Shown: positions 1 to 64,000 of the stretch, piece after piece
How positions within the stretch are numbered: the first letter of the stretch is position 1
Layout of the letters: each line of letters opens with the position of its first letter
Origin: Acidimicrobiia bacterium
GTDB taxonomy: Bacteria > Actinomycetota > Acidimicrobiia > Spongiisociales > Spongiisociaceae
DNA length: 64,000 nucleotides
Assembly: GCA_022827785.1 (NCBI GenBank)
Contig: JAJEIM010000042.1
Coordinates: 2,924 to 66,923 of the forward strand
Direction of reading: 5' to 3'
Program-made: the position numbers and the translations under genes
Notes under the pieces: model-generated
Databases searched by the model: none
Seen by the model: only the letters and a program-made list of their open reading frames with translations
What the model was told of the DNA's origin: nothing

Positions 1-1
1 G

Positions 2-1360
2 GAGCCGGAGATCTCGATCACCGGCGGAACGTCGATACTGGTCCAGCTACCCGGTGTGACCGATCAGGAACGGGCGCTGGACGCGGTGGGGAGAACAGGG
101 CTCCTGTCATTCCGGCCGGTCCTGTCCTGCACCTCGCAGGCCTTCTCCGGGGGCTGCCTGCCGGGGGCCCTCTCGCCGATCCATCTGGAGGCCCAGCAGC
201 AGGGCGAAGGCTTCGCGTTCCCGGACGGAGTCGACCCCGAGACCGGACTCACCATCGAGGACGACATCAACGCGGCCAGATCCTTCCTCCCCGAATACGA
301 CGACCTGGGGAACATCGTGGCCGTTTACGAGGTGGGCCCGGCCGATATAGCCGCGCATCGCCAGGGCATCTGCAGAGACGGGCTGGACTGCTCCCGAATA
401 CCCGCGGCGCCGAGCCCCCTGACCGGTGCGGAGGTGGCTTCGGCCCTGGCGCTCTTCGGGCAGTACGCGGACAGCGCATGGACCGTACAACTCAACATGA
501 CCGGCGAGGGCGCCGGCCGGTTCGCGGCGGTCACCGGACTGCTCGCCCAGTACCCCTTGGGAACCCCCAACCGCCGGCTGGCGATAGTGCTGGACGGCGC
601 GGTCGTTTCGGCGCCGGAGATCTCCAGCGGGGTCGGTCCGGGCGGAATAACGGGAGGCACCGCGGTGATAACCCTGGGCGCCTCGGGAGACGTGCAGGAG
701 GAGGCGGAGGACCTGACCACGGTGTTGCGGTACGGGTCGTTGCCGGTGGCCTTCGAGCGATCCTCGGTCCAGAAGGTCTCCGCCACCCTCGGAGAGGACT
801 CCCTGCGAGCCGGCCTGATCGCGGGCCTCGGCGGCTTGGCGCTGGTCGTGCTGTTCCTGCTGGTCTACTACCGGTCCTTGGGATTGATAACGCTGCTGGG
901 CCTGAGCGTGTTCGGCAGCCTGCTGGTGGTCATCTTCGGGGTGCTCGGAGCCTGGCAGGGCCTGACCCTGACCCTTGCCGGGGTGGCCGGGGTGATCGTG
1001 TCGGTGGGGATCACCGCCGACTCCTACATCGTCCTGTTCGAGCGGACCAAGGAGGAGATCCGCAACGGCCGGACCGTGGTGGACGCGACCAGGGAGGGCT
1101 ACCGCCGCGCCTTCCGGACCATCCTGACCGCCGATTTCGTATCGTTCGTCGGCGCGGTGCTGCTGTGGGCGCTGGCGATCGGCCCGGTCAAGGGCTTCGC
1201 GCAGGCACTGGGCATCGCCACGGTGCTCGACGTGATCATCTTCGCCGTGTTCACGCGTAACGCGTCGGCAATCATGGCCCGGAGCCGTCTCGGCGACGGT
1301 GGTTTCTTCAGCATCCGGGGCACCACCGAGCAGCGGTTACCCCAAGGGATCACCCGATGA
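2..1360 (+). CDS. secD: Protein translocase subunit SecD (5' end outside window; frame open from base 2)
   Basis: Reading frame open to the window edge. ITGGTSILVQLPGV motif, then a C-terminal multi-TM domain typical of SecD. Stop overlaps the secF start (ATGA). Confidence 0.85.
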   Translation, partial: EPEISITGGTSILVQLPGVTDQERALDAVGRTGLLSFRPVLSCTSQAFSGGCLPGALSPIHLEAQQQGEGFAFPDGVDPETGLTIEDDINAARSFLPEYDDLGNIVAVYEVGPADIAAHRQGICRDGLDCSRIPAAPSPLTGAEVASALALFGQYADSAWTVQLNMTGEGAGRFAAVTGLLAQYPLGTPNRRLAIVLDGAVVSAPEISSGVGPGGITGGTAVITLGASGDVQEEAEDLTTVLRYGSLPVAFERSSVQKVSATLGEDSLRAGLIAGLGGLALVVLFLLVYYRSLGLITLLGLSVFGSLLVVIFGVLGAWQGLTLTLAGVAGVIVSVGITADSYIVLFERTKEEIRNGRTVVDATREGYRRAFRTILTADFVSFVGAVLLWALAIGPVKGFAQALGIATVLDVIIFAVFTRNASAIMARSRLGDGGFFSIRGTTEQRLPQGITR

Positions 1361-2370
1361 GCGCCATCGGCCGTCTGTACCGCGGTGAGACATCGATCGA
1401 TTTCGTCGGCCAGGCCCGCCGGTGGTTCATCGTCTCGGGCGTAGCGATCGCGATCTGCCTGCTGAGCCTGGCTATCCGCAACCTCAACCTCAGCCTCGAT
1501 TTCACGGGCGGGACCTCCATCAGCATGCCCAATCCGGCTGCTGCCGGGATCGGCGAGATCCGCTCGGCCCTCGGATCGGAGGGCACCGCCGCACGGGTGC
1601 AGCTGGTCGACGATGGCGCGTCGGTCCGGATCCAGACCGAGGCGGTCGGTCTCGACACCGAGCGGGCGATGGTGCTGTCACTCGTCGAGGTGACCGGGAC
1701 CCGGATCGAGTTGACCGACGTGGAGTCGGTGGGTCCCACGTTCGGGCGCCAGATTGCCGGACGGGCCGTGCAGGCATTGCTGGTGTTCCTCGGCGTAGTG
1801 GTGGTCTTCATCAGCATCCGGTTCGAGTGGAAGATGGCGATCGGCGCGATTGCGGCCCTGCTGCACGACCTCATACTGACGGCGGGGGCGTATTCGCTGG
1901 TGGGTTTCGAGGTCACCCCGGCCACGGTGGTGGCGGTGCTGACGATCCTCGGATACTCCCTCTACGACACCGTGGTCGTCTACGACAAGATCAAGGAGAA
2001 CGTGGAGTCCGACCAGGACCGGCGGACGTACACCGATCTGGTGGACCGTTCGATGAACCAGGTATTGATGCGCTCCATCAACACGTCCCTCACCAGCCTG
2101 CTCCCGGTCGGCTCACTCCTGTTCATCGGTTCCTTGCTGCTGGGCGCCGGCACGCTCCGCGACTTCGCGCTGGCCCTGTTCGTCGGGATCGGCGCGGGCA
2201 CGTACTCGTCGATATTCGTGGCGGCCCCGCTGCTCGCCCTGTGGAAGGAACGCGAGACCGAGTGGGCGAGGCGCCGCTACCGGTCGGAGCGCAAGGCCGG
2301 CGGGTCCGGCCCCTCCCCGCACCGGCTCAGCTCCAGAGGCCAGAGCGCCGCTCGCCGGAGGAAGAAGTGA
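1357..2370 (+). CDS. secF: Protein translocase subunit SecF
   Basis: N-terminus MSAIGRLYRGETSIDFVG...LSLDFTGGTSI is the SecF signature. 4-nt overlap with secD. Confidence 0.9.
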   Translation: MSAIGRLYRGETSIDFVGQARRWFIVSGVAIAICLLSLAIRNLNLSLDFTGGTSISMPNPAAAGIGEIRSALGSEGTAARVQLVDDGASVRIQTEAVGLDTERAMVLSLVEVTGTRIELTDVESVGPTFGRQIAGRAVQALLVFLGVVVVFISIRFEWKMAIGAIAALLHDLILTAGAYSLVGFEVTPATVVAVLTILGYSLYDTVVVYDKIKENVESDQDRRTYTDLVDRSMNQVLMRSINTSLTSLLPVGSLLFIGSLLLGAGTLRDFALALFVGIGAGTYSSIFVAAPLLALWKERETEWARRRYRSERKAGGSGPSPHRLSSRGQSAARRRKK

Positions 2371-2415
2371 GGTCCCGAGTCTCCGCTGCTCGGTCGGACC
2401 GGATCAGCCTTTAGA

Positions 2416-2952
2416 ATGACGGAGATGGATGTTGGCCGGCTGAGCGCGTTGATCCGCGATGTCCCCGGCTTCCCGGTTCCGGAGGTGACGTTCAAGGACA
2501 TCACGCCGTTGCTGGCCGATCCCGACGCCCTCCGGTCGGCCGTGGAACTGATGGCGGCTCCATTCGAAGATTCGGGTGTGACCATGGTGGCGGGGATAGA
2601 GGCCCGGGGATTCGTGCTCGCGCCCGCTGTGGCCCTGGTCCTCCGCAGTGGCTTCGTACCGTTGCGCAAGCCGGGCAAGTTGCCGTATCGCGCCCGCAGG
2701 GAGGAGTACCAGCTCGAATACGGTGTCGATGCGCTGGAGGTTCATGTCGACGGGGTTGGCCCGGAAGACCGGGTGCTGGTTGTGGACGACGTGATAGCCA
2801 CCGGCGGCACGGCCCGGGCGGGAACCAACCTGATCCGGGGGCTGGGCGCGGAGTTGGTCGGCATGGCGGTCCTCATCGAGCTGACCTTTCTGGCCGGAAG
2901 GGAAGCGTTGGACGGAGTCGATCTTCACTCGATCCTGACCTATGACAGCTGA
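2416..2952 (+). CDS. apt: Adenine phosphoribosyltransferase
   Basis: PRTase motif VLVVDDVIATGGTA, length 178 aa. Conserved position between secF and rel. Confidence 0.9.
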   Translation: MTEMDVGRLSALIRDVPGFPVPEVTFKDITPLLADPDALRSAVELMAAPFEDSGVTMVAGIEARGFVLAPAVALVLRSGFVPLRKPGKLPYRARREEYQLEYGVDALEVHVDGVGPEDRVLVVDDVIATGGTARAGTNLIRGLGAELVGMAVLIELTFLAGREALDGVDLHSILTYDS

Positions 2953-2955
2953 ACC

Positions 2956-5148
2956 ATGACCGACCTTGCGGTAGCGCGCGGTCGCCACGATGCCGCCCAG
3001 GCCGAGCTCGAACCGATCCTTGCCGCCCTTCGAAGCCACTTCCCGGATGCCGACGACGACATCATCATCCATGCCTACGATCTGGCCCAGAGCCACCATG
3101 CCGGCCAGTTCCGGCTTACCGGCGACCCGTACATCACCCATCCCATCGCGGTCGCCCAGATACTGGCCGAGTACGGGCTCGATCCGGAGACGATCGCCGC
3201 CGGATTGCTCCATGACACGGTGGAGGACACGGACCTGACCCTCGACGAGGTCGAGCGCATGTTCGGCGAGAACGTGGCCCGGATCACCGACGGTGTCACC
3301 AAGCTGGACGGAGTGGAGTTCGACATCACACGGGAGGAGGCCCAGGCCGAGACCATCCGCAAGATGGTGGTGTCGATGGCCCAGGATGTACGGGTGCTGA
3401 TCATCAAGCTCGCCGACCGGCTCCATAACCTCCGGACGATCTACCCGTTGCCGGTGGAGCGCCAGCAGGTCAAGGCGCGGGAGAGCCTGGAGATCTACGC
3501 GCCGCTGGCTCACCGGCTGGGATTCCAGGAAGTCAAGCATGAGATGGAGAACCTCTGCTTCCAGATCCTCTACCCGGGCCGCTACCAGGAGATCGAGGAA
3601 CTCATCCGCCGGCGGGCACCCGAGCGGGAGGCTGTGATCGACCAGGTCATGTCGGAGGCGAGGGAGATGCTGACCCGAGTCGGCATCGACGCGGTGCTCA
3701 AGGGCCGTCCGAAGCACCACTATTCGATCTACCGCAAGATGGTCGACAGCCAGTTGCCGTTCGAGGATATCCACGACCTGATCGGGATCCGCATCCTGGT
3801 GGAGGTTGTCAAGGACTGCTACGGGGCCCTGGGGCTGGTCCACTCCCGGTGGACTCCGGTCCAAGGGCGGTTCAAGGACTACATAGCGCTCCCCAAGTTC
3901 AATCTGTACCAGAGCCTGCACACCACCGTGATCGGTCCGGACGGGAAGCCGCTGGAGGTGCAGATCCGCACCCACGAGATGGACACGCGGGCGGAGTTCG
4001 GCATCGCCGCCCACTGGAGGTACAAGGAGGGTGGGACCAGCACCGACCTGGCGTGGATGGTGGACCTCCGCAACCTGCCGGCCGACTACGAGGATCCGGT
4101 CGAGTTCCTGGCCAACCTGAAGCTCGACCTGTACGAGGATCTGGTGTTCGTGCTCACCCCGCAGGGGGACGTCAAGACCCTGCCGCGCGGCGCCACTCCC
4201 GTGGACTTCGCCTACTCGGTACACACCGAGGTGGGCCACCGGTGCGTGGGCGCCAGGGTGAACGGGCGGCTGGTGACCCTGGCCACCGAGCTCCAGTCGG
4301 GTGACATCGTGGAGATCATCACCACCAAGTCCGATGACTCCGGTCCCACTCGCGACTGGCTCGGCTTCGTCCGCACCTCCAAGGCCCGCTCGAAGATCAA
4401 GCAGTGGTTCTCGCGGGCTCGCCGCAAGGAGTCCCTCCAGCGGGGCCGGGATTCCGTCCAGGACCTGATCAGGCGGGATCGGGTCCATATCGTCAAGAAC
4501 GAGCGGAGCAAGGTACTCCACGATGCGGCGCTCGCTCTCGGCTACCGCGACACGGAGACGATGTACATCGCAGTGGGGGACGGTGCGGTGGCCCCGCAAA
4601 CCGTCGTCGGCCGGATCAAGCGGGTGCTGTCGGTGCCGGTGGTGGGGGAGGATCTCGGAACGCTCGACCCGGTACGGCGGAGGACGGACCGGCCGGCCGG
4701 TGAGGGCGTCATCGTGGAAGGGTTCGATGACGTCTGGGTCCGGATCGCCCGCTGCTGCAGCCCGGTGCCCGGCGATGACCTCGTGGGGTTCGTCACCATC
4801 GGTCGAGGAGTGTCGATCCATCGCACCGAGTGCAGCAACATCCAGCGCCTGGCAGGTGAGGAGGAGCGCATGATCGAAGCGAGTTGGGCTCCGGGCCAAC
4901 TCAGCAGCTTCAGCGCGTGGATACAGGTGGAGGCTCTCGACCGGCCCAACCTGCTCCGGGACATCACCTCGGTCATATCTGATGCGGGCGCCAACATCGT
5001 GGGGGCGTCCTCCCGGACCGATCGCGACCGGGTGGCGGTCCTCCGGTACGAGGTGGAGCTATCGGATCCGGGCCAACTCGACCGCCTTCTGGCCGGTGTG
5101 CGCCGGGTTGCCAGCGTGTACGACGCCTTCCGCCTGAGGCCCGGCTGA
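2956..5148 (+). CDS. rel: Bifunctional (p)ppGpp synthetase/hydrolase Rel
   Basis: HD-domain motif HDTVEDT near the N-terminus, then synthetase, TGS and ACT regions. 730 aa. Confidence 0.92.
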   Translation: MTDLAVARGRHDAAQAELEPILAALRSHFPDADDDIIIHAYDLAQSHHAGQFRLTGDPYITHPIAVAQILAEYGLDPETIAAGLLHDTVEDTDLTLDEVERMFGENVARITDGVTKLDGVEFDITREEAQAETIRKMVVSMAQDVRVLIIKLADRLHNLRTIYPLPVERQQVKARESLEIYAPLAHRLGFQEVKHEMENLCFQILYPGRYQEIEELIRRRAPEREAVIDQVMSEAREMLTRVGIDAVLKGRPKHHYSIYRKMVDSQLPFEDIHDLIGIRILVEVVKDCYGALGLVHSRWTPVQGRFKDYIALPKFNLYQSLHTTVIGPDGKPLEVQIRTHEMDTRAEFGIAAHWRYKEGGTSTDLAWMVDLRNLPADYEDPVEFLANLKLDLYEDLVFVLTPQGDVKTLPRGATPVDFAYSVHTEVGHRCVGARVNGRLVTLATELQSGDIVEIITTKSDDSGPTRDWLGFVRTSKARSKIKQWFSRARRKESLQRGRDSVQDLIRRDRVHIVKNERSKVLHDAALALGYRDTETMYIAVGDGAVAPQTVVGRIKRVLSVPVVGEDLGTLDPVRRRTDRPAGEGVIVEGFDDVWVRIARCCSPVPGDDLVGFVTIGRGVSIHRTECSNIQRLAGEEERMIEASWAPGQLSSFSAWIQVEALDRPNLLRDITSVISDAGANIVGASSRTDRDRVAVLRYEVELSDPGQLDRLLAGVRRVASVYDAFRLRPG

Positions 5149-5222
5149 TGGGGGCGAGTGCCAGGTGTGGCCGTGAGGAGTCGGAACCGGCGCCGATCCG
5201 TCGCATCTAATCTGGCCGCCTT

Positions 5223-5870
5223 ATGTTGATCCTCCAACTCGAGTTGTGGCTGGTCGCCACCAACACCTACGTAGTCGCCCCCGAGGCCGGTGGGCCGGCG
5301 GTCATCATCGATGCGCCACCGGAATGTTTCGAGCCCCTCACCGACCTGCTGGCGACGCACGATCTGACGCCGACGGCCTTACTGGTCACCCACGGACATG
5401 TCGATCATCTCGGAGGCGCCGCCGACCTCGTGGCTCGAACCGGGGTCGCCGCCTACCTCCACCCGGAGGATGACTTCCTGGCCCGGCGCCCGGAGGATCA
5501 GCTCCGCGTCTTGATGGGCACCGTGCCGCCCGGCGACTACCGGCCGCCCGAGACGTATCGGGAACTCTCCGACGGTCAGGTTCTCGACCTGGCCGGCCTC
5601 CGGCTCGGAGTGGTCGCAACGCCGGGACACACGCCCGGGCACTGCTGCTTCTATCTGGCCGAAGAGGGGGTGTTCTTCTCGGGCGACCACCTGCTGGCCG
5701 GCTCGATCGGGCGCACCGACCTCCCCGGCGCTGACCAACAGACCCTCATGACCAGCATGAGGGACAAGATCCTTCCACTTGACGACGGGGTTACTGTGAT
5801 GCCGGGCCATGGCCCTTCGACCACCGTGGGTCGCGAACGGCGGTCCAACCCCTTTCTGATAGGTCTGTGA
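5223..5870 (+). CDS. MBL-fold metallo-hydrolase (glyoxalase II-like)
   Basis: THGHVDHLGG metal-binding motif and later GHTPGH. 215 aa. Confidence 0.7.
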   Translation: MLILQLELWLVATNTYVVAPEAGGPAVIIDAPPECFEPLTDLLATHDLTPTALLVTHGHVDHLGGAADLVARTGVAAYLHPEDDFLARRPEDQLRVLMGTVPPGDYRPPETYRELSDGQVLDLAGLRLGVVATPGHTPGHCCFYLAEEGVFFSGDHLLAGSIGRTDLPGADQQTLMTSMRDKILPLDDGVTVMPGHGPSTTVGRERRSNPFLIGL

Positions 5871-7115
5871 ATGAGCTTCCGGGCGCCCAAGGGCACCGAC
5901 GACATATTGCCTCCGGAGTCCCGGCGTTGGCGCGAGCTGCTCCGGTCCTGGGATCTGCTGGCGGAACAGTACGGGTACGCCTACGTCGCCACCCCCGTAT
6001 TCGAGGCCACCGACCTGTTCGCACGGGGAGTGGGCGAGGCTACCGAGGTGGTCGAGAAGCAGATGTACAGCTTCCGGGACAAGGGCGGGCGGAGTCTCAC
6101 CCTCCGTCCCGAGGTGACTGCGAGTGTCCTGAGGGCGTACATCCAGGCAGGTCTGTCGGGCGAGTTCAAGGGGGCCTACTCGGGACCTTGCTTCCGGTAC
6201 GAACGCCCGCAGGAGGGCCGCCGCCGGCAGTTCTGGCAGCTGGGGGTCGAGTACCTGGGCGCCCCTGACGCCGAGGCCGATCTGGAGGTGATCGAGCTCG
6301 GCTATCGCTACCTGCTGGACTGCGGTCTCGGGGACGTGGTCGTGCACGTGAACTCCATCGGCGACGCCCCGGATCGGGTGGCCTACCACGACCGGCTTTC
6401 GGGGTGGTTGGACGAGCGGAGCCACCTGCTCTCCCCGGATGCCCGCAGGCGGATCCGTACCAACCCCTTGCGGGTGCTGGACTCCAAGGCCGACCGGGAA
6501 GTGGTGGCCGATGCCCCCGTCCCCGTCGATTACCTGGAGGGCGAGGCCGCCGCGCATCACGACCAACTCATCGCGGGTCTCCAGGAACGGGGGATCGCGC
6601 ACCGGCATGCGCCCCGGCTGGTACGGGGCTTGGACTACTACAACCGCACCGTGTTCGAGTACATCCCGCCCCGCTATGCGGCCGCCCATAACGCGGTCGG
6701 CGGCGGCGGCCGTTACGACGGATTGTCCCGCTTGCTCGGTGGTGCGGATCTGCCGGGCGTCGGCCTGGCGCTCGGGCTCGACCGGATCCTGTCGGCCGCG
6801 GGGCAGAGCCCTCCGGCGAGGGCGTTGGACGTGTTCCTGGTAGTGGCCGACCAGGAGCGCCGCAGCCTCGCCCATGCTTTCGCTCGTCGCCTCAGGGCAG
6901 CCGGGGTCAGGTGTGATCTGGTGGCGGGCCGCCGATCGGTCAAGGCGCAGTTCCGGGCGGCCAATCGGCGTGACGCGGCGGCGGCGGTGGTGATCGGCGC
7001 CGAGTGGGATCAGGGGATGGTGACCTTCAAGGACCTAAGTTCGGGCGACGAGCGCACCATCCCGGCCGGCGAGGTGGCGGCGTGGGTGATCGGCGGGCCC
7101 GGGGGAGGGTCCTGA
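5871..7115 (+). CDS. hisS: Histidine--tRNA ligase
   Basis: MSFRAPKGTDDILP N-terminus and class-II aaRS motifs. Stop TGA overlaps the aspS ATG (ATGA at 7113-7117). Confidence 0.92.
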   Translation: MSFRAPKGTDDILPPESRRWRELLRSWDLLAEQYGYAYVATPVFEATDLFARGVGEATEVVEKQMYSFRDKGGRSLTLRPEVTASVLRAYIQAGLSGEFKGAYSGPCFRYERPQEGRRRQFWQLGVEYLGAPDAEADLEVIELGYRYLLDCGLGDVVVHVNSIGDAPDRVAYHDRLSGWLDERSHLLSPDARRRIRTNPLRVLDSKADREVVADAPVPVDYLEGEAAAHHDQLIAGLQERGIAHRHAPRLVRGLDYYNRTVFEYIPPRYAAAHNAVGGGGRYDGLSRLLGGADLPGVGLALGLDRILSAAGQSPPARALDVFLVVADQERRSLAHAFARRLRAAGVRCDLVAGRRSVKAQFRAANRRDAAAAVVIGAEWDQGMVTFKDLSSGDERTIPAGEVAAWVIGGPGGGS

Positions 7116-8914
7116 TGGCCACCTACCGTTCCCACTTCGCTGACGAGCTCGGACCCGACCAGTTGGGCCGGCATGTGAAGGTGGCCGGCTGGGTGGCTCG
7201 GGTCAGGGACCTGGGCGGTATCTCGTTCTTCGACCTGAGGGACGGGCGGGGGACGGTGCAGGTGGTGGTCGATCCGGCGGTTGTCCCATCGGCCTCGGAC
7301 CTCCGCATGGAGTACTGCGTCCGGGTCGAGGGCACGCTCCGCCGCCGGCCGGCCGGCACCGAGAACCCCGACCTCCCCACCGGGGACTTCGAGGTCGAGG
7401 CCGGATTGCTCGAGGTCTTGAGCAAAGCGGCCCCACTCCCCTTTATGATCGACGACCGGTCCCACTCGGAGGAACGGATCCGGCTCAAGTATCGCTATCT
7501 GGATCTGCGCCGCCCCCGCATGGCCGCCAATCTGCGGGCCCGTTCGAATTGCATCAGCGCCATCCGGCGCACCCTCGACGGCTTGGGGTTCCTCGACGTG
7601 GAAACGCCGACGCTCGTGAACTCGACACCCGAGGGGGCCCGGGACTTTCTGGTCCCGAGCCGGCTGCGGCCCGGCCGTTTCTATGCCCTGCCCCAGAGCC
7701 CCCAACTCTTCAAGCAACTGCTGATGGTGGCGGGGGTGGAGCGCTACTACCAGATCGCCCGCTGCTACAGGGACGAGGACACCCGGGCCGATCGCCAGGT
7801 CGAGTTCACCCAGCTGGATCTGGAGGGATCGTTCTGGGAGCGGGAGGACGTCTTCGCCGCCATCGAACTGGTGGTGGCGGCGGTGGTGCGTGAACTGCGC
7901 GGCGTCGAGCTCCCCCTGCCGCTCCCGAGGATCACCTACCAGGAGGCACTGGCTCGCTACGGCACCGACAAGCCCGATCTACGGTTCGGCATGGAGGTAA
8001 CCGAGCTGTCGGATGCGTTCTCGGGCACCGGTTTCCGCGGCTTCGGCGGCGCCCTCGACGCCGGGGGAGTGGTCCGGGGGATCAACGCAGGTCCGGCGAA
8101 TCCCTCCAGGGCGGAGTTGGACGGTCTGGTGGGCCGGGCCAGGGAATTGGGCGCCGCCGGCCTGGTCTGGGCCGTGGTCAAGGAAGGCGGTGGCTGGCGG
8201 TCGCCAGTGGCCAAGTTCTTGGGCGGAGCCGAGATGGCGGAGGCGACCCGGATACTGGACGCATCGCCGGGCGACCTGTTGCTGCTGGTGGCTGGCGGGG
8301 CCGCCATGGCCTCCTCAGTGCTGGGTGCGATCCGCCTGGACCTGGGCCAGCCCGGCAGCCACGAGGAACTGCGTTTCCTCTGGGTAGTGGACTTTCCGGT
8401 CTTCGAGACCACCGGCGAGGGCGAGTTGGTACCGTCCCACCATCCGTTCACCGCTCCGGTCTCGGTGGAGGAGATGCGCGAGAGGCCGGAGAAGGCGGTG
8501 GCCCAGGCATACGATCTCGTACTCAACGGGTCCGAGCTGGGCTCCGGGTCGGTGCGGATCCATGACCCCGATACCCAGAGGGCCGTGTTCGATACCCTAG
8601 GGATCTCCGATGAGGAGGCCGAGTCCCGTTTCGGCTGGTTTCTTGAGGCTCTCGGCTACGGGACACCTCCCCACGCCGGCTTCGCGGTGGGGATCGATCG
8701 CCTGGTAGCCATCCTCCAGAACGAGACCAGCATCAGAGAGGTGATCCCGTTCCCCAAGACCCAGAGCGGCGCAGATCCGCTCACCACCGGCCCTACCCGG
8801 GTGGCCGACGCCCAGCTGGAGGAACTCGGCCTGGATCTCACCGCTGATGCCAAGGCGGCCCTGGCGGCCACGGACGACCCCCCTTCGGGGCCTTCCGACC
8901 CCTCCGGATCCTGA
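7115..8914 (+). CDS. aspS: Aspartate--tRNA ligase
   Basis: N-terminal OB-fold anticodon-binding region (MATYRSHFADELG...VKVAGWVARVRDLGGISFFDLRDGRG), QSPQLFKQLLM and class-II core. Start chosen at the ATG overlapping the hisS stop rather than the upstream 7004 ORF start. Confidence 0.92.
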   Translation: MATYRSHFADELGPDQLGRHVKVAGWVARVRDLGGISFFDLRDGRGTVQVVVDPAVVPSASDLRMEYCVRVEGTLRRRPAGTENPDLPTGDFEVEAGLLEVLSKAAPLPFMIDDRSHSEERIRLKYRYLDLRRPRMAANLRARSNCISAIRRTLDGLGFLDVETPTLVNSTPEGARDFLVPSRLRPGRFYALPQSPQLFKQLLMVAGVERYYQIARCYRDEDTRADRQVEFTQLDLEGSFWEREDVFAAIELVVAAVVRELRGVELPLPLPRITYQEALARYGTDKPDLRFGMEVTELSDAFSGTGFRGFGGALDAGGVVRGINAGPANPSRAELDGLVGRARELGAAGLVWAVVKEGGGWRSPVAKFLGGAEMAEATRILDASPGDLLLLVAGGAAMASSVLGAIRLDLGQPGSHEELRFLWVVDFPVFETTGEGELVPSHHPFTAPVSVEEMRERPEKAVAQAYDLVLNGSELGSGSVRIHDPDTQRAVFDTLGISDEEAESRFGWFLEALGYGTPPHAGFAVGIDRLVAILQNETSIREVIPFPKTQSGADPLTTGPTRVADAQLEELGLDLTADAKAALAATDDPPSGPSDPSGS

Positions 8915-8926
8915 CCGGTTAGCCGG

Positions 8927-10306
8927 ATGCAATCCGGACCCGACCTGTTCTCCGCCGGCCGGGAAAGACGCCGGCGCCGGGTAGCCCCGCTGGCCGACCG
9001 CATGCGTCCCCGATCCTTGCAGGAGGTGGTGGGCCAACCCGATCTTCTGGGGAAGGGCGCGGCCTTCCGGGCCATGGTCGAGTCGGGCCGCCTGGTCTCT
9101 GTGCTGCTTTTCGGACCGCCGGGTACCGGGAAGACAACGCTCGCCCGACTCATGGCCTCCGAAAGCGACGCGGTCTTCGAGCAGCTGACCGCTTCCGCCC
9201 ATGGGGTGCGTGATGTTCGCCGGGTCCTGGAAGGGGCGGAGCGCCGGCTCGGGGAGGAGGGGACCCGAACGGTGCTGTTCCTGGACGAGATCCATCGCTT
9301 CAACAAGGCCCAGCAGGACGCCCTCCTGCCCGGGGTCGAGAACGGCACGATCATCCTGGTCGGTGCCACCACAGAGAACCCTTTCTTCGAGGTCAACTCC
9401 CCCCTGATCAGCCGGTGCACCCTGTTCCGGCTGGTCCCGCTCTCCGCGGCCTCGGTGGTCGAGCTCCTGCAGCGGGCACTGACCGACCGCGAGAGGGGGC
9501 TGGGCGCCGCAGAGATGGCGATCGACCCGTCGGCGGCCGAGGCCCTGGCCGGGCGGGCGGGAGGAGACGCCCGCCTGTCACTCAACGTTCTCGAGTTGGC
9601 CGCCATCGTGGCCGGCGGTGAGGGACGGGCCACCATCACCTACCGGCACGTGGAGGAGGCCCTCCAGCGCCGAATAATCCGTTACGACAAGAAGGGCGAC
9701 CAGCACTACGACGTCATCTCGGCCTTCATCAAGTCGATGCGGGGCTCCGACCCCGACGCCGCCCTCTACTGGCTCCATACCATGCTGTCGGCCGGCGAGG
9801 ATCCCGAGTTCGTGGCACGACGGATGGTCATCTTCGCCTCCGAGGACATCGGCATGGCCGACCCGGACGCCCTGGTCCAGGCGGTGGCCGCCGCCCAGGC
9901 TCTCGCCATGGCGGGCCTGCCCGAGGCGTCCTACAACCTGTCGCAGGCCGCGGTCTACCTGGCTACCGCTCCCAAGTCCGACTCGGTGAAGCGGTCGATG
10001 GGAGCGGCCCGGCGGGCGGTCGATGAGACCCCCGCCGCCACCGTCCCCGCCCACCTGCGGTCCACCGGTGGCCGGCTGGTGTCATCACAGGTGGACGGCA
10101 CACCGGCCGGCTACGTGGATCCTCACACCGGTCCGGAGCACCTAGCTCCGCAGACGTACCTTCCGGAGCAGATGGAGGGACGGATCCTGTACCGACCCAC
10201 CCGCCAGGGCCGGGAGGCGAGCATCGCCGACCGGCTCGAGGAATGGGACATGGTGCTCGGCCGCCCCACCCGCAGCACCATCGCGGACCAGCCAAAGGAT
10301 CAATAG
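8927..10306 (+). CDS. rarA: Replication-associated recombination protein A (AAA+ ATPase RarA/MgsA)
   Basis: Walker A LFGPPGTGKTTLARLMA, FLDEIHRFNKAQQDALL, and the C-terminal MgsA helical domain. Confidence 0.88.
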   Translation: MQSGPDLFSAGRERRRRRVAPLADRMRPRSLQEVVGQPDLLGKGAAFRAMVESGRLVSVLLFGPPGTGKTTLARLMASESDAVFEQLTASAHGVRDVRRVLEGAERRLGEEGTRTVLFLDEIHRFNKAQQDALLPGVENGTIILVGATTENPFFEVNSPLISRCTLFRLVPLSAASVVELLQRALTDRERGLGAAEMAIDPSAAEALAGRAGGDARLSLNVLELAAIVAGGEGRATITYRHVEEALQRRIIRYDKKGDQHYDVISAFIKSMRGSDPDAALYWLHTMLSAGEDPEFVARRMVIFASEDIGMADPDALVQAVAAAQALAMAGLPEASYNLSQAAVYLATAPKSDSVKRSMGAARRAVDETPAATVPAHLRSTGGRLVSSQVDGTPAGYVDPHTGPEHLAPQTYLPEQMEGRILYRPTRQGREASIADRLEEWDMVLGRPTRSTIADQPKDQ

Positions 10307-10320
10307 CGGCGCCGGAGCAG

Positions 10321-10362
10321 TGGCCGGTGGCCGGTGGCCGGTTGCCAGTGGCCAGTTTGCGG
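10321..10362. repeat. Tandem heptanucleotide array (TGGCCGG x3, TTGCCAG, TGGCCAG, TTTGCGG)
   Basis: Read directly from the sequence in the rarA-alaS intergenic region. Confidence 0.8.
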
Positions 10363-10433
10363 CCTAGAGGTAATCAAGTTCTTGTGGCCCTTGAGACAGT
10401 TGGGTGCCCATCTCGTCCCCGGGGTTACAAAGC

Positions 10434-10480
10434 CACCGACCACTGACCACTGACCACTGACCACTGACCACTGGCCACTA
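10434..10480. repeat. Tandem heptanucleotide array (CACCGAC, CACTGAC x4, CACTGGC, CACTA) about 6.7 copies
   Basis: Read directly from the sequence, immediately upstream of the alaS start. Partially inverse-complementary to the 10321-10362 array. Confidence 0.85.
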
Positions 10481-10491
10481 ACCTGCATCTG

Positions 10492-13113
10492 ATGCGAGCC
10501 AATGCCATCCGGCGCGCCTTCACCGACTTCTTCGCCGAGCGAGACCACGTAGTTCGTCCGTCCGCATCGTTGATTCCCACCGATCCCACGCTGCTGGTGA
10601 CCAACGCCGGCATGGTCCCGTTCAAGCCCTATTTCCTCGGGGAGGAGGAGCCCCCCTGGCCCCGAGCCGTCAGCGTCCAGAAGTGCGTTCGGACCGTCGA
10701 CATCGACATCATCGGTACCACTGCGCGCCATCTGACCATGTTCGAGATGCTCGGGAACTTCTCGTTCGGTGACTACTTCAAGGAACTGGCCATCCGCTAC
10801 GCCTTCGACTTCGTCACCGGGCCGCTCGGCCTGGATCCCGAACTGCTCTGGTACACGGTCTACGAGACCGACGACGAGGCCGAGGAGATCTGGATCGATT
10901 CGATCGGGGTTCCCCCCGCTCGGGTGCAGCGGGGCGGCAAGGACAACTTCTGGCAGATGGGCATTCCCGGCCCGTGCGGCCCGTGCTCGGAGATCTTCAT
11001 CGACCGGGGTCCGGCCTACGGGCATGACGGAGGCCCGATCGGTGGTGGCGAGGACCGGTTCGTGGAGCTGTGGAATCTGGTCTTCATGCAGAACATCCAG
11101 GACGAGCCCTATCACGTCGTCGGCGACATCCCCGCCAAGGGGATAGATACCGGTACCGGGCTGGAGCGCCTGGCGATGATCCTCCAGGGGGTCGACACCC
11201 TCTTCGAGGCCGACTGTGTCCATGACGTGCTGGCGGCTGCGTCGGGCGCCCTGGGCCGGACCTATGGCGAGGACGAACGGGTCGACGTGACGCTTCGCCT
11301 GCTCGCCGACCACGCCCGTGCCTCCACGTTCCTGATCGGCGACCGTGCCCTGCCCGGGAACGAGGGCCGGGGTTACGTGGTGAGACGCCTGATCCGCCGA
11401 GCGGTACGGCACGCCTGGCAACTGGGCAGCGAGAGCCTCATCATGCCCGGCCTGGCCGAGGTGACCGCCGACGTCATGGAGGATGCCTACCCCGAACTCA
11501 AAGCCAACCTCGACTTCATCCGGCACGTCTTCGAGCGGGAGGAGTCCCAGTTCCGGCGCACCCTCGCCACCGGTACCCAGATGCTGGACGAGGCACTGGA
11601 AGGTTCGGAAACGGATGAGGTCGTATCCGGTGCTCTGGCCTTCAAGCTGCACGACACGTACGGCTTTCCGATCGACCTCACGCGTGAGATCGTGGCCGAG
11701 CAACAGCGCGAGGTAGACCTGGACGGGTTCGAGGCCGAGATGGCCGCCCAGCGGACCCGGGCCAAGGCCGCCTGGAAGGGGGGAGCCGAGGCGGTCCGCG
11801 TCGAGTCCTACAAGCGCATCCTCGACACCGTCGGCCCCACCGAGTTCCTTGGTTACGTCAGGGACGATTCGCCTGCCCTCGTCCTCGCCATTCTCCGGGA
11901 GGGAGAGCTGGTGGAGAGGGCTGAGGCGGGTCAGGAGGTGGAGGTCTTCCTGGACAGCTCACCCTTCTACGCGGAGGCCGGCGGGCAGGTGGGCGATGTC
12001 GGCCTGATCGAGTCGGCGACCGGACGGATCGAGGTGGGCGACACGCAGGCGGCCGTGACCGGTTTGCACGGCCACCGAGGCAAGGTCGAAAGTGGGTTCG
12101 TCCAGACCGGGCAGGAGGTGGACGCTCGGATCGACAGCCCCCGGCGCGACCGCATCCGCAGGTCGCACACCGGCACCCACCTCCTCCATTGGGCGCTCCG
12201 GGAGGTGATAGGCGAGCATGCCAACCAGGCCGGTTCCCTGGTCCAGGACGGGCGCCTCCGTTTTGACTTCAGCCACTACACGGCGGTGCCTTCCGAAGAA
12301 CTCGGTGAGGTGGAGCAGCTGGTCAACCAGCGGGTGGTGGACAACCATCGGGTCGGGCTGCTCGAGACGTCCAAGGACGAAGCCGAGGCCATGGGGGCGC
12401 TGGCGTTCTTCGGCGACAAGTACGGTGAGCGTGTGCGGGTGGTCTCGGTGGGAGACTTCTCGGTCGAGTTCTGCGGGGGCACCCACGTGGGCAGTTCGGC
12501 GGAGATCGGGCCGCTGCTGGTCACCTCCGAATCCTCCATCGGGTCGAACGTTCGCCGGGTTGAGGCTCTGACCGGTATGGCCGCCTATGCCCATGCTCGG
12601 GAAGCGAGGGAGCGGTTGGCCGATGTAGGTCGCTTCCTAGGCATGTCGATGCCTGAAGTCCCGGCGGGCGTGCGCCGGCTCGCCGAGCGGGCCGACGCCA
12701 TCCAGAGCGAGTTGGATCAGCGCCGCCAGCAGGACAGGACAGCGGTCGCCGCCGACCTGGCGGGCGCGGCCCGGTGCACGGGTGATACCTCGTGGCTCGT
12801 GGCCGAACTCGACGATCACGCTCCGGTGGCGTTGCGCCAGGTCGGGGCGCAGGTCCGGGACCGGCTCGGGTCCGGTGTCGTGGTCCTGGGAAGCACGACG
12901 GGCGGCAAGGGGGCGCTGGTCGGCCTTGCGACCCGTGACCTGGTCGACCGGGGGGTCTCGGCGGCCGATCTCGTACTGGTGGGCGCCAAGCTTCTCGGCG
13001 GGGGAGGGAGTCGCGACCCCGAGTTATCACAGGCGGGCGGACCGAGAGGCGACAAGGTTGGCGAGGCGCTGGACGCGATTCGGGAGGCGGTGGCACGCCG
13101 TCTGAGTGCCTGA
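10492..13113 (+). CDS. alaS: Alanine--tRNA ligase
   Basis: 873 aa. N-terminus MRANAIRRAFTDFFAERDHVVRPSASLIP, FxGDYFK and the editing domain HTGTHLLHWALR. Confidence 0.95.
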   Translation: MRANAIRRAFTDFFAERDHVVRPSASLIPTDPTLLVTNAGMVPFKPYFLGEEEPPWPRAVSVQKCVRTVDIDIIGTTARHLTMFEMLGNFSFGDYFKELAIRYAFDFVTGPLGLDPELLWYTVYETDDEAEEIWIDSIGVPPARVQRGGKDNFWQMGIPGPCGPCSEIFIDRGPAYGHDGGPIGGGEDRFVELWNLVFMQNIQDEPYHVVGDIPAKGIDTGTGLERLAMILQGVDTLFEADCVHDVLAAASGALGRTYGEDERVDVTLRLLADHARASTFLIGDRALPGNEGRGYVVRRLIRRAVRHAWQLGSESLIMPGLAEVTADVMEDAYPELKANLDFIRHVFEREESQFRRTLATGTQMLDEALEGSETDEVVSGALAFKLHDTYGFPIDLTREIVAEQQREVDLDGFEAEMAAQRTRAKAAWKGGAEAVRVESYKRILDTVGPTEFLGYVRDDSPALVLAILREGELVERAEAGQEVEVFLDSSPFYAEAGGQVGDVGLIESATGRIEVGDTQAAVTGLHGHRGKVESGFVQTGQEVDARIDSPRRDRIRRSHTGTHLLHWALREVIGEHANQAGSLVQDGRLRFDFSHYTAVPSEELGEVEQLVNQRVVDNHRVGLLETSKDEAEAMGALAFFGDKYGERVRVVSVGDFSVEFCGGTHVGSSAEIGPLLVTSESSIGSNVRRVEALTGMAAYAHAREARERLADVGRFLGMSMPEVPAGVRRLAERADAIQSELDQRRQQDRTAVAADLAGAARCTGDTSWLVAELDDHAPVALRQVGAQVRDRLGSGVVVLGSTTGGKGALVGLATRDLVDRGVSAADLVLVGAKLLGGGGSRDPELSQAGGPRGDKVGEALDAIREAVARRLSA

Positions 13114-13556
13114 TGAGCGCCGTACCGGAACGGGCCAGCCGCATCATGGGCATCGACTACGGAAGCCGGCGAGTGGGTGTGGCTCTCTCCGACCGGCTCG
13201 GAATCGCCGCCCATCCCTTCGACGTGTTCGAGGCGGGTCCCGGCCTCCACCGCCGGCTGGCCGACCTGGTCGGTTCCGAGGATGTGACCGAGGTGGTGGT
13301 CGGGTTGCCGGTCTCGCTCGATGGCACCGAACAGGCTGCCGCCCGCAGGACCCGCCGCTTTGCCGATCGGCTCCGTCCCCTCGTCGGGGTGGAGGTGGTC
13401 CTCTACGACGAGCGCCTGACCACCCGGATCGCGGAAGGCGTCCTGGTGGCGGCCGGAACATCCCGGGCAAAGCGACGCCGGCGGGTCGACAAGGTAGCGG
13501 CCGCGGTGATGCTCCAGGGCTATCTGGACAATCGAGCTCGGGCGAGGGTGGAATGA
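13113..13556 (+). CDS. ruvX: Putative pre-16S rRNA nuclease / Holliday-junction resolvase YqgF (RuvX)
   Basis: GIDYGSRRVGVALSD N-terminal motif, 147 aa. Start overlaps the alaS stop. Confidence 0.88.
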   Translation: MSAVPERASRIMGIDYGSRRVGVALSDRLGIAAHPFDVFEAGPGLHRRLADLVGSEDVTEVVVGLPVSLDGTEQAAARRTRRFADRLRPLVGVEVVLYDERLTTRIAEGVLVAAGTSRAKRRRRVDKVAAAVMLQGYLDNRARARVE

Positions 13557-14680
13557 GCGCCTACCGGCGTCCGGATCGCCCGCCGGAGCGTCATACCGAC
13601 GGCGATGATCGGTGGCTGATCCGCGCCCGGGGCGGCATCACCGGCCTTCTGGTGGCGGCTGTCGTCACGTACGCCCTGGTGGTGGGGGGCGCCGGCCTGG
13701 GCAACTGGGTCAACAGGCTGGGCGGGCTCGGCGGAGGAGATGAGACCGTCGAGGTCGAGCCGGGTCGCACCGTGGTGGTGGAGATCCCGTCGGGGTCGAG
13801 TGCCCGCAGCATCGCCGGCATCCTCGTGAGCAACGGTGTGGTGCCCTCCGCCATCGAGTTCGAGTCATTGGTCCGGACCCGAGAGGCGGGCAGCCTCCTC
13901 AAGGCCGGCACCTACGAGTTGGTCACCGGAACCGACCTCGACGAGATCGTGGACCTTCTCATCGCGGGGCCGTCCCTCGATGTGTTCCGGGTGACGGTGG
14001 TCGAAGGACTCCGTCTCGGCGAGGTCCTGGAGGTGTTGGCCCTAGCCACCGGCGACTACACGGACGAGGACTTCACGGCTGCGCTCGCGAGCGGTGACGT
14101 CACCTCCTCCTACGTGCCCCAGGGTCTCGAGACAGGGGTATGGGAGGGGCTCTTCTTCCCGGCCACCTACGAGTTCTTCGGTGATGCAACCCCGTCCGAG
14201 ATGCTGCAACGGCTGGCGACCGAGATGGAGCGGCGCCTGGAGGGGTACGACTGGTCCACGGTCACCGCACGGGGCTTCTCGGTGTACGAAGGGCTGGTCA
14301 TGGCCTCGCTGGTGGAGGCCGAGGCCGGAACCGATGAGGACCGGCCCCTGATCGCCAGCGTTATCAACAACCGGCTGGAGCGGGGCATGCCGCTCCAGAT
14401 CGACGCCACGGTCCTCTACGCCCTGGGGGACCGGGGCCGGTCGCCCACGCTCGATGACCTCGAGTTCGAGTCTCCCTACAACACCTACCGGATCTCCGGG
14501 CTCCCGCCGACGCCGATCGGCGCGTCGGGCGCCAAGTCCATCGAAGCGGTCATCGAGCCGGCAGAGACCGACTACCTCTATTACGTTCTCACGTCGGAGG
14601 ACGGATCCCACTCCTTCTTCGTTGAATACGACGACTTCCTGGTGGCCAAGCAGCAGGCGGACGCTCTGGGGATCGGTTGA
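13553..14680 (+). CDS. mltG: Endolytic murein transglycosylase MltG (YceG family)
   Basis: N-terminal TM segment then a YceG-like domain (...LQIDATVLYALG...YNTYRISGLPPTPI). Start chosen at the ATG overlapping the ruvX stop, not the long upstream ORF extension from 13106. Confidence 0.85.
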   Translation: MSAYRRPDRPPERHTDGDDRWLIRARGGITGLLVAAVVTYALVVGGAGLGNWVNRLGGLGGGDETVEVEPGRTVVVEIPSGSSARSIAGILVSNGVVPSAIEFESLVRTREAGSLLKAGTYELVTGTDLDEIVDLLIAGPSLDVFRVTVVEGLRLGEVLEVLALATGDYTDEDFTAALASGDVTSSYVPQGLETGVWEGLFFPATYEFFGDATPSEMLQRLATEMERRLEGYDWSTVTARGFSVYEGLVMASLVEAEAGTDEDRPLIASVINNRLERGMPLQIDATVLYALGDRGRSPTLDDLEFESPYNTYRISGLPPTPIGASGAKSIEAVIEPAETDYLYYVLTSEDGSHSFFVEYDDFLVAKQQADALGIG

Positions 14681-15492
14681 TCCGGATGGCCTTCCTGCAT
14701 CTGGCGGTCCTCGGCGATCCGGTGGCCCATTCGCTCTCGCCGGTCATCCACGCGGCCGCCCTGGAGTTCGCGGGACTCGAGGGCGAGTACACCCGGCGCA
14801 GGGTTGATGGACAGGGCATGGGGCGGGCTGCCGCCGATCTGCGGTCCGGACGCCTGACCGGCGCCAACGTGACCATGCCCCACAAGGCGCTGGCCGCAGA
14901 GTTGGCCGACCGGCGCTCGGAAGCGGTGGTCCGGTCCGGCGGCGCCAACACCCTGTGGATGGAGGAGGGCCGGCTACACGCCGACTCGACCGATCCTGAC
15001 GGAGTGCGGTTCGCCTGGCAGCACGCCCGGCTCCCCGACGAAGCTCCGGTGCTGCTGCTGGGTGCGGGCGCGGCCGCCGCCGCGGCCCTCCTGGCACTGA
15101 GCGATCGTGACGTCCGGGTGGCGGCGCGGCGGCCGGAAGCAGCCCACGACCTGGTAGCCCGCGTCGGCGCCAGGGCGGCGGTCGCGCCGTGGGGGCGGCC
15201 GGTGGCGGGGGCGGTGCTGGTCAATGCCACCCCGCTGGGCATGGGTGGTGAAGACCTCCCGGCCGCCGTGCTGGAGCAGGCGGGGGGTTTGCTGGAACTG
15301 GCCTACGGCCACGGGCAGACCCCGGCAGAGATGGCGCTGCGGGCTCGGAACCTGCCAGTGGCCTCCGGGGAGCTGATGCTGGTAGGCCAGGGAGCGGCCT
15401 CCTTCGCCATCTGGACCGGCGTGGAGGTACCTCCGACCGTCATGCTGGAGGCGCTCGCCGGACACCGGGATCAACCCACAGCTCGCCCCTAG
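14677..15492 (+). CDS. aroE: Shikimate dehydrogenase
   Basis: LAVLGDPVAHSLSPVIHAAALEFAGL N-terminus typical of AroE. Overlaps the mltG stop. Confidence 0.85.
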   Translation: MIRMAFLHLAVLGDPVAHSLSPVIHAAALEFAGLEGEYTRRRVDGQGMGRAAADLRSGRLTGANVTMPHKALAAELADRRSEAVVRSGGANTLWMEEGRLHADSTDPDGVRFAWQHARLPDEAPVLLLGAGAAAAAALLALSDRDVRVAARRPEAAHDLVARVGARAAVAPWGRPVAGAVLVNATPLGMGGEDLPAAVLEQAGGLLELAYGHGQTPAEMALRARNLPVASGELMLVGQGAASFAIWTGVEVPPTVMLEALAGHRDQPTARP

Positions 15493-15602
15493 TGTCCCGG
15501 ATCGTTGGTTCGTCGGGTTCCAAGGCTTCCTGAACGAGGCACTTGACCGATCCGGATCGATCTTGATTCTCAGGCCTGTGACGTTGTCCGGCGACAAGGG
15601 GG

Positions 15603-15624
15603 TTGAATGTGTCACATCCGCGTT
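15603..15624 (+). promoter_or_regulatory. Candidate sigma-70-like promoter (TTGAAT -35, TATAGG -10-like) in a lower-GC intergenic patch
   Basis: TTGAAT-(15 nt)-TATAGG, read directly. Flanked by the inverted hexamers TGTGAC/GTCACA. Confidence 0.3.
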
Positions 15625-15837
15625 ATAGGTTGTTGGATTACCGCAATTGCCAAGCGGTTCGGCACCGACGTCGACCGGACCTCCGGAGGGATCAAATCGT
15701 TCGAGGTGGCCCCGTGGAGGGCATAGCGGACCGCGTCTCGAACCCAGGTGGTGGCGGTGGAGGAGGGCCCGCCGGGTCGGGTTTGGCGTGGCGATTTTCG
15801 CGTCATCTTTCCGATGCAGGACACAAGGAGCATGCTG

Positions 15838-15939
15838 ATGAAGACGGGGATGGGTTGGACCGCGATGTCTCTACCAGGGCTTTCATTGCCGAACTATCAG
15901 GCCACCCGGCCACTCTTCAGCACCCTCCTGGTGGACTAG
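15838..15939 (+). CDS. Candidate small protein (33 aa) with a strong SD, immediately upstream of the prepilin peptidase
   Basis: AAGGAG at 15825-15830, 7 nt before an ATG. ORF MKTGMGWTAMSLPGLSLPNYQATRPLFSTLLVD. No recognisable homology. Confidence 0.25.
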   Translation: MKTGMGWTAMSLPGLSLPNYQATRPLFSTLLVD

Positions 15940-15942
15940 GCG

Positions 15943-16719
15943 GTGCCGCTCCACCTTCTCATGGGAGTGGCGGGCCTCTTCGCGGGCCGATTCCTGGTGA
16001 CCCTGATCCGGGCCGACCTGGAGCGGGCGCCGATCAGGTCGGTCATAACCTGCCGCCCGGCCTGCGCTTGTCCTGCCAGGCCGGCGGACTACATGCCGAT
16101 GTTGTGGTGGGCGGTAAGCGGGGATCCCTGTTCCGGGTGCCACCGGCCTACCGGCGCACTTCACCGGCTGGTGGAGCCGGTGACCGCGGCCGCCTGGGCC
16201 GGTACGGCGTGGTTGGTCGGCGCGCAGTGGACGCTGGCGGCCCATCTGTGGATGGTGGCGGTGACGGTGGCGCTGGGCTTCGTAGACCTGCGGAGCTACC
16301 GCCTCCCCAACCGGGTGCTCGTACCCGGGACGGTGACGGGCCTTCTCCTGCTCGCCGGCGGCGCTCTTGCGGACGGTCGGATCGGCGACATGCCGGCGGC
16401 CCTGGCGGCCGGCCTCGGCTACTTCTGCGCGCTGCTGATCCCGGCCCTGCTGACCCGAGGCGCCATCGGGATGGGCGATGTCAAGCTGGCGTTCCTGCTG
16501 GGACTGTTCGCCGGTTACCACGGGTGGGAAACCGCCTTCTCAGCGCTGGCGGGGGCGTTCCTGGCGGTCGGATCGGCGGCCGCGGTGCTACTGGCACTGC
16601 GTCGTATCACCCGCCACGATTACCTGCCGTTCGGCCCGTTCATGGTCGCCGGGGCCTGGTTCGCGATCGCGCTACGAGTTGCCAACTACCAACTACTGTA
16701 TCCTGCCGGGTTCGTATGA
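15943..16719 (+). CDS. Prepilin (type IV leader) peptidase, A24 family
   Basis: N-terminal Cys cluster (CRPACACP...CSGCH) and the GMGDVKLAFLLGL catalytic-Asp motif. Multi-TM. Stop overlaps the argS ATG. Confidence 0.8.
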   Translation: MPLHLLMGVAGLFAGRFLVTLIRADLERAPIRSVITCRPACACPARPADYMPMLWWAVSGDPCSGCHRPTGALHRLVEPVTAAAWAGTAWLVGAQWTLAAHLWMVAVTVALGFVDLRSYRLPNRVLVPGTVTGLLLLAGGALADGRIGDMPAALAAGLGYFCALLIPALLTRGAIGMGDVKLAFLLGLFAGYHGWETAFSALAGAFLAVGSAAAVLLALRRITRHDYLPFGPFMVAGAWFAIALRVANYQLLYPAGFV

Positions 16720-18479
16720 GCCTTCTCTCGGATCTGACCACGATCGTCGCGGCCGGCTTCGAAGCCGCCGGATTGGACGCCTCGTTCGGCGCCGTCCAGG
16801 TCTCCGATCGTCCCGACCTGGGCCAGTTCCAATGCAACGGCGCGCTGGCCGCTGCTCGGAGCGCCGGCCGTGACCCTCGCTCCATAGCCCGCCAGGTGGC
16901 GGCGCAGATCGAGAGCGACCATAGGCTCGCGTCGGTGTCGATCGCCGGGCCGGGTTTCATCAACCTGACCGTAACCGACCGGACCCTCGCCGGCTGCATG
17001 GACGCCATGGCGGGGGACGAGCGGTTGGGCGTGTCCCCGGTCGAGGAGCCGCTAAATGTGATAGTGGACTATGCGGGGCCGAACGTGGCCAAGGCAATGC
17101 ATGTCGGGCACCTCCGAGCCACGATCATCGGGGACACTCTCAAGCGCCTCTTCCGTTTCGCAGGACACGAGGTGTTGGGAGACGTCCACTTCGGTGACTG
17201 GGGCCTTCAGATGGGCATGCTCATCGTGGCCACCCGCCGGCGCCGTCCGGACCTGGCGCACTTCGACAGATCCTACGGGGGTCCCTACGAGGAACCCCTC
17301 GACGTGACTCTGGCCGATCTCCAGGCGTGGTATCCGGAGATGGCTCGCGAGGTGGCGCGTGACGAGGACGTTGCCGCCGAAGCTCGCCGGGCGACCACCG
17401 ATCTCCAGTCGGGCCGGCCCGGATACGTGGCGCTCTGGGAACACTTCGTCCGGGTGTCCCGTGCCTCCCAGGAGCGGGACTTCTCCGACCTGGGGGTGGA
17501 GTTCGACCTCTGGTACGGGGAGAGCACGGTCCGGGATCTGCTCCGGCCGCTGGTGGATGACGCCCTTGCTCGGGGGGTAGCGGTGCGGTCGGACGGAGCC
17601 GTGGTGATCGAAGTGAGCCGGCCCGGCGACAAGGCCGAGATCACGCCCCTCGTGCTCGAGACCTCCCACGGGGCCTTCCTCTACGGCACCACCGACGTGG
17701 CCACCATCCAGATGCGGGTCGCGGACTTGAGGGCGGACCTGATCCTCTACGTAGTCGACTCTCGCCAGTCCTACCACCTCGAGCAGGTATTCCGGGCCGC
17801 CTGCCGGGCCGGCCTGTCCGGCCGGACAGTCATGGAACACATCGGCTTCGGAACCATGAACGCGCGGGACGGAACCCCCTTCAAGACGCGGGAGGGCGGT
17901 GTGCTCAGGTTGGGAGATCTGATCGAGATGGTCACTGACGCCGCGGCGACCCGTCTCGAGGAGTCGGACCTGGCAGCCGGATATTCGCGGGCGGAACGGG
18001 CCGTGATCGCTCGCCAGGTCGGGATCGCCGCTCTCAAGTTCGGCGACCTGGTCAACAACCGTACCTCCAACTACGTCTTCGACCTGCGCCGATTCACCGC
18101 GCTGGAAGGCAAGACCGGGCCCTACTTGCAGATGGCGGCAGTGCGAATGGATTCGATCCTCACCCGGGCCTCACGCCGGGGATTGGCGCCTGGCGCCGTC
18201 CTGCCGCCCCACCACGAGACGGACACCGGGCTCGTGCTACGCCTTCTCCAACTCCCGGAGGTGATCGACCGCGCCATGGAGTTGCGCGCCCCCAACCATC
18301 TGGCCGAATTCGCCTACGAGGTGGCTGCCGATTTCAGCCGTTTCTACGAGGCATGCCACATCCTGACCGAGCCTGATCCCGGGCAGCAGGCCTCGTGGCT
18401 GGAAATGGTCCGGACGGCCCGCCGGACGCTGGAGCTCCTGCTCGACCTGCTGGGAATCGAGGTTCCTGCCCGCATGTAG
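16716..18479 (+). CDS. argS: Arginine--tRNA ligase
   Basis: HVGH(LR) class-I motif (AKAMHVGHLRATIIGD) and the C-terminal DALR anticodon-binding region. Start at the ATG overlapping the pilD-like stop. The upstream part of ORF 15603..18479 is out-of-frame overlap with pilD. Confidence 0.9.
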   Translation: MSLLSDLTTIVAAGFEAAGLDASFGAVQVSDRPDLGQFQCNGALAAARSAGRDPRSIARQVAAQIESDHRLASVSIAGPGFINLTVTDRTLAGCMDAMAGDERLGVSPVEEPLNVIVDYAGPNVAKAMHVGHLRATIIGDTLKRLFRFAGHEVLGDVHFGDWGLQMGMLIVATRRRRPDLAHFDRSYGGPYEEPLDVTLADLQAWYPEMAREVARDEDVAAEARRATTDLQSGRPGYVALWEHFVRVSRASQERDFSDLGVEFDLWYGESTVRDLLRPLVDDALARGVAVRSDGAVVIEVSRPGDKAEITPLVLETSHGAFLYGTTDVATIQMRVADLRADLILYVVDSRQSYHLEQVFRAACRAGLSGRTVMEHIGFGTMNARDGTPFKTREGGVLRLGDLIEMVTDAAATRLEESDLAAGYSRAERAVIARQVGIAALKFGDLVNNRTSNYVFDLRRFTALEGKTGPYLQMAAVRMDSILTRASRRGLAPGAVLPPHHETDTGLVLRLLQLPEVIDRAMELRAPNHLAEFAYEVAADFSRFYEACHILTEPDPGQQASWLEMVRTARRTLELLLDLLGIEVPARM

Positions 18480-18514
18480 GCAATGGCCTGCCGGGCTCCC
18501 GATACGGCTCCCGC

Positions 18515-19153
18515 TCAGGCGCCCCGGTATTCCAGGATGACGAGGAGCATCCAGGGTGCGTAGAGCAGGGATGGAACGTTGGCGGTGATCCACCGGTAGC
18601 GCGGCGCCCCGTACTGGAGCGCCGGCCAGGCCAGTGCCAGGGCTATCAGACCCGCCGGCCAGGCCCGGCCGCCCACCACGCCCAGATAGGTAGGTACGAG
18701 GTCGAACAGTTCGGAGAAGCGGGCCAGCGCCGAGGCCGACAGGTCTGCCAGCCGGCCGGTGATCCACATGCAGACCAGGATGGCCGGCACCCAGGTGAGG
18801 AGCGTCTCCCACGGTTCAGCCTCCGCCCGCCGACCGGATCGCCCGAGTCCCCCCTCTGCGGCCAGGCCTATCACCGCCGCGCCGAGCATCAACACCGCCA
18901 CGCCGACCGCCAGGACTTCGGACTCCGGCGGCGCCAGATTCAGCGTGAGCAGGCCGAGCCCACCCAGGGCCATCCCGATCCCCATGCCGGCGAGTCCGGT
19001 GCCGATGACCGCCAGCACTACCCCGAGCACCGTCCGCAGCGACTGGATGCCGATGGTCGCCCACCTCCAGACCTCGGACCCGGGCTGGAGAGTCGGGGGC
19101 AGCAGTTCCGGGACGTTCCGGCGCCGCCGCTCATAAGGTGGGTAGTCGGTCAC
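18515..19153 (-). CDS. Hypothetical integral membrane protein
   Basis: 212 aa with several hydrophobic helices (GLAGMGIGMALGGLGLL...). No recognisable family. Confidence 0.5.
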   Translation of the reverse strand: MTDYPPYERRRRNVPELLPPTLQPGSEVWRWATIGIQSLRTVLGVVLAVIGTGLAGMGIGMALGGLGLLTLNLAPPESEVLAVGVAVLMLGAAVIGLAAEGGLGRSGRRAEAEPWETLLTWVPAILVCMWITGRLADLSASALARFSELFDLVPTYLGVVGGRAWPAGLIALALAWPALQYGAPRYRWITANVPSLLYAPWMLLVILEYRGA

Positions 19154-20397
19154 CGGACGGCTCCCCGTCTCTCGGACCGCTGCAGTGCCTCCCAGTAGAG
19201 CTCCACCGGATGAGCGACGCGGGCCTCATGGCCGAGTTCGCTCAGGTAGCTGCGCAGCTGGATCTCGCATCCCGGATTGGCGCTGGCTACCAGAGTGGCG
19301 CCGGTCGCTTGCACCTGTTCCGCCTTGGAAGAGCCAAGCCGGCTCGACATGTCAGGCTCCAGCAGGCTGTAGATGCCGGCCGCGCCACAGCATCCACCGT
19401 TCGGGTCGACCTCGACGACGGTCAGGCCTGCCGCGGCCAGGATCTCTCGGGGCTGGTCGGTAATCCGCTGCACATGCCGGAGATGGCAGGGGTCCTGCAC
19501 AGCCACCCGGTCGCCGCTAGCGCTCAATCTGGGGAGCCTCCCGTCGACGATGGCCTCCGCCACCACGTCGTTCGCATCGGCCACCCGGGTGGCGAGCTCC
19601 TCCCCGCCGTCGGCCCAATGGTCGTACTCCTTCATGTGGGCTCCGCACCCGGCCGAGTTGACGACTACCAGGTCCACTCCTCGGAAGGCCGCCATGTTCA
19701 CGGAGGCCATCTTCCGGGTGTCGTCCGCCCAGCCGTCATGCGCGGCGAGTGCTCCACAACAGGTCTGGCCCCGGGGTGAGACCACTTCCCACCCTGCCGC
19801 CGCCAGCAGCTCGACGGTGGCGGTGTGGACATCCCCGAACCAGGCGTCCATTACGCAACCGGCCAGGAGAGCGGCCACCCCCCGTCTCTCCCCCCGTGCG
19901 GCCCGAGTCCTCCCTACGATCGAGGGTGGCCTCCCCTTGAGCGATCGCATCCCTGCCAGGCTGCCCCGGATCCGGCGCGGCGCCAATCTGTCGAGCCGGG
20001 ATGACTGGGCGATCGACGCGGCCACCGCACCTAGACGAACCGCCGTCCGGCTGCGCAGCAGGCGGGCGGTCACCAGCCGCCGTAGCCGGCGGGTGAACCC
20101 CGATGTCTGGGCGGCTATCTCGGCTCTGGCACCCTCCATGGCCCGGCCGAACGGCACGAACGACGGGCACACGACCTCGCAGGCGCGGCATTGCAGGCAT
20201 GCGCCCATGATCTCCTCGAAGCGGCTGTCCACGGGCCTGCCCGCGGCGACCGCCGACATCGCGGTCAGGCGTCCTCTCGGCGAGGCTGTCTCCAGCCCGG
20301 TCAGCCGGAAGGTGGGACAGCTCGGCAGGCACAGCCCGCACTGGATGCACGAGGAGAGCTCGTCTGCTCGCGGCGCGTGACGGGTCACCCAGCTCAT
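19150..20397 (-). CDS. glcF: Glycolate oxidase iron-sulfur subunit (GlcF-like, 4Fe-4S plus CCG domains)
   Basis: CIQCGLCLPSCPTF and CLQCRACEVVCPS ferredoxin motifs plus cysteine-rich CCG repeats. Overlaps upstream glcE. Confidence 0.8.
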   Translation of the reverse strand: MSWVTRHAPRADELSSCIQCGLCLPSCPTFRLTGLETASPRGRLTAMSAVAAGRPVDSRFEEIMGACLQCRACEVVCPSFVPFGRAMEGARAEIAAQTSGFTRRLRRLVTARLLRSRTAVRLGAVAASIAQSSRLDRLAPRRIRGSLAGMRSLKGRPPSIVGRTRAARGERRGVAALLAGCVMDAWFGDVHTATVELLAAAGWEVVSPRGQTCCGALAAHDGWADDTRKMASVNMAAFRGVDLVVVNSAGCGAHMKEYDHWADGGEELATRVADANDVVAEAIVDGRLPRLSASGDRVAVQDPCHLRHVQRITDQPREILAAAGLTVVEVDPNGGCCGAAGIYSLLEPDMSSRLGSSKAEQVQATGATLVASANPGCEIQLRSYLSELGHEARVAHPVELYWEALQRSERRGAVR

Positions 20398-20398
20398 A

Positions 20399-21523
20399 TC
20401 AGATCCGGCCCGGCAGGATGCCCCGGTTGATCCTGCGGCCTGGATCGAACAGGTTGACGACCCGCCGCTGGATCTCGATGGACGGGGGTGGCGTTCCCCA
20501 CGGGTCGAATGCCCCGACCACTGCTGCTGGCGCGTCCAGCATCACCAGAGCGCCTCCGAGCGACTCGGCCCGGCGTCTCAGCTCGTCGAGTTCTCCGAGA
20601 CCGACCTCGTCGGCGGCGACCGTCACCTCACCGACGCCGAACTGGGCCAGGTAGGTCCAGGCCGGGTCCAGCCGGTCAACGATGCCCCGCAAGGACGAGG
20701 GCGGGGTCCGCACCGAGAAGCGAACCGCTCCGGACGGATGGCTCGGCCAGTTCAGCCCGGGGACGGGTTCGGCGCCCAGCGCGGCCGCCTGGCCGGCCAC
20801 CTCCTCGCGGGTGCCTCCGAGAAAAACGGCGGCGCCCTCCCGGGTCTCCAGCGCGGCCAGCGGGCGATAGGCCACCTCGAGCGCCTCTTCGGGGGACTCC
20901 ACGGGCACCGTGGCGGATGCCTGGGGAACCGGCCATAACTTGAGGCAGACCCGGGCGATCAGGCCCATCGCTCCGAGAGAGCCTGTGGCAAGGCGGGGAA
21001 TGTCGTACCCGGTCACGTTCTTCACCACCCTGCCACCGGCGGTGACTATCCGACCGTCGCTGGACACCAGGGTCAACTCCAGTACCCGGTCCCGGATCGG
21101 TCCGTACCGGTGACGCCGCCATCCGGACGTGGCGGTCGCGATCGCCCCGCCCACCGTGCCGGTTCCAGGTTGCTCCGGCAGCAGGGCGGTCTGGCCCTTC
21201 GACGCGAGCATCTGCTCGAGTTCTGCGACCAGTACACCCGCCTCCACCACCACGGTCAGGTCATCCGGCTCCCACGCCACCACGCGATCCAGCCGGGACG
21301 TGGAAATGACCACGTCCGAGGTCACCGGGTATCCGATACCCCGGTGCGAGCCGCCGCCGCGGATGCGGATACGATCGCCTCCGGCAGGCAGGTTGGCCAT
21401 GAGGCCGGCCGCCTCCTCCATGGTCTCGGGTGCGGCGGCCGGTAGGCCCGAGCCTTCCCGGGCTGAGGTGGCGAGGCTCACACCCAAGTCCCCACCGGCG
21501 GCGGACGGCCGAAGTCGAAGCAT
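20399..21523 (-). CDS. glcE: Glycolate oxidase FAD-binding subunit GlcE-like
   Basis: FAD_binding_4-type region (IRIRGGGSH...). Operon position between glcD and glcF. True start may be the internal M (around 21421). Confidence 0.75.
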   Translation of the reverse strand: MLRLRPSAAGGDLGVSLATSAREGSGLPAAAPETMEEAAGLMANLPAGGDRIRIRGGGSHRGIGYPVTSDVVISTSRLDRVVAWEPDDLTVVVEAGVLVAELEQMLASKGQTALLPEQPGTGTVGGAIATATSGWRRHRYGPIRDRVLELTLVSSDGRIVTAGGRVVKNVTGYDIPRLATGSLGAMGLIARVCLKLWPVPQASATVPVESPEEALEVAYRPLAALETREGAAVFLGGTREEVAGQAAALGAEPVPGLNWPSHPSGAVRFSVRTPPSSLRGIVDRLDPAWTYLAQFGVGEVTVAADEVGLGELDELRRRAESLGGALVMLDAPAAVVGAFDPWGTPPPSIEIQRRVVNLFDPGRRINRGILPGRI

Positions 21524-22953
21524 CGTGAGCCTTGCGGAACGATCTTGCCGGGGTTCAGCCTTCCCCCGGGGTCGAGAGCCTCGCGGATGCGGGCCTGGGC
21601 ATCGAGGTCCATCTCGTCGAAGACCAGATGCATGTAATCCCGCTTCTCCATGCCGATACCGTGCTCACCGGAAAGCGAACCGCCGATGGCGACGCACATC
21701 TCGATGAGGTCCTTCCCGGCCGCATCCACCCGCTCCATCACCCCTGGAAGGGAACCATCGAACGACATGAGCGGATGCAGGTTGCCGTCGCCTGCGTGGA
21801 AAACGTTGAGCATCGGGATGTCGTGACGCTTGGAGATGGAGTAGGTCTGCTCGATGGCTTCCACCAGCCGGGTCCGGGGTACCACAGTGTCGTGCAGGTA
21901 GTAGTCCGGGTTCATCTGGGCGATGGCACCGAAGGCCGACTTGCGGCCCAACCAGATCCGCTTCCGTTCAGCCTCGTCAGAGGCGATGCGGATGAGGGTC
22001 GCCTGATGGGAGGTGGCAAGGCGGCGCACCAGCTCAGCCTCGGCGTCCACCGCCGACGGATGCCCTGTCACCTCGGCGATCAGCACTGCCGCCGCCTCGG
22101 TGGGGAAGCCGGCGTTGGCGAAGCGTTCCACCGCGACCGTCATCGGCTGGTCCATCATCTCGAGGGCGGCCGGGATCAGCCCGTTGGCGATAATCCCCGA
22201 CACGGTGGCAGCCGCATGCTGTACCTCGGAAAAGGCCAGGAGGATGGTGCGGGACGCGGGCGGGTTGGGGAGCAGATTCACCAGGACGTCGGTGACGATG
22301 CCCAGCGTTCCCTCGGAGCCGACCATCAACCCGCGTATGTCGAGTCCGATCGGATCCGGCGCCGGCCCGCCCACCGTCACGATGTCGCCATCCGGTGTCA
22401 CCATCTCCATCGCCAGCACATGGTTGACGGTGGTGCCTTCGGCCAGGCAGTGGGGCCCCCCCGAGTTGTTGGCTACGTTGCCTCCGATCGTGCATACCGA
22501 CTGGGAGGAGGGATCGGGCGCGTAGTGGAGCCCGAACGGGGTGGTATGGATGCTGAGGTCCAGGTTGATGACCCCGGGCTGTACCCAGACGCACAGGTTC
22601 TCGACATCGACGCCGCCTATCCGGTTCATGCGGGTGGTGACCAGGAGCACGTGGGGTCCGGTGGTGACCGCCCCACCTGCCAGGCCGGTTCCCGACCCGC
22701 GCGGCACCACCGGCACGCCGTGGCGACCGGCGAGGCGCATGATCGTGGCTACGTCGGCCGTGTCACGGGGGAAGACCACCAAGCCCGGCTCGCCGCGTAC
22801 CAGTCCGGCATCCTTGCCGAACACGTACAGGTCGAGCGGGTCGGAGGCCACCTGCTCGTCACCGAGCCGGTCGCGGAACTCGAGTTCGAGGGACGGGATC
22901 ACATTTTGATGGTAGTGGTTACGAGGTTGCGAAAATGGGGACGGGATTAACAT
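21478..22953 (-). CDS. glcD: FAD-linked oxidase GlcD (glycolate oxidase subunit)
   Basis: PVVPRGSGTGLAGGAV FAD-binding motif, about 490 aa. Start chosen at the internal ATG (cat at 22951-22953) to avoid overlap with the divergent nfu-like gene. The ORF-track start is 23007. Confidence 0.8.
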   Translation of the reverse strand: MLIPSPFSQPRNHYHQNVIPSLELEFRDRLGDEQVASDPLDLYVFGKDAGLVRGEPGLVVFPRDTADVATIMRLAGRHGVPVVPRGSGTGLAGGAVTTGPHVLLVTTRMNRIGGVDVENLCVWVQPGVINLDLSIHTTPFGLHYAPDPSSQSVCTIGGNVANNSGGPHCLAEGTTVNHVLAMEMVTPDGDIVTVGGPAPDPIGLDIRGLMVGSEGTLGIVTDVLVNLLPNPPASRTILLAFSEVQHAAATVSGIIANGLIPAALEMMDQPMTVAVERFANAGFPTEAAAVLIAEVTGHPSAVDAEAELVRRLATSHQATLIRIASDEAERKRIWLGRKSAFGAIAQMNPDYYLHDTVVPRTRLVEAIEQTYSISKRHDIPMLNVFHAGDGNLHPLMSFDGSLPGVMERVDAAGKDLIEMCVAIGGSLSGEHGIGMEKRDYMHLVFDEMDLDAQARIREALDPGGRLNPGKIVPQGSRCFDFGRPPPVGTWV

Positions 22954-22972
22954 CTCCGCCAAAGGAGGGCCG

Positions 22973-23233
22973 GTGCCGATCGTTCCCCAACACACCCCCA
23001 ATCCCAACGCGATGAAGTTCGGCGTCGGGGTGGAGGTGGGTGGTCCTCGTAGCTACGTTCCGGCCAACTCCGGTGACGATCCCGTGGCCCGCGAGCTGTT
23101 CGGGATCGAAGGGGTCATGAGCGTCTTCATGACCGCCGACTTCGTCACTGTCACCAAGAATCCCGACGCCGACTGGCCCGGCATCGCCCCCGCGGTCGCG
23201 GCGATCCTCGAGAGGCACTTTCCTAACGCATAG
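22973..23233 (+). CDS. Nfu/NifU N-terminal-domain protein (Fe-S scaffold accessory)
   Basis: HTPNPNAMKF...FVTVTK..DADW matches the Nfu_N domain pattern. GTG start preceded by AAAGGAGGG. Confidence 0.7.
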   Translation: MPIVPQHTPNPNAMKFGVGVEVGGPRSYVPANSGDDPVARELFGIEGVMSVFMTADFVTVTKNPDADWPGIAPAVAAILERHFPNA

Positions 23234-23313
23234 CCTGCTGGGCCACCGCTACCGGGTCGAGACGAAATTCCCATGCCATGAGTCCTGGCACGATGAAGCC
23301 CACTCCGGACCGC

Positions 23314-24084
23314 TTACCCCTGTTCGTTCGGCGTTAGGCCGGCGTGCTCCCGGTACATGGCTATGCCGAGGATGAGTGCCCACAGGCTGAGTGGCATGCT
23401 CGCGTAGTCGGCCAGCGTGTAGAAGGTGCCGGCCACGTCGTGGAAGTGGTCACCGATGAGCAGCGAGATCAGCGCGGCCGCCGAGACCACGAGCAGCAGG
23501 ATGGCGAGCAGACGGTGGAGCCCCGAGCGGAAGTGAAGGGTCAGGCCCGCCGCGATGCAGGTGAACCCCAGCAGGTATCCGTAGCCGGAAATGATGGCGA
23601 TGCCTGCCTTCACCGCCTGAATGGTCACTGCGACGGTAAGCAGTGTCCTCGGGTTAGTGGCGTCCCCTCCATGATTGACGGTGTGGGCGATGATGTGGTT
23701 GAGCCCGTAGCCGAACGCGAGCCCGATGCACCCGAAGGCGAGAAGGAAGACGCCGAGAGTGACCACCATGTGCTTCACGGTCCCCCTGCCCAGGGTGCGC
23801 CGCAATCCGAGGAGGCCGAATACCAGCAGGAACAACCCCAGGGATCCGAGAAGCGACGAGGTGTGGGTGAAGACAGCGTTATCGGCCAGCACCTGCACAC
23901 GATCGAGCAGCCGTGACGCTCGCTCCAAGGGCTCGACGACGAGACCGCCCGGTCGAATGAACGGAATGATTATCCCCAGCAGGCCGCCCAAGGCCAGTGC
24001 CATGCCCGTAAGTCTGGTTGCCGTCTTTGCTCCCATTGCAGAGACCTCCTGTTCAAGGTCGGCGTCGTACACATCGTGCCGCAC
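23314..24084 (-). CDS. Hypothetical polytopic membrane protein
   Basis: 256 aa, 6-7 predicted TM helices. No family recognised. Confidence 0.5.
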   Translation of the reverse strand: MRHDVYDADLEQEVSAMGAKTATRLTGMALALGGLLGIIIPFIRPGGLVVEPLERASRLLDRVQVLADNAVFTHTSSLLGSLGLFLLVFGLLGLRRTLGRGTVKHMVVTLGVFLLAFGCIGLAFGYGLNHIIAHTVNHGGDATNPRTLLTVAVTIQAVKAGIAIISGYGYLLGFTCIAAGLTLHFRSGLHRLLAILLLVVSAAALISLLIGDHFHDVAGTFYTLADYASMPLSLWALILGIAMYREHAGLTPNEQG

Positions 24085-24377
24085 TATCCGCCGTGAACTC
24101 CTCGTGCATCCGATTGGGAATGGAAGCCGTCAGCGAGGCCGGGCCGCCATCTGCGGCAAGGTGGTCTCCCCCGGTTCGGTAGCAACCGCCCTCCGACCCG
24201 GCCCACTTGCCAGCGTACCAGCGCTTGCTTCTCGCTGGCTTTGGAGACATCCCGATTGTGGAAGGATCGTCCGGGACCGTCGGCACCGATCGCTACCTCG
24301 GCCGGGTGTGGGTGCGTCGTTATCGGAGGGAGGGGGTTGGCGATGAGCCCGTATGGCGTCATCGGGATGCCCGGCGA

Positions 24378-25169
24378 TCAACGGGTCATCGGCCACCCGA
24401 TGCCGGCCGAGTCTTCCACCCAGGCCAGTTCGGTCTCCGGCATCAGGACCAGATCCGTCTCGGTCGGTGGGGAGAACTCGGGCAGCGAGATGGCACGGAT
24501 CCTTCCATCCGCCTGCACCCGGAGGTCGACCTCCACCCGCTCCACCGGAAGCCGCTGGAACCCGACTCCGTCCGGCGCCACCAAACGGCGGATCAGGACG
24601 AGGGCTCGGTAGGTGTCCGATCCGGTCCGGGTGACCGATCGGGTCCGGGTCCATTCCACGTAGGACACGGTCCCGGCGCTTGATAGCTCAGGTGCCACCC
24701 CGTCGGGCAGTCGCAGGCCCGAAGCGGCCTGCACCCGCTCGGTCCATACGTCGGATGGGTCGATGGTGAAGAACTCCAACACCAGCCATTCGGCCGTTCC
24801 GGCCACCGTGCGCTCCGTCCCTTCCCGGTCGACCGCCATGAGGTCAGCCTCCGAGATCCGGGCGGTGACCTCCGGCTCGGCAAGGGCCACGGTGGCCGGT
24901 GCCGGTCCGCCCCCGCCAGCCACCGGCAGGAGGGTGGTGGTTGTCGCCAGCGGCTCGGAGGCGACGGCAATCGGGGTGACCGGCACCAGATCCGACGCCG
25001 TAGGCCGGTTGAGATGCCGGAAGACGACCACGCCCAGCACCACCACGATCAGGCCGGCTGCGACGCCGTAGATCAGGAGCTTGCGGTCGGGCTGGGGAGG
25101 GATGGTGAGCTGTTCCCACGGGAGGTGCTCGCTCACCTGGTCGTCGGTTGGGGGTGGAAGGTTTGGCAC
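24378..25169 (-). CDS. Hypothetical membrane-anchored protein (single N-terminal TM, Pro/Thr-rich linker)
   Basis: TM segment LLIYGVAAGLIVVVLGVVVF, then a soluble domain. No homology recognised. Confidence 0.45.
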   Translation of the reverse strand: MPNLPPPTDDQVSEHLPWEQLTIPPQPDRKLLIYGVAAGLIVVVLGVVVFRHLNRPTASDLVPVTPIAVASEPLATTTTLLPVAGGGGPAPATVALAEPEVTARISEADLMAVDREGTERTVAGTAEWLVLEFFTIDPSDVWTERVQAASGLRLPDGVAPELSSAGTVSYVEWTRTRSVTRTGSDTYRALVLIRRLVAPDGVGFQRLPVERVEVDLRVQADGRIRAISLPEFSPPTETDLVLMPETELAWVEDSAGIGWPMTR

Positions 25170-25319
25170 GGGTGGACCCTTTCACTCCTCCCGGTGCCGA
25201 CGAACATCGCGCCTACCGGCAACATACCCGGAACATCCGGGCATTTCCAGCACGTCCTGATACTCCGTCGGGCAGGGATAACCGGGAAACCGGTCGCATG
25301 CGGACTAACGTTGTTCGCT

Positions 25320-25982
25320 ATGGTGTCCAACCCTGACCCCAGGCCCGGCCGGTGGGTGTTGCCCTTGGTGGTGCTGGGAATGATCCTGTTCACCTGGGTC
25401 TGGGTGAACCGTCTGGAGCCGCCTGCCGTCGAGGGTACGGCGGGTCCATCCGCTACTACGCGGTCCACGACCGAGACTACGCCGGCCGTTGACGAAACCA
25501 CCGCCGGCGGTGACGGAACCGAGACGCCCGACGAGACCACCCCCACGACCCTCCTGCCACCCGAGATCGAGGTGTACCTCACCAACCTGGCGGAGGACAA
25601 GGCTGCGCTGGCCGCGCTGGTCGAGGAACTGAACGCTGTCAACGACGCCTGGGAGAACCGGGATCAGACTGGCGTTACCTTCTCCGAGACCGAGGCCGCC
25701 ATGGTTGCCGCCTCCGAGCGGGCCGTAGTCTTCAGCGAGGCGGTGGAACTCCACCGGCCACCGGAGGACGTGGCGGGGTTGACCGACGCTCACCAGCGGG
25801 TCTACGAGTCGGCGGCCGCGGTAGCCGAAGCAGCCGCCAACACCCTCGCCGGACTGAGGGCGCCCGACACGGGAGAACTCCGTCGAGCAGCCGTGGTCGA
25901 GTTCCGGGCTGCGGCGGCCAGCTTCGAGCAACAGGTCGACCAGATCAGCGAGATCGTCATGCAAGGCTTCGGCGCCGCCTGA
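25320..25982 (+). CDS. Hypothetical secreted/anchored protein with a Thr-rich linker
   Basis: Internal ATG chosen at 25320. The 25014 ORF start would overlap the convergent upstream gene. TM WVLPLVVLGMILFTWVWV, then a TTRSTTETTPAVDETT low-complexity region, then a helical domain. Confidence 0.45.
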   Translation: MVSNPDPRPGRWVLPLVVLGMILFTWVWVNRLEPPAVEGTAGPSATTRSTTETTPAVDETTAGGDGTETPDETTPTTLLPPEIEVYLTNLAEDKAALAALVEELNAVNDAWENRDQTGVTFSETEAAMVAASERAVVFSEAVELHRPPEDVAGLTDAHQRVYESAAAVAEAAANTLAGLRAPDTGELRRAAVVEFRAAAASFEQQVDQISEIVMQGFGAA

Positions 25983-26150
25983 GCCTCGGGTCTTCCTTTC
26001 CCCGACACACGGCTGGGGCGGATCTATAGGCGGCCGCCTCCTCACCCTTCGTCTATAGGACTCCCGGCAACGACCCTCTTTGGATCTTTCATCAGATAGG
26101 TCGGCTCCCGCGAGTAGCCCGTCGCGAACTTTGGTCGAGGGCGCTACCGA

Positions 26151-26194
26151 AACGACAAAAGGCCCGACGCGCGCATCATGGCACGCATCGGGCC
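26151..26194 (-). terminator. Rho-independent terminator downstream of glnII
   Basis: GGCCCGA...TCGGGCC stem, then (minus strand) UUUUGUCGUUU, immediately 3' of the glnII stop. Confidence 0.55.
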
Positions 26195-26207
26195 TGAGGG
26201 TCGGTTG

Positions 26208-27236
26208 TTAGGAGGAGGCCGCTCCGCAGATGGTCTCCATGATCAGGCGGGTGACCACGTAGGGATCGCAGTTCGAGTTGGGACGGCGATCCTCGATGTA
26301 GCCCTTCTGGTTCTTGTGGGTGGTCCAGGGGATCCTCACCGATGCGCCCCGGTCCGACACCGCGTAGCTGAACTGGTCGTAGCGCTGGGTCTCGTGGGCC
26401 CCGGTCAGCCGCATTTCGATGTCCGCGCCGTAGTTCTTGATGTGCTCCTCCGCGTTGGCGCCTAGAGCCTCGCAGGCGGCGATCACAGCGTCGTAGCTCT
26501 CCATCATCTGGCGGGTCGAGACGTTGGTATGGCATCCGGCGCCGTTCCAGTCACCCTGTACCGGCTTCGGATGCAAGGTCACCTGGAGGCCGTAGTCCTC
26601 GGCGATCCGCTCGATCAGCCAGCGGGCGATCAGGATCTGGTCGGACACCTCGACCGGCGGCAGCGGCCCGATCTGGTATTCCCACTGCCCGGGCATCACC
26701 TCGGCGTTGGTGCCCTCGATCGACAGGCCGGCGTCGATGCAGGCCTGGCTGTGGGCATCCACGACAACCCTGCCGAAGGCGCGATTGGCGCCCACCGAGC
26801 AGTAGTACGGGCCCTGCGGGGCCGGATACCCACCGAGCGGGAATCCCGGCGGGGGTCCGTAGTACTGGCTGGCCGTCGGATCCATCATTGTGATGAAGGT
26901 GTACTCCTGCTCCAATCCGAAGATCGGGTTGAAGTCGGCATACTTGGCCTCCGCTTCCACGCAGGCCGCCCGGGTGTTGGTGGGATGGGGTTCGAAGTCG
27001 GGCGTCAGGCACTCGGACAGCACGAGTATGTCGTTGCCGCCCCTGATCGGGTCGGGTACGGTCTTCACCGGCCGGAGCACCACATCGGAGTCACCTCCGG
27101 GCGCCTGGTTGGTGCTCGAACCGTCGAAGCCCCAGATACCCGGTTCTTCACCGTCCTTGAGCACGTTGGTCTTCGACCGCAGGAGCGGGGTCGGCTCGGT
27201 CCCGTCCGACCAGATGTACATAGCTCTGTATGCCAT
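26208..27236 (-). CDS. glnII: Glutamine synthetase, type II (eukaryote-like GSII)
   Basis: 342 aa. MAYRAMYIWSDGTEP...GFDGSST...NPIFGLEQEYTF is diagnostic of GSII rather than the about 470-aa GSI. Confidence 0.88.
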   Translation of the reverse strand: MAYRAMYIWSDGTEPTPLLRSKTNVLKDGEEPGIWGFDGSSTNQAPGGDSDVVLRPVKTVPDPIRGGNDILVLSECLTPDFEPHPTNTRAACVEAEAKYADFNPIFGLEQEYTFITMMDPTASQYYGPPPGFPLGGYPAPQGPYYCSVGANRAFGRVVVDAHSQACIDAGLSIEGTNAEVMPGQWEYQIGPLPPVEVSDQILIARWLIERIAEDYGLQVTLHPKPVQGDWNGAGCHTNVSTRQMMESYDAVIAACEALGANAEEHIKNYGADIEMRLTGAHETQRYDQFSYAVSDRGASVRIPWTTHKNQKGYIEDRRPNSNCDPYVVTRLIMETICGAASS

Positions 27237-27478
27237 ACAAGCATCCTCTCATCAAGGGAATCCCCCATGCCGCGGTGAGTAGACCGCTTGGCGAGTGGTC
27301 GCCTCTACCCCTTTGCGATCATCGCACCCAGGCATCTATCAGGGCGTGGCGTGGCAAGGCTAGTCCGCTCGATCATGAATCGGAAACGCTACCCGTGCGC
27401 GCCACTCCGGTTTTCCCGATCAAGTAGGGGGCGCTGCTCCATGAGGGTGGAGGGGTGGCGTCCCTGTTCCGGCCCGGT

Positions 27479-28159
27479 TCATCCGTCCGGTTTCGAGGGT
27501 TTGGCGGCCACCAGCAATATGTCATGGGCCGCCCGCACCAGGCCGTCCTCGCCCTCCACATCACGGAATACCTTCTCGTTCTTCAGTATCTCCAGGTCAC
27601 CGAAGTCAGTGGCGAGGGCTTGCTCGTCAAACAGGACCTCCGGAAACTGGGGGCCTCCAACCCCGTCCGCGATGTTGTCGGAATGATGGGCGATCAGCCA
27701 GACCGTTCCCCCGGGGGCGACGGCGTTCGTGGCCTTGGCATGAGCCACCCGGCGGTCATGCGGCGGGAGTTGAAGGTAGGACAGGACCACCAGGTCGAAG
27801 GCACCCTGCGGCGGCGTCCAGCCCCCTACCACGTCCGCCACCTCGAAGATCACCTCCACCGCGTGGTCGGCCGCCAGCCGGCAGGCCTGTTCGATGGCGA
27901 CCGGGGACAGGTCGATCCCGGTGACCCGGTGGCCTCGGGTGGCCAGCCACACCGCGTTGCGCCCCTGGCCGCACCCGAGGTCGAGGATCCGGCGAGGGGT
28001 GAGCCCGGTCGCATACTCCGCCAGGAACCGGTTGGGGTCGGTTCCCCAAACCATGCCTCGGGTCGCGTAGCGCTCGTTCCACGCCTCCAGGGTGCCGCTC
28101 TCGTGATAGGAGCCGGTTGGAGTATGGCCCGAGGCTTCGGTGTGGCCGGCCGGCTGCAT
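27479..28159 (-). CDS. Class I SAM-dependent methyltransferase (TehB/TPMT-like)
   Basis: Motif I ILDLGCGQGRNAVWLA and post-I VTGIDLS. 226 aa. Confidence 0.75.
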   Translation of the reverse strand: MQPAGHTEASGHTPTGSYHESGTLEAWNERYATRGMVWGTDPNRFLAEYATGLTPRRILDLGCGQGRNAVWLATRGHRVTGIDLSPVAIEQACRLAADHAVEVIFEVADVVGGWTPPQGAFDLVVLSYLQLPPHDRRVAHAKATNAVAPGGTVWLIAHHSDNIADGVGGPQFPEVLFDEQALATDFGDLEILKNEKVFRDVEGEDGLVRAAHDILLVAAKPSKPDG

Positions 28160-28171
28160 GGAACCGGGGGG

Positions 28172-28564
28172 TTACCCGTCGCTTCGGGCGGCCACGATCT
28201 CGATCTCGACCCGGAACCCGCCCGGCAGGGCGGCCACTTCCACCGCTGACCGGGCCGGGGGGCCGGCCTCGAAGTACCCGGCGTACACCTCGTTGATAGC
28301 TGCGTAGTCCCCGATGTCAACCATGAAGATGGTGGTCTTGACGATGTCGGAGTAGCCGAGCCCGATGTCGTCCAGCATGGCGCCGATGTTGTCCATGACC
28401 TGGCGGGTCTGCGCAGACACGTCACCATCCTCTCGTCCACCCTCCGGGACGAGTGCCACCTGACCCGATAGGAACACCAGACCCGCCACCTCGACCGCCA
28501 CCGAATACGGACCGATGGCGGGTGGTGCGCTGGGGGTTTCGAGAATCCTGCCTGCCATCGTCAT
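28172..28564 (-). CDS. ridA: RidA/YjgF family reactive-intermediate deaminase
   Basis: AIGPYSVAV...KTTIFMVDIGDYAAINEVYAGYF. Internal start chosen (about 130 aa). The ORF-track start 28687 gives an atypical 40-aa extension. Confidence 0.8.
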   Translation of the reverse strand: MTMAGRILETPSAPPAIGPYSVAVEVAGLVFLSGQVALVPEGGREDGDVSAQTRQVMDNIGAMLDDIGLGYSDIVKTTIFMVDIGDYAAINEVYAGYFEAGPPARSAVEVAALPGGFRVEIEIVAARSDG

Positions 28565-28659
28565 GCCTCCGTAACCTGGGGGACTAGAGGCTACCGCGCG
28601 GTTTGGTGATCTCGGGCGCTTGAGTGGGACGACCGGCGATGACGAGAGAGCAAACGGCC

Positions 28660-29022
28660 CTAGCTGAAGCTGTTGCCGCAACCGCACGACCGGGTTACGT
28701 TCGGGTTGTTGATGGCGAAACCCGCACCCATGAGGCCGTCCTGGTAGTCCAGGGTCGAACCGCGCAGCAGGTCCACGCTCTGGCGGTCAACCACCACGTT
28801 GAGACCGTCGAACTCCTCGATGACGTCGGCGTCGGACCTGTCGGAGTCGAAGAACATCTCGTACGAGAATCCGGAACACCCTCCGGGGCGGACGGCCATA
28901 CGCAGGGCCAGGGCAGGGTCGCCCTCGGAAACCAGCAACTCGCGTACCTTGGCGACCGCTCCATCGGTCAGCGTGACCGCCCGCATCGGTCGGCGCGAGG
29001 TGATGTTGACAAGCTGTTCCAT
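28660..29022 (-). CDS. HesB/IscA-family iron-sulfur cluster insertion protein (ErpA/SufA-like)
   Basis: C-terminal CGCGNSFS and internal GCSGFSY cysteine motifs. 120 aa from the internal ATG. Confidence 0.8.
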   Translation of the reverse strand: MEQLVNITSRRPMRAVTLTDGAVAKVRELLVSEGDPALALRMAVRPGGCSGFSYEMFFDSDRSDADVIEEFDGLNVVVDRQSVDLLRGSTLDYQDGLMGAGFAINNPNVTRSCGCGNSFS

Positions 29023-29256
29023 CCGGGCACTCCCCGATCGACCGTCCGGGCCATCCCGAGGAATTGGCCCGACGCGGGCATTATACAAGCGGTCGACAGC
29101 CAACCGCGGGCGAGGCGGCGCTGGCGGTCGAACCCGTGCGGCACATTTGCTGCTTCCGTGGTCCGGCCTGCCGAAGGCCGTGCGCAGCATGGCGTGTCGA
29201 GAACGACGTCATTGGCGATAAGGTGGGTCGATCCGACGGATGGCGCGGAGACGACC

Positions 29257-30396
29257 ATGCCACAAACCCTCACCGAAGACCGGATCATGGAGGCCCTACG
29301 AGGGGTGATGGACCCTGAACTCGGTTCGGATGTGGTCGATCTGGGGATGGTGCGCGAAGTGGTACTCGATGAGGGTGTCGTGACCATCGGACTGGCCCTG
29401 ACCATCGCCGAGTGTCCCATGCGGAGCCAGATCGAGAACGACACCGTCCGCAGGATCGAGGCGATCCCCGGGGTGCAGAGGGTGGAGGTCAAGACCCGGG
29501 CCATGACGAGGAAACAGCGCTCGGAGCTGATGGAAGTGGCCCGCCGCCGCGCCCGGGAGAACGCCGCACCCACCCGCGTTCCGCCCACCACCAGGACGAT
29601 CGCGGTCGGGAGCGGCAAGGGCGGCGTCGGCAAGAGCTCGGTCTCCGTCAACCTGGCCCTGGCGCTCGGCCGGATGGGATACCGGGTCGGGTTGCTCGAT
29701 GCCGACATCTGGGGATTCTCGATCCCCAGGATGGTGGGGACGGACGCCCGGATCGGAGCTGACCCGGACACCAAGCTCATGCAACCGGTCGAGGCCTACG
29801 GCATCAAGGTGGTGTCCACGGGCCTGATCATCGAATCTGAGGAGACTGCGCTCATGTGGCGGGGCTTGATGCTATCCAAAGCGCTGGAGCAGTTCCTGCA
29901 GCAGGTCGCCTGGGGGAAGCTCGACTACCTGGTCATCGATCTGCCTCCCGGCACGGGCGATGTCCAGATGGCCCTGTCCCGCCTGCTTCCCCAGTCGGAG
30001 ATGATCGTGGTGACCACCCCTTCCCTGACCGCTCAGAAGGTGGCGATCAGGGTGGCCGACATGGCGCGTCGCTCCGCGATGCCGGTGGTCGCGGTGATCG
30101 AGAACATGTCCTACTTCGAGACTCCGGACGGGCAGCGGTTCGAGCTGTTCGGTCGCGGAGGGGGTGAGGCGCTGGCTGACTCGCTCAACATCCCGCTCAT
30201 AGGAGAGATCCCCCTGGATCCGGCCCTGGGCGCCGGCGCCGACCGGGGCGAGCCGGTGGTGGTCGTCCGACCCGATGGTCCCGCGGCCCGGGTCTTCATG
30301 GAAGTGGCCGGAAGGCTGGTCGTCCTGGTCCCCCCGGCCGAAGCCGAGACCTGCACGGGCCGGATCGCCAAGCTGATGGCGGCGCTCACCTCGTAG
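29257..30396 (+). CDS. apbC: Iron-sulfur cluster carrier protein ApbC/Mrp (NBP35 family ATPase) with N-terminal DUF59/MIP18 domain
   Basis: Deviant Walker A GSGKGGVGKSSVSVNLA, and DADIWGFSIPRM. N-terminal domain (MEALRGVMDPELGSDVVDLGMV) typical of Mrp. Start at the ATG 29257 inside the long ORF 28624..30396. Confidence 0.88.
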   Translation: MPQTLTEDRIMEALRGVMDPELGSDVVDLGMVREVVLDEGVVTIGLALTIAECPMRSQIENDTVRRIEAIPGVQRVEVKTRAMTRKQRSELMEVARRRARENAAPTRVPPTTRTIAVGSGKGGVGKSSVSVNLALALGRMGYRVGLLDADIWGFSIPRMVGTDARIGADPDTKLMQPVEAYGIKVVSTGLIIESEETALMWRGLMLSKALEQFLQQVAWGKLDYLVIDLPPGTGDVQMALSRLLPQSEMIVVTTPSLTAQKVAIRVADMARRSAMPVVAVIENMSYFETPDGQRFELFGRGGGEALADSLNIPLIGEIPLDPALGAGADRGEPVVVVRPDGPAARVFMEVAGRLVVLVPPAEAETCTGRIAKLMAALTS

Positions 30397-30478
30397 GAGG
30401 ACGCTGCCCGTCCGATTTCCCGGCGTTCCCATCGGAGGAGATGCCCTGTTCGGCCCCGGTCGTGGCACAATTCCCGGC

Positions 30479-31612
30479 ATGCTCTACCTGGACCACGCCG
30501 CCTCCTCGCCTCTGCGACCCGAGGCATGGGCTGCCATGGAGCCCTTCCGTCACGACGTCTACGGCAATCCGTCGGGAAGTCATGGCGTTTCCCGGAGAGC
30601 CAAGAACGCACTCGAGGATTCCCGCGACCTGGCCGCATCGCTCATCAATGCCGAGCCGGGGGAGATCGTGTTCACGGGGGGCGGATCGGAGGCTGACAAC
30701 CTGGCCATCAAAGGCCGCGCACTCGCGGGTGGCCGCCTCGGCGCAATCGTCACGTCTCCCACGGAGCACGACGCCGTCCTCGGGAGCGCCGAGCACTGCA
30801 GGTCCTTCGGATCAGCGGTTACCTTCGCGAAGGTGACCGCGGAAGGGCTCGTCGACCCGGCCGAGGTCGCCTCCCACATAACCGGGGATACCGCGGTGGT
30901 CTCGATCATGATGGGCAACAACGAAACCGGCGTGCGGATGCCCGTCGAGGAGGTGGCGGCGGCAGTCAAGGACGCTTGCCCCGGGGTCGTCCTCCACACC
31001 GATGCCGTCCAGGGATATGTGTCCGAACGGGTGGATGTCGACGTCCTGGGTGTCGACCTGCTGTCTCTGGCAGCCCACAAGTTCGGGGGCCCCAAGGGCG
31101 TCGGCCTCCTCTATGTGCGGTCGGGGACTCCCCTTGCTCCCTTGGTCCATGGTGGCGGGCAGGAACTGGGCCGGCGCTCCGGCACCCACAACGTGATGGC
31201 CATCGTCGGAATGGCGGCGGCCATGGCGGCTCTCGAGGATGAGCGCGCTGCCTTCCGAGCCCGGGTCATGGGCGAGCGTGACGCTTTCGAAGCCACGATG
31301 GCCGAGCTGATCCCCGATCTGGTCGTAACCGGCGCGGGCGCGCCCCGGATGGTCCAGACCAGCCACGTTCGCATTCCCGGCGTTCGCAACGAGATGCTTC
31401 TGGTCCGGCTCGACCGCGCCGGGCTGGCCGCGTCCGCGGCATCCGCATGCCAATCGGGTGCGGCCACCGTTTCCCACGTACTCGAGGCGATGGGCATGAG
31501 TCCCGCTCTGGCCAGGGAGTGCCTCCGGTTCTCGTTCGGATGGTCGACTGCGGAGGGTGAAGGCGTATGCGCGGCCCGCCTGGTCGCCGGCGAGGCAGGC
31601 GCCCTGCGATGA
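30479..31612 (+). CDS. Cysteine desulfurase (IscS/NifS family, class V PLP)
   Basis: MLYLDHAASSPLRPEAW..., SLAAHKFGGPKG PLP-lysine region. Stop overlaps the mnmA ATG. Confidence 0.88.
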   Translation: MLYLDHAASSPLRPEAWAAMEPFRHDVYGNPSGSHGVSRRAKNALEDSRDLAASLINAEPGEIVFTGGGSEADNLAIKGRALAGGRLGAIVTSPTEHDAVLGSAEHCRSFGSAVTFAKVTAEGLVDPAEVASHITGDTAVVSIMMGNNETGVRMPVEEVAAAVKDACPGVVLHTDAVQGYVSERVDVDVLGVDLLSLAAHKFGGPKGVGLLYVRSGTPLAPLVHGGGQELGRRSGTHNVMAIVGMAAAMAALEDERAAFRARVMGERDAFEATMAELIPDLVVTGAGAPRMVQTSHVRIPGVRNEMLLVRLDRAGLAASAASACQSGAATVSHVLEAMGMSPALARECLRFSFGWSTAEGEGVCAARLVAGEAGALR

Positions 31613-32661
31613 GAGCGTTGGTAGCCATGTCGGGCGGGGTCGATTCCTCTGTTGCCGCCGCCTTGATGAAGGAGCAGGGCTGGGAGGTCATGGGGGTGAC
31701 CATGAAGCTCTGGCAGGGCCCGGACGGCGAGGCGCCCACCGCCGGATGCTGCACGGTTTCGGATGCCGAGGACGCCAGGCGAGTGGCCGCCCGGCTCGAC
31801 ATCCCCTACTACGTCTGGGACTACACCGAGGAGTTCATGTCCGGTGTGGTCGGGGGTTTTATCGACGATTACCTAACGGGCCGTACTCCCAATCCGTGCG
31901 TGGAGTGCAATCGAACGGTCAAGTTCTCGCGCCTCCTGGCTCATGCCGACGCCCTCGAATACGACTTGGTTGTAACCGGCCACTATGCCCGCATCACTTC
32001 GGACGGCGGGCGCTACCGCTTGTGGCGGGGAGTCGATCCCGGCAAGGACCAGTCGTACGTGCTCTCGATGCTGGGCCAGGCCCAGCTGGCCCGGCTCTGT
32101 TTCCCGGTCGGCGACCTGACGAAGGACCAGACCCGCCGGATGGCCGCCCGCCTCGGGCTCCGCACCGCTCACAAGCCCGACAGCCAGGACATCTGCTTCG
32201 TCGGGCAGGGAAACTACCGCGATTTCCTCGCCGGACAGGGCGTGGCGCCGGCGCAGGGCCCGATCATCCACCAGGACGGCCGGTTGCTCGGTGTCCATCA
32301 CGGCATCACCAACTTCACGATCGGCCAGCGCCGCGGCCTCGGGGTGGCCGTGGGCGAGCCCCTGTACGTGACCGACATCGATGCCGACTCCGGAATCGTG
32401 ACGGTGGGTGACCGGTCCGACCTGGGGGTGGACGAGGCAACGGTCGAGAATATGAGTTGGGTGGACCGGCCGGTCACAGGCGCCCTGCTGGCGCAGTACC
32501 GGGCCCACGGCCGGGCCGTTCCGGCCGAGGTTTCGCTGGAGGACGAGTTGACGACCGTCCGTTTCTCCGAGCCCCAGGAGGCGTTGGCGAGAGGACAGAC
32601 CCTGGCCCTCTACGTAGATGAAGAGGTGGTCGGTGGGGGAATCATCAGGACGACCACCTGA
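31609..32661 (+). CDS. mnmA: tRNA-specific 2-thiouridylase MnmA
   Basis: PP-loop VAMSGGVDSSVAA, CNRTVKF, DQSYVL. ATGA-coupled to the desulfurase gene. Confidence 0.9.
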   Translation: MRALVAMSGGVDSSVAAALMKEQGWEVMGVTMKLWQGPDGEAPTAGCCTVSDAEDARRVAARLDIPYYVWDYTEEFMSGVVGGFIDDYLTGRTPNPCVECNRTVKFSRLLAHADALEYDLVVTGHYARITSDGGRYRLWRGVDPGKDQSYVLSMLGQAQLARLCFPVGDLTKDQTRRMAARLGLRTAHKPDSQDICFVGQGNYRDFLAGQGVAPAQGPIIHQDGRLLGVHHGITNFTIGQRRGLGVAVGEPLYVTDIDADSGIVTVGDRSDLGVDEATVENMSWVDRPVTGALLAQYRAHGRAVPAEVSLEDELTTVRFSEPQEALARGQTLALYVDEEVVGGGIIRTTT

Positions 32662-32727
32662 CCTGCGCAGCGCGTCGAGAACCAGACCGACCACGGGGGA
32701 CCCGCGACAGCAAACGAACGCGCATAG

Positions 32728-34800
<2,073 letters not shown>

Positions 34801-35191
34801 CCGTTTCCTCCCGGTGTCCTGTACCCGAGAATCGTTCGTGTCCCGCTAGGCCCAGCCCGGACACGGCGACCCATCCGGAGACCCCTCGATTCCTCTCTAC
34901 GCATGGCTCTCTCCGCCGGATGAGTGTTGATTCGGCCAGGGGTAGCAGGTAACGTGTCACACCGCCGCTATATGTTGCCTATCGCCAAGCACCTACATCG
35001 GCCGAAGACCCAAGACCGATCGGAACGGCCGGTCCGGAGGGAACATACCGAGGCTTCATGGAGCGACCGTCGATTCCCGGCAGCCGGCCGGGCATGGCCG
35101 AACACGCTCCGAACCAGGAGGTGGTGGCGGGGGAGGGCCCGGCGGGCGAAGCCCGCTTTGCGCGATTTTCGCGTTCTGCCGGTCCAGGAAC

Positions 35192-35677
35192 CTAGAAGAC
35201 CCGGAACTCCCAGCTGTATCCGCCCTCGTCGGGAAGTCCGCTCAGCTTCCGCCAGTTCACCAGAACGGTGTGTGGTCCGGGCGTCCACAGGATGGTCGAG
35301 GAACGCGTCGGCGCCCACGAATGCACGCCGGTTCCCTCCACGAAACGTACCTCCGAGTCGGGCACCCGGAACCCGTCGATGTAGATGTCCACCCGGTAGC
35401 CGACCGGAACGTCCACCTCGACGGGCGTCTGGAGCGGTACCTGGCTGCCGGGCTGGGGCGAGATGCTCTCGAGCACGCGAGGTAGGGGCTCGCGACCCGT
35501 GTCCGGTGACCCGAACACGAACCCGATCACGACCACCAACACCGCCGCCAGTCCGAGCAACAGGAAAACGGCGAGGTAGCGCCGGTCGGTCAAGTCAGGC
35601 TCTCCACGGCAGGGGATTCTATGGGGTGGCTCACCTGTCGGGTCCGCCGCCGGGATCGTTGCCGTTCCGGGCGACAC
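35192..35677 (-). CDS. Hypothetical membrane-anchored protein
   Basis: 161 aa. TM YLAVFLLLGLAAVLVVVIGFVF, then a beta-rich region. No family recognised. Confidence 0.4.
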   Translation of the reverse strand: MSPGTATIPAADPTGEPPHRIPCRGEPDLTDRRYLAVFLLLGLAAVLVVVIGFVFGSPDTGREPLPRVLESISPQPGSQVPLQTPVEVDVPVGYRVDIYIDGFRVPDSEVRFVEGTGVHSWAPTRSSTILWTPGPHTVLVNWRKLSGLPDEGGYSWEFRVF

Positions 35678-35722
35678 GTGGGCCGGAGTGGGTTGTCATG
35701 GCCATGACGCTACCCTGATCCC

Positions 35723-36862
35723 GTGCGTGTCAATCCGGTGCTGGACCAGATCGGCTCCCACGCCATTACGGCCATACAGGACCGGGCCCGCCACCTCCGC
35801 GAGGCCGGCAGGCCGCTGGTCGACTTCTCGATCGGCGATCCGCGCGAACCGACCCCTGCATTCATCCCGGAGGCGCTCAAGAGAGCCGTTCCGAGAGTGT
35901 CGCAGTACCCGACGGTCATGGGCTTGCCCGCCCTGCGCCGGGCTATCGCCGGCTACATAGGCCGGCGCTTCGGCCTGGAGGTCGATCCTGACACCCAGGT
36001 GTTACCTACCACCGGCTCCAAGGAGTCCATCTTCTCCACTGCGCTGGCGTTCGTGGATCGTGACCGGGGCGACGGGGTGGTGTGGCCCACTCCCGGCTAT
36101 CCCATCTACGAGCGGGGGGCTCGCCTGGCCGGTGCGTTGCCGCTCCCTGTCCGCCTGCCGGGCGACTTCCTGTTCCGCGCCTCGGATGTCGCGGACCGAT
36201 CCTGGGAGCAGGCGCGCATGTTGTGGCTGAACAGCCCCCACAATCCCGCCGGCGTGGTCAGTCCGCTCGACGAGTTGGCCCGGTTCAGGGAACGGGCGCA
36301 GCGTCACGAAGTTCTCTTGTGCTCCGACGAGTGCTACGTGGATCTCTACGACCACGATCCGCCCGCCTCCCTTCTCCAGACGGGTGGCACGGAGGGAGTA
36401 CTCGTCTATCTGAGCCTTTCCAAGCGGAGCGGCATGACCGGCTACCGGAGCGGAGCGATCGTGGGGGACGAGCGGGCGATCGCCGTCCTCAAGTCCCTCC
36501 GCACCGGGACGGGCACGGCCCCTCCCGAGTTCACCCAGGCCGCCGCCATCGCCGCCTGGAATGACGATTCCCATGTCGAGCAACGCCGTAACCTGTTCCG
36601 GCGTAAGCGGGAGATCATCTCCCAAGGGTTCGCGGCACTCGGGTACCGCACGATCGGCTCGGAGGCGGGCTTGTATATCTGGTTGAAGGTGAAGGATGAT
36701 GTGGCCATAACCGAGCGGTTGCTGGAACACGGTGTGGTGGTGTCGCCCGGTCGCGTGTTCGGGCCCGGTGGCGAAGGGCATATACGCTTGGCGCTGGTAC
36801 CTAACCTGGACGAGTGCGAGCAGGCGATCGACGTGGTCAGAATCTGCCTGGGTGAAGCATGA
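35723..36862 (+). CDS. Class I/II aminotransferase (N-succinyl-diaminopimelate aminotransferase DapC-like)
   Basis: PLP aminotransferase fold (LSLSKRSGMTGYRSGAIVGD contains the PLP-lysine). Adjacent and overlapping the dapE-like gene. Confidence 0.75.
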   Translation: MRVNPVLDQIGSHAITAIQDRARHLREAGRPLVDFSIGDPREPTPAFIPEALKRAVPRVSQYPTVMGLPALRRAIAGYIGRRFGLEVDPDTQVLPTTGSKESIFSTALAFVDRDRGDGVVWPTPGYPIYERGARLAGALPLPVRLPGDFLFRASDVADRSWEQARMLWLNSPHNPAGVVSPLDELARFRERAQRHEVLLCSDECYVDLYDHDPPASLLQTGGTEGVLVYLSLSKRSGMTGYRSGAIVGDERAIAVLKSLRTGTGTAPPEFTQAAAIAAWNDDSHVEQRRNLFRRKREIISQGFAALGYRTIGSEAGLYIWLKVKDDVAITERLLEHGVVVSPGRVFGPGGEGHIRLALVPNLDECEQAIDVVRICLGEA

Positions 36863-37923
36863 CGCTGGTCGACACCCTGGCCTGGCTGGTTGACATCCCG
36901 TCGCCGACCGGGCGTGAAGGTCGGTTATGCGAAGCCCTTTCGGCCCGGCTTGGCTCGACCTATCCGAGGGAGCGCCTCCGGCGCATCGGTAAGAGCCTGG
37001 TAGTGGGCGCCGGCACCGGTCGCCCTCTCATCCTGTTGGTGGGTCACATCGATACCGTTCCATCCCAGGGCCAGGGCCCGGCTCGGGTTGACGGAGGCCG
37101 GATGTTCGGGCTCGGAACGTCGGACATGAAGTCGGGCGTCGCGGTAATGGTCCACCTGCTCGAGGAGGAGGCGGTCCGGGAGGGCCCCTTGGATGTGGTG
37201 GGTGTGTTCTACGACGCCGAGGAGGGTCCCTACGCCGAGAACGGCCTCGAGCCGGTCCTGCAGGAGATGTCATGGCTGCGAGAGGCGGAATTCGCAGTTG
37301 TGCTCGAGCCTTCGGACCTCGAGCTCCAGCTCGGTTGTCAAGGCACCGCGAACGCCACCGTCCGGTTCGAGGGCAGGGCCGCCCACAGCGCCCGCCCCTG
37401 GCTGGGTGAGAACGCCATCACCAAAGCAGGCGCGTGGCTGGCCGATCTCCACGAGCGGCAGCCGGAGGAGCATGTGGTGGCGGGCCTTTCCTTCTACGAG
37501 GTGTTCTCGGTGACCCAGGCCACCGCAGGGATTGCGCGCAATGTGATCCCCGGAAGCTTCGACCTCCACCTCAACTACCGTTTCCCGCCCGACGTCACGC
37601 CTGACGCAGCGCGAGAGCGGCTCTCCGAGATCGCCGCCCCGGCGGATGCGGTGGAGATTCACGAGATCGTTCCCGGTGCCCCGGTCCCGGAAGGCAATCC
37701 GTACCTCGACCGTCTGATCCGGGCCACCGGAGCACTCATCACTCCCAAGCAGGCCTGGACCGATGTGGCCCGACTGGCGCGCTACGGGATCCCGGCGGTC
37801 AACTACGGGCCGGGTGAGGTCGCCCAGGCCCACCAAGCCGCGGAGAGCGTGCCGATCGCCAACCTGGACCCGGCGTATCAAGCCCTGCTCGGCTTCCTGA
37901 CCGAGACACCGGCGCCAGGCTGA
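36859..37923 (+). CDS. dapE: Succinyl-diaminopimelate desuccinylase-like M20 metallohydrolase
   Basis: LVGHIDTVP and GTSDMKSG metal-binding motifs. 354 aa. Confidence 0.75.
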   Translation: MTLVDTLAWLVDIPSPTGREGRLCEALSARLGSTYPRERLRRIGKSLVVGAGTGRPLILLVGHIDTVPSQGQGPARVDGGRMFGLGTSDMKSGVAVMVHLLEEEAVREGPLDVVGVFYDAEEGPYAENGLEPVLQEMSWLREAEFAVVLEPSDLELQLGCQGTANATVRFEGRAAHSARPWLGENAITKAGAWLADLHERQPEEHVVAGLSFYEVFSVTQATAGIARNVIPGSFDLHLNYRFPPDVTPDAARERLSEIAAPADAVEIHEIVPGAPVPEGNPYLDRLIRATGALITPKQAWTDVARLARYGIPAVNYGPGEVAQAHQAAESVPIANLDPAYQALLGFLTETPAPG

Positions 37924-37992
37924 TGGCCTCGCGCTCCACCGGCGTTCCATGTCCCGACTGCCGCTACCTGACCGTGGTCTGCCCGCTACCGG

Positions 37993-38310
37993 GTGCCGGT
38001 TAACCTCCCGTCCGTGACCGTGGAGATCAACATTTCCCATGTGGCGCGCCTGGCGCGTCTGGAGCTGTCGGATGAGGAGTTGGGCACTTACGGGCGCCAG
38101 TGCCGGGAACTGCTCGAGCATGTGGCTCGCATCCAGGCTGTGGATACCGAGGGTGTGGAGCCCACCTCCCATCCCTTCCCGATGACCAACCGCTTTCGCG
38201 AGGATCGAGTCACCCCCGAGACCGTGCTGGGCCGCGAGGAGGTGCTGGCCCGGGCCCCGGACACCGAAGGCCCTTTCTTCCGGGTGCCGCCGGCCATCGA
38301 GGAGGCCTGA
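37993..38310 (+). CDS. gatC: Asp/Glu-tRNA amidotransferase subunit C
   Basis: ISHVARLARLELSDEEL... typical GatC. Followed directly by gatA and gatB. Confidence 0.85.
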   Translation: MPVNLPSVTVEINISHVARLARLELSDEELGTYGRQCRELLEHVARIQAVDTEGVEPTSHPFPMTNRFREDRVTPETVLGREEVLARAPDTEGPFFRVPPAIEEA

Positions 38311-38311
38311 G

Positions 38312-39796
38312 GTGCCTTTCACCACGATCGCGGGGGCGGCCCGCGCCCTCCGGGACGGGCGGGTCACTTCCGTGGCGCTAGCCGAGCAGGTCCTGGAGCG
38401 CACCTCGATGGTCGAGGCCCAGCTCCACGCCTACCTGACGCTCGACACGGACGGCCTGATGGAAGCCGCCGCCCGGGCCGACGAGGACTTGGCGGCCCGG
38501 AAGGATCACGGCCCGCTCCACGGTATCCCGATCGCGGTCAAGGACAACATGACCACCCGCCACATGGAGACCACCGCCGGCTCGAGGATCCTGTCCGGCT
38601 ACGTCCCTCCGTACGATGCCACGGCGGTCCGGCGCCTCCGGGATGCCGGCGCGCTCATTGCGGGCAAGACCAACCTCGACGAGTTCGCCATGGGGTCCTC
38701 CACCGAGAACTCCGCCTTCGGGCCCACCCGCAACCCCTGGAACACCGACCGGGTTCCGGGCGGTTCATCGGGCGGGAGCGCGGCGGCGGTGGCGGCCGGG
38801 ATGGCTCTGGGCGGCCTGGGTTCCGACACGGGTGGTTCGATCCGCCAGCCCGCCTCGCTGTGCGGAGTGGTCGGGGCCAAGCCCACCTACGGAGCGGTCA
38901 GCCGCTACGGGCTGATCGCCTTCGCGTCCTCGCTCGACCAGATCGGTCCCATCACCCACCGGGTCGAGGATGCCGCGCTCCTGCTCGACGCCATTAGTGG
39001 CCACGATCCCCTCGATTCCACCTCCTATCCGGGCGCGATCGAGGCCGCCGGGGCCCGGCTGGACTGGGGTCTGGACGGGATCCGCGTGGGTGTGGTCCGC
39101 CGGTTGGGTGGCGCCGAGGCGGTGGAGCCCGATGTCGAAGCGGCCTTCGACTGCACGCTGGCGGCCATGGAGGCTGCCGGCGCCACCACTCTGGAGGTCG
39201 ATCTCCCATCCACCGAGCAGGGCCTCTCCGCCTACTACCTGATCGCTCCGGCCGAGTGCTCCGCCAACCTGGCCCGCTTCGACGGGGTCCGGTACGGGCT
39301 CCGGGTCGACGGCGCCACCACCGAGCAGATGATGTCCCGTTCCCGCGCCGACGGGTTCGGCGCCGAGGTCACCCGCCGGGTGCTGCTGGGCACGTTCGCC
39401 CTGTCGGCCGGTTATCACGAGGCGTTCTACGGCCAGGCCCAGAAGGTGCGCACCCTGATCCGCGAGGACTTTGCCCGCGCCTACCGGCAGTGCGACGTGC
39501 TGGTCTCGCCCACCAGCGCCACCACCGCCTTCCCGCTGGGTGACCGGACCGATGATCCTCTGTCGATGTATGTGAGTGATGTCTTCACGATCCCGTCCAA
39601 TTTGGCAGGGCATCCGGCCATCAGCGTCCCGATCGGCCTGGACCGTCACGACCTTCCCATCGGTTTCCAGGTGATGGCCCCCGCCCTGGCGGAGGCCGTC
39701 ATGTTCCAGGTGGCGGCCGCCGTGGAGTCTCTCGCCGGCTTCGACACCACCGTTCCGTTCGACCCCGCGTACGGGCTGAGAGGTGGGGTCCGGTGA
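38312..39796 (+). CDS. gatA: Asp/Glu-tRNA amidotransferase subunit A (amidase)
   Basis: Amidase signature GGSSGGSAAAVAAG, 494 aa. Confidence 0.93.
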   Translation: MPFTTIAGAARALRDGRVTSVALAEQVLERTSMVEAQLHAYLTLDTDGLMEAAARADEDLAARKDHGPLHGIPIAVKDNMTTRHMETTAGSRILSGYVPPYDATAVRRLRDAGALIAGKTNLDEFAMGSSTENSAFGPTRNPWNTDRVPGGSSGGSAAAVAAGMALGGLGSDTGGSIRQPASLCGVVGAKPTYGAVSRYGLIAFASSLDQIGPITHRVEDAALLLDAISGHDPLDSTSYPGAIEAAGARLDWGLDGIRVGVVRRLGGAEAVEPDVEAAFDCTLAAMEAAGATTLEVDLPSTEQGLSAYYLIAPAECSANLARFDGVRYGLRVDGATTEQMMSRSRADGFGAEVTRRVLLGTFALSAGYHEAFYGQAQKVRTLIREDFARAYRQCDVLVSPTSATTAFPLGDRTDDPLSMYVSDVFTIPSNLAGHPAISVPIGLDRHDLPIGFQVMAPALAEAVMFQVAAAVESLAGFDTTVPFDPAYGLRGGVR

Positions 39797-41241
39797 CCTG
39801 GGAAGCGGTGATAGGCCTGGAGACCCATGTCGAGCTGTCCACGGAGTCCAAGATGTTCTGCGGCTGTCCGGCCCGGTTCGACGCCGAGCCCAACACCAAC
39901 ATATGCCCGGTCTGCCTCGGATTGCCGGGTGCGTTGCCCGTGCCCAACCGGGAGGCGATCAACCGGATCATGCAGATCGGTCTGGCGCTGAGTTGTTCGG
40001 TGACCCGCCGGCCGGTGTTCCACCGCAAGAATTATTTCTACGCCGACCTACCGAAGAATTACCAGATCTCCCAGTTCGATCTGCCGGTCTGCGTGGACGG
40101 CTACCTCGAGGTGGGCGGGGACGATCCCGCACGGATCGGGATCGAGCGTGTCCACCAGGAGGAGGACACCGGCAAGAGCACCCACCGGGGCGGCGACGGG
40201 AGGATCAGCGCGGCCGAGTACTCGTTGCTCGACTTCAACCGTTCCGGCGTTCCGCTGGTCGAGATCGTGACCCGTCCGGACATCCGGTCCGCCGCCCAGG
40301 CCAGGGCATACGCGCAGGAGCTCAGGCTATTGGTGGAGGCGCTAGGAGTCTCCGACGCCCGGCTGGAGGAGGGGTCGATTCGCTTCGACGCCAACGTCTC
40401 GGTGCGTCCGGGACCCGAGGCGCCACTCGGCACGAAGGTGGAGATCAAGAACATGAACTCGTTCCGGTCGCTGGAGCGGGCCGTCTCGTACGAGATCGAA
40501 CGCCAGACCGCCGGCCTGTCGAGCGGGCAGAGGATCGTCATGGAGACCCGTCACTGGGATGAGGAGGCCGGCGTCACCAGGGGTGGGCGGATCAAGGAGG
40601 GCAGCTCGGACTACCGCTACTTCCCCGACCCCGACCTGGTGCCGATGGAACTCGACCATGAGTGGGAGAGCCGGATGGCGGCCCTGTTGCCGGAGTTACC
40701 GAGCGTCCGGCGGGCCCGGTACGAGGAGATGGGTGCCGACGCGGCCCAGGCGGCCGTGCTGGCGGGAGCGGATGCCGGCCTGTCACGACTGTTCGAAGAC
40801 GCCACAGAAGCCGGGGCCGACCCCGCTCAGTCCGCTAACTGGGCGACCGGTGAGGTCGTGGCCTCCCTGCGGAAAGCCGGCATTCAGTCGGTGCGTGATT
40901 CGTCACTGACCGGGGCGTCGCTGGCCGAACTGCTGGGCATGATCCGGCAAGGATCCCTGTCCGGCTCGGCCGCCCGGGAGGTGCTGGCGGGAGTGATCGC
41001 AGGGGAGGGTTCTCCGGCAGAAGTGGCTGCCGACCGCGATCTGTTGCAGATCTCCGACACCGGCCTGCTGGAGTCGGTGGTGGACGAGCTGATCGCGGCG
41101 AATCCTGACGAGTTCGCCCGCCTCGCCAAGGGCGAACGCAAACTGGTCGGGTTCTTCGTGGGCCAGGTGATGCGTCACACCCGGGGGAAGGCCGACCCGA
41201 AGCTGGCAGGAAGCCTCATCGCTGAACGAGCCGGGCTCTGA
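39793..41241 (+). CDS. gatB: Asp/Glu-tRNA amidotransferase subunit B
   Basis: MTWEAVIGLETHVELST... and C-terminal GatB/YqeY domain. Overlaps the gatA stop. Confidence 0.93.
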   Translation: MTWEAVIGLETHVELSTESKMFCGCPARFDAEPNTNICPVCLGLPGALPVPNREAINRIMQIGLALSCSVTRRPVFHRKNYFYADLPKNYQISQFDLPVCVDGYLEVGGDDPARIGIERVHQEEDTGKSTHRGGDGRISAAEYSLLDFNRSGVPLVEIVTRPDIRSAAQARAYAQELRLLVEALGVSDARLEEGSIRFDANVSVRPGPEAPLGTKVEIKNMNSFRSLERAVSYEIERQTAGLSSGQRIVMETRHWDEEAGVTRGGRIKEGSSDYRYFPDPDLVPMELDHEWESRMAALLPELPSVRRARYEEMGADAAQAAVLAGADAGLSRLFEDATEAGADPAQSANWATGEVVASLRKAGIQSVRDSSLTGASLAELLGMIRQGSLSGSAAREVLAGVIAGEGSPAEVAADRDLLQISDTGLLESVVDELIAANPDEFARLAKGERKLVGFFVGQVMRHTRGKADPKLAGSLIAERAGL

Positions 41242-41320
41242 TCGCTGCCGCCTGAGGGGCGCGATCCGGAACCGGCCGGGCCGAACTACTCGCGCCTCGG
41301 GGTGAGTGTCCTTTCGAGCG

Positions 41321-41785
41321 TCAACCCGTGAGGGCCTGAACGATCCAGGCCGCGCCGAGACCCCACAACCCTGCCACCACGTCGTCCGCGGTGATCCCGA
41401 TTCCGCCCGGCAATGTCTCGGCCCTTCGCACGAGCGGGAACCACTTGGTGATGTCGGCGATCCGGAACACCACGAAGCCGACCAGAGCAGGCCCGAGCGA
41501 CACCCCGATGGTGGCGATGAACGTTCCGGCCGCCTCGTCCACCACCACCCAAGCCGGATCACCCTCATCGGCGAAGTATCCGCTCGCCCAGACCGAGAGT
41601 CCGCCTACCACAACCGCTGCCGCGAGCTGGGCCACCCAGCCCGCCCGGCCGAGGAGGAGCGCCGGCGCCAGAGCGGCCAGGGCGCCCACCGTCCCGGCGC
41701 CCTCGTCAGAGCCCCGGAGCCGGCGCGGGATGAACCCGCACCCGAACCATGAAGCGACGACCCTGGCCACCATCAATCCGGCCAT
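41321..41785 (-). CDS. pgpA: Phosphatidylglycerophosphatase A (PgpA)-like membrane protein
   Basis: WFGCGFIPR...GTVGALAA and DEAAG motifs characteristic of PgpA. 154 aa. Confidence 0.7.
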   Translation of the reverse strand: MAGLMVARVVASWFGCGFIPRRLRGSDEGAGTVGALAALAPALLLGRAGWVAQLAAAVVVGGLSVWASGYFADEGDPAWVVVDEAAGTFIATIGVSLGPALVGFVVFRIADITKWFPLVRRAETLPGGIGITADDVVAGLWGLGAAWIVQALTG

Positions 41786-41840
41786 GGGCGGCAGCGTAGC
41801 GACGGGAGCGCCTCCAGTACCGGAAGCCTCGACGCGGATA

Positions 41841-42563
41841 TCAGGAGCCGGCCGGCTGGTTGCGCCGCATCCGCATGTTCAGCATCTCGACCAGCACGGC
41901 GAACCCCATGGCCGAGTAGATGTAGCCCTTGGGGAGGTGGGCGCCTCCGCCCTCGGCGACGAGGGAGACCCCGATCAGTAGGAGGAACGCCAGCGCCAGC
42001 ATCCGGATGGTCGGGTGCTCGTTGACGATCCGCATGACCGGGCTCGACAGCCACATCATCACGCCGACCGCGATGAGCACGGCCGTGATCATGACGCTGA
42101 TCCGGTCGGCCATGCCGACGGCGGTAATCACCGAGTCCAGGCTGAATACGACGTCCAGCAACGCGATCTGGGTCAGCACCCCCGCGAAGGTGGCGGCGGT
42201 CCGGTCAACCCTCCCATCGTGGCGAGTCCCCGGATAGAGCTGCTCGTGTATCTCGATTACGGCCTTGGCGAGCAGGAACAAGCCGCCGCCCAGGAGGATG
42301 AGGTCCCGGCCGGAGACGGTGTGGTTCAGGATGGAGAACAGCGGGGCGGTGAGGCCTATGACCCAGGTGATGGCGAACAGGAGCAGTATCCGCATGATGG
42401 CGGCCATGGCGAGCCCGATCTTCCACACCCGGTCCCGGGATTCGCGCGGGAGCTTGTTGGCCATCAGGGAGATGAACACCAGGTTGTCCACGCCCAGCAC
42501 GATCTCGAGGGCCGTAAGGGCCACGAGGGATACCCAGATATCGGGCGAGAGCAGGCTACTCAC
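41841..42563 (-). CDS. TerC family integral membrane protein
   Basis: ALEIVLGVDNLVFISLMANKLP signature of TerC/Alx. 240 aa. Confidence 0.8.
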   Translation of the reverse strand: MSSLLSPDIWVSLVALTALEIVLGVDNLVFISLMANKLPRESRDRVWKIGLAMAAIMRILLLFAITWVIGLTAPLFSILNHTVSGRDLILLGGGLFLLAKAVIEIHEQLYPGTRHDGRVDRTAATFAGVLTQIALLDVVFSLDSVITAVGMADRISVMITAVLIAVGVMMWLSSPVMRIVNEHPTIRMLALAFLLLIGVSLVAEGGGAHLPKGYIYSAMGFAVLVEMLNMRMRRNQPAGS

Positions 42564-42693
42564 GAAAGCTAACCATCAGGATCAGCCAGCAGGATACCGC
42601 GTGTGCAACATTCGGACCCCGACAGATCCGGTGGCGGCACCCTGGGGCAAATCGGGAGCGGGTCCGGGTTGCTCGGTCTGCGGGGCTTCTAAG

Positions 42694-43614
42694 ATGGTGC
42701 TCATGGATACGGCTAGATACATATGGATGGATGGTCGGATCGTTGACTTCGAAGACGCCACCGTCCATGTCCTGACCCACGCATTGCATTACGGCACGGG
42801 TGTCTTCGAGGGCATCCGGGCCTACGAGGCCGCCGGCGGCACCGCCGGATTCCGCCTGACGGACCACATGAAACGCCTGGCGCGGTCCGCCAAGTCGTAC
42901 AGCATGGATCCCGGCTACACGGTGGACGAGCTGGTCGAGGCTGCCAAGGAGGTGGTCCGGGCCAACGAGTTCTCATCCGCCTACATCCGGCCGATCGTCT
43001 TCCTCGGTCTCGGCGCTCTCGGTCTGGATCCCCGCAACGCCAAGGTTCAGGTGGCGATCATCACGTGGCAGTGGGGTGCCTATCTCGGCGAGGAGGGCAT
43101 CCTCAACGGCATCCGGGTGAAGGTGTCCTCGTGGCGCCGCTTCTCCCACGACGCCTTCCCGAACGCCAAGGCGACCGGGACCTATATCAACTCGATCCTC
43201 GCCAAGCGGGAGGCGGTGACGGACGGCTACGACGAGGCCCTGATGCTCAATTCGGAGGGTGCTATCTCCGAGGGCTCGGGGGAGAACCTGTTCGTGATCC
43301 GTGACGGCGTCATCTACACGCCCCCGCTCTCGGCCGGTTGTCTCGACGGCATCACCCGCAACTCGGTGATGACGCTGCTCCGGGACGACGGGTACGAGGT
43401 GGTGGAGAAGGTGATCCACCGCTCCGACCTTTACTACTGCGACGAGCTGTTCATGACTGGGACCGCGGCCGAGGTGACACCGGTCCGGGAGGTCGATAAC
43501 CGTCCGGTGGGTTCGGGCCGTCCCGGCCCGGTGACCAGGCGGGCCCAGGAGATCTACGCCGACGCCTACACCGGGAAGCTGGATGAATACACCGATTGGC
43601 TCGACTACATCTAG
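42694..43614 (+). CDS. ilvE: Branched-chain amino acid aminotransferase
   Basis: 306 aa, fold-type IV PLP (EGSGENLF, LNGITR). Start at the internal ATG 42694 of ORF 42265..43614. The upstream part overlaps terC on the opposite strand. Confidence 0.88.
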   Translation: MVLMDTARYIWMDGRIVDFEDATVHVLTHALHYGTGVFEGIRAYEAAGGTAGFRLTDHMKRLARSAKSYSMDPGYTVDELVEAAKEVVRANEFSSAYIRPIVFLGLGALGLDPRNAKVQVAIITWQWGAYLGEEGILNGIRVKVSSWRRFSHDAFPNAKATGTYINSILAKREAVTDGYDEALMLNSEGAISEGSGENLFVIRDGVIYTPPLSAGCLDGITRNSVMTLLRDDGYEVVEKVIHRSDLYYCDELFMTGTAAEVTPVREVDNRPVGSGRPGPVTRRAQEIYADAYTGKLDEYTDWLDYI

Positions 43615-44135
43615 TTCTGATGGGTAGGCAACCGAACATCCGCCTGCGCGCTACAGAGCGGCCTGTTGAAGACCTGGATCGGGCCCCGGAGCGGCGCTGG
43701 ACCCCGACCCGTCCCGGTGAGATCACCTCTCCTGCCGAGACTCCCTCCGGAGGGTCGTTCGGACGGCCGGGCCCCGACACCGGCTGGGGGTTGCGGATGA
43801 TCAGGGCGGCTTCGTTCGAGCGGGGCCGGAGGCCCCGAGATCTGGAGCGTCTTCTATGCGCGCTGGTGGGCGCTCGGGCATCCGGGGCTCGTCGGGGACC
43901 CACTCGCCAGGACGTGGAGGTGGCGCTGTCGCTGGTGGGGCTGCACGATGGCTACGCCCGGACAGGTGGCGCCCCGGAAGGGCTCGCCGAGGTGAGAGAA
44001 CGCTGGCTGGACGAGTTGGCACACGATCCCTGGCCGGGCCGCTCGGCGCTCGGGTCTGTCCCGGCCGACCTGCTCATGGACGAGCCCCACCGGGTTCGAG
44101 CCCGTCTCCAGGCTGACCCGTCCCTGGTCGGCTGA
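43596..44135 (+). CDS. Hypothetical protein (Arg-rich, no recognisable domain)
   Basis: ORF only. Overlaps the ilvE stop. Could begin at a later start (about 43620). Confidence 0.3.
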   Translation: MARLHLVLMGRQPNIRLRATERPVEDLDRAPERRWTPTRPGEITSPAETPSGGSFGRPGPDTGWGLRMIRAASFERGRRPRDLERLLCALVGARASGARRGPTRQDVEVALSLVGLHDGYARTGGAPEGLAEVRERWLDELAHDPWPGRSALGSVPADLLMDEPHRVRARLQADPSLVG

Positions 44136-44534
44136 CCGGCCGGAAGAGGGCGTCAAGGGTGTTCTCTCGCCGGTCCGGAGCCTGGCGGCCCGCGTCACGA
44201 GGAAGGCCGCTCCGGCATGGCCCGATCCCTCCGCCGACCCCCCGACCGGAGGAGCGCAAACCGTCGCCGCCTGCGGCGGCCCCGCCGGGCCCTCCCCCAC
44301 CACCACCTTTCCTGGGATGAGAGCGCGCTTCGCCGGGCCGGGCCTCGGAGCCCGCTCTCGATGTTTGATAACTCCTCGGGCGGCCGGGCCGACGTCTGGG
44401 CTCGGGGCCGCCGGGTATTTGGTGATCCCCAACATGGTGCGACCCTGTGACAGATACGGCCCCGTCGCCCCGAGAACGCGAAAAAACCTCCGCCTGAGAC
44501 CCGGACCGCCGCGTTCGCCAGGGAGCGTGCGCCG

Positions 44535-45296
44535 GTGAAGATCGTCCGTATGCAGACCCCCGAGGGCATCCGTTACGGTGCTGTCGAGCCGGAAGGGATC
44601 CGCATCCACGACGGGACTCCGTTCGTAGCCTGGCAACCCACCGAGGTGGTGGTCGACTTCCGCCAGGCCCGTCTCCTGTCGCCGGTGTTCCCGACCAAGG
44701 TGATCGGCGTCACCGCCAACTACGCCTCCGGCTCGGACGATGCCGGCAGTGCGCTTCCGGACAGGCCGAGCCTGTTCATCAAGCCCTCCACGTCCGTCAT
44801 CGGCCCGAGCCAGGCGATCGTGCTGCCTGCCCTGTCCGGCGAGGTCCACCACGGAGCGGCCCTGGCCGTGGTGATCGGCAAGGTCGCCCGCAAGGTGGCG
44901 GTCGAGGATGCCGCCTCGGTGGTGCTCGGCTACACCGCCGGTAACGACATCACGGCCCAGGACCTTCTCCGGGAGGAGCAGCAGCCGGGCCGGGCCAAGA
45001 GCTTCGACTCCTTCTGCCCGCTCGGGCCGGCCATCGAGACCGAATACGATCCTTTGGAGGACTTCTCCCTCGAATGCCGTGTGAACGGCGTATTGCGACA
45101 GGGAACATCGATCAACGACATGATCTTCGGGGTGGCGGAGTTGATCTCGTTCGTGACCTACGTGATGACCCTGCTGCCCGGTGACGTGATCCTCACCGGT
45201 ACCCCTCAGGGCGCCGGGCCGGTCAAGAGCGGCGATGTCGTGGAGGTGTCGCTCGAGGGAGTGGGCACCCTGACCAATCCGGTGGTGTCCGAATGA
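44535..45296 (+). CDS. Fumarylacetoacetate hydrolase (FAH) family protein
   Basis: Conserved FAH-fold C-terminal half (GYTAGNDITAQDL...PGDVILTGTPQG). GTG start. Confidence 0.8.
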   Translation: MKIVRMQTPEGIRYGAVEPEGIRIHDGTPFVAWQPTEVVVDFRQARLLSPVFPTKVIGVTANYASGSDDAGSALPDRPSLFIKPSTSVIGPSQAIVLPALSGEVHHGAALAVVIGKVARKVAVEDAASVVLGYTAGNDITAQDLLREEQQPGRAKSFDSFCPLGPAIETEYDPLEDFSLECRVNGVLRQGTSINDMIFGVAELISFVTYVMTLLPGDVILTGTPQGAGPVKSGDVVEVSLEGVGTLTNPVVSE

Positions 45297-46762
45297 GCAG
45301 CAATGCCCGAGTCCGGGTCCGCATCGCCCCGTCGCCTACCGGTTACCTCCATGTCGGCAACGTGCGGGCTGCGCTGTTCAACTGGCTGTACGCCCGCCGC
45401 CACGGGGGTGTCTTCATCATCCGTATCGATGACACCGACCGGGCCCGCTCTGACGACCACTACATCGAGGACATCGTCTCCGGGTTCCGCTGGCTCGGTC
45501 TGGACTGGGACGAGGGGGTGGAGGTGGGAGGGCCGCACGGCACCTATCGCCAGTCGGACCGTTTCGATCGCTACCGGGAGGTGGCGGACCGGTTGATCGA
45601 CATGGGACGCGCCTACCACGACTTCCGTTCGGCAAGCGAGCTGGAGGAGCTGCGGACCCGGGCCCGGGCGGAGAAGAAGGCCCCCGGCCACTACGTGCGG
45701 CGTCCTCGCGGCAGCGACCCGGCCACGGCCCGCCGGCGCATCGGCGCCGGGGAGCAGGCGGTGGTTCGATTCTCGAATCCGGGCCGGGCCGTGGGGTTCA
45801 CGGACGTGGTCCGGGGCGAGGTGCGGTTCGAGGCGGACGCTATCGACGACTTCGTGATCCTGCGCTCCGACGGCTCACCGACCTATCACCTGGCGTCCAC
45901 CGTCGATGACATCGACTACGGGATCACCCACGTGGCCAGGGGGGAGGACCTGCTCTCCTCGACCCCCAAGCACATCCTGATCACCGAGGCGCTCGGCGGC
46001 GAGCGTCCCGTCTATGCCCATCTCCCGCTTCTCTTCGGCCCTGACGGGCGGAAGCTGTCGAAGCGTCACGGCGACACCTCGCTGCGCGCCTACCGGGAGG
46101 GCGGGTACCTGCCGGAGGCGGTGTTCAACTACATGGGCCTGCTGGGCTGGTCGCACGATCCCGACAACGAGGTCTTCGGCCGGGAGGAGGCGATCGCCGC
46201 CTTCGACCTGGCGGATGTCCAGAAGAGCCCGGCCGTGTTCGACCCCGGCAAGTTGGGCTGGATGAACGGCGTGTACATGCGGTCGATGGCCGCCGGGCGC
46301 TTCGCCGATCTGGCGGTCGCATCGGTCGAGGAGGATCTGGGGCGTGACCTTGACGATGACGAACGGAGCCGTCTGGCCGGATTGGCGCCCCTCATCCAGG
46401 AGCGTGCCAAGCTGACCACCGACATCGGCCCGGCGGCGCGCTTCCTGTTCTCGGACATCACCTACGAGGAGAAAGCCTGGCGGAAGGTGATGAAGGCCGA
46501 TGCCCCGCGGGCTTTGGCCTCCGCCCGGACGATGCTCGAGGGCATCGGGATCTGGACCGCAGGGAACATCGAGCGGGCCTTGCGGGACATGCTGGCCGCC
46601 GAGGGCCTCAACCCCCGCAAGGGATGGCAGCCGATCAGGGTGGCGATCACCGGATCCAACATCTCACCACCCCTCTTCGAGAGCCTGGAGGCTCTCCCGA
46701 AGGCGGTGGCTCTCGCCCGGATCACGGCTGCAATCGACCGGCTCTCTGCTGCGAACGGCTGA
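45293..46762 (+). CDS. gltX: Glutamate--tRNA ligase
   Basis: RIAPSPTGYLHVGNVRAALFNW (HIGH region) and KLSKRHG (KMSKS). 489 aa. Confidence 0.92.
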   Translation: MSSNARVRVRIAPSPTGYLHVGNVRAALFNWLYARRHGGVFIIRIDDTDRARSDDHYIEDIVSGFRWLGLDWDEGVEVGGPHGTYRQSDRFDRYREVADRLIDMGRAYHDFRSASELEELRTRARAEKKAPGHYVRRPRGSDPATARRRIGAGEQAVVRFSNPGRAVGFTDVVRGEVRFEADAIDDFVILRSDGSPTYHLASTVDDIDYGITHVARGEDLLSSTPKHILITEALGGERPVYAHLPLLFGPDGRKLSKRHGDTSLRAYREGGYLPEAVFNYMGLLGWSHDPDNEVFGREEAIAAFDLADVQKSPAVFDPGKLGWMNGVYMRSMAAGRFADLAVASVEEDLGRDLDDDERSRLAGLAPLIQERAKLTTDIGPAARFLFSDITYEEKAWRKVMKADAPRALASARTMLEGIGIWTAGNIERALRDMLAAEGLNPRKGWQPIRVAITGSNISPPLFESLEALPKAVALARITAAIDRLSAANG

Positions 46763-46811
46763 CCTACGCGTCCCCATAGGGACGCCGCGGGCGGAAGACC
46801 GTGAGAAACGC

Positions 46812-46837
46812 AGAGGCTCGCCACCAAGGGCGAGCCT
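46812..46837 (+). terminator. GC-rich 10-bp perfect hairpin downstream of gltX (terminator-like, no U-tract)
   Basis: GAGGCTCGCC-accaag-GGCGAGCCTC, read directly. 50 nt after the gltX stop. Confidence 0.4.
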
Positions 46838-46924
46838 CGCACCCAGCCACCGAAGCGAACTGGGGGGATTACTAGGACAAAGTATCTCACAGGTGTGACA
46901 CAAATACAACTCCGTTGTAGTTAG

Positions 46925-47572
46925 GTGTCTTACAATCGCAGCTTCATGGCGACGATTGTCTATATCGACGGGCTCAACTTTTACTACGGTGCTGTAAGGG
47001 GGACTGCCTACAAGTGGCTTGACTACCAGGCGCTTTGCGCACGGCTGCTTCCGCGCGACCAAATCACCAAGATACGCTACTTCACGGCGCGAGTCACCGG
47101 ACTCCCCCATGATGCGAGCGCGGCGACTCGGCAGGACACCTACCTACGCGCCCTCGAAACCCTCGCGCTCGTCGAGATTCACTACGGCCAAATTGTCACC
47201 AGGACCCGGAGGTTGCCGCTGGCCAATCCGACCCCAGGCAGCCCACGAACGGTGGAGGTTCTGGTGACCGAGGAGAAGCGGACCGATGTAAACCTCGCTA
47301 GCTACCTCCTACTCGATGCCTTCACCGGTGCATGCGACACGGCGGTCGTTGTCTCGAATGATTCGGACCTTGCCGAGGCCATCGACATCGCCACGAATGT
47401 CGCCGGAATCAAAGTGGGGGTGGTGAATCCCCACCCTGCCCGATACCGCTCACGACATATGTCGGGAACGTTCTTCAAGCAGTTGCGCTGCGGGATTCTT
47501 CGCCATTGCCAGCTCCCTTCGGAGCTCCACGACGATGCGGGAAGAGCCATCCGGAAACCAACTACCTGGTAG
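46925..47572 (+). CDS. NYN-domain (PIN-like) ribonuclease family protein
   Basis: IVYIDGLNFYYG ... AVVVSNDSDLAEAI matches the NYN/LabA-like fold. Locally lower GC. Alternative ATG start at 46946. Confidence 0.7.
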   Translation: MSYNRSFMATIVYIDGLNFYYGAVRGTAYKWLDYQALCARLLPRDQITKIRYFTARVTGLPHDASAATRQDTYLRALETLALVEIHYGQIVTRTRRLPLANPTPGSPRTVEVLVTEEKRTDVNLASYLLLDAFTGACDTAVVVSNDSDLAEAIDIATNVAGIKVGVVNPHPARYRSRHMSGTFFKQLRCGILRHCQLPSELHDDAGRAIRKPTTW

Positions 47573-47597
47573 TGCCCAGGTGATCGATGTCCGTCGG

Positions 47598-48854
47598 TCA
47601 GCCGAGAGCGAAGTCGAGGGCGTCGATCAGCCGGTCGATTTCGTCTTCGGTGGTGTAGTGGATGAAGGACATCCTCAGCACGCCGGGCTTAGTCGGTATC
47701 CGCATTTCGTCGAGGAGGCGCGGGGCGTAGAAGTCCCCGACGCCGACCATCATCCGGCGCCGGACGAGCGACTCCGCGACATCCGCAACCGGGCGTCGCA
47801 AGGGGACGATCGACACGGTGGGAGCCCGCCGGGTGGCGTCAGTCGGGCCTGCCACCCGCACATCGTCCCGCCCCGAGAGGCAACGCAGCAACCGATCCAG
47901 CAGCCTCGTCTCGTGGGCCCGGAACATGTCATGGACCGCCCGGCCTCGCTCCACCGGGGTCGCAGGAGGTCCTCCATGGTGGGCGTACAGGTCATCCACG
48001 TAGTCGATCACTCCGGCGCACGCCGCGATCTGGGCGTGGTCCTGACCGGCGGGCACCAGCTTGAAGCGAGGCTCGTCGGCCACGAAGTAGTGGCCCTCGT
48101 TCCCGAGCCTCTCCGCCAGTTCGCGGCGGACGAACATCACCCCCTGGTGCGGGCCCCAGGTCTTGTAGGCGGAGAAGAGGTAGACATCCACGCCTGACCC
48201 GCCGATGTCGGGCAGGCCGTGGGGAGCGTAGGACACGCCGTCGACCACCACCTTGGCGCCGACCTCCGCCGCCCGGGCCACCACCTCGGTGACCGGATTG
48301 ATGGCGGCCACCACGTTCGAGGCGTGGGGGAAGGCGACGAGTCTGGTGCGTCCGGTGATCAGCTTGTCGAGATCGGCCAGGTCCAGGGTCCCCTTCTCAG
48401 GATCGACCCGCCACTCCCTGACGACGATCCCCGTCGCCTCCAACCGCCTCCACACGCCGGCGTTGGCCTCGTGGTCCTGGGTTGACGCCACGATCTCGTC
48501 CCCCTCGCGCCACATCGACCTGAACGCCCGGGCCAGGACGTAGGTGTTCTGCGAAGTGGATGGCCCGAAATGGATCTCGTCCACCCCCACGCCCATCCAT
48601 CCCGCCATCCGCCGGTACGAGTGTTCCATCGCCTCGGTCGCCGCCTGGGAGAGCGGGAACGGATGGTCGGGCTGGACCTTGGTGCGGCGGTAGAAGCCGG
48701 TGAGCCGGTCGATCACCTGGCGGCAGACGTAGGAGCCGCCGGCGTTCTCGAAGTGCGCCCAATCCCTGAGGTCGGGGTCGGCGAAGGCCGGGAACCGGCT
48801 GCGGGCATACGCTACGTCGAGGGGTCCCAAGGATGCCTTCGCCTGTGCGTTCAC
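47598..48854 (-). CDS. Class V aminotransferase-fold PLP-dependent enzyme (cysteine desulfurase/epimerase-like)
   Basis: 418 aa. LFSAYKTWGPHQG (PLP-lysine context), class-V fold. Confidence 0.75.
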   Translation of the reverse strand: MNAQAKASLGPLDVAYARSRFPAFADPDLRDWAHFENAGGSYVCRQVIDRLTGFYRRTKVQPDHPFPLSQAATEAMEHSYRRMAGWMGVGVDEIHFGPSTSQNTYVLARAFRSMWREGDEIVASTQDHEANAGVWRRLEATGIVVREWRVDPEKGTLDLADLDKLITGRTRLVAFPHASNVVAAINPVTEVVARAAEVGAKVVVDGVSYAPHGLPDIGGSGVDVYLFSAYKTWGPHQGVMFVRRELAERLGNEGHYFVADEPRFKLVPAGQDHAQIAACAGVIDYVDDLYAHHGGPPATPVERGRAVHDMFRAHETRLLDRLLRCLSGRDDVRVAGPTDATRRAPTVSIVPLRRPVADVAESLVRRRMMVGVGDFYAPRLLDEMRIPTKPGVLRMSFIHYTTEDEIDRLIDALDFALG

Positions 48855-48945
48855 GCGCCCGAGTTTGCCAGATCGGGGCGCTCGGTACCGGTGGTCACGA
48901 CGCGGATGCTCCTCCGGTCAGCCGCAGCTACGAGCCGCTCCCGGC

Positions 48946-49371
48946 TCAGACTCGCTCCAGGACGATGACCGGGATGACCCGCGAGGTGCTGGACTCGTAC
49001 TCCGCGAACTGCGGGTAATCCCGCTTCTGCCTGGTCCAGATCTGATCTCGCTCGTCTCCGGTGGCGACGCGGGCGTGGACCCGGACCGTGTCGGTCCCGA
49101 CCTCCACCTCCGTACCCGGATTGGCCACCACGTTGTGGTACCAGTCGGGGTTGGTGTCCGCCCCGGCCTTGGAGGCGAAGATCGCGTAGCCATCGGCCAA
49201 GTCCTGATACACGAGCGGTGTGACCCGCCGGGTCCCGGTGCGGGCGCCCGTGTTGTGAAGGAGAAGCAGGGGCTTCCCGTCGAACATTCCTCCTACCCGG
49301 CCACCGTTGGCGCGGAACTCCTCGATGATCGCCTTGTTCCAGTCGTTCATGTCCCTATTCCGATCGCTCAT
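48946..49371 (-). CDS. Deazaflavin (F420)-dependent nitroreductase family protein (Ddn-like, DUF385)
   Basis: LLLLHNTGARTGTRRVTPLVY...ASKAGADTNPDWYHN pattern of the Ddn/F420H2-dependent family. Internal ATG start (141 aa). Confidence 0.7.
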   Translation of the reverse strand: MSDRNRDMNDWNKAIIEEFRANGGRVGGMFDGKPLLLLHNTGARTGTRRVTPLVYQDLADGYAIFASKAGADTNPDWYHNVVANPGTEVEVGTDTVRVHARVATGDERDQIWTRQKRDYPQFAEYESSTSRVIPVIVLERV

Positions 49372-49563
49372 CCTGCGCTCCGATCCGTGTCCTTGCTCAA
49401 GGGACTGTCGAAGCCCGCGCCGATGATGCCATGGTCCTGTCACAACCGTAAGGCTGATCCGTCGATCCTTCCTGGCGCCATGGCGGATCGGCTGGTAAAA
49501 GTCCCCACCGTGCGGGAGAAAAGTCTGTTTTCCACATGCAAGGGCCAAAGCAAATCATAAGTT

Positions 49564-50742
49564 ATGATGGCTAATCGGAACACGACGTGCTTCAGAGACG
49601 AGAGTAATGGGGATGGGTCGAGAAAGGCAGCCTTCGACTCCGCGCCGGCGGCTGGGATGATGGCGAGTCGAGGATCCGGGGGAGCGGTGTCAGCTATGCC
49701 AACCCGGCGTAGTGTGGTACTTGAGAACGTCCCGCTGGCCTCGCCGTTTCCTGAGGGTTGGTACTTCGTCACGAGCCGTAAGGCGCTCGAAGCCGGGATG
49801 ATCGAAAAGACCTGGATGGGGGAGAAGATCGTCGCCTGGAGCGACGAGAACGGGAACGTGTGCGTCGCCGGCGCCTTTTGCCCGCACCTTGGCGCCGATC
49901 TGGGACCGACCGCGGGAGGGCGCATCTGCGATGGGAGGCTGGTCTGCCCGTTCCATGGCTACGAGTTCGACGCGACCGGCCAGTGCGTGGCCACCCCCTA
50001 TTCACCCCCGCCTACCAAGGCGAAGTTGCGCGTCTTCGAGACCCGGGAAATCGCCGGCATGATCTTCGCCTGGTGGGGGATCGGGGGGCGGGCACCGCAA
50101 TGGAGCCTGGCTGACGACGATCTGGACCAGGACGGATGGACCGGTCTCAAGATCAGGACCGTCCGCTTTCCCGGCCATCCCCAGGAGACCACGGAGAACT
50201 CGGTGGACGTGGGCCACCTGCGCTACGTCCATGGCTATGACAGCGTGAGTCGTGTCGGGCGGGTCTCGGTGGACGGGGCGCGTCTTGAGAGCGACTTCGA
50301 CTTCATGCGCACCCGGACCATCGGCAAGGTGTTGAACCTCACCTTCGACGTGGCGGCGCGTACCCGTATCTTCGGGTTGGGCTATTCGTTCGTGCAGATC
50401 CGCGAGCGCTCGATCGGAATGGACATGCGCCTGTGGGTGCTGGCCACGCCGGTCGACGGTTTGCTCATCGACCTGTCACTGGTTTCGCAGGTGCGGGAGA
50501 TACGCAAGCCGCGGCGGTGGATAGCGGGCCTGGGGTTTCTGCCGGTGAAGTTACGCGCCCCCATCATGAACCGGTTCATTTCCGCTCAGCAATACGGGGA
50601 CGTCCAGCAGGACGTGATCATCTGGAGCCGCAAACAGTACCGATCCCGCCCGCTTCTCTGCCGTTCCGACGGCGAGATCATGCCGTTCCGGCGCTACTGC
50701 GCCCAGTTCTACCCCGACCGGGGCGACCCGGAGAACCGCTAG
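49564..50742 (+). CDS. Rieske [2Fe-2S] non-heme-iron oxygenase, KshA/Neverland-like
   Basis: Rieske motif CPHLGADLG-x17-CPFHGYEF. Mononuclear-iron motif E-x3-D-x2-H-x4-H (ENSVDVGHLRYVH). About 390 aa like KshA. True start may be a later M. Confidence 0.75.
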   Translation: MMANRNTTCFRDESNGDGSRKAAFDSAPAAGMMASRGSGGAVSAMPTRRSVVLENVPLASPFPEGWYFVTSRKALEAGMIEKTWMGEKIVAWSDENGNVCVAGAFCPHLGADLGPTAGGRICDGRLVCPFHGYEFDATGQCVATPYSPPPTKAKLRVFETREIAGMIFAWWGIGGRAPQWSLADDDLDQDGWTGLKIRTVRFPGHPQETTENSVDVGHLRYVHGYDSVSRVGRVSVDGARLESDFDFMRTRTIGKVLNLTFDVAARTRIFGLGYSFVQIRERSIGMDMRLWVLATPVDGLLIDLSLVSQVREIRKPRRWIAGLGFLPVKLRAPIMNRFISAQQYGDVQQDVIIWSRKQYRSRPLLCRSDGEIMPFRRYCAQFYPDRGDPENR

Positions 50743-50860
50743 CGCGCGAGCTGACCGGATCGGGGGTATGCAGATGGCCCGCTGGGGAGGGACGTGTTCT
50801 CTCGGTTTTCGCGTTCTTGATGCCCGGGTATGGGCGACGAACTGCTGAATCAGCGCCCTC

Positions 50861-51949
50861 TTACAGCGGCTTGCGGGCCAGGAAACAATACAGCGGTGTG
50901 AAGATCCCGGCCCTGCCACCCGCGACATATGCCCTGGCGGTCCGATCCATCAGCCTCACGACGTCCGCGGTGCCTTCCGGAAATATCTTCACCAACTCGG
51001 CCAGCCTGAGTCCCCCGATCATCGCCTTCCGGCCCAATGGGACCCTGTACAGGGTGCCGCCCGGCGTGCCGCGCCGGGTCTCCATGGGCCGATACCAGGG
51101 AACGGGGTGGCTCGGACTGTTCTGCGCTACGGCCCGATCCTTCCCTTCGAGGACCTCGAATCCCGCTTCTTCGAGCGCCCGGTTCACCTCGCCCGTGGTG
51201 GCGATTCCGTCGAGCGCGATGCCGTGCATCAGCTCATGCTCGATGGCTCGGTGCCGGTCGTCGTCGGGATCGAACCTGTCCGTCAAGCACATCTCCTGGC
51301 CCCAGAAGAGAGCTCCGGGCTTGAGAACCCGGTGGATCTCCGCGAACGCGCTCACCTTGTCCGGCGCATGGCACGTCGATTCGATGGCGTAGCCGCGGTC
51401 GAATGTGTCGTCCGCGACGGCGCTCATGTCCATGAAGCTGCAGGCAAGGTAGTCGACCACGTGGTCGAGACCCGCCTCGGCATTCAACGACTTCGCCTTG
51501 TCCAATTGGAGATCGTTGTTGTTGACGCCTACGACCCGGACACCACCCTCCCGAACGACACGGCGCATCGGGCCGCCGATCCCGCAACCGACGTCGATCA
51601 CGGTCATGCCCTCGCGCAATTCCAGCTTGTCGATCATCAGTCGCTGGTGCCTGATCTGCGATTCTTCCAGGCTCTCCTCGGGCGACAGTGGCGCGAAGTG
51701 CAGGGACTCGCTCCAACCGAACACCATGAACTCCCCGCAAAGGTCGTAGTAGTCCCTCACGGTTTTGGCGTGGTCGTAGGCTGTTGCGCCGGTTCCCGTG
51801 CGAATTGCCCGGTCGGTCCATCCGTTGAAGTGGCGCACGCGACCGGCGACGTCCGTCCCACGGTACGTCGCCTTGAGCCCGGTGGCTAGCTCGCGCAGAC
51901 CCATGAACCCTGGGACATCAACAGCGACGGGGTGTCTTCTCGTGTCCAT
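50861..51949 (-). CDS. Sterol 24-C-methyltransferase (ERG6/SMT)-like SAM-dependent methyltransferase
   Basis: SMT region I YYDLCGEFMVFGWSESLHF. SAM motif VIDVGCGIGGPMR. GVNNNDLQLDKAK and YAIESTCHAPD match ERG6-family signatures closely (ERG6: GLNNNDYQI..AK, YAIEATCHAP). Internal ATG start at 51949. Confidence 0.85.
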   Translation of the reverse strand: MDTRRHPVAVDVPGFMGLRELATGLKATYRGTDVAGRVRHFNGWTDRAIRTGTGATAYDHAKTVRDYYDLCGEFMVFGWSESLHFAPLSPEESLEESQIRHQRLMIDKLELREGMTVIDVGCGIGGPMRRVVREGGVRVVGVNNNDLQLDKAKSLNAEAGLDHVVDYLACSFMDMSAVADDTFDRGYAIESTCHAPDKVSAFAEIHRVLKPGALFWGQEMCLTDRFDPDDDRHRAIEHELMHGIALDGIATTGEVNRALEEAGFEVLEGKDRAVAQNSPSHPVPWYRPMETRRGTPGGTLYRVPLGRKAMIGGLRLAELVKIFPEGTADVVRLMDRTARAYVAGGRAGIFTPLYCFLARKPL

Positions 51950-52109
51950 TCTCCGCGCACCAGAAAATACTACAGGGAGAGAGAGGCGATCATGGCTACG
52001 GCGGCAGGATGCATCCGAGAGGGATCCTGCCCACCCGTCGAATCGGTCTAGATCCGTCCGGTTCGGCGCCACGGCCAGTACCGGGCCACACTCTCGAGTG
52101 GATCGCCTC

Positions 52110-54137
52110 CTACACCGGCAGTTCGTGCCGCTGCGCGGCGATGACGAACTTCAGCTTGTTGTTCACCGACGAAGATGGGAACGGGCTGATCTTCAGCTTG
52201 TACCTGGCGGGTGAGATCTCGAGGGTGAAATGGTGTACGAGCATCAGCAAATGGATCGCCATTTGAAGTGACGTCCACCGGGAGCCCAGGCATGTGTGGG
52301 TACCCAGACCGTACGGCGCAAATGAGGATCCGACGTGTTCCCTGCGCGGCGCTAGATAGCGACCGATATCAAACGAGAAGGGATCGGGGAAGACTTCCTC
52401 CATGTAGTGTGTGGCCGTTTGGGCAATCACGACCCGGGACCCCTGCGGGAGTTCGTATCCGTCAACTGTGCACGTGTTCATCACGTTTCGATAGGATGCC
52501 GGCACGATCGGATAGACACGCATGCACTCCATGATGAACCGGCGTGTGACGTCTATCCCAGGTCCGGTGATCTCATCACGATCGGGATCCCCGTTGGCGA
52601 ACAAGGCATCGGCCTCGCCCTGGATCTTCTCGTAGAACTCGGGCTGTGACACCATCGCGTAGGTGATCAAGCCAAGCTGGTCACCCACATACATGCTTGC
52701 GATCAACGGCGCCGAGAGCACGAACGGCAGATTCGACTCCGGGAGGAACTGCCGGTCGCTCGTATGCATGCTCAGAAGGTCATCGGCAAGATCGCGAGGG
52801 CACCCTGCCCGCTGGGCGGGCGTGTGGACGCTCTGGACTCGTTCCACAACCTCTCCGACCAGCTTCGCCCGGCGCTTCATGGCAGGAGTACGCAGCATGA
52901 ACTTGGGCATGTTCCTGACGACATGGGTCTGAAGGGCTCGTTCCTTGAACTTGTGCAGGTCATCGACGAGATCCTGGGAATCGATACTGACGGTGAGCGG
53001 CGACATTGTTGCGTTGACCAGGCGCCTGCACATCGCCTTCGCGGGAAGCACATCTCCGACAGACCAGGCTGCCATGTGGTTCCGGGCATTGGAGTAGACC
53101 TCATCCAGCTGAGCTTCCAGCCTCGCGCGTGAATAGGCCGGCTGCATGGACTTGCGATACCGGAAATGATCACCACCGTCGAGGGTAGGCAATAACCCCG
53201 ATCCTCCGTATACCTTCTCGAAGTCCTCCAGATAATCCTTGGCCCTCAGATACATGCGCCCGTGCCGATGCACCCAGTGGTTCATTTCTGGTCCGGCGAG
53301 AAAGATCATCGGGTTGGCGAAGGGTGGACGAACCTGGAACACGGGACCATATTCTTGCGCGAGCTCTGCAAATAGTGCAGGAATATTACCTTGACGAAGG
53401 TGTCGACTGCCCAGCAGATGGCGAAGCGGCGCAACCGGAATCGGCTTAGCGAAAGCGGAGGGTCTGAACAAGGACCCAGCCAGGTTGTCGCTAACTGCTG
53501 CGGCGATGGACCTGCCGATCAGGTCCATCTTGCCGATGAATTCAACACGCCTTTCCGACTCTTCATCAAGGTCAAATATGAAGCGCAAGACATCACATGT
53601 ATTGATGAGACAGATGATAATGATATCTCTAGGGTCCGGAATCTCGTTGGCGAAGATCGCTCGACCGAGGCGCGTCTTGACGAAGTCTACAGCAGTACCT
53701 TCCCCAGATCTGGCATACGTGTCCTTCTGACATCCGCCCCGGGCCAACGACCAGAAGTCACCGTCGTGGTGCTGCAAGATCTTCAGGTCGACCAATCGAT
53801 CAAGGGTTAAGTCGATAATCGATTCTGCACGGGGAGCGAGCCGTTCGATCCAGTACTGGGCGTTCCGCTGAACCGGCTCTGCGGCGATCTTCTCGAGAAT
53901 AGGATCCAGGGCAGGATCGCCTGTTTCTGTTCGATCCAGAAGGATCAAGGAATCCATATCCGTGTCGATACGAGATAGCAGCGACAGCTCTCCCAACACG
54001 GCGCCGATAACGGCACAGTTCAGATCCCACCCGGGAACCTGCCGGAAGTAGCCACTCTCCTCGTTGAGGAGCGTGAGGACGAACTCGTCGAGCAAACTGA
54101 GCGTCTGACTGGTCGCACTGCTTGCGGTAAGAGTCAT
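52110..54137 (-). CDS. Cytochrome P450 with N-terminal GPP34/GOLPH3-like domain (fusion, 675 aa)
   Basis: C-terminal P450 has EXXR (ECMRVYP) and heme-thiolate loop FAPYGLGTHTCLGSRW. N-terminal about 200 aa match the GPP34 family (LLDEFVLTLLNEESGYF..VPGWDLNCAVIGAVLGELSLLSRI ... DPRDIIIICLINTCDVLRFIF). Lower GC than the flanks. Confidence 0.85.
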   Translation of the reverse strand: MTLTASSATSQTLSLLDEFVLTLLNEESGYFRQVPGWDLNCAVIGAVLGELSLLSRIDTDMDSLILLDRTETGDPALDPILEKIAAEPVQRNAQYWIERLAPRAESIIDLTLDRLVDLKILQHHDGDFWSLARGGCQKDTYARSGEGTAVDFVKTRLGRAIFANEIPDPRDIIIICLINTCDVLRFIFDLDEESERRVEFIGKMDLIGRSIAAAVSDNLAGSLFRPSAFAKPIPVAPLRHLLGSRHLRQGNIPALFAELAQEYGPVFQVRPPFANPMIFLAGPEMNHWVHRHGRMYLRAKDYLEDFEKVYGGSGLLPTLDGGDHFRYRKSMQPAYSRARLEAQLDEVYSNARNHMAAWSVGDVLPAKAMCRRLVNATMSPLTVSIDSQDLVDDLHKFKERALQTHVVRNMPKFMLRTPAMKRRAKLVGEVVERVQSVHTPAQRAGCPRDLADDLLSMHTSDRQFLPESNLPFVLSAPLIASMYVGDQLGLITYAMVSQPEFYEKIQGEADALFANGDPDRDEITGPGIDVTRRFIMECMRVYPIVPASYRNVMNTCTVDGYELPQGSRVVIAQTATHYMEEVFPDPFSFDIGRYLAPRREHVGSSFAPYGLGTHTCLGSRWTSLQMAIHLLMLVHHFTLEISPARYKLKISPFPSSSVNNKLKFVIAAQRHELPV

Positions 54138-54301
54138 CCGTCCGCCCCTCCGTTACCCAACCATGGAAACCTTAGCATGCAGGGGCTGTTTCGAGATCTG
54201 CGGGATAGGGCGAGGAGGGTGACGAATCCTGCCACCGCGTCACCTATGGCGAGCTTCGGGTAAAGGCACCCTGGCGGTCCGCGAGCAACTAGCCTGGGGC
54301 C

Positions 54302-55072
54302 ATGGCTCAACTACAACTCCGTCCGCTAGGTGTCGGCGAGATCGTCGACGCCACATTCACCGTCTACCGGCGCCGCTTCGGCCCGATGTTCGCCATCGCG
54401 CTGATGCTCGTGTTCATCCCGTTCCTCATCAGCCTGGTCGGTGGCTGCAGCCTCGACGCGAGCGGCACGACCACATGTACGTCTCCCATCGGCTGGCTCG
54501 CGTACATCGCAGGCTCGATCGGCACCCTCGTGGCGGGCACGGCTGCCGCCCTGGTGGCGGCCGAAGCCTATGCAGGTGTCCCGTCCGACTGGCGGCGAGC
54601 GACGAGGATCGGGCTTCGTAGAACCCTGGCGATCATCGGGGCGACGATCGTGGCCGGGGTGCTGATCGCCATCGGATTCGTGCTCGTGATCGTCCCGGGT
54701 ATCTTCCTGGCCGTGTCCCTCGCGGTGGTCTGGCAGGCTCTGATCATCGAAGGCGCTGGTCCGATGGAGAGCATCAAGCGGTCGTGGCGTCTGGTGGCCG
54801 GCGAGCGCTGGAGGGTGTTCGGGGCCGGCTTGCTCGTCATAATCATCGCGATCATCGTCTTCGGGGTTGCCTCGGCGGTGATCTGGCTCATCCTCTCGGC
54901 CGGCCTGGGAGTGAGCGGAGATACGGGCGGTTACCTCGTCCAGCAGGTAGCCACCCTGCTGTCAGTCCCGCTGAGCGCCGCGGTAGGTACGGTCATCTAT
55001 CTCGATCTGCGGGTGCGCAAGGAGTCGCTCGGCACGGCCGAACTCGCCGCCGCTCTGTCCGAACGGGGCTGA
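54302..55072 (+). CDS. Hypothetical polytopic membrane protein
   Basis: 256 aa, multiple TM helices. N-terminal GEIVDATFTVYRRRF resembles GPDPase-membrane/DUF-type families. Weak. Confidence 0.45.
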   Translation: MAQLQLRPLGVGEIVDATFTVYRRRFGPMFAIALMLVFIPFLISLVGGCSLDASGTTTCTSPIGWLAYIAGSIGTLVAGTAAALVAAEAYAGVPSDWRRATRIGLRRTLAIIGATIVAGVLIAIGFVLVIVPGIFLAVSLAVVWQALIIEGAGPMESIKRSWRLVAGERWRVFGAGLLVIIIAIIVFGVASAVIWLILSAGLGVSGDTGGYLVQQVATLLSVPLSAAVGTVIYLDLRVRKESLGTAELAAALSERG

Positions 55073-55161
55073 ATCAACTAGCCTCCGGTCCCCGAGCAAC
55101 ACTGACCGTTGATCGAGGTTCTCCGGATGCCCATCAAGGGCGTAGGATCATCGGAGCCACA

Positions 55162-55238
55162 GGCCCCGTCGTCCAGCCGGCCTAGGACGCTGGCCTTTCA
55201 AGCCAGAAACGCGGGTTCGAATCCCGTCGGGGCCACCA
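55162..55238 (+). tRNA. tRNA-Glu (anticodon TTC), CCA encoded
   Basis: Manual fold. Acceptor GGCCCCG/CGGGGCC, D-stem GTCC/GGAC, anticodon stem CTGGC/GCCAG, loop CTTTCAA, T-loop TTCGAAT. Confidence 0.85.
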
Positions 55239-55276
55239 TTAAGAATCTCACCGCCCCCGCCTTTCGTGAGGTGTAG

Positions 55277-56476
55277 ATGACCGGGGACAGACACTTCTAC
55301 GTAGACTCGTTCGATACGGTCCGGCTGAGTTCGTATCGGCTCGGTCGGTCGCCCTTTGCCGGCCGATACGTGACGGACCAGACGATCTTCGGCCTGTACT
55401 GCGGTCGCTTGTATCCCCTCAAGACCACCCCCGACGAGGACCCAGTTCCCCGGTACTGGAAGCTGCGTCGCGGGGTGCTGCTCTACGACGTTCCGGAGAA
55501 GCCCCTCGAGATCAGCGGACCGGACGCCGCCCGAGTGCTCGAGAGGGTTCTCATCTGCAGGGTCGCAACGCTCGCAGTGGGTCGGGCTCGCTATGGCATC
55601 GCCTGCAAAGAGGACGGCACCGTTCTGATGGACGGTGTGCTCATGCGCCTTGCGCAGGATCGCTTCTGGTACGTGAAGGCGAACGGGGAGTTCACGAGCT
55701 GGCTCGAGGCGCACGCCGTCGGGCTTGACGCAGAAGTCTCCGATCCGGATTCGAGAGTGCTGCAGATCCAAGGGCCGAAGTCGCTCGATGTTCTGGACGC
55801 GGCCATCGGTGGTGGGCTATCGACCGACTTCAGATATTTCCACGCCGGATTCTTCGACATCGGAGGCCAGACATTGTGGGTCTCCCGGACCGGGTGGACG
55901 GGGGAGATGGGCATCGAGATCTACTGCAACAGCGGTCCGGAGCCCACGGATCATGACGCCCTCTGGGATCATCTGTTCGCCAGCGGTGGACCCTTCGGAC
56001 TCGAGTTCAGCTCGGGGTCGTCGATGGGAATACGGCGCATCGAAGCCGGCATCCTGGACAATGGCACCGATATCGAAGCGGACCTGACGCCGTTCGGCGC
56101 CGGCCTCGGGAACTTTGTCGCCCTCGACAAGGGGGACTTCATCGGCCGCTCCGCGTTGGTGAAGGCCGATCGCAGCCAGCTCCTGTTCGGCCTGGTATGT
56201 GCCACCGCCGCTCCGGACGCCGGGCTGCAGGTCCACTTCGAGAACCGCCCGGTCGGGCACATCACGATAGGCACCTGGTCGCCCACGCTGGACAGAGGAG
56301 TCGGCTACGTGCGCTTCGATCGACCGCTGCCGGGTGGTGACTGGCTCGGCAAGACGGTCATGTTGCTCGACCATCGGGGAGGCCTCCACCCGGCGACTGT
56401 CGACACCCTGCCGTTCGTGGACAAGGAGAAGCGGTTACCGCGCGCCGAGTGGCGTGGCGGAGGGTCCGGGACATAG
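55277..56476 (+). CDS. Aminomethyltransferase (GcvT) family folate-binding protein
   Basis: GcvT-like N- and C-terminal barrel domains (YDVPEKPLEISGPDA..., GTDIEADLTPFGAGL). 399 aa. Confidence 0.75.
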   Translation: MTGDRHFYVDSFDTVRLSSYRLGRSPFAGRYVTDQTIFGLYCGRLYPLKTTPDEDPVPRYWKLRRGVLLYDVPEKPLEISGPDAARVLERVLICRVATLAVGRARYGIACKEDGTVLMDGVLMRLAQDRFWYVKANGEFTSWLEAHAVGLDAEVSDPDSRVLQIQGPKSLDVLDAAIGGGLSTDFRYFHAGFFDIGGQTLWVSRTGWTGEMGIEIYCNSGPEPTDHDALWDHLFASGGPFGLEFSSGSSMGIRRIEAGILDNGTDIEADLTPFGAGLGNFVALDKGDFIGRSALVKADRSQLLFGLVCATAAPDAGLQVHFENRPVGHITIGTWSPTLDRGVGYVRFDRPLPGGDWLGKTVMLLDHRGGLHPATVDTLPFVDKEKRLPRAEWRGGGSGT

Positions 56477-56545
56477 GGCGTCGCCGGTCCGGCGCGCGGT
56501 CCGGTTGACGCGAGCGCCACCATACCTGGTAACTTGGCGGCCTGA

Positions 56546-56617
56546 TCGGGAGTGGTGTAATCGGCAGCACGACAGGTTCTGGCCCTGTTAGTAGGGGTTC
56601 GAGTCCTCTCTCCCGAG
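56546..56617 (+). tRNA. tRNA-Gln (anticodon CTG)
   Basis: Manual fold. U1-A72 acceptor TCGGGAG/CTCCCGA, D-stem GTGT/GCAC, anticodon stem ACAGG/CCTGT, loop TTCTGGC, T-arm AGGGG-TTCGAGT-CCTCT, discriminator G. Confidence 0.8.
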
Positions 56618-56644
56618 CGGTTGGTATCATTCGCCACACGCAGT

Positions 56645-56717
56645 GGCCCCGTCGTCTAGGGGCCTAGGACACCGCCCTCTCAAGGCGGAGACGCCAGTTC
56701 AAATCTGGTCGGGGCTG
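56645..56717 (+). tRNA. tRNA-Glu (anticodon CTC)
   Basis: Manual fold. Acceptor GGCCCCG/CGGGGCT (G1-U72), anticodon stem CCGCC/GGCGG, loop CTCTCAA, T-loop TTCAAAT. 27 nt after tRNA-Gln. Confidence 0.8.
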
Positions 56718-57111
56718 CGATAGAACGACCCGGTCGGACCCATCACCGTGTGAAGGGTTCCGGTCGGGTCATTCCTTTCGCTGTCTCGGACGGCTCTTCG
56801 CAAACGAGCGGGTCGATATGTGTCCGACCGAGAGCCTCGCTCCCGAAAATCCGGTGCTTCGCATCGGGCCCCGCCCCCACCACCACCCATCCTGTTGGAG
56901 CGTGGTCGGCCATGCCCGGCTGGATGCCGGGGATCGGCTGTCGCTCCATGAAGCCTTCCATGTTCCCTCGGTCCGGCCGGTCCGATCGTCATCGGCCGGT
57001 TAGGTGCTTGGCGATGGGCACCTTATAGCGGGGGTGTGACGATTCCGGCCACGATCTGCGAGAACGCGAAAGAACGGTAAGGAAGCGCCTCCGCGATCGG
57101 TGAGGGTCGTG

Positions 57112-57819
57112 TCAGGCGCGTCCGAACACGGGGACGACCGCTCCGGACATGACCCCCGATTCGCCGGTCAGGATGAACTCCGCCACCGCCGCGATCTCGT
57201 CAGGGGTGGGCCACTTGACGTACTCCGCGAAGGGCAGCGCCCGGCGGGTGGCGGGCGTGTCGATAACCGACGGCAGGATCACGTTGACGGTGATGTCGGC
57301 GTCCTCCAGTTCCGCCGCGGCGGTCTTGGCCAGGGCGACCACCCCCGCCTTGGCGATGTTGAAGGCGGCCTGCCCGGGCGGGTTGTCCACCACCGCCCGG
57401 CTCCCGACCAGCAGGATGCGGCCGTCGCCGGCGTCTTCTAGGTGGGGGACGGCGGCCCGCACGGTGTAGAAGGCCGACCGAAGGTTGAGGTCGATCATCC
57501 AGTCGAACCGTACATCGTCGGTGTCTTTCACATCCCGGCCGGCGGCCCAGCCTCCCACCAGCGAGGCGACCGCGTCGATGCGGCCGAACCGGGCTGCCAC
57601 CCTGGCCATGAAGTCCTCGACCTCCCCGGACTCCGTGGCGTTGACGCGGCGGAGGACCAGCTGGTCCTCATCGAAGGGGAACCGTTCCTCGAACTCGTCC
57701 GTATCGATGGGCCTCAGGTAGGTGGCGCCGATGCGGTAGCCCTGGCGGATCAGCCGCCCGGTGAGGGCGGTACCGAGCCCGCCGGTGGCGCCGACGATGA
57801 CTGCTACGGGGCTACTCAT
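57112..57819 (-). CDS. SDR family NAD(P)-dependent oxidoreductase
   Basis: VAVIVGATGGLGTALTGRL (TGxxxGxG). Catalytic YxxxK lies in the downstream region. Internal ATG start chosen. The ORF-track start is 57858. Confidence 0.75.
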   Translation of the reverse strand: MSSPVAVIVGATGGLGTALTGRLIRQGYRIGATYLRPIDTDEFEERFPFDEDQLVLRRVNATESGEVEDFMARVAARFGRIDAVASLVGGWAAGRDVKDTDDVRFDWMIDLNLRSAFYTVRAAVPHLEDAGDGRILLVGSRAVVDNPPGQAAFNIAKAGVVALAKTAAAELEDADITVNVILPSVIDTPATRRALPFAEYVKWPTPDEIAAVAEFILTGESGVMSGAVVPVFGRA

Positions 57820-57823
57820 GGGG

Positions 57824-59143
57824 TCAGGATATAACGATCCGTTCGGCGGTGGAACCACTCCCCGATCGGTCGACGATCCACAGGTCGGCCACGTTGGTTC
57901 CCGTCCTGCCGGTCCGGAGCAGGCCTCCCGCCTCCTTCAGATACGGGTAGGAATCGCAGGCGTCCAGGTGGCGCCGGGCCAGTTCCGGATCGGTGACCGT
58001 GGCGCCGTCCACGCAACCACCGGCCGCATCGGTCGGGCCGTCCACGCCGTCGGTTCCGAACGCCAGGAACCGGTGGTCGGTACCGGCGATCTCGATACCG
58101 GCGGTGACGGCGGCGTGCTGGTTGCGACCGCCCCTGCCCCTCCCGCTCACCTCCACGGTGGTTTCTCCGGCCAGGACCCGAACGGTGCCCTCCGGCGTGG
58201 CGGCCAGCTCCCTCAGGACGGCGTCGACGGCCTCTCCGGCCAGCTGCTCGGGGGCCGGCGACACGTCCGGGCCCGTTGAGGACAGGAACCGGACCGCCGC
58301 CCGCCCCGCGGTCATCCCGTCAGCCAGGATCAGGGCGAGATCGTTCCCCGTCCCATGCCTGGCATTCGAGACCTCGACCCCGGTGGCAGCGACACGCCGG
58401 ACCCGATCCGCCGCTCCACCCCGGATGGAGTACCGGTCGAGTATCTCGCCCAGGGGGGCGGGGTTGCGTGGTGCCGTGACGGTAGGGCCGGAAGCCACCA
58501 CCGCCGGGTCGTTGCCCACGTCGGAGACCACCAGCGTGACGACCGGGCTCCGGCAGCGGGCCGCCAACCGTCCGGCCTTCACTCGCGACACCGCCTGGCG
58601 GACCTCGTTGATCGTCTCGATGGGGGCGCCGGAGTGGATCAACTGGTCGTTCAGGTCCTGGACGTCGTCGAGGCTGAGACCCTCGGCCGGCGCCTCCAGC
58701 AGGGCCGACCCGCCGCCGGACACGAGCGCCAGCAGGAGTTCACCCCGCTCCACGTTCCTGGCAAGGTCGATGGCGCGCTCGGCCGCCCAGACGCTCCCCT
58801 CATCGGGGACCGGGTGACCCCCCACCGCCAGTTCCGCCCAATCGGGCGCGTGACCGGCCCGGTCGGTCGCCACCAAGCCCCGCGATACCAGCGGTCCCAG
58901 GGCGTCCGCCGCGCCGAGGCTCATGCCGGTGGCCGCCTTGCCGAAAGCCAGTACGGCCACCCGCCGTGCCGCGATGAAATGCCCTCCGGCGAGGACCCCG
59001 CCCTCCGTGGGAACGAGCGTGGAGCGCACCAGCCGCCGGGGATCCACCTCCTCCAATGCCGCGTCGACGGCGCCGAGCAGGCGGCCCGTGGCTCGAGGAT
59101 TGACCGCGCGGAGATCGCCGAGCCGGTCACCCGCAAGTCCCAT
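57824..59143 (-). CDS. Glycerate 2-kinase (MOFRL family)
   Basis: MOFRL/DUF4147 architecture. 439 aa. Overlaps the upstream PIG-L gene stop. Confidence 0.8.
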   Translation of the reverse strand: MGLAGDRLGDLRAVNPRATGRLLGAVDAALEEVDPRRLVRSTLVPTEGGVLAGGHFIAARRVAVLAFGKAATGMSLGAADALGPLVSRGLVATDRAGHAPDWAELAVGGHPVPDEGSVWAAERAIDLARNVERGELLLALVSGGGSALLEAPAEGLSLDDVQDLNDQLIHSGAPIETINEVRQAVSRVKAGRLAARCRSPVVTLVVSDVGNDPAVVASGPTVTAPRNPAPLGEILDRYSIRGGAADRVRRVAATGVEVSNARHGTGNDLALILADGMTAGRAAVRFLSSTGPDVSPAPEQLAGEAVDAVLRELAATPEGTVRVLAGETTVEVSGRGRGGRNQHAAVTAGIEIAGTDHRFLAFGTDGVDGPTDAAGGCVDGATVTDPELARRHLDACDSYPYLKEAGGLLRTGRTGTNVADLWIVDRSGSGSTAERIVIS

Positions 59144-59898
59144 CAGGGTGTGATCCGCTTGAACGCCTCGGCGCGAGGAAGGCCGGCCTCGGTGCCGGTC
59201 ACCCGGGCGCGGTCGTCGATCTTGAGGCGGAATGCCTCTGTCGCCTCCGCCGAGTCACCGGCGCCGTCCATGGTGGTAGTGGTCTGGCTGGAATGCGACA
59301 GCAGAGCGGCCACCTTGTGATCGACGAAACCGGTCAGGTCCTCGTAGTGATCAGGCTCGTCTGCCGCCCACAGCAGCACGGTCCCGGGGCGGTGATGGGT
59401 CAGGCCATCGGCCAGCTGCTCCGGGAAGAAGAGATGGTCCCGCGCAGCCACCACCCCGTCGATGGCAGCCCATCCGGTCGCCCGGTGGTCGGGATGCAGC
59501 ATGTAGCGGCGCCATGGATCGTGGGTGAGGACCACGTCGGGCCGTAGCCGGCGGATCCACAGGCACACCTCGGCGCGCAGTTCCATGGTGTATTCCAGCT
59601 CACCGTCGACATAGGAGAGGTTGAGGGTGCTTCCCACCCCCAGGGCCTCGGCGGCCCGGGTCTGCTCGTTCATTCTCATGCCGACCAGCTCGGACGGGCT
59701 GAGCGAGGGATCCCATGATCCCTTGGAGCCGTCGGTCAGGACCAGGATGGTCGCCTCCGTCCCGGCGGCGGTCCACTTGGCCAGGGTGCCTCCGGCCCCG
59801 AACTCGGCATCGTCGGGATGCGCGCCGATTGCCAGAGCTCGCCTCGGAACCGGCAGGTCGGAGGTCATGCCCTGTTCGGGAACGCGGTAATCGACCAT
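59143..59898 (-). CDS. PIG-L family (LmbE-like) N-acetylglucosaminyl deacetylase
   Basis: AIGAHPDDAEFGAGGTLAKW zinc-binding motif. Confidence 0.8.
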   Translation of the reverse strand: MVDYRVPEQGMTSDLPVPRRALAIGAHPDDAEFGAGGTLAKWTAAGTEATILVLTDGSKGSWDPSLSPSELVGMRMNEQTRAAEALGVGSTLNLSYVDGELEYTMELRAEVCLWIRRLRPDVVLTHDPWRRYMLHPDHRATGWAAIDGVVAARDHLFFPEQLADGLTHHRPGTVLLWAADEPDHYEDLTGFVDHKVAALLSHSSQTTTTMDGAGDSAEATEAFRLKIDDRARVTGTEAGLPRAEAFKRITP

Positions 59899-59969
59899 GG
59901 CCCGAGCCTAGGCCACGCCCGGGGTGGCGGAGCTTCGCACCATCGTGGGTTTCCCACGTAGGGTCGCTG

Positions 59970-59989
59970 GAAAGATAGCACTATCTTTC
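59970..59989. promoter_or_regulatory. 20-bp perfect palindrome GAAAGATAG-ca-CTATCTTTC (operator-like), copy 1
   Basis: Read directly. In a low-GC divergent intergenic region between the PIG-L gene (-) and glpD (+). Confidence 0.6.
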
Positions 59990-60020
59990 GCGAATAAGCT
60001 CGAAAACGGCCGATTCTCGG

Positions 60021-60040
60021 GAAAGATTTCGCTATCTTTC
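60021..60040. promoter_or_regulatory. 20-bp near-palindrome GAAAGATTTCGCTATCTTTC (operator-like), copy 2
   Basis: Shares the 8-bp arms GAAAGAT(A/T)...TATCTTTC with copy 1. 51 bp centre-to-centre spacing. Confidence 0.55.
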
Positions 60041-60260
60041 CTAAGGTGTCGCTCGTCTTGAGGGAACGAGCGGTTGTTCCCCGGGTTCCGAAAGTGCCAC
60101 AAGACGAAACACCAGGGGGAGGGATGGACCAGGGCGAGGCGGTACTACCTGCCCCACTAGCCATCTGGGCGGTGAGTTACTACCTCTGTGTCGGCGAAGG
60201 CAGTACGGCGTGGTGGCGGAGCCCATCCGGTGGCCGGGGGACGAACTATGCCGTGGACGG

Positions 60261-61976
60261 ATGTACGCTCGCACGGTGCGGAACCCCTCCCTCCCGCAGT
60301 CCCCCGTCCCCACCGGGTCCGGCAACGACCTAACCGGGTCCTGGACGCGCGCCGGCTCCCGCCGAGCCTTGCTGGAATCCCGGCTGTTCGACATGGTGGT
60401 TGTCGGCGGGGGCGTGATCGGCGCGGCGGTGGCCAGGGATGCGGCGAGCCGGGGCCTGTCCGTGGCGCTGGTCGAAAAGGGCGACTTCGCAAGCGCAACC
60501 TCGAGCAGGTCCACCAAGCTGTTGCACGGGGGTATCCGCTACCTGCCCCAGATGCGGTTGCAGCTGATCCGCCAGGGACTCCGCGAGCAGGATGTACTGC
60601 GCCGGACGGCCGACTACCTCTACTCCGACCTCGACTTCGTCATACCTCTATTCAGGGGCCGGCGGATCGTGGACCTACCAGGCTGGCTGACGGCCGGACC
60701 GCTGGCTTCCGTCAGCCTCCGGGCGGGACTGTCGCTCTACGACCGGCTGGGCGGGAGGCGGGGATCCGACAGGCATCGAAGGCTGGGTAAGCCGGACCTG
60801 GCCGGTGCCTTCCCCAAGCTGCGCTCTGAATCACTGGTGGGAGGATTCTCCTACCGGGATGCCCAGACCGATGACGCCCGGCTGACCGTTGCGTTCCTCA
60901 AGACGGCAGTCGCGCACCACGGGGCCGTGGCGGTCTCCCGGATGGCGGCCCGGTCGATCGACCGGGCGGGCGGCGAGCTCAGGGTCGGGTTGACGGAAAA
61001 CGGTCCGGAGGGCGATGGCCGACCGGTGGTGCTCCGGGCCAGGACCGTGGTATCGGCCACCTGGGCGTTCGCTCCCCCTCCGCTCGACGGCCGACCTCCG
61101 GACGGGTCCCGGCGCCTGTCCAAGGGGGTTCACCTGGTCTACCGGGCCGAAGACCTTGGCGTCCGGGAGAAGGCGCTGGTGCTCCCCGAGACCGATGACG
61201 GGCGCCTCCTGTTCGTGGTTCCCTGGCGAGGATTGGCCCTGCTCGGGACCACCGACACGCCATACCACCAGGATCCGGACCGGGTCCGCCCCGACGAGGA
61301 CGACGTGGAGTACCTGGAGCGGCATGTGGTCCGTTATCTGGACCACTCCGGGTCTCCGCTGGCGGCCTTCGCCGGCCTACGGACGCTGGCCGGGGAGCGG
61401 ACACCGGTCTCCGCCGCCTCTCGGGAGCACCGGATCGTGGAGAGGGCGCCAGGCGTATTCGCCGTGGTCGGGGGCAAGCTGAGTTCCGCCCGGTTGATCG
61501 GATCGGAGGCGGTGGACCTTGCCTGTGCCCGTCTGCGGATCGACCAGCCATCCCGGACGGCCGGCGAACCGCTCGTCGGTGCGGGTGCGGATGCCCCCCT
61601 CCGTGATCGGCTCCGGACCGGCCTGGCACGCATCCAACTCCCGGAGGAATACGCCGACGATCTGATCGGACGCTACGGGACCGAGGCAGGCGCGGTGCTC
61701 CGCATCCTGGAGCAGCGGCCCGCCTGGCGAGGCCTGATGTCCCCGGCTCGGATCTCGCTGGCAGAGGTCGCCTACACCGCTCTCCACGAATCGGTGGCGT
61801 CGATCGGCGACTTCGCCCTGCGCCGGACCAGGCTCGCGTGGGGCAGTCGCGATCATGGCCGCTCGCATGCCCGGCGGATAGCTTCGACGCTGTCTTCGGT
61901 GCTGGACTGGTCCTCTCACCGGACAACGAAGGAGTTGGCCGATTACGCGGACGAACTCTCCGCCCTCGGCCTCTGA
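60261..61976 (+). CDS. glpD: FAD-dependent glycerol-3-phosphate dehydrogenase
   Basis: DMVVVGGGVIGAAVARDAASRGLSVALVEKGDFASATSSRSTKLLHGGIRYL is the classic GlpD N-terminus. Start uncertain (60210 on the ORF track; ATG 60261 chosen). Confidence 0.85.
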   Translation: MYARTVRNPSLPQSPVPTGSGNDLTGSWTRAGSRRALLESRLFDMVVVGGGVIGAAVARDAASRGLSVALVEKGDFASATSSRSTKLLHGGIRYLPQMRLQLIRQGLREQDVLRRTADYLYSDLDFVIPLFRGRRIVDLPGWLTAGPLASVSLRAGLSLYDRLGGRRGSDRHRRLGKPDLAGAFPKLRSESLVGGFSYRDAQTDDARLTVAFLKTAVAHHGAVAVSRMAARSIDRAGGELRVGLTENGPEGDGRPVVLRARTVVSATWAFAPPPLDGRPPDGSRRLSKGVHLVYRAEDLGVREKALVLPETDDGRLLFVVPWRGLALLGTTDTPYHQDPDRVRPDEDDVEYLERHVVRYLDHSGSPLAAFAGLRTLAGERTPVSAASREHRIVERAPGVFAVVGGKLSSARLIGSEAVDLACARLRIDQPSRTAGEPLVGAGADAPLRDRLRTGLARIQLPEEYADDLIGRYGTEAGAVLRILEQRPAWRGLMSPARISLAEVAYTALHESVASIGDFALRRTRLAWGSRDHGRSHARRIASTLSSVLDWSSHRTTKELADYADELSALGL

Positions 61977-62107
61977 GCCACCCTGCCAAGGGGTCGGACC
62001 TATCCCGCACAACCAGGTCCGGCATACGGAAAGAAACCGGCGAATCCCGGCGGGATGGGCGCTCGCCCGATAAGGTGGGGGACAGCGACCGCAGGAGGTG
62101 AGGTTCG

Positions 62108-62983
62108 GTGTATCCATCCGCGTTCGACTACTCGGCGCCCGGCAGTCTAGAGGAGGCCTTGGCCAGCCTGGCCGAGTTGGGTGATGAGGGCCGGGTCCTC
62201 GCCGGAGGCCAGAGCCTTATCCCCATGATGAAGCTCCGGCTGGCGGCGCCGGGCCATCTCGTAGACATCAACGGCGTCAGCGAACTGGCATGCATCAGCG
62301 AGTCCAACGGCCATCTGGCGATCGGGGCGCTGGCTCGTCACGCCGACGTGGCCTCATCGGAGGCGGTGAGCCGCCACAACCACACCGTGGCCTCCGCCGC
62401 GCCGTGGGTGTCCGATCCGCTGGTGCGGAACCGGGGAACCCTGTGCGGCTCCGTGGCCCACTGCGACCCCGAAGGCGACTGGAACTCGGTGATGCTGGCG
62501 GTGGGCGCCTCCGTGGTGGCCCGCTCATCTTCGGGCGAGCGGGTGATCCCCATCACCGACTTCATAGTTGACTTCTTCACCAACTCGCTCCACCCCGGAG
62601 AGATGGTCACCGAGGTGCGGATCCCCGCGTACCGGGGGCCTGCCGGGGGCGCTTACCTCAAGCTGGAGCGCAAGGTCGGCGACTACGCCACCGTGGGGGT
62701 GGCCACCCATCTCGTTCTCGACGATTCGGGGAACGTGGCGGAGGCGGGCCTGGGCCTGACCGCTGTCTACGGCCACAATCTGAAGGTCACGGAGGCGGAG
62801 GAGATGATGGCCGGGCAGACACCCGGACCGGAACTGTTCGCCGAGGCCGCGGCCATCGCAGCCCGTACCTGCGATCCCGATGACAACGTCCGGGGTCCGG
62901 CCGAGTACAAGCGGGCCGTGGTAGCCGAGTACACCAGGCGCGGGTTCGCCCAAGCGCTGACCCTGGCAAGAGGGGAGGGCTGA
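62108..62983 (+). CDS. Xanthine dehydrogenase-family FAD-binding (medium, CoxM-like) subunit
   Basis: [17 protein letters not shown]-binding motif. 291 aa. Followed by small and large subunits. Confidence 0.8.
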
Positions 62984-63444
62984 TGCAGATCACCGTCAAC
63001 ATAAACGGCGCCAGCGAGACCCGGGATGTCGAGCCCAGGCGCCTGCTGGTCGACTTCATCCGTTCGGATGCCGGCCTTACCGGGACCCATATCGGCTGCG
63101 ACACCTCCTCCTGCGGTGCTTGCACCGTCCTTCTCGACGGCCGGCCGGTCAAGTCCTGCACGGTGCTGGCGGTCCAGGCCGACGGCAGCGAGGTGAAGAC
63201 CGTGGAGGGTCTGGCCGAGGGTGGCGAGCTCCATCCGGTCCAGGCGGCCTTCAAGGAGCACCACGGTCTGCAATGCGGGTTCTGCACGCCGGGGATGATG
63301 CTGGTGGGCAGTGCCCTGCTCGAAGAGAATCCGGATCCGAGCGAAGAAGAGGTCCGCTGGGCCATTTCCGGCAACATCTGCCGCTGCACCGGTTACATGA
63401 ACATCGTGACGGCCATCCAGGCCGCGGGCGGAGAGGGGAGCTGA
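62983..63444 (+). CDS. (2Fe-2S)-binding small subunit (CoxS-like)
   Basis: [11 protein letters not shown] and [16 protein letters not shown] cysteine motifs. ATGA-coupled to the medium subunit. Confidence 0.85.
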
Positions 63445-63445
63445 C

Positions 63446-64000
<555 letters not shown>

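What the first reader, a model, noticed from the sequence alone, without database searches (positions are those of the whole stretch)
49564..50742. KshA/Neverland-class Rieske oxygenase encoded next to the SMT gene
Rieske cluster ligands and the catalytic mononuclear-iron motif are both readable. Spacing and length resemble 3-ketosteroid-9alpha-hydroxylase and the sterol C-4 demethylase SdmA. No cognate reductase gene is adjacent. The nearest candidate is the SDR at 57112-57819 on the far side of the tRNA cluster, which is too distant to call a partner.
Basis: partly seen in the sequence, partly recalled or inferred. Interest (0 to 1): 0.55.

Follow-up and report, generated by a model that had tools for sequence, protein, structure and literature searches.

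The report
Sponge-symbiont Rieske oxygenase in lipid cassette
The gene is a real, intact KshA-type Rieske iron oxygenase. It belongs to a small gene set (a GPP34-P450 fusion, a sterol methyltransferase, a lipid pump and a flavoenzyme) that is shared by horizontal transfer among sponge-dwelling bacteria of several phyla and most likely modifies and exports sterols.

Summary
A Rieske [2Fe-2S] domain and a KshA_C catalytic domain are present, and every metal ligand is intact. The true start is probably 49696 (348 aa), not 49564.

The closest solved proteins are the KshA 3-ketosteroid 9alpha-hydroxylases: TM 0.73-0.79, but only 22-24% identity. It is not SdmA (28 bits against a 600-bit cutoff), and no PaO, VanA_C or aromatic ring-hydroxylase catalytic domain matches.

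The new result is the context. In 81 non-redundant loci from Chloroflexota, Acidimicrobiia, Binatia and Deltaproteobacteria MAGs, within 10 kb of this Rieske gene:
- a GPP34-P450 fusion occurs in 72
- an HAE3/Patched-like RND pump occurs in 69
- the SMT occurs in 57
- an amine-oxidase-fold flavoprotein occurs in 51

Gene order is shuffled between genomes, yet the set stays together at 53-88% identity across phyla. The window carries three of the five genes. Its SMT lies on a clean 1.35-kb insertion exactly between the Rieske and P450 genes.

No reductase is conserved near the gene, and the SDR at 57112 is only a syntenic bystander.

Best reading: a ring-directed sterol hydroxylase or desaturase in a symbiosis-specific tailoring and export cassette. 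The substrate and the reaction are inferred, not shown.

The parts
49696..50742 (+). Rieske non-haem iron oxygenase CDS (348 aa; Rieske domain aa 22-105, KshA_C domain aa 126-339). The ORF as given runs from 49564; the extra 44 codons are not conserved.
49680..49686 (+). GGGGGAG Shine-Dalgarno-like run 9 nt upstream of the ATG at 49696
   Evidence: read from the sequence
49879..49956 (+). Rieske [2Fe-2S] ligand motif C62-P-H64-X19-C84-P-F-H87
   Evidence: invariant in alignment A1
50194..50232 (+). Mononuclear iron motif E167-x3-D171-x2-H174-x4-H179. D171 corresponds to the bridging Asp of KshA; H174 and H179 are iron ligands.
50611..50613 (+). D306, the carboxylate iron ligand; aligns with D304 of M. 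tuberculosis KshA
50763..52099 (.). 1.35-kb segment present in the window but absent from the two closest relatives (L004, L005), where the Rieske and P450 genes are convergent and about 25 nt apart. It carries only the SMT gene.
50861..51904 (-). Sterol-methyltransferase-family gene (347 aa as called in the source assembly; the ORF extends to 52072). It has CMAS/Methyltransf_11 and Sterol_MT_C domains and the motifs FGWSESLHFAP, IDVGCGIGGP and YAIESTCHAP.
52110..54137 (-). GPP34-cytochrome P450 fusion (675 aa; GPP34 aa 15-215 = nt 53493-54095; P450 aa 245-661 = nt 52155-53405; haem Cys in YGLGTHTCLG). G+C is 0.55-0.585 against 0.67 for the window.
   Evidence: PMC11706023

Best explanation
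Shown: the gene encodes a catalytically complete Rieske non-haem iron oxygenase alpha subunit of the KshA structural class.

Inferred from the family: electrons from an unlinked ferredoxin or reductase reduce the Rieske [2Fe-2S] cluster (C62, H64, C84, H87). They pass through the bridging D171 to the mononuclear Fe(II) held by H174, H179 and D306, where O2 is activated.

Shown: the gene is a core member of a horizontally mobile gene set found in MAGs whose isolate names mostly look sponge-derived (at least one looks coral-derived). The set comprises the Rieske oxygenase, a GPP34-P450 fusion and an HAE3/Patched-like RND transporter, usually with an SMT-family methyltransferase and an amine-oxidase-fold flavoprotein.

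Inferred: the set tailors a sterol, either host-derived or made by the symbiont. The SMT alkylates the delta-24 side chain. The P450 and the Rieske enzyme oxidise the molecule; the Rieske enzyme most likely hydroxylates or desaturates ring B/C, as KshA does at C9 and Neverland/DES7 do at C7-C8. The flavoprotein shifts or reduces a double bond. The RND pump moves the product into or across the envelope. The exact substrate and regiochemistry are unknown.
For: Domains and ligands:
- Domain architecture and ligands.
- AF2 model (pLDDT 78, pTM 0.81): top Foldseek PDB hits are KshA5, KshA1 and Mtb KshA at TM 0.73-0.79. phmmer against the PDB gives KshA at E 1e-19 to 1e-24 over both domains.

Co-occurrence within 10 kb of the Rieske gene:
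- 81 non-redundant loci: GPP34-P450 72, RND 69, SMT 57, flavoprotein 51, all five 38.
- 65 loci with full flanks: 60, 58, 47, 40 and 31.
- De novo ORF clustering finds no other widely conserved neighbour.
- 38 different gene orders occur, but the genes stay together.
- The pairing persists in distant relatives: 57% identity (L085) and 39% identity, where a Gammaproteobacteria-type locus has GPP34-P450, an AcrB-type RND, an FMO-like protein and an SMT (L173).
- In the window, the SMT was inserted precisely between the Rieske and P450 genes.

Hints that the substrate is a sterol:
- Sterol_MT_C domain and SMT motifs.
- Sterol-sensing/Patched domain in the RND.
- An ERG4/ERG24 sterol reductase adjoins the set in 8 loci.
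- The P450 is closest to CYP725, CYP120, CYP51 and CYP90-type terpenoid or steroid P450s.

Horizontal transfer and habitat:
- Acidimicrobiia, Binatia and Deltaproteobacteria copies nest within Chloroflexota copies.
- Of 109 relatives of the cassette-type SMT among 241 million JGI metagenome records, the 80 listed include contigs of three series that Brown 2023 assigns to sponges (LXNI, LXNJ, JGIcombinedJ30088/Ga0209021). The other series (MKWU, Ga0209754, Ga0209022, Ga020954x, JGI2479x) were not identified here.
- The GPP34-P450 architecture is reported as exclusive to sponge symbionts, and rare GPP34-Rieske fusions exist (PMC11706023).
Against: - No enzyme of this clade has been assayed. Identity to KshA is only 22-24%, so regiochemistry cannot be transferred.
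- The Rieske ligand spacing is X19, not the X16-17 quoted for KshA and Neverland.
- SMT-family enzymes can also methylate acyclic triterpenes (Botryococcus TMTs; own knowledge), so the substrate need not be a sterol.
- Seen from the SMT side the link is looser: only 20 of 45 long SMT-anchored loci carry the Rieske gene.
- The window lacks the RND and flavoprotein genes.
- No OSC, CYP51 or any sterol source gene lies in the window.
- None of the SMT contigs tested by Brown et al. appears among the 80 listed cassette-type SMT loci, so this SMT clade has no direct biochemical support.
Confidence: 0.55

Rival explanations
1. It is a true KshA: the oxygenase of 3-ketosteroid 9alpha-hydroxylase. It would open ring B of host steroids so that the symbiont can grow on them through the 9,10-seco pathway.
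For: KshA proteins are the best solved matches by sequence and fold, and KshA_C is the only catalytic-domain model that matches. Divergent KshA homologues restricted to sponge MAGs have been reported and read as steroid catabolism (PMC5790920). kshB is often unlinked to kshA in known degraders (own knowledge).
Against: Identity is only 22-24%, and at least 405 cluster representatives are closer to it than any solved KshA. Across 81 loci the conserved neighbours are a methyltransferase, a P450, an efflux-type pump and a flavoprotein. ORF clustering recovered no other conserved neighbour, so no KstD, HsaA-D or side-chain beta-oxidation genes accompany it. The window holds housekeeping genes only. 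A C-24 methyltransferase and an exporter fit tailoring, not mineralisation.
Confidence: 0.1
2. It is a functional analogue of SdmA: the Rieske C-4 methyl oxidase of bacterial de novo sterol synthesis. It would work downstream of the OSC/CYP51/ERG24 clusters known in these symbionts.
For: Sponge-symbiont SMTs do occur in clusters with sdmA and sdmB (PMC10070321). The classes that carry this set (Dehalococcoidia, Acidimicrobiia, Binatia) are among those reported to carry LSS-CYP51-ERG24 clusters (PMC9531527). An ERG4/ERG24 reductase adjoins the set in 8 loci.
Against: The NCBIfam SdmA equivalog scores 28 bits against a cutoff of 600 and aligns only the Rieske domain. The genuine sdmA homologues in sponge clusters are 44-47% identical to MCA1016, so they are a different family. 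No SdmB-type partner is conserved next to the gene.
Confidence: 0.07
3. The set acts on a non-sterol hydrophobic molecule, such as squalene or another acyclic or cyclic terpenoid, a hopanoid, or a host or xenobiotic lipid. The Rieske enzyme would oxidise that molecule before efflux.
For: SMT-family enzymes include triterpene methyltransferases (own knowledge). The RND is a generic HAE3-family pump that scores far below the HpnN and BstA equivalog cutoffs. The flavoprotein's best solved relatives are LkcE and a fatty-acid double-bond isomerase, neither of which is a sterol enzyme. In the gammaproteobacterial variant the pump is AcrB-type. No sterol-synthesis gene lies in the window.
Against: Several hints point to sterols: the Sterol_MT_C domain with all SMT motifs, the ERG4/ERG24 neighbours, the sterol-sensing-domain matches and the KshA-type steroid-binding fold. 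Each hint is weak alone, but they agree.
Confidence: 0.2
4. The set is a host-manipulation module. As proposed for GPP34-P450, the GPP34 domain binds host PI4P to block phagosome maturation, and the Rieske and P450 enzymes modify a host signalling lipid.
For: PMC11706023 proposes that symbiont GPP34 proteins modulate phagocytosis, and reports that the GPP34-P450 architecture is exclusive to sponge symbionts.
Against: That paper does not mention sterols, methyltransferases or MMPL (0 occurrences), and the proposal is untested. Read directly, the N-terminus of the window's GPP34-P450 shows no obvious signal peptide; this was not tested with a predictor. The conserved partners are cytoplasmic or membrane enzymes plus a pump, which fits a metabolic pathway. 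The two readings are not mutually exclusive, because an exported modified sterol could itself act on the host.
Confidence: 0.06

Closest known systems
KshA, the oxygenase of 3-ketosteroid 9alpha-hydroxylase (Rhodococcus KshA1/KshA5, M. tuberculosis Rv3526; PDB 4QDC, 4QDF, 2ZYL)
   Same: Same two-domain architecture (Rieske plus KshA_C) and similar length. It has the same 2-His-1-carboxylate iron site and bridging Asp, and it is the best fold match (TM 0.73-0.79) and best sequence match in the PDB. No reductase gene is adjacent, as is often the case for kshA (own knowledge).
   Different: Identity is only 22-24%. Rieske ligand spacing is X19 rather than X16. The genomic company is biosynthetic and export-related (SMT, P450, RND), not catabolic. 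Hundreds of uncharacterised clusters are closer to it than KshA is.
Neverland / DAF-36 / Tetrahymena DES7 (cholesterol 7-desaturase, a Rieske oxygenase)
   Same: It carries the E/D-x3-D-x2-H-x4-H iron motif and the Rieske motif that define the KshA/Neverland group (PMC7609953). Those enzymes act on a 3beta-hydroxysterol without degrading it, which fits a tailoring set. Tetrahymena modifies exogenous sterols with such desaturases (own knowledge).
   Different: No Neverland sequence could be obtained here, so neither identity nor phylogenetic position is known. Neverland proteins are eukaryotic. Desaturase rather than hydroxylase chemistry cannot be read from sequence.
SdmA (Methylococcus capsulatus MCA1016), the Rieske sterol C-4 methyl oxidase
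   Same: It is a bacterial Rieske oxygenase acting on a sterol in a biosynthetic context, and its homologues cluster with SMTs in sponge-symbiont contigs (PMC10070321).
   Different: The equivalog HMM scores 28 bits against a cutoff of 600, and the catalytic domains do not align. No SdmB partner is present.
GPP34_L (GPP34-P450 fusion) of sponge symbionts (PMC11706023)
   Same: The window's gene at 52110-54137 is a member (675 aa, GPP34 plus P450). The Rieske gene lies within 10 kb of such a fusion in 72 of 81 loci, and that paper reports rare GPP34-Rieske fusions.
   Different: The paper treats GPP34-P450 as a possible phagocytosis effector. It does not report the linkage to the Rieske, SMT, RND or flavoprotein genes (0 mentions of sterol, methyltransferase or MMPL).
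Bacterial sterol or hopanoid RND transporters (BstA, HpnN), and the ERG24-CYP51-LSS 'CSG' clusters of Ircinia symbionts (PMC9531527)
   Same: The accompanying RND is an HAE3-family pump with a Patched/sterol-sensing-like domain. The host taxa overlap, and both show horizontal transfer among sponge symbionts.
   Different: The RND scores far below the HpnN and BstA equivalog cutoffs (93 against 752; 26 against 1400). The set contains none of the CSG genes, and the CSG description does not include a Rieske or a GPP34-P450 gene.

Membership tests
Rieske non-haem iron oxygenase (alpha subunit) | Rieske [2Fe-2S] ligands CxH...CxxH | tested here: met
   C62-P-H64-X19-C84-P-F-H87; invariant in 24 homologues; Pfam Rieske 60 bits
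Rieske non-haem iron oxygenase (alpha subunit) | 2-His-1-carboxylate mononuclear iron site with a bridging Asp | tested here: met
   D171, H174, H179 and D306; D306 aligns with KshA D304; all are invariant
KshA_C-type oxygenases (Pfam PF19298) | Full-length match to the KshA C-terminal catalytic domain, and the KshA fold | tested here: met
   79 bits against a cutoff of 23.3, profile positions 2-207 of 207; Foldseek TM 0.73-0.79 to KshA structures
KshA proper (3-ketosteroid 9alpha-hydroxylase, EC 1.14.15.30) | Orthologue-level similarity to characterised KshAs | tested here: not met
   22-24% identity and 73-90 bits; 405 cluster representatives score E<=1e-30, better than any solved KshA
KshA proper (3-ketosteroid 9alpha-hydroxylase, EC 1.14.15.30) | Genomic association with 9,10-seco steroid catabolism (kshB, kstD, hsa genes) | tested here: not met
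   No such genes in the 64-kb window. None among the conserved neighbours in 81 loci. Genome-wide presence was not testable.
KshA proper (3-ketosteroid 9alpha-hydroxylase, EC 1.14.15.30) | 9alpha-hydroxylation of 3-ketosteroids | not testable with these tools
   Needs an enzyme assay
SdmA (sterol C-4 methyl oxidase) | Score above the NCBIfam equivalog cutoff (NF052579) | tested here: not met
   28.2 bits against a cutoff of 600; only the Rieske domain aligns
SdmA (sterol C-4 methyl oxidase) | Adjacent SdmB-type partner | tested here: not met
   No conserved SdmB-like neighbour. The SDR at 57112-57858 is conserved only in the closest relative, as a syntenic flank.
Neverland / DAF-36 / DES7 (sterol C-7 desaturase) | Motifs C-X-H-X16-17-C-X2-H and E/D-X3-D-X2-H-X4-H (as given in PMC7609953) | tested here: inconclusive
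   The iron motif matches exactly, but the Rieske spacing is X19, not X16-17. KshA shares these motifs, so they do not discriminate.
Neverland / DAF-36 / DES7 (sterol C-7 desaturase) | Phylogenetic placement with the Neverland clade | not testable with these tools
   No Neverland or DES7 sequence could be retrieved; afdb50 was unavailable; no such structure appears among the PDB hits
PAO / Tic55 / CMO and aromatic ring-hydroxylating oxygenases | PaO, Ring_hydroxyl_A or VanA_C catalytic domain | tested here: not met
   At E<=10 only Rieske and KshA_C are reported. DdmC, NdmA and phthalate dioxygenase are weaker PDB hits than KshA.
Rieske / GPP34-P450 / RND / SMT / flavoprotein gene set (defined here) | Rieske gene of the >=66%-identity clade within 10 kb of a GPP34-P450 fusion | tested here: met
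   In the window, Rieske is at 49696-50742 and GPP34-P450 at 52110-54137. This pairing occurs in 72 of 81 loci.
Rieske / GPP34-P450 / RND / SMT / flavoprotein gene set (defined here) | All five genes present | tested here: not met
   The window has no RND or amine-oxidase-fold homologue at E<=1e-10. Only 38 of 81 loci carry all five.

The most novel reading that the evidence does not exclude
The Rieske oxygenase, the GPP34-P450 fusion, the RND pump, the SMT and the flavoprotein form one symbiosis-specific, horizontally exchanged pathway. It would convert host or self-made sterols into ring-oxidised, side-chain-alkylated sterols and export them. Under this reading, bacteria contribute directly to the unusual sterol inventories, and hence the sterane biomarkers, attributed to sponges. 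The GPP34-P450 'effector' would then be a membrane-docked sterol enzyme.
Probability: 0.35. Interest if true: 0.85.

Novelty: new variant of a known kind. Interest (0 to 1): 0.66.

Why it matters
Sponge sterols with alkylated side chains underpin the oldest claimed animal biomarkers, and it is disputed whether bacteria help make them. This Rieske gene marks a compact gene set that has spread across at least four bacterial lineages living in sponges. The set physically links an SMT to two oxygenases and an exporter.

If the set acts on sterols, it gives a concrete pathway of five or fewer genes that can be expressed to test whether symbionts modify sponge sterols.

It also offers a metabolic reading of the GPP34-P450 fusion, which so far has been discussed only as a phagocytosis-evasion factor. 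And it defines a large uncharacterised clade of KshA-fold oxygenases whose chemistry, hydroxylase or desaturase, is unknown.

Tried and rejected
- Foldseek against afdb50, to find named Neverland-like neighbours: the library was unavailable.
- Names for 10 representative relatives: all are generic 'Rieske 2Fe-2S domain-containing protein'.
- Contexts of more distant relatives. P0290 (Polyangiaceae), P0161 and the 645-aa form P0279 were uninformative. P0126 showed only an adjacent AcrB-type RND.
- The N-terminal 296 aa of the 645-aa Rieske protein P0150 are not a GPP34 domain: no Pfam hit, and BLASTP E 0.48 against the window's fusion.
- Linking the cassette-type SMT to the SMTs assayed by Brown et al. 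by contig name failed. None of their contigs is among the 80 listed loci, and 29 further hits were not shown.
- The promoter and terminator scan of 48800-54400 gave no more sites than shuffled controls.
- The SDR (57112-57858), the CoxM/CoxS-like FAD and 2Fe-2S subunits (62108-63444) and the GlcF-like Fe-S protein (19150-20397) were considered as redox partners. All were rejected: none is conserved with the Rieske gene, and none is a KshB-type reductase.
- An NCBIfam scan of the RND and the flavoprotein gave only sub-threshold HAE3, HpnN, BstA and protoporphyrinogen-oxidase-like matches.
Full report
OBSERVATION. ORF 49564..50742 (+) is real. Pfam gives a Rieske [2Fe-2S] domain and a full-length KshA_C catalytic domain (79 bits, profile positions 2-207 of 207). 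Nothing else is reported, even at E<=10. The ligands were read directly from the sequence:
- Rieske cluster: C62-P-H64-X19-C84-P-F-H87.
- Iron motif: E167-x3-D171-x2-H174-x4-H179.
- Third ligand: D306, which aligns with the iron-binding D304 of M. tuberculosis KshA.
All are invariant in 24 homologues.

The start needs correction. The identical called protein in public assemblies and all homologues begin at M45. Nucleotide homology to the two closest relatives begins at 49670, with none between 49490 and 49670. GGGGGAG lies 9 nt upstream of the ATG at 49696. The CDS is therefore most likely 49696..50742 (348 aa).

WHAT IT RESEMBLES. The best solved relatives by sequence are KshA5, KshA1 and Mtb KshA (E 1e-19 to 1e-24, both domains). 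SxtT/GxtA, DdmC, phthalate dioxygenase and NdmA follow. An AlphaFold model (pLDDT 78, pTM 0.81) gives the same ranking by fold: KshA at TM 0.73-0.79 and 22-24% identity.

The NCBIfam SdmA equivalog scores 28 bits against a cutoff of 600 and aligns only the Rieske domain, so the protein is not SdmA.

The protein is also not a KshA orthologue. An exhaustive HMMER search of 1.84 billion cluster representatives finds 405 clusters at E<=1e-30. All of them are closer than any solved KshA, and those I checked carry only generic names. I could not obtain Neverland or DES7 sequences, and afdb50 was unavailable. Placement relative to that clade is therefore untested. The shared iron motif (PMC7609953) does not discriminate between the two.

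SOURCE AND SURROUNDINGS. The window comes from MAG GCA_022821195.1, contig JAJEEB010000002.1. An identical contig lies in an ENA record named KELL22-1. Isolate names in the related loci (jk18x..., p16x...) suggest the Ircinia MAG study PMC9531527, but this link was not verified. The nearest relatives with conserved flanks are Acidimicrobiia MAGs (L004, L005).

The rest of the window is housekeeping: SecDF, RelA, several aminoacyl-tRNA synthetases, GlcDEF-like genes, a DNA ligase and GatB. It contains no KshB-type reductase, free ferredoxin, OSC, CYP51 or steroid-catabolic genes.

Next to the Rieske gene lie an SMT-family gene (50861-51904, minus strand; Sterol_MT_C domain and canonical SMT motifs) and a 675-aa GPP34-P450 fusion (52110-54137, minus strand).

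THE KEY RESULT: A CONSERVED, MOBILE GENE SET. A scan of one genome per GTDB species found 583 relatives. The best 80 were fetched with 10-kb flanks. By the record titles most of the 80 are Dehalococcoidia, other Chloroflexota or SAR202 MAGs. Acidimicrobiia, Binatia, Deltaproteobacteria and Thermodesulfobacteriota MAGs also occur. Many isolate names look sponge-derived (RHO1-3_bin, SB066x_bin), and one looks coral-derived (Plut).

tblastn and independent all-against-all clustering of ORFs agree on five widely conserved families. Counts are loci with the family within 10 kb of the Rieske gene.

| Neighbour | 81 non-redundant loci | 65 loci with full flanks |
|---|---|---|
| GPP34-P450 | 72 | 60 |
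| HAE3/MMPL RND pump with a Patched/sterol-sensing-like domain | 69 | 58 |
| SMT | 57 | 47 |
| Amine-oxidase-fold flavoprotein | 51 | 40 |
| All five genes (including Rieske) | 38 | 31 |

Minor neighbours are an MFS transporter (20 loci), an LppX/LprAFG-like lipoprotein (18 loci) and an ERG4/ERG24 sterol reductase (8 loci). No reductase or ferredoxin is conserved.

The genes occur in 38 different arrangements but stay together. Proteins are 53-88% identical across phyla. In an NJ tree, two separate Acidimicrobiia lineages and a Binatia/Deltaproteobacteria group nest inside Chloroflexota sequences. Both patterns point to horizontal transfer under selection for linkage.

The association predates this clade. 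A 57%-identical Rieske gene sits beside an MMPL/Patched pump and a GPP34-P450 (L085). A 39%-identical Rieske gene from a Gammaproteobacteria-type cluster sits beside a GPP34-P450, an AcrB-type RND with its adaptor, an FMO-like flavoprotein and an SMT (L173).

THE WINDOW'S VERSION. The window has three of the five genes. Compared with L004 and L005, where the Rieske and P450 genes are convergent and about 25 nt apart, the window carries a clean 1.35-kb insertion (50763-52099) that contains only the SMT. The closest SMT relatives (82-83% identity; L090, L150) lie elsewhere in their genomes, without Rieske or P450 genes nearby. The SMT was therefore brought specifically to this junction. The GPP34-P450 gene has G+C of 0.55-0.585 against 0.67 for the window, consistent with foreign origin.

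HABITAT. A pattern scan of 241 million JGI metagenome records with the cassette-type SMT found 109 relatives. Of the 80 listed, the LXNI, LXNJ, JGIcombinedJ30088 and Ga0209021 contigs come from series that Brown et al. identify as Sarcotragus foetidus, Petrosia ficiformis and Aplysina aerophoba metagenomes. The MKWU, Ga0209754, Ga0209022, Ga020954x and JGI2479x series were not identified here.

PMC11706023 reports that the GPP34-P450 architecture (656 proteins, monophyletic) is exclusive to sponge symbionts and that rare GPP34-Rieske fusions exist. It proposes a role in phagocytosis evasion and does not mention sterols, methyltransferases or MMPL. PMC9531527 and PMC10070321 describe different sponge-symbiont sterol clusters: LSS-CYP51-ERG24, and clusters with genuine sdmAB. 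PMC5790920 noted sponge-only 'KshA' clusters and read them as catabolic. I found no paper in the searchable library that links these five genes.

MECHANISM.
- Shown: a complete Rieske and mononuclear iron apparatus with a KshA fold.
- Inferred from the family: electrons from an unlinked, probably generic, ferredoxin or reductase pass from the [2Fe-2S] cluster via D171 to Fe(II) held by H174, H179 and D306, which activates O2.
- Inferred from context: the substrate is a sterol-like lipid that is also handled by the SMT (which needs a side-chain double bond), by a terpenoid or steroid-type P450 (best PDB relatives CYP725A4, CYP120, CYP51 and CYP90B1) and by a flavoprotein related to LkcE and a fatty-acid double-bond isomerase. 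An efflux-type RND then moves it.
- By analogy with KshA (C9) and Neverland/DES7 (C7-C8), ring B/C hydroxylation or desaturation is the most likely reaction.
- One concrete possibility is conversion of delta-5 or delta-24 host sterols into 24-alkyl, delta-5,7(22)-type sterols, as Tetrahymena does with exogenous sterols (own knowledge). This is speculation.

CAVEATS. No member of the clade has been characterised, and 22-24% identity does not allow regiochemistry to be transferred. SMT-family enzymes can methylate acyclic triterpenes. From the SMT side, only 20 of 45 long loci carry the Rieske gene. None of the SMT contigs assayed by Brown et al. is among the listed cassette-type loci.

VERDICT. 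It is wrong about the SdmA resemblance, and it misses the conserved partners. The gene is a new, uncharacterised branch of KshA-fold Rieske oxygenases. It sits in a gene set, found here mainly in sponge-associated MAGs, that I did not find described in the searchable literature and that most probably tailors and exports sterols.

Noticed in passing
window 52110-54137 (-): The GPP34-P450 fusion gene has much lower G+C (GPP34 part 0.548, P450 part 0.585) than the window (0.67) and than the adjacent Rieske and SMT genes (0.64-0.65). This suggests a more recent or different foreign origin. Read directly, its N-terminus shows no obvious signal peptide.
   Followed up: partly
window 50763-52099: The SMT gene lies on a clean 1.35-kb indel relative to the two closest relatives (L004, L005). 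No flanking repeats or mobility genes were looked for.
   Followed up: partly
window 55162-55238, 56546-56618, 56645-56718: tRNA-Glu(TTC), tRNA-Gln(CTG) and tRNA-Glu(CTC) lie 1-2.5 kb beyond the island, separated from it by a DUF7847/DUF975-like membrane protein gene (54302-55072). Whether the tRNAs served as an integration site was not examined.
   Followed up: no
L030:17577-18623, L042:15039-16064, L050:14837-15934, L064:16224-17249, L066:11121-12194: A second, divergent SMT-like paralogue (N-terminus MPFKLSKTLKDK...) accompanies the set in several genomes.
   Followed up: no
L034:14161-15300 and 7 other loci; also L094: An ERG4/ERG24-family sterol reductase (Pfam 140 bits) sits next to the set in 8 genome loci and one sponge metagenome contig.
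   Followed up: partly
L087-L089 (protein P0279, 645 aa): An Acidimicrobiia Rieske/KshA_C protein, 41% identical to the query, has a 296-aa N-terminal extension with no Pfam match and no similarity to GPP34. It was seen on 88 contigs, next to hydrogenase maturation genes.
   Followed up: partly
window 15603-18479 (+), 13106-14680 (+), 28624-30396 (+): The arginyl-tRNA synthetase, YceG and Mrp/NUBPL-type ATPase ORFs each have 215-385 N-terminal residues before the first Pfam domain. These may be real extensions, or artefacts of taking the first start codon in a high-GC genome.
   Followed up: no
window 5379-6875 (-): A 498-aa ORF has gene-like third-position G+C but an unusually high first-position G+C (0.84) and no Pfam match.
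   Followed up: no
window 48946-49548 (-) and 46925-47572 (+): The F420H2-dependent quinone reductase gene and the NYN-domain gene are called with very different lengths in two public assemblies of identical DNA (61 against 141 aa; 102 against 208 aa). The annotations of this MAG are therefore inconsistent.
   Followed up: no
L003:10001-11104 and 11055-13568: In many genomes the Rieske gene is followed on the same strand by the RND gene, overlapping it by about 50 nt in L003. This suggests translational coupling in a Rieske-RND-SMT operon.
   Followed up: no

What the first reader, a model, noticed from the sequence alone, without database searches (positions are those of the whole stretch)
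50861..51949. ERG6-type sterol C-24 methyltransferase homolog in a high-GC actinobacterial context
The motif-level match to eukaryotic sterol methyltransferases is far beyond generic class-I methyltransferase similarity. It includes the SMT-specific YAIE(A/S)TCHAP block and the aromatic region I (FGWSESLHF, compare YEYGWGQSFHF). Bacterial SMT homologs are few and are of interest for sterol-biomarker interpretation.
Basis: partly seen in the sequence, partly recalled or inferred. Interest (0 to 1): 0.7.

Follow-up and report, generated by a model that had tools for sequence, protein, structure and literature searches.

The report
Divergent sterol methyltransferase in sponge symbiont
The gene is a real ERG6/SMT-family sterol methyltransferase homolog in a sponge-associated actinobacterium, but of an untested, horizontally spread subtype with a remodelled sterol pocket that travels with a sponge-symbiont-specific P450, a steroid-type Rieske oxygenase and a lipid transporter, so it may remodel sterols rather than make them.

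Summary
The minus-strand ORF ending at 50861 encodes a full-length SMT-family methyltransferase. It has the Sterol_MT_C domain, is 41% identical to a rice cycloartenol C-24 methyltransferase-like protein, and carries YAIESTCHAP and FGWSESLHF. The start is most likely ATG 51904 (347 aa), not 51949.

The host is an Acidimicrobiia-type MAG from the Ircinia sponge-microbiome set. Bacterial SMTs from sponge symbionts are already published and shown active in vitro, so the headline is not new.

What appears new:
- The protein belongs to a distinct subfamily with Region I xEFMVFGW(G/S)ESLHF and Ile at position 249, where canonical SMTs have TDFYEYGWGxSFHF and G/D/N.
- It departs from 4 of the 25 residues conserved in all functional SMTs tested so far, yet keeps all five catalytically essential ones and is under purifying selection.
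- Relatives occur in at least 491 species genomes. The 80 closest (71-82% identical) span at least six phylum-level lineages, which indicates horizontal transfer.
- It is not in a de novo sterol cluster. It sits between a GPP34-P450 fusion (published as sponge-symbiont-exclusive) and a KshA-like Rieske oxygenase.
- Syntenic relatives lack the SMT at exactly this spot.

Substrate and regiochemistry are untested.

The parts
50861..51904 (-). SMT-family SAM-dependent C-methyltransferase CDS (347 aa plus stop), divergent 'MVF..SLHF' subfamily
   Evidence: Start supported by homolog N-termini and the sister-MAG gene call. dN/dS 0.18-0.28.
51695..51733 (-). Region I (sterol-binding) EFMVFGWSESLHF. 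Deviates from canonical DFYEYGWGxSFHF at ERG6 positions 81, 82, 83, 86 and 89.
   Evidence: Conserved residues of functional SMTs are listed in bioRxiv 10.64898/2025.12.19.695621.
51569..51601 (-). Region II SAM-binding motif VIDVGCGIGGP (D125, G127, G129, G132 and P133 all kept)
51362..51391 (-). Region III YAIESTCHAP (E195 kept; A196 is Ser, a clade signature)
51212..51223 (-). GIAL, aligned to ERG6 248-251 (GDGI). Position 249 is Ile.
   Evidence: The stretch from G248 to G268 has equal length in ERG6 and the window protein, so the gapped BLAST placement is an artefact.
50867..51037 (-). Sterol methyltransferase C-terminal domain (PF08498)
   Evidence: residues 346-402 of the 403-aa ORF
51905..52109 (-). 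205-nt spacer between the P450 stop and the SMT start. Together with 50743-50860 it bounds the roughly 1.3-kb segment absent from syntenic relatives.
   Evidence: No flanking repeats and no consensus promoter or terminator.
52110..54137 (-). GPP34 (GOLPH3)-cytochrome P450 fusion, 675 aa ('GPP34_L'). Heme-thiolate loop YGLGTHTCLG and ExxR (ECMR) present. GC 57% and GC3 0.69, against 0.82-0.87 in neighbouring genes.
   Evidence: This architecture is published as exclusive to sponge symbionts (PMC11706023).
49696..50742 (+). KshA-like Rieske non-heme-iron oxygenase, 348 aa, convergent with the SMT. Rieske motif CPH..CPFH and iron motif DVGHLRYVH present.
   Evidence: Not SdmA: 28 bits against a cut-off of 600.

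Best explanation
**What it is.** The gene encodes a catalytically competent member of the sterol methyltransferase (ERG6/SMT1) family in an Acidimicrobiia-type sponge symbiont. It belongs to a distinct subfamily that has spread among sponge-associated bacteria of several phyla by horizontal transfer.

**Shown.**
- Family membership.
- Retention of the SAM-binding and essential catalytic residues.
- Purifying selection.
- A clade-wide remodelled Region I and a bulky residue at position 249.
- Physical linkage to a GPP34-P450 fusion and a KshA-like Rieske oxygenase. In Chloroflexota relatives there is also an MMPL/sterol-sensing-domain transporter directly upstream of the SMT, a FAD amine-oxidase-like protein, an LppX-type lipoprotein and sometimes ERG4/ERG24 reductases and a second, canonical SMT.
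- Absence of any de novo sterol gene in the 64-kb window.
- Presence/absence polymorphism of the SMT between the P450 and the Rieske gene.

**Inferred mechanism.** The enzyme transfers a methyl group from SAM to an olefinic carbon of a sterol or closely related polycyclic triterpenoid, through the carbocation chemistry of the family. It is an optional add-on to an oxidative sterol-remodelling and transport cassette. The substrate would be a sterol taken from the sponge host or made elsewhere in the symbiont genome. With Met81, Val82, Leu89 and Ile249 it would add at most one carbon if it acts at C-24. Its preferred substrate or position of attack may differ from the desmosterol / 24-methylenecholesterol C-24 reactions shown for canonical bacterial SMTs.
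For: **Family**
- Sterol_MT_C plus a class I methyltransferase domain.
- 34-41% full-length identity to yeast, rice and fungal SMTs.
- H90, D125, G129, P133 and E195 are invariant in 193-194 of 194 clade members.
- dN/dS is 0.18-0.28.

**Distinct subfamily**
- Across 194 clade sequences: Y81M in 187, E82V in 166, Y83F in 186, F89L in 189, A196S in 189, Ile249 in 187.
- Among 116 representatives of 50%-identity clusters drawn from 1.84 billion proteins, the full EFMVFGW..SLHF / ..AL signature is confined to this clade's own representatives (P0134, plus the partial P0139 and P0208). Sister clusters P0135, P0137 and P0138 share the SLHF / ..AL part. Nearly all the others carry the canonical ..GWGxSFHF ending.
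- The core clade is monophyletic in 90 of 100 neighbour-joining bootstraps.

**Horizontal transfer**
- The SMT is 71-78% identical to copies in Chloroflexota, Dadabacteria, Alphaproteobacteria, Binatia and Thermodesulfobacteriota MAGs.
- Synonymous divergence to those copies is unsaturated, dS 0.64-0.80.
- The window's AlaS is only 60-62% identical to named Acidimicrobiia.

**Cassette**
- Of 72 genomes with full flanks of 8 kb on each side: GPP34-P450 in 52, Rieske in 52, both in 47, MMPL/SSD in 47, FAD oxidase in 37, LppX in 18, ERG4/24 in 6.
- In the typical Chloroflexota locus the MMPL gene ends about 25 nt before the SMT start.
- A canonical second SMT lies nearby in 5 loci.
- Partner similarities: KshA E 1.5e-24; CYP725/CYP120/CYP51-like P450; delta14-sterol reductase E 6e-30; HAE3/HpnN-like transporter with SSD.

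**Accessory status**
- L082 and L104 are syntenic with the window over about 15 kb. They have about 105 nt where the window has 1,367 nt containing the SMT.
- Starting from GPP34-P450 genes in sponge metagenomes, only 6 of 27 loci carry this SMT nearby, against 16 of 27 for the Rieske gene.

**No de novo pathway here**
- Searches find only housekeeping genes.
Against: - No member of this subfamily is known to have been assayed.
- The protein deviates at 4 of the 25 residues conserved in every SMT found active on desmosterol or 24-methylenecholesterol: T78G, G86S, F89L and L341M. G86S is a minority state within the clade. Seven of the 11 SMTs found inactive carry such deviations, so it could be inactive on the usual substrates.
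- 15 of 72 genomes have the SMT with none of the partner genes within 8 kb, so the linkage is strong but not obligatory.
- Redox partners for the P450 and the Rieske protein are not in the cassette.
- The published interpretation of GPP34-P450 is modulation of host phagocytosis, not lipid chemistry.
- The structure model has low confidence exactly at Region I, residues 62-69.
- The rest of the MAG could not be searched for an oxidosqualene cyclase.
Confidence: 0.6

Rival explanations
1. It is an ordinary C-24 sterol methyltransferase serving de novo bacterial sterol synthesis, as in the OSC-CYP51-ERG24-SdmAB-SMT clusters of sponge symbionts. The rest of the pathway would simply lie elsewhere in the genome.
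For: It belongs to the same family. Kelly et al. report OSC/CYP51/ERG24 clusters in Ircinia MAGs, including Acidimicrobiia, and note that SMT1/ERG6 genes are often scattered. Bacterial SMTs from sponge metagenomes methylate desmosterol in vitro.
Against: No OSC, squalene monooxygenase, CYP51, ERG24 or SdmA/B lies in the 64 kb or in the 80 related loci. The neighbouring Rieske protein is not SdmA and the P450 is not a CYP51 orthologue. Region I and position 249 differ from every SMT shown active. Canonical SMTs co-exist with this type in the same loci and in sponge-symbiont Acidimicrobiia, which argues for a different role.
Confidence: 0.17
2. It methylates a non-sterol olefinic lipid such as squalene, a hopanoid or another triterpenoid or polyprenoid. 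From general knowledge, the squalene and botryococcene methyltransferases of Botryococcus braunii are also SMT-family members.
For: Signature Region I aromatic and acidic residues are lost. The associated transporter is closest to the HAE3/HpnN hopanoid-transporter group. The closest solved folds are olefin C-methyltransferases of terpenoid substrates: TleD, GPP and FPP methyltransferases.
Against: Sterol_MT_C and Region III are retained. The neighbours are a KshA-family oxygenase, ERG4/ERG24 sterol reductases and a canonical SMT. The transporter scores far below every curated cut-off, so it is not an HpnN equivalog.
Confidence: 0.15
3. It is a decaying or catalytically dead SMT relic carried along with the cassette.
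For: It deviates at 4 of the 25 residues conserved in functional SMTs.
Against: The ORF is intact. dN/dS is 0.18-0.28. SAM-binding and essential residues are invariant in about 194 sequences from several phyla. The deviations themselves are conserved across the clade, which signals a selected new specificity rather than drift.
Confidence: 0.04
4. It is eukaryotic (sponge) DNA mis-binned into a bacterial MAG.
For: The family is mostly eukaryotic.
Against: The gene is embedded in 64 kb of bacterial housekeeping genes with matching GC3. Bacterial flanks are syntenic in other metagenomes. Relatives lie on multi-megabase bacterial chromosomes.
Confidence: 0.01

Closest known systems
Bacterial sterol C-24 methyltransferases from sponge symbionts and other uncultured bacteria (Brown et al. 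2023, Nat Commun 14:1859; Brown & Welander 2025 preprint)
   Same: Same protein family and domain pair (Methyltransf_11 plus Sterol_MT_C). Same habitat, the sponge microbiomes of Aplysina, Ircinia, Sarcotragus and Petrosia. It falls within their search criteria (E <= 1e-50 and >= 30% identity to ERG6).
   Different: Only about 40% identical to the canonical bacterial type. Region I is M81/V82/F83...L89 instead of Y/E/Y(F)...F. Ile replaces G/D/N at position 249. It is not in an OSC/CYP51/ERG24/SdmAB cluster. No assay of this subtype could be found; the papers' supplements held here contain no sequences.
Eukaryotic SMTs: yeast ERG6, plant SMT1 (cycloartenol C-24 methyltransferase)
   Same: Full-length homology at 34-41% identity. 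Regions II and III, the C-terminal domain and all five residues essential in yeast are conserved.
   Different: Two of the six Region I aromatics and E82 are replaced. It sits in a bacterial chromosome and is about 35 residues shorter at the N-terminus than ERG6.
Nematode sterol C-4 methyltransferase STRM-1 (J Lipid Res 2019, PMC6997595)
   Same: An SMT-family enzyme whose Region I lacks the signature aromatic residues. This shows that such remodelling can move the site of methylation, there to C-4 of 3-oxo sterols.
   Different: No specific sequence relationship was shown here. STRM-1 was not identified among the representatives, so the comparison is by analogy only.
GPP34_L (GPP34 + cytochrome P450) proteins of sponge symbionts (Microbiome 2025 13:4, PMC11706023)
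   Same: The gene next to the SMT has exactly this architecture and is 60-87% identical to copies in Aplysina, Sarcotragus and Petrosia metagenomes.
   Different: That paper proposes interference with phagosome maturation. It mentions neither sterols nor methyltransferases (0 occurrences). The conserved Rieske, MMPL and SMT neighbourhood found here points to lipid chemistry.
KshA, oxygenase of 3-ketosteroid 9-alpha-hydroxylase
   Same: Rieske plus KshA_C domains, with an intact iron-sulfur cluster and mononuclear iron motifs. KshA is the best solved match (E 1.5e-24).
   Different: Low identity. No KshB reductase or other steroid-catabolic genes are nearby, so orthology and reaction are unknown.

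Membership tests
Sterol methyltransferase family (ERG6/SMT1) | Class I SAM methyltransferase domain with Region II motif DxGxGxxGP | tested here: met
   VIDVGCGIGGP at 51569-51601. Methyltransf_11 E 4.6e-16. These positions are invariant or nearly so in the clade.
Sterol methyltransferase family (ERG6/SMT1) | Sterol methyltransferase C-terminal domain (PF08498) | tested here: met
   55.9 bits against a gathering score of 21.7. Precomputed for all 120 listed homologs.
Sterol methyltransferase family (ERG6/SMT1) | Full-length homology to authenticated eukaryotic SMTs | tested here: met
   Rice cycloartenol-C-24-MT-like P0143: 41%, E 7.9e-69. Cladosporium erg6 cluster: 35%, E 3e-50. ERG6 recalled from memory: 34%, E 7e-67.
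Sterol methyltransferase family (ERG6/SMT1) | Region III YAIEATCHAP with E195 | tested here: met
   YAIESTCHAP. E195 is invariant; A196S is clade-specific.
Sterol methyltransferase family (ERG6/SMT1) | Residues essential in yeast SMT (H90, D125, G129, P133, E195) | tested here: met
   All present in the window protein and in 193-194 of 194 clade members. List taken.
Functional C-24 SMTs as defined by Brown & Welander 2025 | Region I signature Y81-E-Y-G-W-G86 ... F89-H-F91, thought to stabilise the carbocation | tested here: not met
   The window has M81, V82, F83, G84, W85, S86 ... L89, H90, F91. Nearly all representatives outside this clade and its sister clusters carry the canonical form.
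Functional C-24 SMTs as defined by Brown & Welander 2025 | All 25 residues conserved among SMTs active on desmosterol or 24-methylenecholesterol | tested here: not met
   21 of 25 are kept. Deviations are T78G, G86S, F89L and L341M.
Functional C-24 SMTs as defined by Brown & Welander 2025 | SAM-dependent methylation of a delta24 sterol in vitro | not testable with these tools
   Needs an enzyme assay. No assayed member of this subtype could be identified in the literature held.
Propylating (24-isopropyl) SMTs | Gly at position 249, plus Phe at 81 and/or 83 | tested here: not met
   Position 249 is Ile (187 of 194 in the clade). F83 is present. G249I in the Chlamydiae SMT abolished C29 and C30 products.
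Bacterial de novo sterol biosynthesis gene cluster | Oxidosqualene cyclase, squalene monooxygenase, CYP51, ERG24 and SdmA/SdmB next to the SMT | tested here: not met
   None in the 64-kb window. None among the conserved neighbour families of 80 related loci except ERG4/24 in 6. Rieske against SdmA: 28 bits with a cut-off of 600. The rest of the genome could not be searched.
GPP34_L (GPP34+P450) sponge-symbiont family, neighbour gene | N-terminal GPP34 domain fused to a C-terminal P450, found in sponge symbionts | tested here: met
   GPP34 at residues 15-215 (E 6.7e-26) and P450 at 245-661 (E 8.2e-35). Every close relative whose contig prefix could be tied to a source (MKWU, LXNI, LXNJ, JGIcombinedJ30088) comes from a sponge metagenome; the Ga... 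and JGI247... contigs could not be sourced.
KshA (3-ketosteroid 9-alpha-hydroxylase oxygenase), neighbour gene | Rieske [2Fe-2S] plus KshA-type catalytic domain; KshB partner; activity on 3-ketosteroids | tested here: inconclusive
   Domains and metal motifs are present. No KshB-like reductase was recognised nearby. Activity is not testable here.

The most novel reading that the evidence does not exclude
This subfamily may be a sterol methyltransferase with a non-canonical substrate or site of attack. Candidates are C-26/27 of a 24-methyl side chain, the sterol nucleus as in nematode 4-SMT, or a P450/Rieske-oxidised host sterol. The GPP34-P450 / Rieske / MMPL cassette would then be a sterol-remodelling and trafficking system by which symbionts of many phyla rewrite sponge sterols. 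That would make bacteria candidate sources of unusual sponge sterols and of the sterane biomarkers derived from them. It would also reinterpret the 'phagocytosis-evasion' GPP34_L protein as a lipid-modifying enzyme.
Probability: 0.2. Interest if true: 0.85.

Novelty: new variant of a known kind. Interest (0 to 1): 0.6.

Why it matters
Side-chain-alkylated steranes (24-isopropylcholestane, 26-methylstigmastane) are used as the oldest chemical evidence for animals. The argument depends on who can make their sterol precursors.

Canonical bacterial SMTs from sponge symbionts are already known to complicate that picture. This locus shows a second, much larger and untested SMT lineage:
- Relatives occur in at least 491 bacterial species genomes.
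- It has been exchanged between phyla inside sponges.
- Its sterol pocket is altered.
- It is physically coupled to oxidases and a sterol-sensing-domain transporter rather than to a cyclase.

If it is active on sterols, predictions from 'SMT copy number' or from the 25-residue rule will miss it, and host sterol pools may be edited by symbionts.

The locus also gives the sponge-symbiont-specific GPP34-P450 protein a concrete, testable biochemical context.

Tried and rejected
- **Fold search against AlphaFold DB (afdb50):** library not installed. The PDB fold and sequence searches return only generic class I and olefin methyltransferases, because no SMT structure exists.
- **Had this subtype been assayed?** The supplements of both Welander-lab papers contain no sequence text, so this cannot be decided. 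Supplementary Data 1 lists second SMT copies with about 35% identity to ERG6 in some clusters. These might be of this type; unresolved.
- **NCBIfam:** no SMT model hits either this type or the canonical type, so it is uninformative.
- **Names for sister clusters and odd Region I representatives:** none useful.
- **Promoter/terminator scan and repeat search around the SMT insertion:** nothing above chance.
- **Rfam:** only three tRNAs.
- **First neighbour clustering:** polluted by alternative-frame ORFs of high-GC DNA and redone with non-overlapping ORFs.
- **Alternative starts 52072 (GTG) and 51949 (ATG):** rejected because the extensions are not conserved.
- **Asp at position 249, from the BLAST alignment:** rejected in favour of Ile, because no indel is needed between G248 and G268.
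- **CYP51 and SdmA identities for the neighbours:** rejected.
Full report
**1. Observation**

The minus strand carries an intact ORF from 52072 to 50861 (403 aa from the first GTG), with in-frame ATGs at 51949 and 51904.
- Pfam finds class I methyltransferase domains and the sterol-methyltransferase C-terminal domain PF08498, at 55.9 bits against a cut-off of 21.7.
EFMVFGWSESLHF lies at 51695-51733, VIDVGCGIGGP at 51569-51601 and YAIESTCHAP at 51362-51391.
- Homologs are 345-354 aa and begin MxLRxL..., aligned with MGLRELATG at 51904.
- The 99%-identical gene in MAG GCA_022821195.1 (contig JAJEEB010000002.1) is called from that codon.

The CDS is therefore 50861-51904 (347 aa).

**2. Family**

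- The protein aligns end to end with yeast ERG6 (34% identity, E 7e-67).
- Independent of memory, an exhaustive HMMER search of 1.84 billion cluster representatives finds 237 clusters at E <= 1e-30.
- Named clusters among them include rice cycloartenol-C-24-methyltransferase 1-like (41%, E 7.9e-69), a Cladosporium erg6 cluster (35%) and 'sterol 24-C-methyltransferase family protein' of sponge Acidimicrobiia, including Ca. Poriferisocius (41%).
- No SMT structure exists. PDB sequence and fold searches give only generic or olefin C-methyltransferases.
- The AF2 model is decent (pLDDT 78, pTM 0.81) but has low confidence at Region I.

**3. Organism and prior knowledge**

- The window is a housekeeping region: SecDF, RelA/SpoT, AspS, AlaS, ArgS, LigA, MnmA, GatAB, GltX.
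- Named relatives of its AlaS are Acidimicrobiia/Actinomycetota at 60-62% identity.
- The JAJE... accession block belongs to the Caribbean Ircinia MAG set (isolate names jk18...).
- The paper on those MAGs already reports SMT1/ERG6 as enriched and often 'scattered' in the genomes (PMC9531527).
- Brown et al. 2023 showed that SMTs from sponge-symbiont metagenomes methylate, ethylate and even propylate sterols in vitro (PMC10070321).

'A bacterial ERG6 homolog' is therefore already known.

**4. What is different about this one**

Brown & Welander (2025 preprint) list 25 residues conserved in all functional SMTs, and identify Gly249 as necessary for propylation.
- The window protein keeps 21 of the 25, including the five that are essential in yeast: H90, D125, G129, P133 and E195.
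- It deviates at T78G, G86S, F89L and L341M. It also has Y81M, E82V, Y83F, A196S and Ile at position 249.
- These are clade signatures rather than noise. Across 194 close homologs the counts are M81 187, V82 166, F83 186, L89 189, S196 189 and I249 187. Ser86 is a minority state (46, against Gly in 147).
- Among 116 full-length representatives of the whole family, the full signature appears only in this clade's own representatives. Three sister clusters (51-56% and 43% identity) share the SLHF/..AL part. Nearly all the others, at 42% identity or less, carry the canonical ..GWGxSFHF ending.
- The core clade is monophyletic in 90 of 100 neighbour-joining bootstraps.
- dN/dS against four homologs is 0.18-0.28.

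Two published results bear on this:
- Changing Region I aromatics to Leu stops second methylations in soybean SMT1, and bulky residues at 249 do the same in a bacterial SMT.
- The nematode SMT homolog that lacks the Region I signature methylates C-4 of 3-oxo sterols instead of C-24 (PMC6997595).

The enzyme is therefore probably active, but 'C-24' and the substrate are open.

**5. Distribution and horizontal transfer**

- A scan of one genome per species found at least 491 genomes with relatives.
- The best 80 (71-82% identical) are MAGs of Dehalococcoidia/Chloroflexota, Acidimicrobiia, Ca. Dadabacteria, Alphaproteobacteria, Thermodesulfobacteriota and Binatia.
- Many carry recognisable sponge-MAG isolate names.
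- Synonymous divergence to a Chloroflexota copy is 0.80 and to a Dadabacteria copy 0.64, which is far from saturation.
- The window's AlaS is only about 61% identical even to its own class.

This pattern indicates transfer among sponge symbionts.

**6. Neighbourhood**

In the window the SMT lies between two genes:
- A 675-aa GPP34-cytochrome P450 fusion at 52110-54137, on the same strand, 205 nt upstream of the SMT.
- A convergent 348-aa Rieske/KshA_C oxygenase at 49696-50742.

What these two are:
- The P450 is nearest to CYP725/CYP120/CYP51-type enzymes but is not a CYP51 orthologue.
- The Rieske protein is nearest to KshA (E 1.5e-24) and is not SdmA.
- The metal-binding motifs of both are intact.

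Among 72 related genomes with full 8-kb flanks on each side:

| Neighbour within 8 kb | Genomes of 72 |
|---|---|
| GPP34-P450 fusion | 52 |
| KshA-like Rieske | 52 |
| Both of the above | 47 |
| MMPL/HAE3 transporter with sterol-sensing domain | 47 |
| LkcE-like FAD amine oxidase | 37 |
| LppX/LprAFG lipoprotein | 18 |
| MFS transporter | 17 |
| ERG4/ERG24 reductases | 6 |
| None of these partners | 15 |

- In the typical Chloroflexota locus the transporter gene ends about 25 nt before the SMT start.
- The ERG4/ERG24 proteins match delta14-sterol reductase at E 6e-30.
- Gene order differs between phyla while gene content persists.
- Five loci also hold a canonical SMT about 40% identical to the window type.
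- No oxidosqualene cyclase appears in any locus.

**7. The SMT is an accessory module**

- Starting instead from the GPP34-P450 protein, 27 loci were recovered from JGI metagenome contigs. Every contig prefix that could be tied to a source (MKWU, LXNI, LXNJ, JGIcombinedJ30088) is a sponge metagenome.
- They carry the Rieske gene in 16, the transporter in 11, the FAD oxidase in 10, but this SMT in only 6.
- Two of them (L082 from Aplysina, L104 from Sarcotragus) are syntenic with the window across about 15 kb of housekeeping flanks.
- They have about 105 nt between the Rieske and P450 stop codons, where the window has 1,367 nt containing the SMT.
- No flanking repeats mark the junctions.
- The P450 gene has clearly lower GC (57%, GC3 0.69) than its neighbours (GC3 0.82-0.87).

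**8. Relation to the GPP34 literature**

- The GPP34+P450 architecture was reported in 2025 as exclusive to sponge symbionts of many phyla. It was interpreted as a PI4P-binding effector that blocks phagosome maturation (PMC11706023).
- That paper contains no mention of sterols or methyltransferases.
- No paper in the searchable library combines GPP34 with sterol and sponge symbionts in a relevant way.
- The conserved linkage with a KshA-like oxygenase, an SSD transporter, sterol reductases and SMTs is, as far as I can tell, undescribed. It suggests lipid chemistry.

**9. Interpretation**

- Best supported (about 0.6): an active SMT-family C-methyltransferase of a sponge-symbiont-specific subfamily. 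It serves as an optional tailoring step of an oxidative sterol-remodelling and transport cassette, and acts on host-derived or separately synthesised sterols. It adds at most one methyl if it works at C-24.
- Rivals: canonical de novo pathway enzyme (0.17), non-sterol triterpenoid methyltransferase (0.15), dead relic (0.04), eukaryotic contamination (0.01).
- Most novel reading not excluded (about 0.2): a new regiochemistry that feeds unusual sponge sterols.

**10. Verdict**

Its novelty claim is outdated, and its 'C-24' inference rests on the very motif that is altered.

The interest lies in four things: the divergent, widespread and untested subfamily; its transfer across phyla; its insertion polymorphism; and its coupling to the GPP34-P450 cassette.

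Noticed in passing
window 52110-54137 (-): The GPP34-P450 fusion gene has markedly lower GC (57%, GC3 0.69) than the adjacent SMT, the Rieske gene and housekeeping genes (GC3 0.81-0.87). This suggests a more recent or separate acquisition than the genes around it.
   Followed up: partly
window 50743-52109, compared with L082:10025-10133 and L104:10025-10130: Syntenic loci in Aplysina aerophoba (MKWU01000207) and Sarcotragus foetidus (LXNI01000042) metagenomes lack the SMT. The P450 and Rieske stop codons there are about 105 nt apart. This is a clean gene presence/absence polymorphism with no flanking repeats.
   Followed up: yes
L018:12426-13484(-), L023:15220-16260(-), L058:12441-13541(-), L062:16083-17027(-), L074:6694-7779(+): A second, canonical-type SMT (Region I TDFYE[YF]GWGxSFHF; W in place of F89 in L074) lies within 8 kb of the divergent SMT. 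The L062 copy combines F83 with Gly at 249, the published criteria for a candidate 24-isopropyl-forming SMT.
   Followed up: partly
L040, L044, L054, L081 (Ca. Dadabacteria / Thermodesulfobacteriota MAGs): A variant cassette without the GPP34-P450: MMPL-type transporter, KshA-like Rieske and SMT, with an ERG4/ERG24 reductase upstream in L040 and L054 (L081 was not mapped gene by gene). Dadabacteria also carry a third SMT-like type (Region I TEFCERGWGQSIHF, cluster P0144) about 13 genes away on the same contig.
   Followed up: no
L074:999-3032 and 9117-11126; L085:4181-6157 and 8049-10025; L100:5871-7817 and 8001-9953: Some symbiont loci carry two copies of the GPP34-P450 fusion. They are directly adjacent in L100 and about 2-6 kb apart in L085 and L074.
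   Followed up: no
window 55162-55238, 56546-56618, 56645-56718 (+): tRNA-Glu(UUC), tRNA-Gln(CUG) and tRNA-Glu(CUC) genes lie 1-2.6 kb from the 5' end of the P450 gene. This could be an integration hotspot, but the same arrangement is present in the SMT-less syntenic loci.
   Followed up: no
window 5379-7034 (-), 18515-19225 (-), 24687-25982 (+), 27428-28249 (+), 35192-35695 (-): High-GC3 ORFs of 167-551 aa with no Pfam match at E <= 1e-5, sitting among housekeeping genes.
   Followed up: no
protein clusters P0003/P0041/P0113 against P0140: NCBI annotation calls the canonical symbiont SMTs 'sterol 24-C-methyltransferase family protein'. It calls the window-type proteins only 'class I SAM-dependent methyltransferase' or 'methyltransferase domain-containing protein', so this subfamily is invisible in name-based surveys.
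   Followed up: partly

Follow-up and report, generated by a model that had tools for sequence, protein, structure and literature searches.

GPP34-P450, a GOLPH3-fold cytochrome P450 fusion of sponge symbionts: a candidate lipid-tailoring enzyme in a recurrent gene cassette

What is the role of a GOLPH3-like domain at the N-terminus of a bacterial cytochrome P450? The question is raised by an ORF of 675 amino acids (Table 1) in the stretch of Acidimicrobiia DNA analysed here (64,000 nucleotides, hereafter "the window"). The original prediction, made from the sequence alone, described it as an undescribed fusion of a GPP34 domain to a complete P450, the former tethering the enzyme to the membrane or delivering its lipid substrate. 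This interpretation is upheld in part: the domains, the fusion and the motifs are confirmed, the novelty is not, as the architecture has already been published under the name GPP34_L by Ferreira et al. (2025, Microbiome 13:4, PMC11706023). These authors reported 656 GPP34_L proteins, all from sponge symbionts and none from the free-living sister lineages, and suggested that they are secreted effectors binding PI4P (PMC11706023). The window protein exhibits the identical two-domain architecture, with nothing structurally different, and its closest relatives are found in the same kind of sponge MAGs (RHO, IRC, COS, APA and SB06xx bins). Those MAGs are from Acidimicrobiia, Ca. Poriferisocius and Chloroflexota. 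To the published architecture we add the linkage of the gene to a cassette, the loss of the PI4P-pocket residues, an atypical I-helix and the insertion of a sterol methyltransferase (SMT) gene.

Table 1. Features of the GPP34-P450 locus (window positions)
Feature	Position	Strand	Basis or remark
GPP34-P450 fusion gene, GPP34_L member	52110..54137	(-)	675-aa single intact ORF
GPP34/GOLPH3-fold domain, aa 15-215	53493..54095	(-)	Pfam, profile against PDB, AlphaFold and Foldseek
Inter-domain linker, aa 216-244 (29 aa)	53406..53492	(-)	gap between Pfam envelopes
Conserved Pro-rich segment KPIPVAPL, aa 231-238, opening the P450 part	53424-53447	(-)	
Cytochrome P450 domain, aa 245-661	52155..53405	(-)	Pfam, PDB matches, motifs
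Non-canonical I-helix segment IASMYVG, aa 479-485	52683..52703	(-)	columns of alignments A1 and A3
EXXR motif, ECMR (E537-C-M-R540)	52518-52529		
Meander FDIGRY, aa 589-594	52356-52373		
Haem Cys loop FAPYGLGTHTCLG, aa 606-618	52284-52322		Cys616 at 52290-52292
SMT homologue, 347 aa from M57	50861..51904	(-)	longest ORF up to 52072
SMT-bearing segment, 1,367 bp	50744..52110	(.)	blastn, window against L002 and L001
KshA-like Rieske non-haem-iron oxygenase, 348 aa	49696..50742	(+)	ORF start 49564; convergent with SMT

The fusion gene

The translated ORF has no internal stop. Its first 200 residues or so are homologous to the GPP34 family as predicted (PF05719, profile positions 1-198 of 201, E-value = 6.7e-26, 92 bits against a cut-off of 29.1), with RIDTD (aa 56-60) and IPDPRD (aa 166-171) representing conserved motifs of the domain, and are followed in frame by a complete P450 (PF00067, profile positions 17-455 of 462, E-value = 8.2e-35). 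Over 240 listed protein clusters, with identities of 32-100% and lengths almost always of 655-700 aa, contain both Pfam domains, and 80 genome loci from several phyla encode GPP34-P450 as the same single ORF, which rules out a frameshift or an assembly error as the origin of the fusion. That two genes were joined by error has a negligible probability, the same ORF of about 675 aa being found in hundreds of independent assemblies of several phyla with a conserved linker residue, P234. The close relatives of the window fusion come from sponge MAGs and sponge metagenome contigs; the contig near-identical to the window is L081 (ENA ERZ23491428, SAMN22237343).

Among 115 close homologues the mean identity is 77% for the GPP34 domain and 73% for the P450 domain, so that the former is at least as well conserved as the latter. 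The linker is the least conserved region (54% identity), with P234 invariant, and its pLDDT in the AlphaFold model drops only at aa 223-225. The model of the full-length protein (pTM 0.80, pLDDT 86.8) suggests a defined two-domain arrangement. The GPP34 domain lies directly upstream of the KPIPVAPL segment. Microsomal P450s exhibit a Pro-rich hinge at the equivalent place, after their N-terminal membrane anchor. The position of the GPP34 domain just before such a segment thus fits the suggested function as a membrane tether or in lipid hand-over. The stretch preceding the GPP34 domain has a median length of 5 aa and does not exceed 15 aa in 95% of 289 proteins, which is too short to accommodate a Sec or Tat signal.

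The GPP34 domain and the PI4P pocket

When the GPP34 part was searched against the PDB as a single sequence (phmmer), nothing relevant was returned, and a profile built from 26 sequences was required to detect its matches, human GOLPH3 (3KN1, E-value = 1e-15) and yeast Vps74 (E-value = 1e-12). The AlphaFold model of aa 1-235 (pLDDT 83, pTM 0.81), in which a beta-hairpin is predicted at aa 121-131, matched GOLPH3 and Vps74 only in a Foldseek search (TM-scores 0.70 and 0.67, E-value = 9e-9), the next matches being noise. The likeness to these two proteins consists in the fold, with its helical core and beta-hairpin, and in homology at the profile level. The differences are the low identity (about 19%), the replacement of the four pocket residues described below, the lack of a 10-residue insertion before R171, and the joining of the domain to an enzyme.

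The PI4P pocket of GOLPH3 is made up of W81, R90, R171 and R174 (Wood et al. 2009, PMC2806290). According to the profile alignment, at about 19% identity, the equivalent residues of the window protein are P35, I44, E105 and I108. With the same alignment-dependent mapping, the 120 close homologues exhibit proline instead of W81 (115/120), valine or isoleucine instead of R90 (113/120), glutamate or aspartate instead of R171 (120/120) and isoleucine or valine instead of R174 (120/120). The R90 position is never basic among 94 diverse representatives, 83 of which have a residue at the R171 and R174 positions. As far as an alignment at about 19% identity can be followed, the PI4P pocket of GOLPH3 is not conserved in GPP34-P450. 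A tryptophan, W37, lies two residues past the W81 column, and other arginines of the domain are conserved (R56, R114, R156, R170 and R197); the latter could form an alternative site for anionic lipids.

These residues bear on the proposal of Ferreira et al. (2025) that the protein is secreted, binds PI4P on the sponge phagosome and blocks its maturation, the P450 being accessory. In its favour, the homology of the domain to the PI4P effectors GOLPH3 and Vps74 is genuine, and the restriction of the family to sponge symbionts, with its absence from free-living sister lineages (PMC11706023), would suit an effector. However, none of the four pocket residues is retained: R171 has given way to an acidic residue and the other two arginines to hydrophobic ones. 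An N-terminal signal sequence is lacking as well, and a P450, whose haem chemistry normally depends on electron donors, would be an odd payload. We consider this proposal improbable, and our own interpretation departs from it.

An atypical P450

The EXXR motif and the haem Cys loop announced by the original prediction are both present, and C616, E537 and R540 are invariant in the aligned fusions. The I-helix is atypical. P450s acting as O2-activating monooxygenases typically carry an acid-alcohol pair in the motif (A/G)Gx(D/E)T. The window protein exhibits a one-residue deletion at this place (IASMY-VG) and no such pair. Apart from rare variants, the aligned sequences of at least 38% identity share this segment with its deletion; distant subfamilies keep AGLDT. 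Y483 is retained by at least 90% of the sequences in alignment A3 (n = 85). Given the missing pair, ordinary monooxygenase chemistry cannot be assumed. In favour of the secreted effector, a eukaryote-like P450 without the acid-alcohol pair could in principle be active without bacterial redox partners.

The best solved relatives in a PDB sequence search are taxadiene 5-alpha-hydroxylase, CYP120 and CYP51s, all of them weak matches (E-value = 2e-23 at best) with 14-20% identity in structural alignments; the top structural match of the P450 part is the haem domain of Methylococcus CYP51. The nearest named relatives are CYP725A4, CYP120, CYP51, CYP90B1 and CYP17, whose substrates are isoprenoids or sterols. 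With CYP725A4, CYP120, CYP51 and CYP90B1, the best matches in sequence and structure, the fusion clade shares the canonical Cys loop, EXXR motif and meander, and differs from them in lacking the acid-alcohol pair. In structural alignments, identity does not exceed 20% to any solved structure, and it reaches 32% with a "CYP120" protein of Herpetosiphon; under the usual 40% rule this indicates a separate CYP family. The original prediction had suggested a comparison with CYP51, CYP125 and CYP142. Membership in CYP51 is rejected by an identity of 18-19% in structural alignments against the 40% or so needed, and no CYP51-specific model is found among the NCBIfam matches of the fusion. Neither CYP125 nor CYP142 is named among the 60 listed of 158 PDB matches, though the PDB has several such structures, and we rejected this assignment as well.

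P450 BM3 and the Methylococcus CYP51-ferredoxin are likewise bacterial P450s joined to a second domain. The GPP34 domain differs from their partners in being N-terminal and in not being an electron-transfer module. A redox-partner fusion of the BM3 type was rejected, GPP34 being the only Pfam family of the extra domain, with no flavin or ferredoxin match. In comparison with eukaryote-type P450s, the N-terminal module is a GOLPH3 fold instead of a transmembrane helix.

A recurrent cassette and its possible function

In the window, the fusion gene is followed on the same strand by an SMT homologue, at a distance of 160-205 bp depending on the start codon; its 347-aa gene call was taken from the near-identical contig L081. 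The Pfam matches of this protein are CMAS, Methyltransf_11 (E-value = 4.6e-16) and Sterol_MT_C (E-value = 4.5e-15, 55.9 bits against a cut-off of 21.7). It thus combines the SAM-methyltransferase and Sterol_MT_C domains that serve as the domain criterion of a sterol C-24 methyltransferase, and is a putative member of this class. Beyond it lies a protein with Pfam Rieske and KshA_C domains, in the translation of which the CxH...CxxH and DxxHxxxxH motifs are visible. Its best PDB matches are the 3-ketosteroid 9-alpha-hydroxylase KshA (E-value = 1.5e-24), and its score against the SdmA equivalog model is 28 bits, the cut-off being 600. The segment bearing the SMT gene sits exactly between the fusion and Rieske genes. 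The closest relatives, L001 and L002, lack this segment, and the stops of the two genes are near each other there (23 bp in L002). The 64-kb window contains no second GPP34, related P450, MMPL-type/RND transporter or amine-oxidase homologue, and the SMT and Rieske genes are the only partners of the fusion there. A scan for promoter and terminator consensus sequences (49.3-54.5 kb) gave counts not above the shuffled expectation and is therefore uninformative on operon structure. Direct or inverted repeats resembling att sites were not found around the cassette (48.8-55.4 kb). The only Rfam matches in the window are three tRNAs; a tRNA-Glu gene is nearby, but not on the side expected of a classical tRNA-integrated island.

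We then counted neighbours at 60 related loci with full flanks of 10 kb on both sides, from five or more phyla. At least one cassette partner occurs at 58 of them. A KshA-like Rieske oxygenase is near the fusion in 53/60 loci, an RND transporter of the MMPL/HAE3 type (HpnN/Patched-like) in 42/60 (median distance 132 bp), a FAD enzyme of the amine-oxidase family in 37/60, an SMT in 21/60 (median 48 bp) and an AcrB-type RND in 7/60. The MMPL-type transporter exhibits Pfam Sterol-sensing and Patched matches and weak HpnN and BstA matches; all NCBIfam matches of the Rieske and MMPL/HAE3 partners are far under the cut-off. In a reciprocal test on an independent collection of SMT-homologue loci from sponge metagenomes (at least 12 kb, n = 36), the fusion was found within 10 kb of the SMT at 23-24 loci. 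The same partner set (Rieske with KshA_C, RND, Amino_oxidase) accompanies a paralogue of 45% identity (P0339), the locus of another with 49% (P0362) has no recognisable partner, and two paralogues of about 33% adjoin sulfotransferases in place of cassette partners. No redox-partner gene is visible in the cassette, and the annotated recurrent neighbour clusters include no gene of de novo sterol synthesis (oxidosqualene cyclase, squalene epoxidase, CYP51). The neighbours that recur are metabolic enzymes and lipid transporters, without recurring secretion-system genes, which also speaks against the secreted effector.

The housekeeping genes around the cassette vary between lineages, and over most listed cross-phylum loci (Chloroflexota, Latescibacterota, Longimicrobiales, Binatia) the fusion is 65-68% identical. 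Between the window and one comparison locus (L050), a tRNA synthetase exhibits 44% identity, against 67% for the fusion, 66% for the SMT and 75% for the Rieske protein. Pairwise identities of the fusion follow those of the Rieske (r = 0.66) and MMPL (r = 0.81) partners, values reached in 0 of 999 Mantel permutations. The G+C content of the fusion gene is 0.54-0.60, compared with 0.63-0.69 in its flanks. From the cross-phylum identities, the contrast at L050, the low G+C and the correlated identities, we propose that the cassette is horizontally mobile.

Parts of this picture have precedents. Ferreira et al. (2025) reported rare GPP34+Rieske and GPP34+ABC-ATPase fusions, as well as P450 genes beside stand-alone GPP34 genes (PMC11706023); GPP34 is thus also joined to the class of the second oxygenase of the cassette. 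They gave flanking genes for the short GPP34 form only, and the words "sterol" and "methyltransferase" are nowhere in their text (PMC11706023). In vitro methylation of sterols has been demonstrated for SMT homologues of sponge symbionts (Brown et al. 2023, Nat Commun 14:1859, PMC10070321). The window SMT shares with those clusters the defining domains, Methyltransf_11 and Sterol_MT_C, and the metagenomes of A. aerophoba, P. ficiformis and S. foetidus that supplied those clusters also contain its relatives. Its clade differs in being accompanied by GPP34-P450, Rieske and RND genes; P450, Rieske and GPP34 are mentioned neither in that paper nor in its supplements (PMC10070321). Our 65 SMT loci include none of the contigs that Brown et al. 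tested.

On balance, with a little more than even confidence, we read GPP34-P450 as a membrane-docked enzyme tailoring sterols or other triterpenoids, as part of a mobile lipid-tailoring cassette. Where the protein acts, on which class of substrate, by what chemistry and with what contribution of the GPP34 domain, we infer as follows. The protein would serve the cassette as its oxygenase and remain within the bacterial cell, on the cytoplasmic side of the membrane, with a KshA-like Rieske oxygenase, a FAD oxidoreductase of the amine-oxidase family and an SMT as partners depending on the lineage. It would act on sterols or on polycyclic triterpenoids closely akin to them, which most likely come from the sponge host or are moved by the adjacent RND transporter. 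The GPP34 domain would replace the N-terminal membrane anchor of microsomal P450s and dock the enzyme on the membrane, or present a lipid to it, by means other than the PI4P pocket. The company of an SMT, a steroid-type Rieske oxygenase and a lipid RND transporter fits such a tether or lipid hand-over. Against this reading stand the small partner set of the window itself, the restriction of SMT linkage to about a third of the fusion loci, the paralogues without partners or with sulfotransferases, the missing redox-partner gene, and the fact that KshA_C-type Rieske enzymes and MMPL/HAE3 transporters also handle non-steroid substrates.

The latter point leads to the possibility that terpenoids, hopanoid-like lipids or brominated compounds are oxidised and exported, the SMT association being secondary. 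MMPL/HAE3 or AcrB RND transporters are close to the fusion and among its commonest neighbours, the sulfotransferases beside the distant subfamilies fit a pattern of hydroxylation followed by conjugation, and the family-level matches of the partners are all under curated cut-offs. This handling of non-sterol compounds is nevertheless unlikely in our opinion: Sterol_MT_C, KshA_C and the sterol-sensing/Patched-type region are three independent pointers to sterol-like substrates, and the in vitro methylation of sterols by sponge-symbiont SMT homologues (PMC10070321) points in the same direction.

Alternatively, the P450 and the KshA-like oxygenase might begin the breakdown of host sterols for carbon, imported by the RND transporter. 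Among solved structures, the Rieske protein is indeed closest to the ring-opening KshA hydroxylases. SDR, flavin-monooxygenase and CoA-transferase genes are found nearby in the loci of Ca. Poriferisocius and related Acidimicrobiia, and an enrichment of genes for steroid degradation has been described in sponge metagenomes (Holert et al. 2018, PMC5790920). The SMT, a direct neighbour of the fusion at 21/60 loci, is however a biosynthetic tailoring enzyme, the P450 is unlike the cholesterol side-chain oxidases (CYP125 and CYP142 being missing from the 60 listed PDB matches), and the cassette is common in Chloroflexota and Latescibacterota, while the steroid degraders of Holert et al. are only Actinobacteria and Proteobacteria (PMC5790920). 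We give catabolism a low probability.

A bolder form of the tailoring reading, which we put forward tentatively and at less than even confidence, makes GPP34-P450 the signature enzyme of a cross-phylum sterol-tailoring cassette consisting of the P450, the KshA-like Rieske oxygenase, the FAD oxidoreductase, sometimes the SMT, and an RND sterol transporter. Host sterols would be taken up and remodelled, with the GOLPH3 fold serving as a sterol/membrane module and not as a PI4P sensor, and the P450, having no acid-alcohol pair, would perform a non-standard chemistry such as desaturation or peroxide rearrangement. The remodelled sterols might then contribute to the unconventional sponge sterols that serve as animal biomarkers.

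The only published proposal for GPP34_L, a PI4P effector for evading phagocytosis, fits neither the pocket residues nor the gene neighbourhood. If sterol tailoring is true, the cassette would be the most widespread symbiosis-specific lipid-modifying system of sponge microbiomes, spanning hundreds of genes in many phyla, and would provide a biochemical role for the bacterial GOLPH3 fold. Because a distinct clade of putative SMTs travels with the GPP34-P450 gene, it would also bear on the dispute whether 24-isopropyl and 26-methyl steranes derive from early animals or from their bacteria.

The fusion protein and its published relatives

The original prediction of a GPP34 domain fused in-frame to a complete cytochrome P450 is confirmed. 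The single ORF exhibits full-length Pfam matches to both GPP34 (aa 15-215, E-value = 6.7e-26, profile positions 1-198 of 201) and P450 (aa 245-661, E-value = 8.2e-35). The predicted EXXR and Cys-loop motifs were seen as ECMR (aa 537-540) and FAPYGLGTHTCLG (aa 606-618, including Cys616), with FDIGRY at aa 589-594. A single-sequence PDB search with the N-terminal part gave no match; a 26-sequence profile of it matched GOLPH3 (E-value = 1e-15) and Vps74 (E-value = 1e-12) across almost the entire domain. The AlphaFold model of aa 1-235 (pLDDT 83, pTM 0.81) has structural matches to GOLPH3 and Vps74 only (TM 0.70/0.67).

A frameshift joining two genes was considered and rejected, as was any other artefact. 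Relatives in the protein database number more than 2,100. Both Pfam domains are present in all 240 clusters among the matches listed (32-100% identity, nearly all 655-700 aa), the same ORF is encoded at 80 genome loci, and full-length fusions reach down to 24-26% identity in an exhaustive search of representatives. Among 115 close homologues, mean identity is 77% for the GPP34 domain, 73% for the P450 domain and lowest (54%) for the linker, where P234 is nevertheless invariant; the GPP34 domain is under at least as much constraint as the P450 domain.

The architecture was thought to be undescribed. This does not hold, since Ferreira et al. (2025, Microbiome 13:4, PMC11706023) reported exactly this architecture as "GPP34_L" and the closest relatives of the window protein come from MAGs of the same kind (Acidimicrobiia, Ca. 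Poriferisocius, Ca. Aldehydirespirator; sponge bins RHO, IRC, COS, APA, SB06xx). The observation itself stands; the architecture has been known since 2025. GPP34+cytP450 accounts for 656 of 663 long GPP34 proteins in that study, GPP34_L being monophyletic and confined to sponge symbionts, which span many phyla, and P450 genes lie at most five genes from many short GPP34 genes (PMC11706023). No further paper on bacterial GPP34 in symbionts was found in the searchable literature. Compared with that literature, four points appear to be new: the linkage to sterol methyltransferase (SMT), Rieske and RND transporter genes, a PI4P pocket that is not conserved, an I-helix of atypical sequence, and an apparently recent insertion of SMT in the window. 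Neither "sterol" nor "methyltransferase" occurs in Ferreira et al. (PMC11706023), and P450, Rieske and GPP34 all go unmentioned in Brown et al. (2023) and its supplements; none of the contigs tested by Brown et al. is among the SMT loci collected here.

Features of the cassette and its surroundings in the window
Feature	Position	Strand	Remarks
Rieske oxygenase with KshA_C	49696..50742	convergent with SMT	Pfam
SMT-bearing insertion	50744-52110 (1,367 bp)		absent from L002 and L001
SMT homologue	50861..51904 (longest ORF to 52072)	(-), same as fusion	CMAS/Methyltransf_11 + Sterol_MT_C
GPP34-P450 fusion gene	52110..54137	(-)	one unbroken ORF, 675 aa
Atypical I-helix IASMY-VG	52683-52703 (aa 479-485)	(-)	alignment columns
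Predicted membrane protein	54302-55072		weak DUF975 match below Pfam cut-off
tRNA-Glu(ttc)	55162-55238		
tRNA-Gln(ctg)	56546-56618		
tRNA-Glu(ctc)	56645-56718		

Lipid pocket and P450 active site

Ferreira et al. proposed GPP34 as a secreted protein that binds PI4P and stops phagosome maturation (PMC11706023). The PI4P pocket of GOLPH3 consists of W81, R90, R171 and R174, and paired mutations in it destroy PI4P binding and Golgi targeting (Wood et al. 2009, PMC2806290). The equivalent positions in 120 close homologues were taken from an alignment of GOLPH3 with the family profile. Unlike in GOLPH3, the pocket residues are not conserved: W81 corresponds to P35 (P in 115/120), R90 to I44 (V/I in 113/120), R171 to E105 (E/D in 120/120) and R174 to I108 (I/V in 120/120), in an alignment of about 19% identity where W37 lies two residues past the W81 column and further conserved arginines exist. 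The R90 position is never basic in 94 diverse representatives; among the 83 of these in which the R171 and R174 columns are occupied, the former is D/E in 61 and the latter R in 29. The extension ahead of the GPP34 domain is so short (median 5 aa, at most 15 aa in 95% of 289 proteins) that it leaves no Sec/Tat signal in those proteins, although signal-independent secretion is still conceivable. We therefore regard a secreted PI4P effector as unlikely.

The best PDB sequence matches of the P450 part are taxadiene 5-alpha-hydroxylase (E-value = 2e-23), CYP120, CYP51s, CYP17 and CYP90B1. The top structural match is Methylococcus CYP51 (target-normalised TM 0.82, 19% identity), followed by BM3-type domains, and a named stand-alone relative is the Herpetosiphon "CYP120" (32% identity). 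By the usual 40% rule, the P450 counts as a separate CYP family of eukaryote-like type. Its aligned relatives of at least 38% identity have, with rare exceptions, IAS(M/I/V)Y-(V/L)G or IAGHY-LGS with a one-residue deletion in place of the I-helix motif (A/G)Gx(D/E)T, and no acid-alcohol pair. In an alignment of 85 sequences, at least 90% retain Y483. AGLDT is kept in subfamilies at about 30-35% identity, including sulfotransferase-linked ones. The acid-alcohol pair is also lost in substrate-assisted or peroxide-dependent P450s such as EryF, CYP152, CYP74 and CYP8A, and the window P450 may therefore not follow ordinary monooxygenase chemistry.

In the full-length AlphaFold model (pLDDT 86.8, pTM 0.80), confidence is low only at aa 1-10, 135-146 and 223-225, suggesting that the two domains adopt a defined mutual arrangement. 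The GOLPH3-fold domain would occupy the place of the transmembrane anchor of microsomal P450s, just ahead of a Pro-rich hinge, and may serve in membrane docking or lipid presentation. Such a role fits the rare fusions of GPP34 with Rieske-domain proteins, to which the second oxygenase of the cassette also belongs, and with the ABC ATPase PotA (PMC11706023). The earlier idea that GPP34 would tether the P450 to the membrane or hand over a lipid is plausible and has support from context.

Genes recurring beside the fusion

The SMT of the window lies downstream of the fusion gene (gap 160-205 bp by choice of start codon), and its Sterol_MT_C match scores 55.9 bits (cut-off 21.7). The best solved relatives of the Rieske protein are 3-ketosteroid 9-alpha-hydroxylases (E-value = 1.5e-24); its match to the SdmA equivalog model stays far below the cut-off (28 bits, cut-off 600). 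Steroid degraders have been shown in sponges (Holert et al. 2018, PMC5790920), and sterol catabolism is a possible, if improbable, role of the cassette.

ORFs from 80 loci were clustered and checked by tblastn, and partners were counted on the 60 loci with full flanks of 10 kb on either side. At least one partner occurs at 58 of them: a KshA-like Rieske oxygenase at 53 (median distance 2.0 kb), an MMPL/HAE3-type RND transporter of about 830 aa at 42 (132 bp), a FAD amine-oxidase-family protein (PF01593) at 37 (1.3 kb), SMT at 21 (48 bp) and an AcrB-type RND pump, with a HlyD-family adaptor where annotated, at 7 (215 bp). The MMPL-type transporter matches Sterol-sensing and Patched above Pfam cut-offs, and weakly HpnN, BstA and Patched of NCBIfam. 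Diderm lineages (Latescibacterota, Longimicrobiales, Binatia and an unclassified 6-Mb contig; loci L044-L046, L057, L065, L068, L077, L084) have the AcrB-type pump in its stead, beside the fusion gene or not far from it. That the cassette handles hydrophobic metabolites in general seems doubtful to us. In the reverse test, the window SMT was searched against an independent collection of metagenome contigs. This returned 65 loci, many from sponge metagenomes by contig prefix: A. aerophoba (JGIcombinedJ30088, Ga0209021), P. ficiformis (LXNJ01) and S. foetidus (LXNI01). Among the 36 loci that span 12 kb or more, 23-24 have a GPP34-P450 within 10 kb of the SMT.

A 45% paralogue on a 6-Mb contig has the same partners (Rieske+KshA_C, RND, Amino_oxidase); a 49% paralogue has no obvious partner gene nearby. 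The immediate neighbours of two paralogues of about 33% identity (L082 6241-11983, L085 10001-14843) are two or three sulfotransferase genes, and at one of these loci an APS kinase gene is also close by. The pairing hints at hydroxylation with sulfation as the next step, and a tie to sulfated sponge sterols is speculation. Paired GPP34-P450 genes, adjacent or at most 2 kb apart and 62-78% identical to the window protein, occur at ten loci (L006, L008, L017, L020, L031, L036, L037, L041, L139, L143). At L079, a second paralogue of about 30% identity adjoins another MMPL gene.

Spread of the cassette and its likely role

The two closest relatives of the window locus, L002 and L001 (86% protein identity), share its outer synteny: predicted membrane protein, GCV_T gene, aminotransferase and tRNA synthetase. 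The SMT-bearing segment sits exactly between the fusion and Rieske stop codons, whose spacing in L002 is 23 bp (12028-12050). Because the segment is missing from both relatives and the window SMT has its nearest relatives in Chloroflexota (74-79% identity, versus only 57-59% for other Acidimicrobiia copies), we suggest a recent modular acquisition. The Rieske gene of L001 is truncated to about 700 bp (12115-12808) and is probably a pseudogene. The near-identical ENA contig L081 encodes an identical fusion protein but matches the window DNA at only 99.5-99.6% identity. Just past the Rieske gene it has an additional stretch of about 978 bp that the window lacks (L081 14608-15682, window 49435-49531), with a 283-aa ORF having no Pfam match.

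Several lines point to the spread of the cassette by horizontal transfer. Fusion identity is 65-68% over most cross-phylum loci listed. Between the L050 locus and the window, a tRNA synthetase is only 44% identical, versus 67% for the fusion, 66% for SMT and 75% for Rieske. By pairwise identity, loci more alike in the fusion also tend to be more alike in Rieske (r = 0.66) and MMPL (r = 0.81), with 0/999 permutations as high, although shared vertical descent could instead produce this correlation. Gene order varies, being amine oxidase-Rieske-fusion-SMT-MMPL in Chloroflexota and fusion-MMPL-amine oxidase-Rieske in many Acidimicrobiia, and the outer flanking genes differ by lineage. G+C is 0.54-0.60 in the fusion gene and 0.63-0.69 in the flanks. 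Three tRNA genes are located 1-2.6 kb from the start of the fusion gene. No att-like repeats were found flanking the cassette in the window.

In the most economical reading, the fusion is an oxygenase that works in the cytoplasm in association with the membrane and belongs to a mobile cassette tailoring sterols or other triterpenoids. Since oxidosqualene cyclase and related genes are not among the recurrent cassette neighbours annotated here, its substrates are probably host-derived or imported. As an object the fusion is of a known kind, but it provides a specific alternative function that can be tested and that bears on the sponge-biomarker debate.
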